A stretch of DNA of 38,700 bases, taken from contig CAVKPZ010000001.1 of assembly GCA_963658395.1 (NCBI GenBank), positions 1 to 38,700 of the forward strand, in the 5' to 3' direction. The stretch is from Lachnospiraceae bacterium. GTDB lineage: Bacteria; Bacillota_I; Bacilli_A; RFN20; CAG-826. Within the stretch, counting starts at the first letter, position 1. Every line of letters starts with the position of its first letter. The notes under the pieces were generated by a model that did no database searches, was not told where the DNA came from, and saw only the letters and a list, made by a program, of their open reading frames with translations. Shown here in pieces: positions 1-38,700 of the stretch. A program made the position numbers and the translations under genes.

Positions 1-250
1 GCAAAAATCAAAGCTTATCCCGGGATGTTGCATCGACTTTGTCACCTAACAGAAAAAACGAAGGACAAACAACGCTAAAGGTTTTCTTACGGCGCATTAA
101 AGTGTGGGGAAAACCCAATGCTAAAATTTGGAATTCAATTTAGCGGTGCGCACGTTAAGCGATCTTTTTCATAAAGCCTATACAGTGTACAAATTCAACC
201 CCACTTCGCTTTATTTTCGTGCTATAACAAAACCCCAAAGGAGGAAAGTT

Positions 251-1081
251 ATGTCGAACATCAAGGTCTTTGAAAACAAAGAAATAAGAACGAAGTGGAA
301 TGAAGAAGAGGAGGATTGGTATTTCTCCGTGGTGGATGTCATTGAAGTGTTGACGGATAGCTCCAACCCACAAACATATTGGAGGGTATTGAAAAAGAGA
401 TTAAAAGACGAAGGAAATGAAACCGTTACAAATTGTAACGCTTTGAAAATGACCGCCAAAGATGGTAAATCTAGGCTCACGGACGCCGTAAACACCAAGG
501 ATTTGCTCCGCCTTATTCAATCCATTCCAAGCAAAAAGGCCGAGCCATTCAAGTTGTGGCTGGCCCAGGTTGGCAGCGAAAGACTGAATGAAATCGCTGA
601 TCCCGAAAAGGCGATTATCCGCGGCGCGGACTTTTACCGCGCCAAAGGCTATACGGAAGCTTGGATAAACCAAAGATTGCAAACGATCGAGATGCGGAAA
701 GAACTTACGGATGAATGGAAAAACCGCGGCATCGAAAAAGAGAAGGATTACGCAATCCTTACCAACGAGATGACGAAAGCCTGGTCAGGGATGTCTGTGA
801 AAGAATATAAGGACCTTAAAGGCCTTAAAAAGGAAAACCTCCGGGACAACATGACCAATATTGAGCTCGTTCTTAATATGCTCGCGGAGGTCACGACCAC
901 GGCGATTTCAAAGCAAGAAAACCCTGAGACTTTTGAAGAAAGCAAAACAATCGCTCGCCGAGGTGGCAACGTCGCAAGCGACGCGAAGAAGAGATTCGAA
1001 AAAGAGACTGGCCTCAAAGCGGTGTCCTCCCAGAATGCGAGCAATAAAATCCTCTTAGAGGTGAAGTCAAAGAAAAAATAA
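251..1081 (+). CDS. BRO-N / DinD-like (phage antirepressor-type) protein
   Basis: The ORF track opens at 128, but the ATG at 251 is preceded by AAAGGAGGAAAGTT. The product starts MSNIKVFENKEIRTKWNEEEEDWYFSVVDVIEVL and contains LLRLIQSIPSKKAEPFKLWLAQVG and WINQRLQTIEMRKELTDEW. This is the pattern I recognise from BRO-N/DNA-damage-inducible-protein-D family proteins. Confidence 0.75.
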   Translation: MSNIKVFENKEIRTKWNEEEEDWYFSVVDVIEVLTDSSNPQTYWRVLKKRLKDEGNETVTNCNALKMTAKDGKSRLTDAVNTKDLLRLIQSIPSKKAEPFKLWLAQVGSERLNEIADPEKAIIRGADFYRAKGYTEAWINQRLQTIEMRKELTDEWKNRGIEKEKDYAILTNEMTKAWSGMSVKEYKDLKGLKKENLRDNMTNIELVLNMLAEVTTTAISKQENPETFEESKTIARRGGNVASDAKKRFEKETGLKAVSSQNASNKILLEVKSKKK

Positions 1082-1224
1082 GCGAAGATCGGATGCGGTC
1101 AGTTAAGCCTCATTAGGCGCTCGATAAGCCTATGCGCTTATATGTGGCGTTTTAGGCGGTTTGGTCTGATGGAGGCCATTTCAAGCGAAGAGCTCCTCCG
1201 GATTGATGGCAAAACCAAAAATAA

Positions 1225-1311
1225 GGTTCGTTAGGTTCGTTGAGGCCTTTTATACTTAGTGAACTTTGAAGTGAACTATAAATTGAACTTTGAAGTGAAC
1301 TTTGAAAGTTC
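1225..1311. repeat. Short tandem repeats: GGTTCGTT x2 followed by four 12-bp AACTTTGAAG-type dyad units
   Basis: Read directly. ggttcgtta/ggttcgttg lie at 1225-1242. Then come gaactttgaagt (1261), gaactataaatt (1273), gaactttgaagt (1285) and gaactttgaaagt (1297). The last unit forms the perfect palindrome gaacttt-g-aaagttc (1297-1311). The array sits between two convergent gene ends. Confidence 0.85.
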
Positions 1312-1340
1312 GTGGTCTGATGCCATTGGCTTGTTGGCTT

Positions 1341-2954
1341 TTAAACGTTTTCTCCTTTTTCCTGCTTCAATAGCGTGGCGTAGCGAAGCATTTGCTTCCT
1401 TGATTGGACGCCTAGTTTATTAAGGATGTTGTGATTATGGTATTTGAGGGTGCCTTTTTGAATGTGGCACGCTTCCATGATCTCCTCCGCGGTTTTTCCT
1501 TCTAGATACAAGGAGAAAACTTGCTTTTCCGTTTTCGTCAGCGTCTTCAGCCCCATTTTGAACATCTCATAGTCATCGGGGGATATTTCGTTCTTGCGGG
1601 AATAGGCAAGCCGCTGGATGTCGGTCTTGTCTTTGCTTAGGAGATCCTCTTGCTCGTTGCATCTTTCTTGCAGCTTTCTCGTTTCCTCCTCGTGCAATCG
1701 GTCCTGCGCGTCAAGAAAGGCGAAAAGGTCATCGATCTCGGCATATTCTGGCTTTGCCTCGGCGCGTTGTTGCCTGCGGATGCCCTCGATGCTTTTTATT
1801 AAGGGCCGCAGGAAACGTTTGCTGAAGAAGAGGCAGACGCAGATGGTCGTTCCTAGCAAAACGGCCACGAGCAGGACGATCGAAACGATGCTTTTCACGA
1901 CTTCTCTATCGTATTCGCTTTTCGGATAAGCGACGACTAAGAGGTAATCTTCGGAGCAAATGCGGCTCAGCTTGGTCTTCGCCACAAAGGAGGAGCCTCC
2001 ATAAAGTGCTTCTAAGCCTCCGCCTAGATCGTTCATGCTGAATTCCCCCTGCGGAGGGAGGTAATACCCTCCATAAACGCCCGAGGAGAATCCGCGTTCG
2101 GTTTGAAGCGTATTGCCGTTTTTGGGGAGGAAGAGGCAGCTGAGGTGTTCTAACTTGGACGATTGGGCGAAATACTGCTTAAAGTAACTTCCCGATATCT
2201 CGAAGCCGCATAGGCCATACATTTCCCCTTTGCTTCCGATCAGGGGAACGATGAAATTCATCGTTCTTTCCGAAGTGCCATACAAATCGCCGACTTGCGA
2301 TAAAAACGGCGTTTTGTCCGTGGGCGCTTCTTCTTTCCGCTTGGCGTAGGTGTCGTAGCCAGAGAACGCTTCGGTGTCGAATTCCAAACGCCATTTCCGA
2401 TGGGGCATGATGTTGTTTTTTCTTCCAAGCTCGGATATTCCGCGATAAAGCAGCAACGTCTCGTCCGTTTCATCCAAGGAGGCCCGCTGGAAATACAGGC
2501 CCGTTTTGGATTTCTCCGCTTCCGCCACGCTTTCGTTTACCGTGGCGTCGAACACCACAAACGCTCCAGAGCAATGCGTCTTCAATAGCTCCGTCCCAAG
2601 TTTGTCGAATACCGCGCTTTGAAGAGAAGACACGCGTTCCTCATTGTTGCTGACCTCTTCGAAGGATATGCCTTCGCTAGATAAAAGCGCCTCGGTCTTA
2701 CCGACGATGCTTTCCGAGAGGGCGTTGCCCATTCGGGTTAGGTCTTCATAGTACTTGCTGATTTGACGGTCGTAGGCGCTTAATTGAAAAGACAAGGCGG
2801 TCTCCGTGCTTTGCCTAGCCGTTGGGAACCCGCCAAGCAGGAACACCCCGGCAGAAAGGAAGGCAAGCACGATTCCGGCCAAGGCGGACATGTACAAAAA
2901 CAGCCTCCGCCGCATCGGGGTCTTTTTGCTTTTGCCTTTGTCCCCTTGGCCCAT
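1341..2954 (-). CDS. Membrane-anchored one-component regulator: TM, extracytoplasmic sensor domain (Cache-like?), TM, coiled coil, C-terminal LuxR-type HTH
   Basis: 537 aa. There is an N-terminal TM (LFLYMSALAGIVLAFLSAGVFLLGG), then about 300 aa extracytoplasmic, then a second TM (IVSIVLLVAVLLGTTICVCLFF). The C-terminus reads LTKTEKQVFSLYLEGKTAEEIMEACHIQKGTLKYHNHNILNKLGV, a LuxR/GerE HTH. The start lies 4 nt after the stop of the upstream SBP gene. Confidence 0.75.
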   Translation of the reverse strand: MGQGDKGKSKKTPMRRRLFLYMSALAGIVLAFLSAGVFLLGGFPTARQSTETALSFQLSAYDRQISKYYEDLTRMGNALSESIVGKTEALLSSEGISFEEVSNNEERVSSLQSAVFDKLGTELLKTHCSGAFVVFDATVNESVAEAEKSKTGLYFQRASLDETDETLLLYRGISELGRKNNIMPHRKWRLEFDTEAFSGYDTYAKRKEEAPTDKTPFLSQVGDLYGTSERTMNFIVPLIGSKGEMYGLCGFEISGSYFKQYFAQSSKLEHLSCLFLPKNGNTLQTERGFSSGVYGGYYLPPQGEFSMNDLGGGLEALYGGSSFVAKTKLSRICSEDYLLVVAYPKSEYDREVVKSIVSIVLLVAVLLGTTICVCLFFSKRFLRPLIKSIEGIRRQQRAEAKPEYAEIDDLFAFLDAQDRLHEEETRKLQERCNEQEDLLSKDKTDIQRLAYSRKNEISPDDYEMFKMGLKTLTKTEKQVFSLYLEGKTAEEIMEACHIQKGTLKYHNHNILNKLGVQSRKQMLRYATLLKQEKGENV

Positions 2955-2957
2955 GGC

Positions 2958-4289
2958 TTATTCCCCTATGCTTTTGAACAATTCCATGAGCTCCGTTTCG
3001 ATCTGCGAGGAGGTTTCCCCTGATTCGTATTTGCTCGCAAGCTCTTTTTGGAGTTCCCTCACCCCATCATAAAAGCGATAGGTGTTTTGGTAATATCCGT
3101 CTATGGATGGCTCAGAAAGGAAGGAGCAGTTTTCTCTCGTCGCTTTTAAGGAAGCGTATGTGCTTTTAAGGTCTTCGGTTTTGAAGGCGTAATCATCCAT
3201 TTGCTCAAACGATCCGACCTTGACGGGCATATAGCCGGTCTGGGCCACGAAATCGAGGTTGCGCTTTGCTTGAGTGAACCATTTGGCGAAGACGGTCGAG
3301 GCTTCTTCTTTCTGCTCCGTTGTTTTATACGCGCATAGCCCGACGCCTGCTTGCGTGGCGTAGTGGATAAGCCCTTCCTCTTGAGGGAGAGGCAAGACTT
3401 TGAGGTCGGTGTCTTCGGAGGTGTTGTCGGGATAGGTGATTTTGTCGTTGTAATAAAGCACGGCCGCGGAGGAGCTGATTCCTGCTATGGTTTGCCCCGT
3501 CATCACCTGGGTGTTTGAATAGAGGTCTGAGACGACGATATGCCCCTTGGCGATGGACTGGGCGAATTTCTTATAAGAGGAGAGAACGATATCGTCGTCT
3601 TTATACCAACTGCCTTCATAGAAAGAGTTGGCCCCGTGGCTGATCGCGTTGAGCTCGACGCTTCGTAGGAGATAGTCCAAAGCGCAGAAAGGTTTTCCTC
3701 CCGAATACTCGTAATAGGCTTCCGCGGCGGAGAAAAAACCATCCCACGTCTTCAAGGAATCGTAGGTAATCCCTTTTTCGGAAGCGAAGCGATCGAAAGC
3801 CCCTCCCGCCAAAAACAAGAGGTGTGTTGATTTGGATATAGGCAAAACGGATAGGTTCTCGCCGACGGTTCCATCGCGAAGGAAGCTGGTCACGAATTCG
3901 TTTAGCTCATCGCCGGTGAACTGTTGGTTCCAATCTAGAAGATTCTCTTCGCCTAGCTCTTTGGCGTTGCTGGCGTGGCAGAAGAAGAGATCGGGCATAG
4001 CGGGGACGCCGGCTTTCCCTTTCTGGGCGTTTAAAAGCTTCTCTCCGATCTGGGAGGCGTTAGACATCAGCGTGACGTTGACGATGATGCCCTTCTCCGC
4101 GCCTATGGTGCGGTTGAACTCATCGACGTATTGATTCATCGGCGAATCGGCTTGCTCGCCATAAACGTGCCACATCGTCAGGGTGACGGGGTTCTGGGCA
4201 TCTAGAAGGGAAGAGTTGGAATTGCAGCTAGAAAGCGGTGCCAAAGAAAGCAATAGGGGCATTAATGCGATAAGGGTTTTCTTTTTCAT
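2958..4289 (-). CDS. Extracellular solute-binding lipoprotein (ABC family-1 sugar-type SBP), with no cognate permease or ATPase nearby
   Basis: 443 aa. Signal peptide plus lipobox: MKKKTLIALMPLLLSLAPLSSC. The length and composition are SBP-like (VTLTMWHVYGEQ..., GVGLCAYK). SD AGGAGG lies 10 nt upstream of the ATG. Confidence 0.75.
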   Translation of the reverse strand: MKKKTLIALMPLLLSLAPLSSCNSNSSLLDAQNPVTLTMWHVYGEQADSPMNQYVDEFNRTIGAEKGIIVNVTLMSNASQIGEKLLNAQKGKAGVPAMPDLFFCHASNAKELGEENLLDWNQQFTGDELNEFVTSFLRDGTVGENLSVLPISKSTHLLFLAGGAFDRFASEKGITYDSLKTWDGFFSAAEAYYEYSGGKPFCALDYLLRSVELNAISHGANSFYEGSWYKDDDIVLSSYKKFAQSIAKGHIVVSDLYSNTQVMTGQTIAGISSSAAVLYYNDKITYPDNTSEDTDLKVLPLPQEEGLIHYATQAGVGLCAYKTTEQKEEASTVFAKWFTQAKRNLDFVAQTGYMPVKVGSFEQMDDYAFKTEDLKSTYASLKATRENCSFLSEPSIDGYYQNTYRFYDGVRELQKELASKYESGETSSQIETELMELFKSIGE

Positions 4290-4458
4290 GGTGGCGTCGC
4301 CTCCTGGCTTGATGCGGGTTTTGAAATCTCTTAAATAAATTAACCGAAAAAAGAACGATTTCCCATACCTTTTTGGGGTTTGGGTAGGGGACGAGGCGAA
4401 AGAGATTCACATAATGGAAACATGCGGGTCATTCACCGCCCTTAAGTTTCTACCTTTT

Positions 4459-4482
4459 AGCAAAGCACATTGGTGCGTTGCT
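4459..4482. promoter_or_regulatory. Imperfect dyad AGCAAAGCA-n6-TGCGTTGCT in the divergent SBP/lipoprotein intergenic region (possible regulator box)
   Basis: Read directly: 9-bp arms with one mismatch. It lies in the 333-bp divergent promoter region between 4289 and 4623. Assigning it to the LuxR-type regulator is speculation. Confidence 0.25.
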
Positions 4483-4622
4483 TGAAGGCAAGGCTTGGGG
4501 GATTTTAAAAAAGGAGGAACGAAAAGGATGGAGACGCATTCGCGTCCGAACAAAAAGAATTCTCGAAAGCCGAAAAGGCACACAGCAACTTTGCTTCAAC
4601 CAAACACCTAGGAGTACAACAC

Positions 4623-6824
4623 ATGAAAAGAAAAACCATTCCGATTGCCCTTGCTTCCGCGTTGATGCTTGCTCTCCCTTTGTCCCTTCTTTCTTCTTGC
4701 GGTGGGGAGAAGCATCAATACGCGAGCACCTGGTCTAGCGATTCCACGGACCATTGGCACGCCTGCACTATCGCAGATCACGCCGACGTCGCCGATAAAG
4801 GCGCTCACGATTTTGACAATGGGAAAATCACCAAAGAAGCCACGGAGGATGCGGAAGGCGTCAAAACCTACACCTGCAGCACCTGCAATTACCAAAAGTA
4901 CGAATCGATCGCCAAATTGCCCCATACGCATACCTTCGATACCGCTGTCTGGGCAAGCGACGAGGAGAATCATTGGCATCCCTCCACCTGCGGGCACGCC
5001 GACGAGAAGGACGCCCTGGCCGCCCACGTTTGGGACGAGGGCGAAGTAACGAGCGAGGCCACCGAGGAAGAGGAAGGCGTGATTACCTATACTTGCTCCG
5101 TCTGCGGCGAGACGAAGGAGGAGACTATTTCCGTGATTCCTCATACGCACACTTTCTCCGATGCCTGGAGCAAGGACGAGACCGGGCACTGGCACGCGGC
5201 GACCTGCGAGCACACCGACCAAAAGAGCGGTTTCGCGGAGCATAGCGGCACGTGGACGACGAAAGAGGAAGCAACCTATTTGGCAAATAGAGTCGACCAA
5301 AGGGATTGCGAGGTCTGCGGGTATCATGAAGAGAAAGAGATCCCGGACACCATTCTTCCCGCCCAAGACAGGGAACTCAGCGTCGCGGAAATCGCGGATG
5401 TCTCTTTTGACGGGTTGGAACATCCTATTTCGGATAGCCAAATCACCCGTACCAACGATGAGGGTGGATTGACCATTGAGTATCGGGAAGAGGGTGAGGA
5501 GGAATATTCCACGGAGGTCCCCGTTGAAGTGGGCGACTACGAATATAGGGTGACTCTTAAAGGAACGAGCCAATGGAAAGAGAAAGTCGTCACAGGCGGG
5601 TTCTCAATCAACCCTTTGACGGTCGTGCTGACCGATACGTCCTTTGAGGATCCCATGATCAGCAGCGGCTACATCGTCCTTTCCAACATCTATACGACCG
5701 AAGATGGCAAGAATATTTCCGACGCTACAAACGGCTGGACCGATTCCGTCAGCCTCCTCGCTCCTTCGATTTATGGGGAGGTTGGGAGAAACACCGTCCC
5801 TTCCTCAAAGCTCTATCTTGATGATGACAACTTCATTCTTGACCGCGGCTCCATCGAAAACGTTGAAGTCATCCGCTACGACACAAGGGATTTCATCGCC
5901 GGTGTAACGGATTCATTTTACGTCACGGGGAGAGGCCCCGCTGTTACCGTTGAGATCGAAAAAGGGACCGTTGCCTCCGGGGACAAGCTTTACGTTTGCG
6001 AGCTTGGAAAAGAAGTGACTGTCTCAAGCATTTCGATTTCCAATGTGAACAAAACGAAGGCAACCGTTGGTGATGCCAATGTCGCTCTTTTGCTCAGCGG
6101 CGTCACTAAAGGAGAAATCACCAACGGCATGCTATTAGCTAAGACCGGCACGGTGAAGGCTCATCGCAGCGCTATTGCGACAATATCGCTCTATAGCTCT
6201 GCCACCTACGCTCTCCTCGACAAGGACACCAGGCCGGCATTTAGTTTCTCCGCGACCTCCATCTCGCTCAGCGGAAGGATCGCTCTTCCTTCGGGCGTTG
6301 AGCAGATCGGTATCGGAGAAACCGTCGAAAACGTCGTCGTCGATTTCTCTTCCGTCATAGGAAACTGGGCAGGAAGGACCTTCTACCTCAAAAACGGGAC
6401 CAACGTCATAGGCGCAGGGACGATCACGGAAGTCCACGATCACGATTTCGGCGACTCCGGGGTGTGCTCCTGCGGAGTCAGCAACGTGACCTCAGGCACA
6501 TGGTCCGAATCGGTTCTCACCTGCTTTGACTATTTCTATCTTGGCGAAGAGAGAGGGTATACCTGCAACTTGTCCCGTCCGATAAAAGCAAGTCCTATGA
6601 AATACACCTTCTCACTTTCTGATTCTCATGGGGATTCTTTCGACGAAGGGTTTGAATTTAAGGTTTACTCCGCCGCGACGAATGAGGAAATCACCCTAGA
6701 CTCAGACAATTCCTTCACGAAAACCACCGTTGGCCAACTACCCATAAAGGTGGTCGTGACCAAAACCGGAGGCTCGCAATGGTTTGAGTATTGCTGCCTT
6801 ACGATCACAAGATCCGTCGCCTAA
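4623..6824 (+). CDS. Surface lipoprotein with three His/Cys-rich repeats, an MBG-like segment and an EF-Tu domain II/III-like beta-barrel module
   Basis: 733 aa. Lipobox MKRKTIPIALASALMLALPLSLLSSC. SD AGGAG lies 8 nt upstream. There are three repeats of about 60-70 aa of the form HTHTF-x3-W-x2-DE-x2-HWH-x2-TC-x-H-x-D ... EGV-x-TYTCS-x-C. Residues about 421-604 align by eye to EF-Tu domains II and III (see findings). Confidence 0.85.
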   Translation: MKRKTIPIALASALMLALPLSLLSSCGGEKHQYASTWSSDSTDHWHACTIADHADVADKGAHDFDNGKITKEATEDAEGVKTYTCSTCNYQKYESIAKLPHTHTFDTAVWASDEENHWHPSTCGHADEKDALAAHVWDEGEVTSEATEEEEGVITYTCSVCGETKEETISVIPHTHTFSDAWSKDETGHWHAATCEHTDQKSGFAEHSGTWTTKEEATYLANRVDQRDCEVCGYHEEKEIPDTILPAQDRELSVAEIADVSFDGLEHPISDSQITRTNDEGGLTIEYREEGEEEYSTEVPVEVGDYEYRVTLKGTSQWKEKVVTGGFSINPLTVVLTDTSFEDPMISSGYIVLSNIYTTEDGKNISDATNGWTDSVSLLAPSIYGEVGRNTVPSSKLYLDDDNFILDRGSIENVEVIRYDTRDFIAGVTDSFYVTGRGPAVTVEIEKGTVASGDKLYVCELGKEVTVSSISISNVNKTKATVGDANVALLLSGVTKGEITNGMLLAKTGTVKAHRSAIATISLYSSATYALLDKDTRPAFSFSATSISLSGRIALPSGVEQIGIGETVENVVVDFSSVIGNWAGRTFYLKNGTNVIGAGTITEVHDHDFGDSGVCSCGVSNVTSGTWSESVLTCFDYFYLGEERGYTCNLSRPIKASPMKYTFSLSDSHGDSFDEGFEFKVYSAATNEEITLDSDNSFTKTTVGQLPIKVVVTKTGGSQWFEYCCLTITRSVA

Positions 6825-6847
6825 ATATACTCATCCAATGGAACTTG

Positions 6848-6879
6848 GGGGCCGCTTTGTCTAGAGCGGCCCCTTTTCT
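6848..6879 (+). terminator. Rho-independent terminator of the lipoprotein gene
   Basis: ggggccgc (6848-6855) pairs with gcggcccc (6866-6873) and is followed by ttttct. It lies 24 nt after the stop codon. Confidence 0.8.
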
Positions 6880-7114
6880 AACAGCCGTGATGGCTTCGGT
6901 TCTATTAAGACTGTCTTTGATTCACACGACAATTACTTCGATATGAAACACCCCCGGTTTACTAAAAGAAACTGGATTCCAAAAATAGAAGACCTGGGGA
7001 TGATGGTCCCCATGGTGATGAGACCAACCCCGGGGCGTGTAGGAGGTTTCTTTCCGCACTTACTTCTGGGTTACCAGCGCGAACGCGTGCGTCCCCCACT
7101 ATCGTGCTCGCGGA

Positions 7115-7879
7115 TCAATCCTTATCTTCGTTCCTCTCGGATTCCTGCTTCTGCAGAGACTCCAGCTTCGCCCTGAGTTCTTCGATCTCCTTGTCTTTCG
7201 CATTGCTCGCCGACAAGGCGGCTTCTTCTTTCTTCTTTTTCTTCTCCTCGCTTAAGACATAGATGATCTTGGCGATTTCGTAGATGCAGATCGCGCTGCA
7301 AGGAAGGATGACCAAAACAAGGGTCCCCACCTTGCTAGAGATGAAGAAATACATTTTCCCCAAAGGCAAGGAGACGAAAGACACCTTTCCGATGACTTCG
7401 CCCGTCCGCCCATCGCTATAGAGGGTCTGGGTGTTCCCCTCCTCCACCGCATCGCCCTTCAGCTTGATCATGTAAGTCGTCCCATCGCTTAGCAAGGTGG
7501 GGTCCTCGATGATCCTATGGGTGATGGTCGCGTTGTTCAAAGAGGCGTAATTGAAGGTCAGGACATCGCCTTTTTTAAGCCCGGAATAAAATTCCTCTTC
7601 ATGGCCGTCTTTGATAAGGTCGACCTTGATAAGGGATTTTACGGGAATGGTCTTGATGGGGTATTCCTCTTGACTCTCCCCATCCATTGAGCCGGATAGG
7701 ACGACCAAAAACTGGCTGTCCCCTATTCTTCCTCCGGTGGCTTTGGAGGTGATGGAAAAAGCCGCGGTTACAGTCAAAAGACCCAACACGGTATAGAAGA
7801 TGGTGTTCCTAATGATCTTGCCGACCTTCTTGGGTTTCTTTTGCTTTTCTGTGTCGTCGTTGCTATTCATTGTAGACAA
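7115..7879 (-). CDS. sipW: Signal peptidase I, SipW (archaeal/ER-type S26B) with a C-terminal TM and charged tail
   Basis: VVLSGSMDGES (catalytic Ser) and TITHRIIED (His) match the B. subtilis SipW motifs. It is the last gene of an operon of SipW-type-signal proteins. The track start is TTG at 7879. An in-frame ATG at 7870 is equally likely, and neither has a clear SD. Confidence 0.8.
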   Translation of the reverse strand: MSTMNSNDDTEKQKKPKKVGKIIRNTIFYTVLGLLTVTAAFSITSKATGGRIGDSQFLVVLSGSMDGESQEEYPIKTIPVKSLIKVDLIKDGHEEEFYSGLKKGDVLTFNYASLNNATITHRIIEDPTLLSDGTTYMIKLKGDAVEEGNTQTLYSDGRTGEVIGKVSFVSLPLGKMYFFISSKVGTLVLVILPCSAICIYEIAKIIYVLSEEKKKKKEEAALSASNAKDKEIEELRAKLESLQKQESERNEDKD

Positions 7880-7884
7880 GGATA

Positions 7885-7910
7885 GCGCGGGAGCTTGGCG
7901 GCTCCCGCGC
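7885..7910 (-). promoter_or_regulatory. GC-rich stem-loop between the 477-aa TasA-like gene and sipW (possible attenuator or RNA-processing site)
   Basis: gcgcgggagc (7885-7894) pairs with gctcccgcgc (7901-7910): a 10-bp perfect stem with a 6-nt loop. No clear U-tract follows on the minus strand, so it is not a canonical full terminator. Confidence 0.45.
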
Positions 7911-7965
7911 TGAATTAACCGGATACGAACAGGAATTCACGTTCGTAGCCAAGAGAAATGACGCT

Positions 7966-9399
7966 TTACTTTATGGTGATTGTGTTGTTTACGCCTTGGT
8001 CGTTGATGTAATTTGACACTTTTTTGATGTAGTCGCCCATTGTCTCATCGTCTTCTTTCTTAATTTCGGTGTCATTGTGCTTAAATGTGCATCCATCAAA
8101 CTCGACCTCGATGTTCGTACCAATCTTAGTTCCGCGGGATTTCTTTTGAATGGTTAAGAAACCTTCGGTGGCACTCCCGTTTTCCTTAGCAGAAATAGTG
8201 CAATCTTTGAAAGTCAATTTGGAATTGTCGGTGTCATCGGTTAGGGCAATGGCGAAGAAGTTGTTTCCATTGCCACTCCAATAGTTTTCACCAATCAACT
8301 CGCAATTTTCGAACAGGCCAGTTGTATTGGGGGACCAGATGTTAACTCCACCGTAACCCTTTAACGTTGAATTGCGCACTATCAAGTTCAGGTTTTCGTT
8401 GTTGCTGGCGATATTGAGGGGGTAATGGGTTGTGCTTACGTTGCAGTTGTCCAACGTCAAAGTGAAGTTGGTTGTTCCCCAAACGTTGATAGTTCTCACA
8501 CTTTCGCTGCTATCGGCCGGAAGCGTGCTTGTAGCGGAACTAAGGTCAATTCCTACCAGGGTTAAGGAGCCGTTTTCGTGGGTGAATTTTCCATAAACAT
8601 CCGCATCATCGGAATCAGTAGGATCGGGTTCGTTGATGTTGAATACTCTCTTTTCGGTGGTGGTAATCTTTGTATCACCGTCTCCGTAGATGGTTAGATT
8701 CCTCGCGCTGACTCTTATGGGTTCGGAGAGTTCGATATCGCTGGTTGCCTTTACGCTGACGCTTTCGCTGCTTGAGGATAAAGCTTCAAGCAAATCCTCT
8801 TCGGAAGCGACTTCGGTGTCATAAACAACCGCGTTCCCTTGAACCGCTTCAACGCCGAGTTTGATGGTGGCTTGCTCGATCTCTTCGGTCGCGGTCGCGG
8901 GCAATTCGACGACAATCTCATAAGCCTCGATTTCGCCTTCGGCATCAAGCGCCGTCCAGTTCTTGACCATGGCGTCATCGCCGGTGACTTTCAAAGCGCC
9001 GGTGTTGTCCCCGGTGAAAGAATAGGTCTCGCGGTACTTGATCTTGACGTTGCTGTTGTTTTTCGGGGTGACGGTCAAAGTGACTTTGTCCCCAGGAAGC
9101 ATCTTGGTGATGCTGACGCTGTTGCCGTCTTCTGAGACTTCAGCCTTGATGTCGGCGTAATCGGCATTGTTGGTGGAATCGAAGATGGTGGCGTCGCCTG
9201 GGTTGATAAGGCTCGGGGAATAGACTTCCTTGACCTCGATCTTAGAAGTGACGCTGACTTTACCTGAGGCCACTTCGATTTGGCCGTTTGTTTTGCTCGT
9301 GAACAAAGCGTAGGTGGTTCCGACGGCGACCCCTCCAAAGGCAAGGGCCGCGGCTGCGGATAGGATGAGGGTTTTGCTAACTTGCTTTGAGGTTTTCAT
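7966..9399 (-). CDS. TasA/camelysin-like (SipW-dependent signal) protein fused to a C-terminal right-handed beta-helix domain
   Basis: 477 aa. The N-terminus LILSAAAALAFGGVAVGTTYALFTS matches the SipW-cognate signal (G-T-Y-A-x-F). It has a LPGDKVTLTVTPKNNSNVKIKYR beta-sandwich motif. The C-terminal ~270 aa show Asn/Thr/Gly-rich repeats (NLTIYGDGDTKI, LTLDNCNVS, LIVRNSTLKGYGGVNIW, LTFKDCTISA, VEFDGCTFKH) typical of pectate-lyase-fold beta-helices. Confidence 0.7.
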   Translation of the reverse strand: MKTSKQVSKTLILSAAAALAFGGVAVGTTYALFTSKTNGQIEVASGKVSVTSKIEVKEVYSPSLINPGDATIFDSTNNADYADIKAEVSEDGNSVSITKMLPGDKVTLTVTPKNNSNVKIKYRETYSFTGDNTGALKVTGDDAMVKNWTALDAEGEIEAYEIVVELPATATEEIEQATIKLGVEAVQGNAVVYDTEVASEEDLLEALSSSSESVSVKATSDIELSEPIRVSARNLTIYGDGDTKITTTEKRVFNINEPDPTDSDDADVYGKFTHENGSLTLVGIDLSSATSTLPADSSESVRTINVWGTTNFTLTLDNCNVSTTHYPLNIASNNENLNLIVRNSTLKGYGGVNIWSPNTTGLFENCELIGENYWSGNGNNFFAIALTDDTDNSKLTFKDCTISAKENGSATEGFLTIQKKSRGTKIGTNIEVEFDGCTFKHNDTEIKKEDDETMGDYIKKVSNYINDQGVNNTITIK

Positions 9400-9426
9400 A
9401 TTCTTTTTCTTTCCTTTCTTAGTTTG

Positions 9427-9987
9427 TTAGTCTTCGATGGCATTCGCCTGAATCGCCTCGACGTTGATCAGGACTTCGTAGCTTTTGTTCTGATATGCGT
9501 TTCCGGCGGTTTTGGGGAGAAGGATCTCGATTTGCTGCTCGGGTATCTCCCCTCCCACATCGACTCTTGCCCAGGAGGAGGCGCCTTCTAATTGAAGGGG
9601 GCAATCCTCTTCTCCGGGGATGGAGATGGCGACGCGGTATTTGATGGCGATGTTGCTTTTGTTATCAAGGGAGAGGGAGAACTTGACGCTGTCCCCTGGG
9701 CATATTCGGTCTAGGGATAACCCTTTGACCGTCTTGCCTTCGATCACGAAGTCTTTGAAGGAGGCTTCCCCTCCGTTTTCAAAGATGCTCCCTTCTTGCT
9801 TGGCCCCCATGGAATAGACTTCCAAGGTGGTTTCTTTGAAGCTTACGTCAAGATCGACTTTGGCCATCTTGACGCTGCTTGGCGCCTCTTTGGTGGCGGA
9901 GAAGTAGGCATAGGTGCCTGCGATGACTCCTGAAGAGGCGATCGCGGCGGCCAGCACAGAGGCGATTAGGATTTTCTTCTTTTTCAT
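9427..9987 (-). CDS. TasA/camelysin-like secreted protein (candidate fibre subunit)
   Basis: 186 aa. Signal MKKKKILIASVLAAAIASSGVIAGTYAYFSA. It has an ICPGDSVKFSLSLDNKSNIAIKYR motif and ends in INVEAIQANA, as in TasA-family proteins. SD AAGGAG lies 6 nt upstream. Confidence 0.75.
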   Translation of the reverse strand: MKKKKILIASVLAAAIASSGVIAGTYAYFSATKEAPSSVKMAKVDLDVSFKETTLEVYSMGAKQEGSIFENGGEASFKDFVIEGKTVKGLSLDRICPGDSVKFSLSLDNKSNIAIKYRVAISIPGEEDCPLQLEGASSWARVDVGGEIPEQQIEILLPKTAGNAYQNKSYEVLINVEAIQANAIED

Positions 9988-10005
9988 ATTGGGCTCCTTC
10001 GCTGA

Positions 10006-10632
10006 TTAGGACCTGGCCTCATTGAGCTGAGTCAAGGTCAGCTTGATGGCAAAGGATAGCTCTTGGTCTTGGGCTTCGTTGGAAATCTGCTCGGCGTCGA
10101 AGCTGAGCTTAAGGGCGAACTCGTCGCTCGCTCCTTTCTCCAGGTCGCTTAGATCGACCGGGGAGAGGTCCTTCAAGGTGAATGAACCTTTTTCGTCGGT
10201 TCCTTCGGTTACGGATACGCTGACGTACTCGAGCCATGAGACACTGTCGCTAGTTACGTTATCGGCCGTAACCTGGACGTTAAGCAATTCCAGCGTCGTC
10301 TTGAAGGCGGTGCCGCCGGTGTTCTCCAATTTGAACGTGGATTTGACCTCGCTCCCAGGAACGATGTTTTCTAGCTCGAACGCTTCCGACCCGTCTTGGG
10401 TGAGGTCGAGAAGAGAATCATCGACCTTGTCTTCAAGATAGCCCTGCGCGTTAGGCACCTTGGATCTCAGCTCGGTGCGGCTGAAGGAGAAATTGAGGTT
10501 GCCGATTTTGACGTGGCTGACCACATCAAGGTTCCGGTTGAACAAAGCGAACGTTCCCCCAATCGCTCCGCCTAGAGCCAAAGCGGCGACTCCGGATGCG
10601 ATCAGCAAGCCTTTGATGCGCTTACTTTCCAT
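10006..10632 (-). CDS. TasA/camelysin-like secreted protein (paralog)
   Basis: 208 aa. Signal LLIASGVAALALGGAIGGTFALFNR. It has an IVPGSEVKSTFKLENTGGTAFK motif. SD AGGAGG lies 7 nt upstream. Confidence 0.7.
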   Translation of the reverse strand: MESKRIKGLLIASGVAALALGGAIGGTFALFNRNLDVVSHVKIGNLNFSFSRTELRSKVPNAQGYLEDKVDDSLLDLTQDGSEAFELENIVPGSEVKSTFKLENTGGTAFKTTLELLNVQVTADNVTSDSVSWLEYVSVSVTEGTDEKGSFTLKDLSPVDLSDLEKGASDEFALKLSFDAEQISNEAQDQELSFAIKLTLTQLNEARS

Positions 10633-10636
10633 TGTT

Positions 10637-10912
10637 TTACCTCCTTTCTTCGTTGCTGCCCTCGTTTATTCGGCTTCCTTCTTGCTCGCTTGGATAAAGC
10701 AAGGAAGCGCAGAAGAGGGATTCGGGCGAATGTCCCTCTTCTTTATAGGCGAATGAGTAAGACCTCACTCGGTATAAACTTTTTGGTTCTTCTACACTTG
10801 GCTTAGCGGTAGTTTCTTTCTTGTTCTTGAGGAGACTATCGACGCCGACGTAGCCAAGGAACGCGGCGATGGATAGTCCCAATATGGATAAGCAGATGAT
10901 GATTACGATCAT
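10637..10912 (-). CDS. Small single-pass membrane protein, unknown function
   Basis: 91 aa. N-terminal TM MIVIIICLSILGLSIAAFLGYVGV. It is tightly packed between operon genes, with 6-nt and 4-nt gaps. I recognise no homology. Confidence 0.5.
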   Translation of the reverse strand: MIVIIICLSILGLSIAAFLGYVGVDSLLKNKKETTAKPSVEEPKSLYRVRSYSFAYKEEGHSPESLFCASLLYPSEQEGSRINEGSNEERR

Positions 10913-10918
10913 GTTCTT

Positions 10919-11422
10919 CTATCTCCAATTGACCGACATATGCATCGCGAAGGAAAAGGAAAGGTCCTCGTGGGTTGAGGGGACGTCCTTGCTTAGGGTG
11001 TAATGGAATTCGAGGAGCGTGTTCTTCTGATCCACCACATTGAATTCCAAAGGCGTTTCTTGCTTCGCCTTCTCTATCGCGGTTATGGGGAGCAGAGTTT
11101 GTCCCTCCCAGGTTATGGTGAGGGAGAGGTATTCGTATCCCTCACCGGTATAGGAATCGTAATAAAGGGTGACCTTGCTGTTTTTGGCGGTGGTCATGTC
11201 TAATCTCACTTCCAAAACCCTAGTGTCCCCGGGAAAGAGTGGGTTCTCCTCACTCGCGAGGTAGACTTTCCCGTCTTTGACGAATACGCTTGGGTCAGGC
11301 TGAGAGGAATCGATGCTTTGGTATTGCTCGTTTACGGCGTAGCAAATAGGGACGGCGACTGAGCTCGCCAAAACGACCCCGGAGAGGGAGAAAAGGGCTA
11401 TGACGATCCCTTTTTTGATCAT
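10919..11422 (-). CDS. Secreted protein, distant TasA-like beta-sandwich paralog
   Basis: 167 aa. N-terminal signal/TM MIKKGIVIALFSLSGVVLASSVAVPICYA. It has a LFPGDTRVLEVRLDMTTAKNSKVTLYY motif analogous to the PGD motif of its three neighbours. It overlaps the upstream gene by 4 nt (ATGA). Confidence 0.55.
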   Translation of the reverse strand: MIKKGIVIALFSLSGVVLASSVAVPICYAVNEQYQSIDSSQPDPSVFVKDGKVYLASEENPLFPGDTRVLEVRLDMTTAKNSKVTLYYDSYTGEGYEYLSLTITWEGQTLLPITAIEKAKQETPLEFNVVDQKNTLLEFHYTLSKDVPSTHEDLSFSFAMHMSVNWR

Positions 11423-12336
11423 CTGTCCCCTTCTTTCTCAGCGGTCATGTCGCTGATGATCCCGATAGCGCGCCTGACGGCTAAAGAGCTGCGGACGCGC
11501 AGAAGGGTTGGGGTGTCTTGATAGGCCTTCTTATCGGAGGCCTCTAAGGGAATGGATGTGCTCGCGTAGTCTTTCGCGGACACAGCGAAATAGCACTTAA
11601 GCGTTTTGCCGGAGATGGCGATTTTAAGGTAGGTTTTGCGGCCAAGGTGATAAGTATCGCAGGTTTTCGAGACCCGGCCTTTGAGCTTGCAACTGATCGC
11701 GGCTTGCTTGATGGCCTTGTAATTGGCTTTGAGCTCAGGGGAGCTCTTCCTCAGCTTCTCGGTGAAAGTGCGGCGCTTGATGTCAGGGAAAGGATTATCC
11801 GAGGCTTGTTTCGCTTCGTCTCCCCCCCCTATTTTCAGTGTGGGGGCGGTCGCGACTTCGACGGGTTTTTCCACTACTTTCTCGACGATCTTCTCAATGA
11901 CGACCGGCTTTGGCTCCTCAGGCACATAGGGAAGAGGAACGTTCGCGTGGAGATCCACGATCAACGCTTTCTCTTCTTTCCTGGCGTAAAGGACGTAGTC
12001 TGCGCAGAGCAAAGAAAGGCGATAGGCCAATTCGGGGTCCTCCTTAGAAGAGAAGAACGGATTGCTTAGGGCGTCGTCATGCTCTTGCTGATGCTTGGCG
12101 ATATAGGAGTCGATATCTTTCTTTCTTAAAGATAGATAGGTTAAGGAAAGCTGTTCGAAGGTTTCTTCGGCTTTCTTTGACACCTCTTCTTGGGTAAGGG
12201 CCTCCCCTTCAAAGTATTCTTTGCAGAAAGGCTTCAGCCCCTCCTCAAAGAAAGGAAGCGCATCGCAGGAAAAAGGGGATGAGCTTTCCTTACTTTTGAT
12301 CAGGCGGCACTGCATCTGACTCTCGCGTTCTTGCAT
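11419..12336 (-). CDS. Hypothetical cytoplasmic protein, first gene of the SipW/TasA-like operon
   Basis: 305 aa with no signal peptide. It has an acidic/proline linker (EEPKPVVIEKIVEKVVEKPVEV) and a basic C-terminal domain (KRRTFTEKLRKSSPELKANYKAIKQ...GKTLKCYFAV). SD GAGG lies 7 nt upstream. Function unknown. Confidence 0.55.
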   Translation of the reverse strand: MQERESQMQCRLIKSKESSSPFSCDALPFFEEGLKPFCKEYFEGEALTQEEVSKKAEETFEQLSLTYLSLRKKDIDSYIAKHQQEHDDALSNPFFSSKEDPELAYRLSLLCADYVLYARKEEKALIVDLHANVPLPYVPEEPKPVVIEKIVEKVVEKPVEVATAPTLKIGGGDEAKQASDNPFPDIKRRTFTEKLRKSSPELKANYKAIKQAAISCKLKGRVSKTCDTYHLGRKTYLKIAISGKTLKCYFAVSAKDYASTSIPLEASDKKAYQDTPTLLRVRSSLAVRRAIGIISDMTAEKEGDR

Positions 12337-12380
12337 TTTCTTGCCTCACAAACCTATACGAATTCGGTTATCAAGAAGCA

Positions 12381-12409
12381 TTTGTAGCGCGTTCATTTTG
12401 GTTTGTCAA
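12381..12409 (-). promoter_or_regulatory. Candidate sigma-A promoter of the SipW/TasA-like operon
   Basis: The minus strand reads TTGACA (12409-12404), a 17-nt spacer, then TACAAA (12386-12381). That is about 45 nt upstream of the ATG at 12336. This is a motif match only. Confidence 0.35.
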
Positions 12410-12926
12410 ACAATCAAAAACAGGGTGAATATCAAAAACCAGTATCTTTGTTAAGCGAATTAAGAAAAGGAAGGGAGAACGGTATTGTTTTAACGGGTTT
12501 TCAAAAAACAAAACGGATATGTACGATTTTTTCTGATATTTATTTCTGAGCCCGTAAAGAAAATGGCGGAAGCCCCCTCTTCCCTTAAGGTTGCTTTTGC
12601 TTTCGCATACGTATCCCCCTGTTTTTTCTGAGGCTTTGAAAATACAGGGAAACGGTACGGTGCTGTTGTGAATTATGCGTAGGGACGCCCCCGTTTCCTC
12701 GAGAATGGCAATTAGGCGGTAACGGTCGAGACAGAGCCTTATGGGAAAGCGGTTTGAAGACTATTTGGTTGATTCTAAGAAAGGGCTACTTAAGAAATAC
12801 CGTATATCAAATTGGCCAGGGTATATGAAATCGCCCATGACCTCATGGACAAATGCGCCAGGACGAATGAAACGGGATTAAACAATCCGAAAAAGAAGCG
12901 AATCCTTGGCGGCTTCATGAAAAAAG

Positions 12927-13016
12927 AACTTATAGAAGTAAAACTAGAAGCGAACTAGAAGTAAAACTAGAAGTGAACTAGAAGTTATTGTGAGGAAGCT
13001 GTAAAATATTCTAGAA
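12927..13016. repeat. Array of AACTAGAAG dyad units at 11/12/11-bp spacing, plus a TTCTAGAA palindrome, directly upstream of the AlbA_2 gene
   Basis: Perfect AACTAGAAG copies lie at 12942, 12953, 12965 and 12976. A degenerate copy, aacttatagaag, lies at 12927. Each unit extends to AACT-aga-AGTT, which is a dyad. The TTCTAGAA palindrome is at 13009-13016, just before the SD. Confidence 0.85.
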
Positions 13017-13030
13017 AGGTGGTGAACAAT

Positions 13031-14482
13031 ATGCTTTTATCCGAATTGGGAATCAAAGAAGAATTCGAAACCGTGACTAATGATTTCAAGAGATTTCTCA
13101 ATGACGGCGAGAGATCTTTGGAGTGGCTGAAAACCATTGATGCTTTTGCCAACACCAAAGGAGGAACTCTTTATGTCGGGGTTTCCGATGAGGACTATCG
13201 GCCAATTGGCTTAGATAAAAAAACGGTGGATTCGCAGGTGCAGCTTTTCTTCCGCCTTGTCAAAGAACACCTCCGGCCCGAACCCGTGGTTCAGGTTCGT
13301 TATCTAAAGGTTAGAGACGAAGCGTTCGTAATCGAGTTTTCAATTGCCTCCTCTTTATTGAAACCCGTCGTCTGCTCTTATGGTGGGAACGGTTCCATAT
13401 TTATTCGTTTAGAAGGGAAAACGCGTTTAGCCACCACCGAGGAAATCCAACGCATGGCTCTAGATACGGCCTACGTTGAATACGACAAGGTGTATTCGGA
13501 CGTGGAGTTTGATCCCGCGTGTTTCCAAACGCTTTATTCCCTATACAAGGAGAACAGCGGCAAAGAGCTTACTGAAAAGGCTCTATTCTCCATCGGTTTC
13601 TTTAATGAGCAGCGCGTCTGCCGAAGGGCCGCATTGCTTTTCTCCGATAATTTCCAGGGGGATGAAACAGCGCTCTCTATCACTGATTTCATGGGTCTAG
13701 GCAAAGGAGGAAACCGCTTTGTCAGCGAGCCTTATTTCCGCGGAAATATTCTTGAAGGGATCAAGCGCGTTCAACGCTTCGCTAGAGCCCACTCCAAGGA
13801 GATTTACGTCAAACTCGACGCAAACGGCCACACGACTTCCTCCTTCCCCGAGCGTGCCGTGACCGAGGCGATTGTCAACGCCTATGCGCATAGGAACTAT
13901 TTGCTCCCACATGGCCAAATTGAGGTAAATCTTTATCTCGACCGTTTGGAGATCGTTTCCCCGGGTTCCGTCGTTGGGCGCTCGGGATTTGAAAAAAGAA
14001 AAGATTTGGCGGCTTTGATTCCCATTCGGAGAAATCCTTTTATCTGCGAAGTCCTCTCTTTGCTTCTATTGATGGAGAGAAAAGGCTCTGGGTTCGACAA
14101 AATCGAAAAGGAATATGATTGCTTTTCTTCCGCTTTCAAGCCTTTTGCCTCTAGCGATGAGGCCTCCTTTTCCATTTCCTTGCCCAACCTTTCCTATCCT
14201 TTTGGAGTGGCTGATGGCGATAATGCGAACCTGGATTTGTTTTTCCCTGAACTCGAACGAGAGAGAGAAAGCACGAAGAGGGTTCTTTCCTATTGCTTCT
14301 TCAAAAGAAGATCTCTCAGCGAGATCGCCTCTTTCTTGGGTGTCGCCGTCTCCTCTTATCTGAGAAATAACGTGCTTCATGAGCTGATTGATAGGGGCCT
14401 CCTCCTTCTTGAGAGGGAGGGGAATAAGGATTATTACCTCACCGATAAGCGGCTGGTCAGTATCCGCGGGGAAGAACAATAG
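13031..14482 (+). CDS. AlbA_2 (Schlafen-like) plus HATPase_c_4-type putative DNA-binding/transcriptional regulator ('RecG-like' annotation family)
   Basis: The track start is GTG at 13019. The ATG at 13031 is preceded by AAAGGTGG at 8 nt. The N-terminus ...FETVTNDFKRFLNDGERSLEWLKTIDAFANTKGGTLYVGVSD... fits AlbA_2. AVTEAIVNAYAHRNY...LEIVSPGS fits the HATPase_c_4-like part. The C-terminus looks like a wHTH (LSEIASFLGVAVSSYLRNNVLHELIDRGLL). Confidence 0.7.
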   Translation: MLLSELGIKEEFETVTNDFKRFLNDGERSLEWLKTIDAFANTKGGTLYVGVSDEDYRPIGLDKKTVDSQVQLFFRLVKEHLRPEPVVQVRYLKVRDEAFVIEFSIASSLLKPVVCSYGGNGSIFIRLEGKTRLATTEEIQRMALDTAYVEYDKVYSDVEFDPACFQTLYSLYKENSGKELTEKALFSIGFFNEQRVCRRAALLFSDNFQGDETALSITDFMGLGKGGNRFVSEPYFRGNILEGIKRVQRFARAHSKEIYVKLDANGHTTSSFPERAVTEAIVNAYAHRNYLLPHGQIEVNLYLDRLEIVSPGSVVGRSGFEKRKDLAALIPIRRNPFICEVLSLLLLMERKGSGFDKIEKEYDCFSSAFKPFASSDEASFSISLPNLSYPFGVADGDNANLDLFFPELERERESTKRVLSYCFFKRRSLSEIASFLGVAVSSYLRNNVLHELIDRGLLLLEREGNKDYYLTDKRLVSIRGEEQ

Positions 14483-14527
14483 AAGTGCTGGAAGTAAATC
14501 TAGAAGCGTTCTAGAACAAAACTAAAA
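14478..14527. repeat. Degenerate array of the same (N)TAGAAG/TTCTAGAA motif family directly downstream of the AlbA_2 gene
   Basis: aatagaagt (14478), ctggaagt (14488), atctagaag (14498), ttctagaac (14509) and aaactaaaa (14519) occur at roughly 10-11 bp spacing. The array overlaps the TAG stop at 14480-14482. Confidence 0.6.
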
Positions 14528-14619
14528 TTTGGCTGATATTTATCCGTTCTTTTCCCCTTCGCCACTTCAATTAAGCGCTTGCTTTCGCTAAAAGAAAACC
14601 CGAGACCGTCGATTTTCAA

Positions 14620-14625
14620 TATAAT
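14620..14625 (+). promoter_or_regulatory. TATAAT -10 box 6 nt upstream of the glycosyltransferase ATG (possible leaderless transcript)
   Basis: tataat lies at 14620-14625 and the ATG at 14632. There is no SD between them (gttggc). I did not find a good -35. Confidence 0.25.
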
Positions 14626-14631
14626 GTTGGC

Positions 14632-15675
14632 ATGAGCAACAAAATCAGCATCGATATCCTATCTCACGCCGACATGGCGGAAGCACAAGGCGTATTAAGC
14701 GTCTACCGCGAACAGACCCGCATCTTGGAGAAATACGGCAAAGACGACTTCAATCTAACCTATAACAAACTGACGGGCAAATTCGACCTTTACCATGTCC
14801 ATTCCGTGAACCCCTCCTTCTATTTCTTCACCCTGAAGAAAAGGAAGACCTCCATTGTTTTCGTCCATTTCTTGCCCGATACCTTGGATGGATCGGTCAA
14901 ACTGCCGAAGATCGCCTTCAAGGTCTTCAAGTGGTACGTGACCTCCTTCTACAAGAAAGCCAAGGAGATCGTCGTGGTGAACCCCACTTTCAAAAAGGAA
15001 CTCGCCAGGTTCGGCATAAAAGAAGAAAAGATCACCTACATCCCCAATTTCGTGAGCCACGGCTCTTTCTTCCCGAAGACGGCGGAAGAGAAAGCGGCCC
15101 TAAAGAAGGAATGGGGATTTCCCCTTGATAAAAAGGTCGTGATCGCCGTTGGGCAGGTCCAGACAAGAAAAGGCGTCATGGATTTCATCCGGACTTCCGA
15201 AAAGTGCCCCGACATGTATTTTGTTTGGGCGGGAGGCTTCTCTTTCAAAGGCATCACCGATGGCTATAAAGAGCTGAAGGCTGAGATGGAGAAACAGAGG
15301 CCGAACCTAAGATTCCTAGGCATCCAACCCCGCGAGAAGATGAACGACATCTATAACGCTTCCGACATCTTCATGCTCCCCTCCTTCAATGAGCTTTTCC
15401 CGATGGCCTTGCTTGAGGCCTGCAACTCCGGCCTCCCCTACATCGTCCGCGATTTGGATCTTTATAAAGACATCCTTCTTGGCGATTATTTCACCGCGAA
15501 AGACGTGGATGGATTTGCTTCTAAACTGCATGAACTAACAAATAGCGAAGAGACTTTTGAACATGGGAAAGTCCTCTCCAAGATGATCGCTGACACCTAT
15601 AGCGAAGAAGCCAATTACGCTCTTTGGAAAGACTATTACACCAAGATCTGCGAGAAATACAAAAAGAAGAAATAA
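14632..15675 (+). CDS. Group-1 (GT4-family) glycosyltransferase
   Basis: 347 aa. The C-terminal half carries the GT4-type motif region: GRLVxxKG-like VGQVQTRKGVMDF, then FMLPSFNELFPMALLEACNSGLPYIVRD (E-x7-E-like). The donor and acceptor cannot be inferred. Confidence 0.7.
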   Translation: MSNKISIDILSHADMAEAQGVLSVYREQTRILEKYGKDDFNLTYNKLTGKFDLYHVHSVNPSFYFFTLKKRKTSIVFVHFLPDTLDGSVKLPKIAFKVFKWYVTSFYKKAKEIVVVNPTFKKELARFGIKEEKITYIPNFVSHGSFFPKTAEEKAALKKEWGFPLDKKVVIAVGQVQTRKGVMDFIRTSEKCPDMYFVWAGGFSFKGITDGYKELKAEMEKQRPNLRFLGIQPREKMNDIYNASDIFMLPSFNELFPMALLEACNSGLPYIVRDLDLYKDILLGDYFTAKDVDGFASKLHELTNSEETFEHGKVLSKMIADTYSEEANYALWKDYYTKICEKYKKKK

Positions 15676-15753
15676 GCCTCTTCTTAGCCGTTAAACGAAA
15701 TTCTCAAGAGCCCTTAATTTGCGGCGCTTTTAAATGCGACGCGTCAAGAAACG

Positions 15754-16365
15754 TCACTTTTGCGAATTTTTCGATTCGCATAGGCCTGCGTCAGGCAATG
15801 TTTTTTCGTTCGTTAATCGGAACAGGAGGTGATTGCAGAGCTCGCCAATGTCATCAAGGGAAAGTTTGATCGTGCCTTTAAAGTAATCCACAAAGAGATG
15901 GGTGATCCCGTTGGTCAAAAAGTCAATCTCCGCCATGCGGATATTCGAATCCGTGGACAAGGCGTCTAAATGAATGTCTTTGTTGATACGCTCATTGCAG
16001 ATGCTCTTTAACTGGTCGATGAATTTGCTCGGCAAGTCTGAAACAAAGATCTTCTTATAAAGGTTCTCGTTTTCCTTGAGGTGTTGAATGATCTTTTTGA
16101 CATAGGGAGCGAACTCTTCCTTATGCTCTTTCATATAGGTGTTCAGCGTCTCATCGAGCAAATCCAAGATCTCTTGCTCGAACTCCTCAGTGACCGCGTA
16201 GACGTCCTGATAATGGCAATAGAACGTGGACTTTGAGATGTCGGCTCTCTCCACGAGCTCCTTGACGGTGATTTTGGTGATGTCTTGCTTCTCAGATACG
16301 AGTTCGGCGAAAGCCTCGCGGATCATCCTTTTCGTGCGGATGGAATTTCGGTACACAGCGGTCAT
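15754..16365 (-). CDS. TetR/AcrR-family transcriptional regulator
   Basis: 203 aa. The N-terminal HTH is IREAFAELVSEKQDITKITVKELVERADISKSTFYCHYQD. SD GGAGG lies 7 nt upstream. It is divergent from the ABC operon. Confidence 0.85.
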   Translation of the reverse strand: MTAVYRNSIRTKRMIREAFAELVSEKQDITKITVKELVERADISKSTFYCHYQDVYAVTEEFEQEILDLLDETLNTYMKEHKEEFAPYVKKIIQHLKENENLYKKIFVSDLPSKFIDQLKSICNERINKDIHLDALSTDSNIRMAEIDFLTNGITHLFVDYFKGTIKLSLDDIGELCNHLLFRLTNEKTLPDAGLCESKNSQK

Positions 16366-24566: not shown

Positions 24567-25751
24567 TTAATCCAAAATCTCTTGTTCCAGCTTCACGTCA
24601 TTATCGAGCATGAATTGGATTGTTTCTTTGAATTCGATGAAGGCTTCCTCATTTAACATCTTGTTTAGTCTCTCCTTGTCGTTCGGGGTTAGCTTCTTTA
24701 GATTCCCAAAGTTGCTTTTTAGCTCTTCAATGCCCATTTTATATGGCTTTATGGGGATGCCTGTTTTCGCTCTTAGATTTACTAGAATCCAAAATCCTCC
24801 CGCATCGATGTCCCCAAAATGGAGATATTCTGCCTTTGGAAAAGCCTCATATAGTTTCACGAGAAGCTTTTGCTTCGTGTGGTTGTGGAAACCTGCTAAA
24901 TAGATGACCAACGCGTCCTTTTCTTTGAGCTCATAGAAGGAAGTGAGATTCTCAACCGTGATTACTTTCGTCAAATCGCCTGGCTCAAACTCGATTTTCT
25001 TGATCATCTCATCTGACAAAGAGAACTCAAAGCCAAGCTCATCCAAATCAATCAACGACTTGTTGATTCTGAACCTCAGCTTGTTCTTGAGGAGGACGTA
25101 TGAGGAGTTTTTGCCTAGGTTAAAGGACTCAAGAACCTCTTCATCCGTTAAATCTTCTAAGGAGGCGTACTTCCTAAGGATCTTGATGACTTTCCCTTCA
25201 ATCAATTCGAAAGTCTTGGAGTCCCCTAGATAATGGGTTGAGAAATCCCTTATCTTCGTCTCTTTATCCAAAAGGAAAAGGCTCTGCAGGGTTTTTAGAA
25301 TCAAATCCAACTGTTTTGCATCGTTAAAGAAAGATTTTGGATAGGTGTATTTCTCTTCGATGCTTTGCCGGATATCGGAGATAAAGTCAGCGACGAAGTT
25401 ATTGAAGCGATATTTGGATAAGACTTCCAAAACCTTGGCGTTCTCTTCCGCGGGGCTCGGGCGATGCAAATATTTATAGACCTCGTTCACGGAGTCGATA
25501 TTCAAGGTCAAAGATTTAAAGACATCGCCCTCGAATTCCGCTTGGATGAAACCAAACTTCTCTAATCTTTCAATAGAGGCGTTGTTCTTATCCGTGTATT
25601 TGTAGGAATCGTAACCGTTGTAAGAAGAAAGGACATCGTCCTTCGTGGTCAAGGTTATCTTCCTATTCACCTGGGTCCCGCCCCTAGAAAGTTTCGAGTT
25701 CTCGTATTTATCGAGCAGCTTGTTGAGAAGCTTTGTCTCGAAGTCACTCAT
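24567..25751 (-). CDS. jetD: Wadjet JetD (MksG-like; DUF3322 plus Toprim-like DUF2220 nuclease subunit)
   Basis: 394 aa. The C-terminal Toprim-like region has VITVENLTSF (Glu) and LHFGDIDAGGFWIL (DxD). It is the last gene of the four-gene operon and overlaps jetC by 8 nt. Confidence 0.8.
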   Translation of the reverse strand: MSDFETKLLNKLLDKYENSKLSRGGTQVNRKITLTTKDDVLSSYNGYDSYKYTDKNNASIERLEKFGFIQAEFEGDVFKSLTLNIDSVNEVYKYLHRPSPAEENAKVLEVLSKYRFNNFVADFISDIRQSIEEKYTYPKSFFNDAKQLDLILKTLQSLFLLDKETKIRDFSTHYLGDSKTFELIEGKVIKILRKYASLEDLTDEEVLESFNLGKNSSYVLLKNKLRFRINKSLIDLDELGFEFSLSDEMIKKIEFEPGDLTKVITVENLTSFYELKEKDALVIYLAGFHNHTKQKLLVKLYEAFPKAEYLHFGDIDAGGFWILVNLRAKTGIPIKPYKMGIEELKSNFGNLKKLTPNDKERLNKMLNEEAFIEFKETIQFMLDNDVKLEQEILD

Positions 25752-28700
25752 CTTCTTTGACCATCCTTTGGATTATGGGGATGTTGTTGTATTTGACGAT
25801 GCCGATGATGGTCTCGACGTAGGGACTGATCACGGAGAAGCGGTTGGAGGGAACGACGATGATAATCTGGATGTTGAGGTTTTTGTAGAACTCCATCAAA
25901 GACTTGATACGGCCTTCGTCCATGTTATTGAAGGCCTCGTCGAACACGACTTGGCATGTGCTTTCCACTTTGTTGCGGTCCTTGTTCATGAGCTCGTCGA
26001 AGCAAGAGGCGATGACGATGTAGAAAGGGGTCTGGGTTTCGCCACCGCTCTTCTCTCTGCTGATCTTCGAGAAATAGGTGACGTCCCCCCTCTTGTTCGT
26101 GATCTTGATGTCGTAATTCATGTAATTGCGGTAATCAAGGTAACGTTCGAGTTCCTTCTCGGCCTCGCTGCTATCGACCTCCATCGAGATCTTATCGAAA
26201 AGGTCTTTGATGAAAGAGACATCTTTTTCGTCCAAAACCTCGGTGAAAAGGTCATCCGCTTCAAGGAGCTTCCCCGAATTGATGATGCGGTAGTACTCGC
26301 AGAACTCATTGTCCTTCGTCGGGCCATAGCTGAATTCATAAACTTCCTCATCGTTTCCGAAGGGGTGCTTGGCAAGGCTCTTGTTGATGTTAGCGAGCTT
26401 CTTCTTCGCTTCCTGGATCTTCTCGTTCAGCTTGGAGATGAAGTCCTGCCTAAAGGAGTTCTCCGCTCTCTTGTAAGCATCGTTGGCTTCTCTTTCGTAT
26501 TGGACGATGTCCCGGTTCTTCAGCTCATAGTATTCATTGATGTAGTCTTTGATGTTATCAATGATGGCCACCAAAGAGGGCTTGTAGTTCGATGCGTAAG
26601 CGCTCATCTTCGCTTCTAAGTCTGGCTTGGATACGACGTTGGAGCGGAAGGCGTTCTCGTAGTCGGCGTTTATCTTCTCGACGTTCAGATGCTTGAGGTG
26701 ATTCAAATACTTGGGCAGGAGCTGCTGGTATTGGTCTTCGTCCACCCTCTTCTTTTCGCTTTGGAAGCGGGATTCCGAATCTTCAATGGCCTTCTCAAGG
26801 TTCTCGATTGAGCCAATGACCCTTCCTTTAGATTCCGAAAGCTGGTCTCTCTTGTCTTCCTTCTGACGTTTCAATAGGCCGAACTCGGATAGGCGTTTCT
26901 TGGCTTTCTCGATTTTCGAGGAGATTTCCAAAAGCCCTTTCTGCTTTTCATCGTCCTTGATTTCGTCTTTTAATTCCTGGATTGATTTTTGCTTCAGCTC
27001 GACCTTCGCCCAGTAGTTCTCCGTCTCCAAAAGGGCGTCGATCTTGCTCATTCTGGCATAGGACAATTTGCCATTGATCTCCGTTTGCTCGCCTTCGATG
27101 GAGGCGATCTCCGCTTTAAGAGCTTGGATCTCCTCTTGGAGCAAAGCGATCCTGACTTTGATGGATTCCCTTCCGATGTAGGGTTTTTTGTAGAGCTCAG
27201 GATCACAGGCTTTTAAGACGTGGCCGTCATAAGAAAACGCTTCTGGGGTGATGGCGGACTCATAATGTTCAAGCTCGCTTGAGGACTCCACGCAACGGGT
27301 ATTTGAAAGCAGGTAAGAGGCGTATTTCCTCGCGTAATCGTTTTTGACGTCGAGCTTGCTAAACAAGGTGTCTCCGTCTTTGGTCTTTCCTCCTTCAGGC
27401 AAAGATTTGACGTTCACCAGGCCAGAAAGATAGACCCTCTGTTTGTTTTTAGCTTGGTCTAAAGCGTTTCGGGCAACCTCGTAATATTTGGGATTGATGA
27501 TCAGATCGAATCGTTTTGAGGCGAGCTTCCCTTCTAGGGCATTCGCCCATTTCCGGTCGTTGATCTCTAGAAATTCGCAGAAAGGCGCGATGAGGGGCTC
27601 TCTGTCTTTCGGGAACGATTTGGAAACGGCCTCTTTCACGATCTTTAAGAGGTTATTGACGTCCTCGGGGTAGTTGTTGAGGCCTTTTTGGAGAAGGCAG
27701 AGCTCGCTTTCCTTATCTTTCAGGCTGCTCTTGTCTTCTTCAATTCGGAGGCTGTTCTTCGCTTTTTCGCTGTTCAGGCTTTCTTGCAATGAGGACAAAT
27801 CCCCTTGGTATTTCTTCAAATTGATGGAAAGAGAAGCGAAATCCTTGCTTTTGAAGTTCTCGGCGAGGGAGGATTTGATACCCAAGGCTTTGATGATTTT
27901 GAGCTCGCCGGCGATTTGGTTTTCGAATGTCTGGAGCTTGGCGCTTAACTCTAGTAGTTCCTTATGATAGGCATCTAGTTTAGTTTTCTTTTGCTGCAAG
28001 ACCTTGTAGGCCTCGTCGTTCTCCAAAAGGTTGATTTCGACGTGAGCGGAGTTGATGTCCTTATCTAGCTGAGCGATTTGCTCGCTTAAGGTTTTGCTTT
28101 CGTCGTCTAGTTTCGCGAGCTCCATCCGCTTGGCGTCCAAGTCGGCTTTGTAACTCTCGGCTTCCGCTTCGATTTTTAGGACGCCTAAATATTGGATGGA
28201 GGACAGATTCTCGACGTATTTCTCCGCTTTCGGGATGAAAAGAGCAAGGGCGTCCATCTTTTCTTGCTCTTTTAAGACGAGTCGGTGGATTTCTTGGTAG
28301 GAACGGATCTCTTCCCTCATGCTGTCCAGGCTGATGTTGTTTTGGCTCAGCAAAAAGCTGTTCACGAAGGTAGAGACTTCGGAGATCGGCTTAAAGGAAA
28401 TCGCGCTGGAAAGCAGGTCGAAATAACGGTTGTAGTCCTCTAACTTGAAGAGGTCTCTTCCGATTGCCCTGCGGATTTCCCTCTTGCTCCCGTTCAGCGG
28501 CTGGAAGTCATATCTCATCGCCTGGGCGTGTGCTTTGAATTCCTTAAAGGTGAGGGCTTTCTTGTTTTTCAGATAGTCCCCTTCTTCGATCTCATGGTCA
28601 TTGATCAAGAAGAAATTGGGTTTTGGCTCGGAGGAGAAAAGCTCAATCACGACCCCGAGAACCAAGGATTTCCCGCTCTTTTTGTCGCCACACTCCAAGG

Positions 28701-28977
28701 CGATATAGCTCACGATGTCGTTTTCTGGACGGAGAAAAGTGTTGTTCTCGCTTCCGATTTTGCCTCTAACGTAGGTCTCGATCGTCCTTTGCCCGCCTTC
28801 GCTCGCGGCTTTGTTGAAGTTCCTTTTGTCCCCACCAGACAAGACGAAATAGATCGCGTCCATCAAGGTCGATTTGCCACAGGCGTTCTCCCCTGTGATC
28901 AAGGTGTTGCCCTCGATGGCGATCGTGCTATTGGTGAAGATGTGCCAGTTGATGAGCTTAATCTTCTTCAGTTTCAT
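25744..28977 (-). CDS. jetC: Wadjet JetC (SMC/MukB-like ABC ATPase)
   Basis: 1077 aa. The N-terminal head is MKLKKIKLINWHIFTN...ITGENACGKSTLMDAIYFVL (Walker A). A coiled-coil of about 700 aa follows. The C-terminal head has SGGETQTPFYIVIAS (signature) and VVFDEAFNNMDEGR (Walker B). Confidence 0.85.
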   Translation of the reverse strand: MKLKKIKLINWHIFTNSTIAIEGNTLITGENACGKSTLMDAIYFVLSGGDKRNFNKAASEGGQRTIETYVRGKIGSENNTFLRPENDIVSYIALECGDKKSGKSLVLGVVIELFSSEPKPNFFLINDHEIEEGDYLKNKKALTFKEFKAHAQAMRYDFQPLNGSKREIRRAIGRDLFKLEDYNRYFDLLSSAISFKPISEVSTFVNSFLLSQNNISLDSMREEIRSYQEIHRLVLKEQEKMDALALFIPKAEKYVENLSSIQYLGVLKIEAEAESYKADLDAKRMELAKLDDESKTLSEQIAQLDKDINSAHVEINLLENDEAYKVLQQKKTKLDAYHKELLELSAKLQTFENQIAGELKIIKALGIKSSLAENFKSKDFASLSINLKKYQGDLSSLQESLNSEKAKNSLRIEEDKSSLKDKESELCLLQKGLNNYPEDVNNLLKIVKEAVSKSFPKDREPLIAPFCEFLEINDRKWANALEGKLASKRFDLIINPKYYEVARNALDQAKNKQRVYLSGLVNVKSLPEGGKTKDGDTLFSKLDVKNDYARKYASYLLSNTRCVESSSELEHYESAITPEAFSYDGHVLKACDPELYKKPYIGRESIKVRIALLQEEIQALKAEIASIEGEQTEINGKLSYARMSKIDALLETENYWAKVELKQKSIQELKDEIKDDEKQKGLLEISSKIEKAKKRLSEFGLLKRQKEDKRDQLSESKGRVIGSIENLEKAIEDSESRFQSEKKRVDEDQYQQLLPKYLNHLKHLNVEKINADYENAFRSNVVSKPDLEAKMSAYASNYKPSLVAIIDNIKDYINEYYELKNRDIVQYEREANDAYKRAENSFRQDFISKLNEKIQEAKKKLANINKSLAKHPFGNDEEVYEFSYGPTKDNEFCEYYRIINSGKLLEADDLFTEVLDEKDVSFIKDLFDKISMEVDSSEAEKELERYLDYRNYMNYDIKITNKRGDVTYFSKISREKSGGETQTPFYIVIASCFDELMNKDRNKVESTCQVVFDEAFNNMDEGRIKSLMEFYKNLNIQIIIVVPSNRFSVISPYVETIIGIVKYNNIPIIQRMVKEDE

Positions 28978-29602
28978 CTTCGTCTCCTCCTTTCGAGGCG
29001 TTGTAGGTCGCCAGTTTGCTCTTCAGCATGTCGACGTTATCAATCTTCACGACGTAAAGAATCGTCGGGTAGATGGTGACGATGGAGTCTTCGCTCATCT
29101 CCGAGAAGGCGAAGTTGATGATTTTGTAACGGCGCAAAACCCTAAGGGAATTGTAGATTTCCTTGTTGCTTGGTTGGATGCGATAGATGGCGGTTTTGTT
29201 GATCTCCAAGACCAAATCCCCCACTTTTGCGACGATATCGGAACCCGAATACACCTTCTCGTTGGCTTTGTGATAGAGGAGCCTCAGGATGAGGAGGAGT
29301 ATGGTTTCTAGCTTCTTTAGCTTGACCCTGTTCTTATCCGCGGTCGTTTGGATATAGAAGACCTTGTATTGATCCACATGGATGAGGTCGTAATCAATCA
29401 AGGAGAAGTAACTCGAAATCGCATCCTTCATGGTCAAGGTTTCATAGTAATCGTTTTTGTCCTCAGGCTTTGAGCCGTAGATAAAGGTCTCGTTCAGAAG
29501 TTTGTTGCAGATTCTGGAAAAGTTGTTTTTGCGGGTATCCGTCAAGCCGTTGTAGGCTTCGCTGAAGTGCTCGCAGACTAGGTTTCTTGCTACGTTGGCC
29601 AT
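28958..29602 (-). CDS. jetB: Wadjet JetB (MukE-like, DUF4194)
   Basis: 214 aa with an acidic C-terminal tail (GGDEDETEED). Its position between jetA and jetC, its size and its pattern (KLLNETFIY...YFSLIDYDLIHVDQYKVFYIQT) fit DUF4194. It overlaps jetC by 20 nt. Confidence 0.7.
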   Translation of the reverse strand: MANVARNLVCEHFSEAYNGLTDTRKNNFSRICNKLLNETFIYGSKPEDKNDYYETLTMKDAISSYFSLIDYDLIHVDQYKVFYIQTTADKNRVKLKKLETILLLILRLLYHKANEKVYSGSDIVAKVGDLVLEINKTAIYRIQPSNKEIYNSLRVLRRYKIINFAFSEMSEDSIVTIYPTILYVVKIDNVDMLKSKLATYNASKGGDEDETEED

Positions 29603-29604
29603 GT

Positions 29605-30987
29605 TTATTTCCTTTCGATGATGTAGTCGCTCATGAGATATCCGAATTTAGTGTATGGCTGGTCTTCTTTGACGATGCGGTAACCGATGTTCGGGTTCTG
29701 CGAGTAAAGATGGATCAAGAACACTTTGAATAGCCACTCCACTTCCGGGGTGTCGATGTCCTTCGTATGGATCTGGCTTTTGCCTCGCAACGCGGCGAGG
29801 ACGAACCGGTTGATCTTATCCACGGAGTACTCGCTGTCTTTAAATAGACGCTCGGTAAGCCTCTTGACTTCCTCTTCGTCCACGATCGGATTTTCAATGA
29901 TCTGCGTGAGCTTTGGCTTGCCTTTTTTGCTCTGCGGGGCGAACAAAGAGTATTCGTCGATGTTGGAACAGGAACGCAAAGCGAAATCATCGAATTCCTT
30001 CGGGTCCGTCTCATCGAGCTTCCCGATCTCTTTCAGGCAATCCGTGATCCTGCCTTCGACGTCGGTCTCTTCATTAAGGAGGAAGTTAAGCCTTGAGCGC
30101 GCGGTGGTGATGTATTTGGTGTTCTTCCTATCAAGCGAGGCGATCGCGTCCTCGATGACGTCGAATTGGTCCCTGACGTAAAGGAGACGGCTAGCGAAGA
30201 AATCGCTGGCTTCAAGAAGGTTTTCCTCTGTCTTTATCCCAGAGCATTTCACCTCGATGTAGTTACTAACCATCCTTTCTTTTTTCTTGCTCAGAAGATC
30301 GTCGATCTTGCTTTGTATCTTGCCTCTATAACGGGAGGGGTTGTCCTTCTCCCTGAAGTTTTTGAAGGCTTTCAGGATGACTTTCTTCTGGTATTCGTAA
30401 AGAAGGGTCTCGAGGATTTCTTTCGGGGCTGCCTCGTGTTCCTTGATGAGCTTATCGAGGAACTTCTTGATGTTCGCGTTGAGCCCGCGGAGCATGGAGT
30501 TCAGCTCTCTGGAGGCGTTATAGACCTGCTCGACGATGTCGACCGCGTGGTCGAGGTTGAAGTTGTAAAGGTTGCTGTAGATGTTGTAGACGTAGCCGGA
30601 GAACTCCAAAGACTTGACGTCGTCTTTGACCGCGTTTTCCAAGGCTTCTAAGATCTTGATTCCGTTCTCGTCGAACTGATAAGTGATTCTCAGGCCTTCA
30701 TAGTCTTCGATGAGCCAGCCGCAGCGGACGAAATAATGGATTTTGTCGAAAGCCAGGGAACGGTTGTCCTTCTCCACTTCGTTGGTTTCGTCGTTCGTGA
30801 AAGAGATTGGGCAGTTCTCGAGATAATCCACGATCCATTCCGCCATCTGCTCTTTCTCGACCTGGATGTTCTCTAAAGACATTTTGGAGTTCAAAAGCTG
30901 CAGTAGGTCGTAATTGATTCTTTTGTTTTGATTCGTGAAAGGAAGGAAGAACTCGTCTTTGACTAGATCAAAGAAGTTGCTTGCCAT
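29605..30987 (-). CDS. jetA: Wadjet JetA (MukF-like kleisin)
   Basis: 460 aa. It is the first gene of the operon and stops 2 nt before the jetB ATG. Size and synteny fit. I cannot assign the Pfam family or Wadjet subtype by eye. Confidence 0.65.
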   Translation of the reverse strand: MASNFFDLVKDEFFLPFTNQNKRINYDLLQLLNSKMSLENIQVEKEQMAEWIVDYLENCPISFTNDETNEVEKDNRSLAFDKIHYFVRCGWLIEDYEGLRITYQFDENGIKILEALENAVKDDVKSLEFSGYVYNIYSNLYNFNLDHAVDIVEQVYNASRELNSMLRGLNANIKKFLDKLIKEHEAAPKEILETLLYEYQKKVILKAFKNFREKDNPSRYRGKIQSKIDDLLSKKKERMVSNYIEVKCSGIKTEENLLEASDFFASRLLYVRDQFDVIEDAIASLDRKNTKYITTARSRLNFLLNEETDVEGRITDCLKEIGKLDETDPKEFDDFALRSCSNIDEYSLFAPQSKKGKPKLTQIIENPIVDEEEVKRLTERLFKDSEYSVDKINRFVLAALRGKSQIHTKDIDTPEVEWLFKVFLIHLYSQNPNIGYRIVKEDQPYTKFGYLMSDYIIERK

Positions 30988-31139
30988 AACGTTTCCTCCT
31001 TTCTCTGCTTTTGAAGGGGGCTAACTGCCCCCTGAACAAATGCCTGCCCCCATATTGTAAAGAAAATATGCGCGCTCGCGCGAAGCGGTTTGCTAAAATC
31101 GCTTTGAGGAATACGTCTTTGTTCGTCATCGCATCTCCT

Positions 31140-31694
31140 ATGGACTACCTTCATCATTACGTTTCGCCCCTTGGAAACATGACCCTTGCTAGCGATGGGC
31201 AAAGTCTGATTGGCCTTTGGTTCGATGACCAAAAACACTTTGCCTGCACTCTTGAGGAGCCAGCCCAAGAGAAGGATTTGCCGGTCTTTGAGGAAACAAT
31301 CCGCTGGCTTGACATCTATTTCGAGGGAGGCGTCCCGGACTTTCTGCCCTCCCTTGCTCCAAGGGGCACCGCCTTCCAAAAGGAAGTCTGGGACGCCTTG
31401 CTCACGATTCCTTACGGGAAAACGATGACTTATGGGGATATCGCGAGGATTCTTGGAAAACGAAGGGGTTTTGTAAAGATGTCCGCGCAAGCTGTCGGCG
31501 GGGCGGTTGGCTATAACCCCATCTCTTTGATCATTCCTTGCCACCGCGTTGTCGGGACGAAAGGGAAACTAACTGGCTATGCAGGCGGCCTTGATAGAAA
31601 AGACAAATTGCTCACCTTAGAAAGAATAAACAATAATACGCCAGGAAGAACGGGCACAATGGTTGCTTCTCGAACATCATTTCTCGCCGGTTAG
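31140..31694 (+). CDS. ogt: Methylated-DNA--protein-cysteine methyltransferase (Ogt/MGMT)
   Basis: The real start is the ATG at 31140 (MDYLHHYVSPLG); the track ORF begins at 31011. TAFQKEVWDALLTIPYGKTMTYGDIA...NPISLIIPCHRVVG contains the PCHRV active site. Confidence 0.9.
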   Translation: MDYLHHYVSPLGNMTLASDGQSLIGLWFDDQKHFACTLEEPAQEKDLPVFEETIRWLDIYFEGGVPDFLPSLAPRGTAFQKEVWDALLTIPYGKTMTYGDIARILGKRRGFVKMSAQAVGGAVGYNPISLIIPCHRVVGTKGKLTGYAGGLDRKDKLLTLERINNNTPGRTGTMVASRTSFLAG

Positions 31695-31718
31695 TTACAG
31701 GGGAAGCAAACAAAGCAT

Positions 31719-33005
31719 TTAGTTCCCGCGGCTTGTTTTGAAAGATTCTTTTTCCTCCATCCGCTTTTTGTAATCCGGGAAAATCTCATCCCAGGGGTGC
31801 TCGATGACCATCGGGTGGGTCTTGCTAGCCTTCAGCTCAAGCCATTCCCGGTCGAGCCCGGCTTTTTTCCAACAGACAAAATCCTCATCGGGATCAATCG
31901 GGTCTGGACCGGAATCGTAGCGGCACATGGAGTAAAGCACCACCTCTTCGTAAGTGAGCGTCGGGTCGTCGTAGCTCATCATGAGAGGGATGTTCTTGCC
32001 GCCAAGTATGGCGGCGTCTTGGATTATCATCGGGTCGATAAGCATTGTCAGATCCTCCTGTTCGTCGCGAGCAGATTTATGTAATAGTCGTAAAGGCCGT
32101 CGCCCTTCCGTTTCCATTCTCATCCCGATTATGTAGTAGGTCCTCCCCGATTCAAGGAGGACCTCCTTGTCGCTGTTCTTTGCGGCGATCCCATGCGAGA
32201 TGGAAAGCGGCATCGCGGCCACCCCTTTCTCTAGGGTGACCGACAAATAGACGTGGCATAGTTCGGGATCGCTGCCGAACGCGTAGGCTTTCGCCGTCTC
32301 AAGACTCCTGCTTGTGCTCATGAAGCCGCGCTCGATTAACTCCACAGGCTTCCCCGTTTCGCGCATCTTTTCGAATGCCCTGTTCAATTTCCCGAGATAG
32401 GGATCGCCCGGCTTGAGACGCATGCCACGATAGAAGGTGATCATCTTGTCAATGACGAAAGCCGATATCGAGGCGTTCATCTCCTTAATAAAAGAGGCTA
32501 GTTCCTGCTCTGAGGCGCCCGGTGGGACCGCTCCGGATCTAAGGTAGCCGTTGGTGACCGCGCAGCTAAGGCCTTTTGATAAGTTTTCGCTGTGGGCCCG
32601 GATGGAGGCATGCTTGGAGGCGTCCCAGTCCGGCCTGGAATACGGGTTGTCCTTGATGAAGGCGTCGGAGAACTCCTCGGCGCTCCTCCTTTCGACAACA
32701 ACCTTTCTCTTTTGTCCTACAACAAAACTTTGAATCAAGACCCCAAGAGGGATCACCTCATTCAGATGTTCGTCGATTTCTTGAAGAAGAGGCCCGATGC
32801 TTTGGAGCGATTCAAGAAGGCCAAGACAAAAGAAATCGACGAAAATGATGTGAGGAGCATTTTCAAAGAGATTCCCATAGAAAGGGATGAGGATAAAATC
32901 ACGAACTTCATTTTGGGACGTTACCAATATCTGATGAGAACCAAAAGAAGTTAACCTAAAACACAATCTTAAAAATAGGTTAACTCCTTTCTTTTTGTTA
33001 CCCAT
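31719..33005 (-). CDS. R-S-E class ADP-ribosyltransferase (C3/VIP2 ADPrib_exo_Tox-like) with an unknown ~130-aa C-terminal domain; start codon uncertain
   Basis: In the 428-aa ORF, TFYRG gives R193, GFMSTSRS gives S230-T-S, and SDKEVLLESG gives D279-x-E281. The R-to-STS spacing is 37 aa and STS-to-xE about 50 aa. The helical lead-in is SENLSKGLSCAVTNGYLRSG. No signal peptide. The first ~90-100 codons look non-coding (see findings), and an in-frame TTG at 32738 is an alternative start. Confidence 0.65.
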   Translation of the reverse strand: MGNKKKGVNLFLRLCFRLTSFGSHQILVTSQNEVRDFILIPFYGNLFENAPHIIFVDFFCLGLLESLQSIGPLLQEIDEHLNEVIPLGVLIQSFVVGQKRKVVVERRSAEEFSDAFIKDNPYSRPDWDASKHASIRAHSENLSKGLSCAVTNGYLRSGAVPPGASEQELASFIKEMNASISAFVIDKMITFYRGMRLKPGDPYLGKLNRAFEKMRETGKPVELIERGFMSTSRSLETAKAYAFGSDPELCHVYLSVTLEKGVAAMPLSISHGIAAKNSDKEVLLESGRTYYIIGMRMETEGRRPLRLLHKSARDEQEDLTMLIDPMIIQDAAILGGKNIPLMMSYDDPTLTYEEVVLYSMCRYDSGPDPIDPDEDFVCWKKAGLDREWLELKASKTHPMVIEHPWDEIFPDYKKRMEEKESFKTSRGN

Positions 33006-33096
33006 TCCTTCTTTTCTGTTATATGTGACTTCTCTTTTCTTGACACCGAGCCTCCTTTGAATATCGTTTTGAGGCTAAGAAAAGAAGGTATATTGC

Positions 33097-38700: not shown

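Follow-up and report, generated by a model that had tools for sequence, protein, structure and literature searches.

An EF-Tu domain II-III module in a family of predicted lipoproteins with a presumed His/Cys-repeat stalk

The lipoprotein gene, its parts and its neighbours

The window analysed here, a stretch of DNA of 38,700 nucleotides, carries an intact open reading frame at 4623..6824 (+) that encodes a 733-aa lipobox protein (N-terminal start MKRKTIPIALASALMLALPLSLLSSC). The features of this gene and of the region upstream of it are as follows:

1341..2954, minus strand: membrane-anchored LuxR/GerE-type regulator (Pfam GerE E=5.8e-13; conserved synteny)
2958..4289, minus strand: solute-binding lipoprotein (SBP_bac_8, Pfam E=2.5e-16), the divergent neighbour
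4345..4392, no strand assigned: conserved intergenic block with nested imperfect inverted repeats, a candidate operator/promoter element
4623..4700, plus strand: signal peptide and lipobox L-S-S-C (MKRK...LLSSC), aa 1-26, with Cys26 predicted to be lipidated
4713..5342, plus strand: His/Cys-rich repeats, three copies of ~70 aa, aa 31-240, a presumed Zn-stabilised stalk
5343..5876, plus strand: all-beta, Ig-like "mid" region, aa 241-418, probably two sandwich domains
5877..6158, plus strand: EF-Tu domain II-like beta-barrel, aa 419-512, aligning with T. aquaticus EF-Tu 220-311
6159..6440, plus strand: EF-Tu domain III-like beta-barrel, aa 513-606, aligning with T. aquaticus EF-Tu 312-403 (its natural C-terminus)
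6435..6824, plus strand: HDHxF..C.CG half-motif and beta-sandwich domain, aa 605-733, followed by the stop codon; in the family, this distal end varies

The host is an uncultured gut bacterium, probably a Clostridia-type Firmicute. Its monoderm status is based on distant relatives (labelled Clostridia, Clostridiales and Eubacteriales) and on Firmicutes-type neighbours (TasA/camelysin genes), while the labels of the five closest genomes, whose syntenic proteins are 53-65% identical, contradict one another and were disregarded. Relatives in genome contigs were found with a closer alignment (A2); a diverse alignment (A1) held no sufficiently conserved block, and a contig search with the single module returned no relative. 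Public sequencing runs searched for the words of the gene reached 5-7% at best and gave no evidence of transcription.

The N-terminus combines a positive n-region and a hydrophobic h-region with a match, by pattern, to [LVI][ASTVI][GAS]C within ~35 residues, and the same succession is found in nearly all module-bearing relatives, in line with the signal peptide and Cys lipobox that an earlier note had read from the sequence. The 733-aa protein is thus predicted to be a Sec-exported, lipid-anchored lipoprotein. The lipobox would put it at the outside of the cytoplasmic membrane, and the long repeat stalk is the ground for assuming that it reaches beyond the wall. The repeats follow the pattern HxHxF..W..D...HWH..C.H....H......G.....C..CG, their His and Cys positions are invariant in alignment A2, relatives carry from 2 to at least 6 copies, and no significant Pfam or NCBIfam model matches them. 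The heads carried on this stalk are interchangeable, as other proteins have these repeats in front of FGE-sulfatase, transglutaminase, endonuclease I, LRR or Flg_new heads.

The mid region, which consists of strands only in the structural model (pLDDT 93-97 except for the first ten residues, at 74), accompanies the module in the majority of relatives and lies nearly always N-terminal to it. The C-terminal domain (model pLDDT 85) resembles PliG (4dzg, 4dy5, 4dy3; E=4e-5 to 1e-4, TM 0.53-0.65) at the level of fold only, with an rmsd of ~4 A and 8-11% identity, and more weakly the C-CPE claudin-binding, ColG collagen-binding and GOLD domains (TM 0.4-0.6, E 2e-3 to 1e-2). The similarity is of a generic beta-sandwich kind, and the domain was not assigned to the PliG lysozyme inhibitors or to C-CPE. 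Some family members carry ~430 aa without a Pfam match in place of this domain.

The solute-binding lipoprotein gene adjoins the locus in L002-L006, L008, L011, L021 and L023 despite differing other flanks, and together with the membrane LuxR-type gene it forms the only neighbour kept across loci whose lipoproteins are 35-65% identical. In the regulator, hydrophobic segments at ~aa 17-41 and 355-377 flank an extracytoplasmic region of ~310 aa, followed by a C-terminal HTH. The intergenic block at 4345..4392 is nearly invariant in six loci within otherwise poorly conserved intergenic DNA, and its inverted repeats pair AACCGAAAAAAG with CTTTTTGGGGTT and CCCATACC with GGGTAGGG, one of them being repeat I1. 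A sigma-70 promoter scan of the intergenic region found no site, and Rfam, searched for a leader RNA over 4250-4700, gave nothing at E<=1. Expression from the shared divergent promoter region would probably be under the control of the neighbouring solute-binding protein and membrane LuxR-type regulator, a link that we infer from their synteny and in favour of which the inverted-repeat block was also counted.

The overall design is reminiscent of modular Gram-positive surface proteins (InlB B-repeat/Flg_new, Big_2), which are likewise all-beta beads on a string with a variable distal domain; in distant relatives, moreover, the gene lies between one for an InlB-B-repeat (Flg_new_2) protein and one for a DUF6273 protein. 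Unlike those surface proteins, however, the lipoprotein has a predicted N-terminal lipidation anchor rather than LPXTG or SLH, a His/Cys stalk unit that no Pfam or NCBIfam model matched significantly, and one bead that derives from a translation factor.

Descent of the module from EF-Tu

The earlier note had aligned aa ~421-604 by eye with EF-Tu domains II-III. The homology was found to extend over aa 419-606, and the four motif pairs it had proposed fall in the same register in a phmmer alignment with EF-Tu. Full-length NCBIfam EF-Tu models (PRK00049 E=4.3e-21, TIGR00485 E=1e-20) place aa 418-605 at positions 207-395 of their 396, which correspond to the start of domain II through to the C-terminus. 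SelB (E=1.8e-8) and EF-1alpha (E=1e-4) lie 40-55 bits below EF-Tu, and a phmmer search of PDB sequences with the module (5883..6434, aa 421-604) retrieved 5w75 (E=1.2e-19), T. aquaticus 1eft (E=4e-18) and E. coli 1efc (E=1.3e-17). Judged by these scores, the closest relative of the module is bacterial EF-Tu. The Pfam domain models respond less strongly to the lipoprotein: GTP_EFTU_D2 (PF03144) scored 23.5 bits (E=7.5e-5), below its gathering score of 30.3, and no match to GTP_EFTU_D3 (PF03143; gathering threshold 27 bits) was reported on the lipoprotein, although its domain III part is aligned by the full-length EF-Tu models and by the PDB sequences. Relatives exceed both thresholds (P0016: D3 53.5, D2 38.6 bits; P0008: D3 50.2, D2 39.0 bits), with further matches above threshold in P0014 (D2 40.6 bits) and P0089 (D3 35.4 bits).

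These observations were further strengthened by a profile made exclusively of 33 family modules, which recovers genuine EF-Tu with scores of 154-177 bits (E=1e-47 to 1e-54). Its scores for Firmicutes-type EF-Tu (166-177 bits), Thermus (162) and E. coli (154) hint weakly at a Firmicutes-type donor lineage. The module retains the EF-Tu core motifs DxF, RPxF, LPxGVE, GxxFxxxxG and GxG(x)V, with GRG present in the 733-aa protein, and the domain III loop "EGGxxTP" persists in many members of the family. As in EF-Tu, both barrels are contiguous and share the same C-terminal end point; the module is 24-30% identical to EF-Tu in structure-based alignments (family range 14-38%), and it differs in being exported behind a lipoprotein signal and embedded in a 733-aa multidomain protein without a G domain.

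The AlphaFold2 model of aa 241-733 (mean pLDDT 93.3) is predicted to form a translation-protein barrel for domain II, with the domain III barrel packed against it as in EF-Tu. All 50 of the 50 best PDB matches by Foldseek are EF-Tu (E ~3e-16, probability 1.0), headed by 7vmc, an EF-Tu/CdiA/CdiI complex, so that the outcome by which the earlier note would have been refuted, failing profiles together with an unrelated fold, was not seen. Because the superposition on EF-Tu crystal structures spans ~190 columns of D2 and D3 at low rmsd (1.6-2.6 A, mostly <2.0 and typically about 1.8), the module has retained each of the two barrels as well as the way they are oriented to one another. The module therefore descends from a bacterial tuf gene, and the capture of the barrel half of EF-Tu in an exported protein, as the earlier note had proposed, is borne out by sequence, fold and the conserved Sec/lipoprotein signal together.

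The architecture with the module occurs in 85 of the 120 best homologues and is thus not a singular invention but the mark of a large, unnamed family with at least 85 members, with a common order of lipobox, His/Cys repeat stalk, Ig-like mid region, EF-Tu barrels and variable C-terminus. The module entered the lipoprotein family a single time, in its ancestor, and an unrooted neighbour-joining tree gathers the family modules into one clade (bootstrap 95/100). Mean pairwise identity within the family is 35% against 71% among the true EF-Tu sampled, so the module evolves much faster than EF-Tu. With dN/dS of 0.24 for the domain II barrel and 0.27 for the domain III barrel, against 0.13 for the mid region and 0.09 for the stalk, the module is under purifying selection (~0.25), yet evolves faster than the stalk, which is the most constrained part.

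Exported EF-Tu barrels outside the family

Full-length EF-Tu has repeatedly been reported at the cell surface as a binder of fibronectin, plasminogen, mucin and further ligands; it lacks a signal peptide and belongs to the cytosolic proteins whose export route is debated (PMC6822514). Both it and, by prediction, the lipoprotein place an EF-Tu-derived polypeptide outside the cytoplasmic membrane; whereas moonlighting EF-Tu is a complete housekeeping protein with non-classical export (PMC6822514), the lipoprotein is the product of a dedicated gene, with the barrels only and a lipoprotein signal. Since the fibronectin-binding regions of M. pneumoniae EF-Tu, residues 192-292 and 314-394, fall in domains II-III (PMC6822514), binding by these domains is plausible by analogy, although an adhesin role of the module is speculation. 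Export of the barrels alone by the lipoprotein route shows selection of EF-Tu-derived domains for an extracytoplasmic role, and the family offers clean constructs, free of the GTPase and of essential function, for probing ligands of the barrels.

Three further classes of proteins also carry the barrel pair without a G domain behind an export or membrane-anchor signal: a zinc-ribbon and TM anchor with D2-D3 (P0153, P0136, P0139), a signal peptide with D2-D3 only, 210 aa in all (P0168, P0208), and PASTA or L7/L12-CTD with D2-D3 (P0125, P0127). The proteins of all three classes are unnamed or "hypothetical". They differ from the lipoprotein family in their N-terminal architectures, which contain neither His/Cys repeats nor a mid region, and in their modules, which are 38-69% identical to EF-Tu, lie easily above the Pfam thresholds and keep most pocket residues. 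Because they fall outside the lipoprotein-family clade, they probably represent separate captures. No paper was found on the lipoprotein architecture, of which the earlier note knew no description, or on other exported GTPase-less EF-Tu barrel proteins.

A broader and rather unlikely reading, which we put forward tentatively, is that exported EF-Tu barrels form a recurrent and previously unrecognised extracytoplasmic domain class with an extracellular activity or ligand of their own, the barrels of tuf having been captured more than once: in Clostridia His/Cys-repeat lipoproteins, in zinc-ribbon/TM proteins of Bacilli-type gut bacteria, in the minimal proteins and in the L7/L12-CTD proteins. 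If so, these proteins would be a dedicated, Sec-dependent and genetically tractable form of the property behind surface EF-Tu moonlighting. A ligand common to the separate exported classes would establish them as a new family of extracellular domains; with no shared ligand, the case would still be a well-documented domain domestication.

Loss of translation features and the role of the barrels

The module preserves the fold of its two barrels and the geometry between them, while the G domain and most aminoacyl-tRNA contacts have been lost. The absence of a GTPase domain, as stated in the earlier note, is reflected in the lack of any match to PF00009 (GTP_EFTU G domain) on the lipoprotein even at E<=10 and in the 178 residues N-terminal to the module, which are predicted to be all-beta. 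The TIGR00485 equivalog model gives 73.9 bits against a curated cut-off of 522.4, which places the protein outside EF-Tu proper. Functional sites were mapped onto the module via the phmmer alignment, using a list of 24 sites (tRNA, antibiotic, phosphorylation) that we take to be those of the T. aquaticus ternary-complex structure. The 733-aa protein keeps 7 of the 24; across the family, retention per site is 3-70%, against 82-100% at 22 of the 24 sites in true EF-Tu. Specifically, E226, I231 and R234 are retained in 3%, 27% and 12% of the family and each in 100% of true EF-Tu, and the positions that correspond to E. coli G257, G275 and R223 are conserved in only 12%, 24% and 12% of family members. 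In the domain II pocket of the 733-aa protein, E226, E271, H273 and R274 are gone.

On balance, we consider the protein to be a stalked, lipid-anchored protein of a monoderm gut bacterium that carries a domesticated, non-translational EF-Tu domain II-III module. The His/Cys repeats would form a Zn-stabilised stalk raising a head off the membrane, composed of the Ig-like mid region, the EF-Tu barrels and the C-terminal beta-sandwich, and this head may bind an external macromolecule of host, dietary or other microbial origin; the binding-type beta-sandwich fold modelled for the C-terminal domain was counted in favour. The barrels would then serve as a rigid platform or as part of the binding surface, and not as a mimic of the tRNA pocket. 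Such a protein presents a clear case of a core translation-factor module exapted into the envelope of abundant uncultured gut bacteria.

An unlikely alternative is that the barrels have no ligand of their own and act as an inert, rigid and protease-resistant spacer that positions the variable C-terminal domain. The positions conserved across family modules are indeed mostly Gly and hydrophobic core residues, the functional pocket residues of EF-Tu are gone, the C-terminal part differs among subfamilies while the mid region and barrels stay constant, and in P0008, P0016 and P0105 the module sits like a bead between repeat units. The same proteins, however, already contain many simpler beta-sandwich spacers, every family member keeps the D2+D3 pair intact in fixed geometry, and the 210-aa proteins consisting of a signal peptide and D2-D3 (P0168, P0208) are not explained by a pure spacer.

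Domains II-III of EF-Tu are the target of GE2270A-type thiopeptides (domain II, where these antibiotics also occupy the aminoacyl-tRNA pocket), the phage T4 Gol peptide and some CdiA-CT toxins, and the best structural match, 7vmc, is itself such a toxin complex. An extracellular decoy or sink for EF-Tu domain II-III binders, be they antibiotics, bacteriocins or toxins, phage proteins, or host antibodies or receptors, would fit this picture, as would the evolution of the head ~3x faster than the stalk, expected in an arms race, and the greater likeness to EF-Tu of the other exported classes (58-69% identity, pocket sites 60-90% kept); two proteins even pair the module with exported ribosomal L7/L12 C-terminal domains, like displayed look-alikes of the translation machinery. 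We nevertheless regard this role as improbable for the lipoprotein family. Its domain II pocket is remodelled, and the lack of conservation of the pocket residues argues against a decoy that mimics the EF-Tu domain II pocket; known toxins and phage factors strike EF-Tu in the cytoplasm rather than outside; and no toxin or immunity genes are conserved beside the gene in the loci compared. In a viral fold library, the barrels matched only giant-virus translational GTPases and the rest of the protein only tail proteins at low confidence and high rmsd, with no phage receptor-binding or tail protein that resembles the module or is paired with it, and a phage-derived or phage-targeted module thus finds no support.

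Capture of extracellular tRNA, RNA or nucleotides through retained nucleic-acid or aminoacyl-ester binding appears very improbable. The 733-aa protein does keep D227, F229, T239, N285 and L289 of the aminoacyl/A76 pocket, and the presence of the "EGGxxTP" loop in many members could be read in the same way. Against this stand the loss of the A76 contacts E271 and R274, of the 5'-phosphate contact R300 and of the T-stem contacts R330, H331, T332, Q341, T350, K376 and E390, the absence of domain I, on which half of the tRNA interface lies, and the net charge of the module of -2.

An artefact, be it a chance resemblance, a pseudogene or a tuf fragment joined to a lipoprotein gene during assembly, is refuted by E-values of 1e-19 to 1e-54, the intact frame, purifying selection and the recurrence of the architecture on numerous independent contigs that belong to different samples and genomes, and a recent chimera is excluded since the module is only ~30% identical to any EF-Tu, even though some other EF-Tu-like matches of 65-90% identity with unrelated N-termini, found in a search of 1.84 billion proteins, are probably tuf fragments or chimeric gene calls and were set aside. 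As a minor observation, one of the exported GTPase-less proteins, P0185, has already been named "elongation factor Tu" by a source, which may serve as a warning for annotation pipelines.

Domain layout and EF-Tu homology

The lipoprotein gene at 4623..6824 (+) is an intact ORF of 733 aa with a Shine-Dalgarno sequence (AGGAG) 10 nt 5' of its ATG, and the N-terminus of its product, MKRKTIPIALASALMLALPLSLLSSC, is a lipoprotein signal with an L-S-S-C lipobox and Cys26.

Domains of the window protein
aa 1-26: signal peptide and lipobox (lipobox pattern)
aa 31-240 (window 4713-5342, +): three copies of a His/Cys-rich repeat of ~70 aa (alignment)
aa 241-418: all-beta "mid" region (AlphaFold2 model)
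aa 419-512: EF-Tu domain II-like barrel
aa 513-606: EF-Tu domain III-like barrel
aa 605-733: HDHxF..C.CG half-motif (window 6435-6482), then a beta-sandwich (model pLDDT 85)

The His and Cys positions of the repeat (consensus HxHxF..W..D...HWH..C.H....H......G.....C..CG) are invariant in the alignment and are putative Zn ligands; the repeat gave no significant match to a Pfam or NCBIfam model. The C-terminal sandwich shows only fold-level resemblance, to PliG, C-CPE, ColG collagen-binding and GOLD domains.

The earlier note had read 5883..6434 (aa 421-604) as the barrel half of EF-Tu, domains II and III, captured in a protein with an export signal, and three independent sequence tests together with the fold matches confirm this homology. 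The full-length EF-Tu models of NCBIfam place aa 418-605 on model positions 207-395 of 396 (PRK00049, E = 4.3e-21; TIGR00485, E = 1e-20), with other factor models at E = 1.8e-8 (SelB) and 1e-4 (EF-1alpha). A phmmer search of this stretch against all PDB sequences returned EF-Tu only, down to E = 5e-9, led by 5w75 (1.2e-19), T. aquaticus 1eft (4e-18) and E. coli EF-Tu (1.3e-17), and its alignment runs in the same register as the motif pairing with E. coli EF-Tu originally made by eye. Furthermore, a profile built from 33 window-family modules alone recovers genuine EF-Tu, with scores of 154-177 bits for 56 sequences. For the AlphaFold2 model of aa 241-733 (mean pLDDT 93.3), all 50 of the best PDB fold matches were EF-Tu, superposed over both barrels (~190 columns) with an rmsd of 1.6-2.6 A, mostly below 2.0. 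The claimed absence of the GTPase domain was borne out, no G domain being found in the window protein by Pfam, NCBIfam or the predicted structure, and capture and export are real, the latter judged by the lipobox pattern. The earlier note's interpretation is thus supported in part, its adhesin and decoy roles standing as hypotheses. Pfam's short domain models respond less strongly to the window protein itself: domain II (D2) scores 23.5 bits, under the gathering score, and no domain III (D3) match is reported. Its relatives pass both Pfam thresholds.

The window protein is a predicted modular surface protein carrying a translation-factor-derived module. Such an exported module will surprise the specialist and gives experimenters a way to approach surface EF-Tu; the source organism is uncultured.

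The window family and its module

Scoring 8000 candidates against the full-length protein yielded 1373 homologues (E<=1e-3), and the EF-Tu module is present in 85 of the best 120. Almost all of these 85 carry a lipobox, their stalk repeats number from two to six or more, most have the mid region directly N-terminal to the module, and their C-termini are variable, giving total lengths of 580-1180 aa. The others have only the repeat stalk in common, on which sit FGE-sulfatase, transglutaminase, endonuclease I, LRR or Flg_new heads, and the repeat occurs as an N-terminal stalk in more than 1000 proteins, including some of Treponema and Lachnospiraceae. Since the same repeats are fused to such different heads, they look like a general display stalk. 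The sole name given to window-family members is "hypothetical protein".

Module-bearing loci come from genomes labelled Clostridia, Clostridiales, Eubacteriales, "Faecalibacterium sp. CAG:1138" and Candidatus Borkfalkiaceae, with a distant branch labelled Bacilli; the five closest MAGs, whose labels contradict one another, were left out of this lineage reading. The organism names that NCBI gives for the CAV... "cleanbin" MAGs (loci L002-L006, L013-L015 and L018) include Parasutterella, Paludibacteraceae, Bacteroidaceae, Holdemanella, Akkermansia and Phascolarctobacterium, incompatible names for contigs whose syntenic proteins are 53-95% identical to those of the window, so these labels look unreliable. 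In a neighbour-joining tree of 120 modules, the mid-plus-module family forms one clade (bootstrap 95/100, falling to 65/100 once four members with the module directly between repeats are added), which indicates that the module was captured once in this family and later partly shuffled.

The retention of functional residues was assessed at 24 sites, placed on the window protein through the phmmer alignment to PDB EF-Tu. The list combined the aminoacyl-tRNA, 5'-phosphate and T-stem contacts of the T. aquaticus ternary complex with E. coli residues linked to the binding of GE2270A or to resistance against it, and with the phosphorylation site Thr382. Only seven of the 24 are kept (D227, F229, R234, T239, N285, L289 and G391), and per-site retention among the 33 window-family modules is 3-70% (E226 3%, R234 12%, I231 27%), against 82-100% at 22 sites in the true EF-Tu sampled, the other two, H273 and K376, being Thermus-specific. 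Within the family, conservation falls chiefly on glycines and on hydrophobic positions of the core. Modules of the family have a mean pairwise identity of 35% with one another and 27% with EF-Tu; among true EF-Tu sequences the figure is 71%. Regional dN/dS, calculated from the least saturated pair of loci (L005 vs L006), was 0.09 for the stalk, 0.13 for the mid region, 0.24 and 0.27 for the domain II and III barrels, and 0.25 for the C-terminal domain. The module is therefore functional, to judge by this purifying selection; it no longer does EF-Tu's job, and it belongs to the faster-evolving distal part of the protein.

Other exported EF-Tu barrels

When 1.84 billion representative proteins were searched with the module by phmmer, 855 matched at E<=1e-3 and 138 at E<=1e-10. 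The best 150 were sorted on N-terminal features by heuristics rather than by a predictor, so that the counts are approximate.

Classes among the best 150 module matches
~20: window-type proteins
~34: zinc ribbon and/or N/Q-rich region, one TM segment, C-terminal D2-D3 (e.g. P0153, P0136, P0139)
~18: cleavable signal peptide or lipobox, then D2-D3, some of 210 aa (P0168, P0208)
Seven: EF-Tu paralogues whose G1 motif is degenerate
Remainder: unsorted matches, together with likely tuf fragments and chimeric gene calls

The separate GTPase-less classes, which also include P0150, P0185 and loci L083-L087, are unnamed or "hypothetical", 38-69% identical to true EF-Tu (P0153 reaches 68-69% with the genuine 394-aa EF-Tu of Firmicutes/Bacilli MAGs), pass the Pfam D2 and D3 thresholds easily, keep most pocket residues and lie on long chromosomal contigs of up to 299 kb. 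These classes fall outside the window-family clade in the module tree, and exported EF-Tu barrels thus seem to have more than one origin. One protein, P0131, has two modules in tandem, and in each of the exported P0125 and P0127 two D2-D3 pairs are joined to two C-terminal domains of ribosomal L7/L12. A lipobox and a PASTA domain are further parts of P0125 (L082:6001-8448), whose gene lies 15 bp 3' of a gene for an 1822-aa caspase (Peptidase_C14)-nSTAND-WD40 protein. Our literature search found no paper on any exported EF-Tu barrel class, the window family included.

The degenerate-G1 proteins (P0130, P0148, P0159, P0171, P0215, P0201 and P0226) start like EF-Tu (MAKEKF...), have a degenerate P-loop motif and form one cluster in the module tree; P0201 (2034 aa) and P0226 (2376 aa) have very long C-terminal extensions.

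Genomic neighbourhood and candidate role

Where the lipoprotein is just 35-65% identical, the only conserved neighbours are two divergently transcribed genes.

Conserved neighbours
2958..4289 (-): solute-binding lipoprotein (SBP_bac_8)
1341..2954 (-): 537-aa protein, two hydrophobic segments around a ~310-aa extracytoplasmic region, C-terminal LuxR/GerE HTH

This pair may sense an external solute and control the lipoprotein gene. In the shared 333-bp intergenic region, which had no Rfam match, a ~48-bp block (4345-4392) with nested imperfect inverted repeats hardly varies among six loci; CATAAT follows it at 4410-4415. A second conserved sequence, AAAGGAGGA (within 4510-4610), precedes a mini-ORF (MRPP-stop) in L002-L004 and, in the window, a 27-codon ORF ending in the lipoprotein gene's Shine-Dalgarno sequence. 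In distant relatives, the pair still adjoins, and the EF-Tu-module gene lies between genes for a 1100-1300-aa InlB-B-repeat (Flg_new_2) protein and a 720-800-aa DUF6273 protein, a predicted cluster of surface-type proteins.

The best-supported reading is that the window protein would be lipid-anchored in the envelope and raised on its stalk, with a head (mid region, EF-Tu barrels and C-terminal sandwich) that binds an external macromolecule, the barrels serving as a rigid platform or as part of the binding face. A precedent comes from M. pneumoniae, in which fibronectin binding by EF-Tu maps to residues 192-292 and 314-394 (PMC6822514). That the module is an inert spacer is unlikely, and this idea is weakened by the minimal exported proteins, which have little beyond the module. 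The decoy role suggested earlier, here taken to cover antibiotics as well as toxins and phage factors that bind EF-Tu, is more doubtful and is disfavoured for the window family: its pocket is remodelled, known EF-Tu-binding agents act in the cytoplasm, and no phage or toxin link was found. Capture of RNA or tRNA by the module is very improbable, and there is hardly any chance that the EF-Tu module is an artefact.

Other genes in the window
7115-10632 (-): TasA/camelysin-like cluster, partly conserved in L002
7115..7879 (-): 254-aa membrane protein with no Pfam match, which may be a SipW-type signal peptidase
7966..9399 (-): 477-aa protein with a TasA-type N-terminal signal
9427..9987 and 10006..10632 (-): two Peptidase_M73-like proteins
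24567-30987 (-): complete Wadjet anti-plasmid defence operon, JetA-JetB(DUF4194/MksE)-JetC(SMC-like)-JetD (Pfam)

Genes of mobile-element or defence-island type were also observed at 128-1081, 13019-14482, 20582-24472 and 31719-33005, with Bro-N, Schlafen AlbA_2 plus HATPase_c_4, ORF6N, AAA_14/DUF4143 and HTH_3 plus DUF3990 domains, and one of them codes for 428 aa that include an ADP-ribosyltransferase exoenzyme domain.

Follow-up and report, generated by a model that had tools for sequence, protein, structure and literature searches.

The locus examined here raises the question of whether a SipW operon that encodes several TasA-like proteins, one of them fused to a beta-helix, specifies a single fibre built from several subunits. 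It lies in the window, the whole stretch of 38,700 nucleotides of a Lachnospiraceae contig (CAVKPZ010000001.1) from an uncultured, gut-type Gram-positive bacterium that we analysed, and a sequence-only reading had proposed that it encodes a heteropolymeric fibre of previously undescribed architecture.

A conserved operon ending in sipW

Each of the seven co-directional open reading frames that had been assigned to the operon (g1 to g7) was found on the minus strand, from 12336 to 7115, with the start of g2 overlapping the stop of g1 (ATGA) (Table 1). The gene order g1-g2-g3-g4-(g5)-g6-(extra)-sipW was kept in about seven lineages (L002/4/11, L005/6/10, L009, L012/13, L014 and L015/16), and most of the syntenic lineages carry one extra TasA-fusion gene encoding 464-739 aa. 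A distant cluster type (L017/L018) keeps g2-like, SipW, g4-like and fusion pilin genes. We found g2 in every related cluster and g4 in all related and distant clusters, and these two genes are the universal core; g5 was absent from L013, L007, L017 and L018. Pfam searches and motif inspection found no sortase, SLH or LPXTG element in the cluster.

Table 1. Positions of genes, protein domains and putative regulatory elements, in window coordinates or protein residues.
Feature	Position	Strand	Description
g1	12336..11419	-	305 aa
g1 N-terminal domain	residues about 1-140	-	lineage-specific
g1 linker	between N- and C-terminal domains	-	acidic/Pro-rich
g1 C-terminal domain	residues about 185-300	-	~115 aa; widespread, unannotated
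g2	11422..10919	-	167 aa
g2 hydrophobic helix	residues 4-31	-	N-terminal
g2 TasA-like beta-sandwich	residues 36-165	-	AlphaFold2 model
g3	10912..10637	-	91 aa
g4	10632..10006	-	208 aa
g5	9987..9427	-	186 aa
g6	9399..7966	-	477 aa
g6 residues 1-192	8824..9399	-	signal 1-31 (GTTYA↓LF), donor segment, TasA-like sandwich
g6 residues 193-477	7966..8823, including stop codon	-	right-handed beta-helix, pectate-lyase-like adhesive type
g7 (sipW)	7879/7870..7115	-	251 aa from ATG (7870), 254 aa from TTG at 7879
Weak candidate promoter	12381..12409	-	TTGACA, 17-nt spacer, TACAAA; read directly from sequence; low confidence
GC-rich hairpin, 11-bp stem	7884..7911	-	directly upstream of sipW; from folding
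GC hairpin	6847..6873		between convergent sipW and 733-aa lipoprotein gene; read from sequence

As had been stated, the last gene is sipW. Its product carries an SGSM box (Ser64), a THR box (His121), transmembrane helices at residues 26-45 and 176-209, and a charged coiled-coil cytoplasmic tail. Its scores against NF046067 (65 bits, cut-off 190) and TIGR02228 (47.9, cut-off 51.85) are both below threshold; it is a divergent SipW-type (ER/archaeal-type) signal peptidase I of the Ser/His kind. It is 62-77% identical in relatives, and its tail motif, D/KxEIEELk, recurs in the 33%-identical SipW of L017.

The candidate promoter lies ~45 nt upstream of g1, within a 680-bp intergenic region, and was missed by a consensus scan because position 6 of its -10 hexamer is A. 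Shine-Dalgarno pairing ranks g4 (strongest of the operon, -12.3 kcal/mol) above g5 and g2, followed by g3, g1, g6 and sipW, for which no pairing was found. The g6-sipW intergenic region folds at -36 kcal/mol (z -4.8), and equivalent hairpins of different sequence precede sipW in L002, L005, L013 and L014 (z -3.7 to -5.5), with none in the distant L019. This hairpin is a candidate attenuator or mRNA-end structure that would lower sipW expression relative to that of the subunits; together with the absent ribosome-binding site, it would keep sipW expression low. Downstream of sipW, the best local fold of the second hairpin is -20.8 kcal/mol and its T-run is on the plus strand only, so that it would serve mainly as the terminator of the neighbouring gene; it is also the likely end of the operon transcript.

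TasA-family subunits and accessory proteins

The SipW-cognate motifs reported for g4 (GGTFALF), g5 (AGTYAYF) and g6 (GTTYALF) are present in the translations, as is the PGD/PGS motif (PGS in g4, PGD in g5 and g6, and FPGD in g2). Against Pfam PF12389 (Peptidase_M73/TasA), g4 (28.0 bits) and g5 (28.9 bits) both exceeded the gathering score of 22.5. Against TIGR04088 (cut-off 19), g5 scored 29.6, above the cut-off, and g6 (13.4) and g4 (11.6) fell below it; g4 also matched TIGR04089 below threshold (E 2.8e-5), and the g5 N-terminus gave a weak match to TIGR04090, the BsaA family. The N-terminal part of g6 matched g5 in BLASTP at E 4e-16 to 5e-18 (about 31% identity over about 175 aa), g4 matched g5 at E 2e-8, and g4 aligned with the g5/g6-N profile at 96% probability (hhalign). 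When that profile was compared with the PDB, TasA (5OF1, 8AUR) was the best match (E about 1e-3); the alignment runs through two collinear blocks, with the conserved PGD...N..IK and NxYQ...FEAxQxN stretches aligned; the top matches of the g4 profile were AbpX and TasA, at non-significant scores. By these comparisons g4, g5 and the N-domain of g6 belong to the TasA family, and each carries a SipW-type signal.

The three paralogues have three distinct mature N-termini, each conserved across orthologues, which we treat as three classes of putative donor strand. In g4 the predicted site is GGTFA↓LF, and the mature N-terminus, LFNRNLDVVSHVKIGNLNF (class C), is identical to that of the L002 orthologue at 20 of its first 22 residues. 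In g5 the predicted site is AGTYA↓YF, followed by class B (YFSATK...VKMAKVDL), and the donor segment of g6 is class A, LFTSKTNGQIEVASGKVSV. Between g6 and the extra fusion protein, identity is 55-100% in the first 22 mature residues and 31-54% in the sandwich; between g6 and g5 the values are 18% and 26-33%, respectively. Alignment places the residues that follow the cut site on the donor strand of TasA: Phe occupies position 2, and position 12 is hydrophobic. In Bacillus, the donor strand of TasA (residues 28-38) immediately follows the SipW site, and TapA supplies the first strand (PMC9674648, PMC10151520). Either g4 or g5 had been named as the major subunit; the phyletic pattern and the strength of the ribosome-binding site make g4 the better candidate for a core or major subunit, and g5 is a candidate adapter or second stalk subunit.

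The AlphaFold2 model of g6 (pLDDT 79.9, pTM 0.78) has disordered residues 1-44 and a beta-sandwich at 50-190, and its C-terminal domain, at pLDDT about 80-95 over most of its length, models as a right-handed beta-helix, in keeping with the beta-helix-type domain that had been noted.

That g2 is a fourth, more distant paralogue had also been claimed. No relation to the other three was detectable with sequence profiles (hhalign probability 8.6%), and g2 gave no match to TIGR04088. The AlphaFold2 model, of medium confidence (pLDDT 73, built from 8 sequences), matched the TasA fibre best in Foldseek (8AUR, E 4.8e-5); archaeal AbpA (7UEG) matched at 9e-4 and FimG and CfaB at E about 4e-3, and generic jelly-rolls scored nearly level with TasA. 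The claim is thus supported by the modelled fold and not by the sequence. Where the SipW -1 residue would lie, about half of the g2 orthologues have Ala and the others Phe. We regard g2 as a candidate membrane anchor and terminal strand acceptor, like archaeal TafF; alternatively, it is a TapA-like initiator, as would follow if it were cleaved, for which S-V-A↓V-P or C-Y-A↓V in the window protein is a plausible site. The stated absence of a TapA-like gene is correct at the level of sequence homology, but a functional counterpart of TapA or TafF is probably present in g2, which combines a transmembrane helix with a TasA-like sandwich and has no SipW-type motif.

The remaining two genes match their earlier description as a cytoplasmic protein opening the operon and a single-pass membrane protein. 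Hydropathy analysis found no transmembrane segment, signal or other hydrophobic segment in g1, and searches of Pfam, NCBIfam, PHROG and the PDB gave zero sequence matches. Only 10 full-length homologues were found, each first in its cluster, whereas the C-terminal domain occurs in 2,674 representative clusters, frequently as 2-7 tandem copies; in L017/L018 it is fused to a g3-like transmembrane helix. Hydropathy and the orthologue alignment place one N-terminal transmembrane helix in g3, followed by NKKE, so that its tail, with the conserved motif LYRVRxYxFxYK, is predicted to be cytoplasmic. In related clusters g3 always lies between g2 and g4.

A probable donor-strand fibre and its alternatives

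Taken together, these results incline us, with some reservation, to the view that the operon encodes a SipW-dependent surface fibre or stalk of the TasA superfamily whose several subunits are joined by donor-strand exchange, a heteromeric fibre being plausible as the most economical reading of the sequences. Strand exchange, subunit order and stoichiometry are what we infer from them. Sec would export the subunits via their long hydrophobic signals, and SipW would cleave after (T/S)(Y/F)A, freeing a new N-terminus (L/Y-F...) as a donor strand that completes the sandwich of a neighbouring subunit. Order would be imposed by the three strand classes. The passenger-bearing pilins would come first (g6 here, plus the second fusion in relatives); these share one strand class and would therefore compete for one acceptor site. 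They would be followed by g5 as an optional adapter or stalk subunit, by g4 as the universal, best-translated core, and finally by g2 as terminal acceptor and anchor, which would remain in the membrane because its helix is probably uncleaved. On the inner side, g1, g3 and the SipW tail would form a cytoplasm-facing accessory or regulatory module. The sequence of g6, with a donor strand as well as a complete sandwich, does not restrict it to the fibre end.

It is unlikely, though worth weighing, that the paralogues instead form separate homopolymeric matrix fibres, with g6 self-polymerising or monomeric and sharing only the SipW route. TasA and CalY of Bacillus cereus reportedly form such separate fibres, as do BsaA and BsaB of Clostridium perfringens, where BsaB was not found in BsaA polymers (PMC11580942). 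Each subunit here also carries a strand and a groove of its own, so that homopolymers are structurally possible. Yet every paralogue keeps a donor-strand class of its own, and the two large fusions have one class in common although their sandwiches diverge, which is difficult to reconcile with each protein pairing with itself only; even very distant clusters, moreover, retain g2, g4 and a fusion pilin together. We give very little credence to the reading that these are non-fibrous secreted or envelope proteins, camelysin-like or spore-coat-like, clustered by their shared peptidase only. It would fit the family name Peptidase_M73 and the first description of TasA as a spore-associated protein (PMC9674648), but that peptidase label is considered a misassignment (PMC11580942), HExxH occurs in none of the operon's products, and g5, which also lacks histidine, is therefore not a zinc protease. 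Moreover, the structurally solved superfamily members TasA, AbpA, AbpX and the Tafi pilin TafE polymerise by strand donation, and the post-cleavage residues here align with the strand that TasA donates.

The beta-helix of g6 poses a separate choice, between a binding domain and an enzyme. We think it improbable that the TasA module displays or releases an enzyme here, a lyase or depolymerase of polysaccharides that might serve in matrix remodelling or in the degradation of host or dietary glycans. Its best Foldseek matches do include isopullulanase, PL6 alginate lyase, pectate lyase and phage tailspike depolymerases, and related fusions carry Pel9A-like/Beta_helix domains, but these structural matches are weak (E 6e-4 to 3e-2, TM 0.2-0.38) and the SRRP adhesin of L. 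reuteri is among the top ones. The g6 protein itself had no Pfam match; its orthologue P0002 matched PF20585, the pectate lyase-like adhesive domain (28.3, threshold 24.3), and PF13229. Among 15 g6 orthologues, identity was 56-82% in the TasA module and 36-47% in the beta-helix, which by this measure is evolving faster than the TasA module; in the C-terminal domain neither Asp nor Glu is conserved at any position, and the residues that are conserved are for the most part structural ones (Gly, Asn, Thr, Cys, Phe and Leu). Fast-evolving and without conserved acidic residues, the domain is most likely an adhesin and not an enzyme.

Relation to described fibres

The tapA-sipW-tasA operon of B. subtilis (8AUR, 5OF1) likewise has a dedicated SipW-type peptidase, jelly-roll subunits of the TasA family, a mature N-terminus directly after the cleavage site (the donor strand in TasA), and an accessory protein opening the operon. 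It differs in having one sandwich protein plus TapA, rather than four, and sipW in the middle, rather than last; one subunit here is fused to a 285-aa beta-helix, g1 and g3 are extra, and the subunits are shorter (159-179 aa mature), without the C-terminal extension of TasA.

Haloarchaeal Tafi pili (Tat-fimbriae) are encoded by a seven-gene cluster (tafA-tafG) whose products include the major pilin and an adapter, a tip protein of two domains, a jelly-roll anchored in the membrane and a SipW-like peptidase (PMC11821415, PMC12337348); a tip-adapter-major-anchor model has been proposed for these pili (PMC11821415). Both clusters have seven genes, among them one for a SipW-like peptidase and paralogous ones for major and minor pilins. 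Both also encode a tip protein, putative here, in which a pilin-like N-terminal sandwich is joined to a different C-terminal domain, a jelly-roll whose membrane helix would make it the terminal acceptor and anchor, and an accessory protein that lies mostly in the cytoplasm. The helix of g2 is at the N-terminus, as in TafF1/2 of Natrinema, whereas that of Haloarcula TafF is C-terminal. The present cluster is bacterial, with Sec/SipW-type signals and no RR motif in place of Tat signals; its passenger is a beta-helix, where Tafi pili have a laminin-G-like domain; and it has no match to DUF5305 (TafG).

In C. perfringens, sipW-bsaA-bsaB-bsaC encodes two TasA paralogues and a vWA protein, and BsaA polymers, with subunits locked by an Asn-Glu-Lys isopeptide, are reported to be membrane-anchored and not sortase-linked (PMC11580942). 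Like the present cluster, it is a SipW operon of the Bacillota that combines TasA-family paralogues with a large protein of putative adhesive role, but BsaC is a separate protein and not a TasA fusion, its export is aided by type IV pilus genes, and g1, g2 and g3 have no counterparts. The archaeal bundling pili AbpA/AbpB and the AbpX systems belong to the TasA superfamily and also assemble by strand donation; AbpB, with distal adhesin domains, has been proposed as an initiator or adhesin (PMC9245690), and tip and minor subunits are predicted in AbpX loci (10.64898/2026.01.04.697558). Bacterial AbpX loci are typically associated with anchors of the SLH or LPXTG type and with a 10-TM peptidase, unlike the present operon, whose peptidase has two transmembrane helices.

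In chaperone-usher pili, Ig-like subunits are ordered by strand-groove specificity and a two-domain adhesin (FimH, PapG) is carried. The ordering logic is alike, but the present operon is of an unrelated lineage and encodes neither chaperone nor usher; FimH has its adhesin domain at the N-terminus and a pilin domain that lacks a donor strand, whereas g6 has the reverse order and keeps its strand.

The claim of an undescribed architecture was therefore overstated, because archaeal Tafi pili, AbpA/AbpB, the AbpX loci and the C. perfringens Bsa operon are close precedents. The operon is most likely a bacterial variant of designs already known for fibres of Bacillus, Clostridium and archaea.

Organization of the operon and its relatives

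The operon comprises seven minus-strand genes, g1 to g7, closely packed across 12336..7115 of the window, and the public gene calls record the 251-aa form of g7 (sipW). The sequence-only reading had described a seven-gene SipW operon here, and that observation was confirmed as a whole, as were the motifs it had quoted, all of which we found in the operon products. A 680-bp intergenic region lies upstream of g1, and the GC hairpin downstream of sipW is common to the convergent lipoprotein gene. A consensus scan gave no promoters or terminators above shuffle expectation, and Rfam recorded no RNA family within the window. We found a GC-rich hairpin (z −3.7 to −5.5) directly before sipW, the position of which is kept in five lineages but the sequence of which is not. 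Shine-Dalgarno pairing is by far the strongest for g4 (−12.3 kcal/mol), and sipW has none. A strong g4 Shine-Dalgarno sequence, together with a sipW gene that lacks one and lies behind a hairpin, fits the idea that subunits are plentiful and the peptidase is scarce.

We gathered relatives through look-ups of g6 homologs and a genome scan with a g1 profile. As a check on conservation of gene order, we recovered the same order, g1-g2-g3-g4-g5-g6-(extra TasA-fusion gene)-sipW, in the related loci L002/L004/L011, L005/L006/L010, L009, and L014; most relatives carry one TasA-fusion gene (464 to 739 aa) more than the window does, ahead of sipW. Variant loci have a second fusion pilin in place of g5 (L012/L013), keep the g1-g5 block (g1 at 36% identity) and have a g6-like gene upstream (L015/L016), or retain g2-like and g4-like genes along with two fusions (L007). 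L017/L018 represent a far more distant cluster type, which adjoins an integrase and consists, in order, of a TetR gene, a 161-aa helix-plus-sandwich protein (matched over its full length by the g2 profile at 11.8 bits), a SipW protein that is 33% identical and shares the motif of the coiled-coil tail, a membrane protein of 231 aa, a pilin resembling g4 (E 3e-15), and two fusion pilins. Judged from the gene content of these variant and distant clusters, the recurrent core is g2, g4, a passenger-bearing pilin, and SipW, with g5 optional. In about 100 further proteins, the same N-terminal module precedes a different C-terminal domain, for example, Beta_helix, Glug, Flg_new, or LRR_5.

The neighborhoods of individual loci were also recorded. 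In L014, the g1 orthologue is broken into ORFs of 56 and 255 aa, a sign of either a frameshift or faulty assembly; the remaining cluster is intact. The neighbors of the L015 cluster include pcrA-ligA-gatCA, which, together with the SipW/TasA biology and the use of Shine-Dalgarno sequences, point to an origin in Bacillota. The SipW/TasA-fusion clusters of L017 and L018 lie directly 3′ of a phage-type integrase and TetR gene, with SSB and AAA genes close by in L018; an integrative mobile element may thus carry clusters of this type.

Within the window, the convergent lipoprotein has repeated Cys/His-rich units (for example, TCSTCNYQ...PHTHTF and TCSVCGETK...PHTHTF) and has no Pfam or PHROG match. 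By its equivalent position it might have been the counterpart of the relatives' 735-aa TasA fusion, but we rejected this because its gene runs in the opposite direction and its product lacks a TasA domain. The gene with AlbA_2 and HATPase_c_4 domains, possibly a regulator, is also found beside the TasA cluster in L002, L003, L005, L006, and L007, the other flanks of which differ. The tandem repeat, a possible operator array, lies 35 to 85 bp upstream of the AlbA_2 gene. Pfam matches in the Wadjet operon are to JetA, DUF4194/MksE, an SbcC/AAA_29 ATPase of 1077 aa, and JetD_C; an ADP-ribosyltransferase-exoenzyme-like gene and several genes of a kind usual in phages or mobile elements (Bro-N, ORF6N, and DUF3990 plus HTH) lie around it, and these scattered genes look like a variable genomic island.

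Features of the operon, its surroundings, and corresponding sites in related loci
Feature	Location	Strand	Remark
g1		−	305 aa
g1 C-terminal domain	window 11419-11985		g1 residues about 185-300; relatives P0132-P0280
g2		−	167 aa; start overlapping g1 stop
g3		−	91 aa
g4		−	208 aa
g5		−	186 aa
g6		−	477 aa
g7 (sipW)		−	254 aa from TTG, or 251 aa from ATG at 7870
GC-rich hairpin before sipW	window 7884-7911	−
GC-rich hairpin before sipW	L002 about 11696-11722
GC-rich hairpin before sipW	L005 about 10861-10896
GC-rich hairpin before sipW	L013 about 15664-15697
GC-rich hairpin before sipW	L014 about 14650-14676
Predicted lipoprotein	window 4623-6824	+	733 aa; signal ...LLSSC; convergent with sipW
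Tandem repeat TAGAAGTAAAAC	window 12933-12985		11/23 bp, 4.6 copies; divergent intergenic region
Schlafen AlbA_2 + HATPase_c_4 gene	window 13019-14482	+	adjoins TasA cluster
Complete Wadjet (JetA-JetB-JetC-JetD) anti-plasmid defense operon	window 24567-30987	−	by Pfam
ADP-ribosyltransferase-exoenzyme-like and mobile-type genes	window 31719-33005, 128-1081, 20582-21253, 23167-24472	−, +, −, −
Broken g1 orthologue	L014 8078-8990		56-aa + 255-aa ORFs
Integrase-adjoining clusters	L017 2001-2840; L018 1981-2820

TasA-family subunits and their predicted donor strands

Both g4 (28.0 bits) and g5 (28.9 bits) match PF12389 (Peptidase_M73) above its gathering score of 22.5. Neither g6 nor g2 itself has such a match; g6 is tied to the family through g5, to which its residues about 20-191 are paralogous (BLASTP E 5e-18), and through paralogous fusions that do match PF12389. 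g4 is a more distant paralog of g5 and the N-domain of g6 (E 2e-8; hhalign 96%). A profile of g5 and the g6 N-domain had TasA 5OF1/8AUR as its best PDB sequence matches (E about 1e-3), aligning in two collinear blocks, PGD...N..IK and NxYQ...FEAxQxN. The SipW-cognate signal that the sequence-only reading had seen in three products was borne out by TIGR04088 (cut-off, 19) for g5 (29.6 bits), whereas g6 (13.4) and g4 (11.6) fell below the cut-off, even though both carry a G-T-(Y/F)-A-L-F motif; g2 had no match to this model. A metalloprotease reading was rejected, since no product contains HExxH and g5 also lacks histidine, and the family's peptidase name is therefore inapplicable here. CalY is held to have been misidentified as a peptidase (PMC11580942).

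The donor strand of TasA, which enters the next subunit, consists of residues 28 to 38 and directly follows the SipW site (reference strand AFNDIKSKDATF, with F29 and F39; PMC9674648). [quoted passage not shown] This pattern was not found in g2. The predicted mature N-termini fall into three classes, each kept among orthologs: class A in g6 and the extra fusions (LFTS..V.V.SGKVS), class B in g5 [(Y/I)FSA.K...VKMAKVDL], and class C in g4 (LFNRN.DVVtHVKIGNLNF), which has the best-conserved strand among the subunits. Two large fusions within one genome are 55 to 100% identical in the strand segment versus 31 to 54% in the predicted sandwiches, and g6 and g5 are only 18% identical in the strand segment versus 26 to 33% in the predicted sandwich. 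This is the identity pattern that strand-groove specificity would produce, and the sequences suggest that the fusions may compete for one single acceptor.

A Lys residue is invariant in the putative donor strands of the g5 and g6 classes (AKVDL and GKVSV; g5 K43 and g6 K47), and g4 has N45 (GNLNF) at the equivalent position. In BsaA-type exchange-and-lock fibers, an isopeptide triad of Asn, Glu, and Lys joins the donor strand to its acceptor, and the invariant Lys could be relevant to a locking of this kind.

The AlphaFold2 model of g6 (22 sequences; pLDDT 79.9, pTM 0.78) leaves the first 44 residues unplaced and has a sandwich at 50 to 190 and a long pile of short strands at about 195 to 476. 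With the whole model (sandwich plus beta-helix) as the query, Foldseek found weak matches (E 6e-4 to 3e-2) to right-handed beta-helix proteins, namely, isopullulanase, PL6 lyase, phage tailspikes, pectate lyase, and the L. reuteri SRRP adhesin. Pfam has no match in g6 itself. Its 57%-identical ortholog P0002 matches PF20585 (28.3 versus a threshold of 24.3) and reaches 25.6 versus a threshold of 25.9 for PF13229, and the L013 ortholog is also above the Pfam threshold for the "putative pectate lyase-like adhesive domain." Among 15 g6 orthologs, identity is 56 to 82% in the TasA module versus only 36 to 47% in the predicted beta-helix, in which no acidic residue is conserved. Because of this faster divergence, the lack of a conserved acidic residue, and the adhesive-domain matches in orthologs, a predicted binding domain is favored over an enzyme.

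g2, the peptidase, and a putative cytoplasmic module

The sequence-only reading had counted g2 as a fourth paralog of the subunits. Sequence profiles gave this no support: profile-profile comparison with g5/g6-N and with g4 gave probabilities of 8.6% and 0.3% and a g2 profile run against PDB sequences found spurious transmembrane matches only. What speaks for it is the fold of the predicted model: AlphaFold2 (8 sequences; pLDDT 73) places a helix at 4 to 31, followed by a sandwich, for which the best Foldseek match is the TasA fiber 8AUR (E 4.8e-5), with generic jelly-rolls close behind and archaeal AbpA at 9e-4. Kinship with the other sandwich proteins would thus be one of fold only.

It had also been stated that the operon has no recognizable TapA-like gene. 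This holds by sequence, in that searches of NCBIfam, Pfam, and PDB sequences gave no TapA match for g2 or any other product, but g2 might, by analogy only, be a functional counterpart of TapA. The N-terminus of g2 (VNEQYQ) is unlike the pilin strands, and the residue equivalent to SipW position −1 is Ala in about half of the orthologs and Phe in the rest, which argues against obligatory cleavage there. A role as membrane anchor is uncertain: cleavage at a classical S-V-A↓V-P site is conceivable from the sequence, and g2, if cleaved, would be a TapA-like initiator (the role described in PMC9674648) in place of an anchor.

The peptidase g7 scores 65.3 bits against a cut-off of 190 for NF046067 and 47.9 against 51.85 for TIGR02228. 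As it lies under the SipW and archaeal signal peptidase cut-offs, it is, by its sequence, a divergent relative and no equivalog. It has the Ser and His boxes typical of ER/archaeal-type signal peptidases (SGSM at 62 to 65 and THR at 120 to 122), GD boxes, transmembrane helices at 26 to 45 and 176 to 209, and a 45-residue charged tail. In Bacillus subtilis, the C-terminal region of SipW reportedly serves a further, regulatory function in surface biofilms.

No match to g1, which is without a membrane segment, was found in Pfam, NCBIfam, PHROGs, or PDB sequences. Its 10 full-length homologs always stand at the head of a SipW/TasA cluster. When 1.84 billion representatives were searched with a g1 profile, 2,674 proteins matched, none of them annotated, and in nearly all the match is confined to the C-terminal domain (about 115 residues). 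This domain, which is apparently cytoplasmic, often occurs in 2 to 7 tandem copies, and the proteins with it reach 4,721 aa; in giant proteins, the copies are spaced by Pro/Glu/Lys-rich linkers. Its occasional partner DUF1508/YegP was the sole finding of Pfam scans on distant relatives, and the gene context of the stand-alone domain protein P0248 was uninformative. The 231-aa protein of L017/L018 joins a g3-like N-terminal membrane helix through a linker to a g1 C-terminal domain, which is matched along almost its full length at 21 bits (E 1.5e-7 in a set of 19 candidate sequences). This fusion points to a functional link between g3 and g1 and puts the domain, by prediction, on the inward-facing side of the membrane. 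By the positive-inside rule, the coiled-coil tail of SipW and the conserved g3 tail (LYRVRxYxFxYK) are likewise predicted to be cytoplasmic.

A proposed assembly and its alternatives

The interpretation offered by the sequence-only reading, a heteropolymeric fiber with g6 at its tip, is supported in part. We propose a heteromeric donor-strand fiber in which the subunits would be exported by Sec, SipW cleavage would free the donor strand, and the chain would run from the passenger pilin(s) through g5 and g4 (possibly repeated) to g2, the terminal acceptor, anchored in the membrane. Placement of g6 at the tip is tentative because g6 retains both a strand and a groove. The order parallels the Tafi model of TafC tip, TafE adapter, TafA core, and TafF anchor (PMC11821415), although here it is inferred. 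The match to a Tafi-type cluster is one of architecture only, comprising a peptidase, at least two pilin paralogs, a two-domain tip, and a membrane-helix jelly-roll anchor (PMC11821415, PMC12337348). As for other Tafi traits, no N-terminus of the operon products has the RR motif of a Tat signal, and Pfam gave no match to the DUF5305 accessory.

A sortase-assembled pilus was rejected, as no C-terminal LPXTG is present and the only matches are LPxTA motifs within the sandwich; no sortase was found among the Pfam-scanned ORFs of 150 aa or more, which are part of the window's ORFs. According to another reading, which we regard as unlikely, the products form no matrix fiber but a sortase-independent display stalk, in which uncleaved, TasA-like g2 and g4 as a universal adaptor pilin would tether interchangeable passenger pilins (with beta-helix and other domains) to the membrane by strand exchange, under the control of a cytoplasm-facing module made up of g1 and the tails of g3 and SipW, the latter a coiled coil. 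If true, it would give the unannotated g1 C-terminal domain (>2,600 protein clusters) its first functional context and would imply inside-out control of TasA-type assembly.

The claim that such an architecture is undescribed does not hold for multigene TasA systems with tips, adapters, and anchors. The TasA-superfamily Tafi pili (2025; PMC11821415, PMC12337348) have all three, AbpA/AbpB (2022) is an earlier multigene system, AbpX loci (2026 preprint) have a predicted tip, minor components, and signal peptidase accessory proteins, and the Clostridium perfringens Bsa operon has two paralogs, a vWA protein, and membrane-anchored polymers. For the bacterial arrangement seen here, a predicted beta-helix fused to a TasA module and combined with a putatively N-terminally anchored g2 and a g1/g3 pair, our literature searches turned up no description.

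Bacillus biofilms have TasA-type fibers as their protein scaffold, and these fibers are now recognized as a cross-domain superfamily. To our knowledge, analyses of multisubunit versions that have tips and anchors have mainly concerned archaea. The cluster and its roughly 100 fusion relatives, found in uncultured Clostridia and Bacilli, suggest that Gram-positive bacteria of the gut type may use the same strand-exchange module to carry diverse adhesin-like domains in a sortase-free manner. If confirmed, the proposed fiber would give commensal Bacillota a further class of surface adhesion organelle, provide a tractable model of subunit ordering by strand specificity without a chaperone or usher, and give a very common unannotated cytoplasmic domain its first function.
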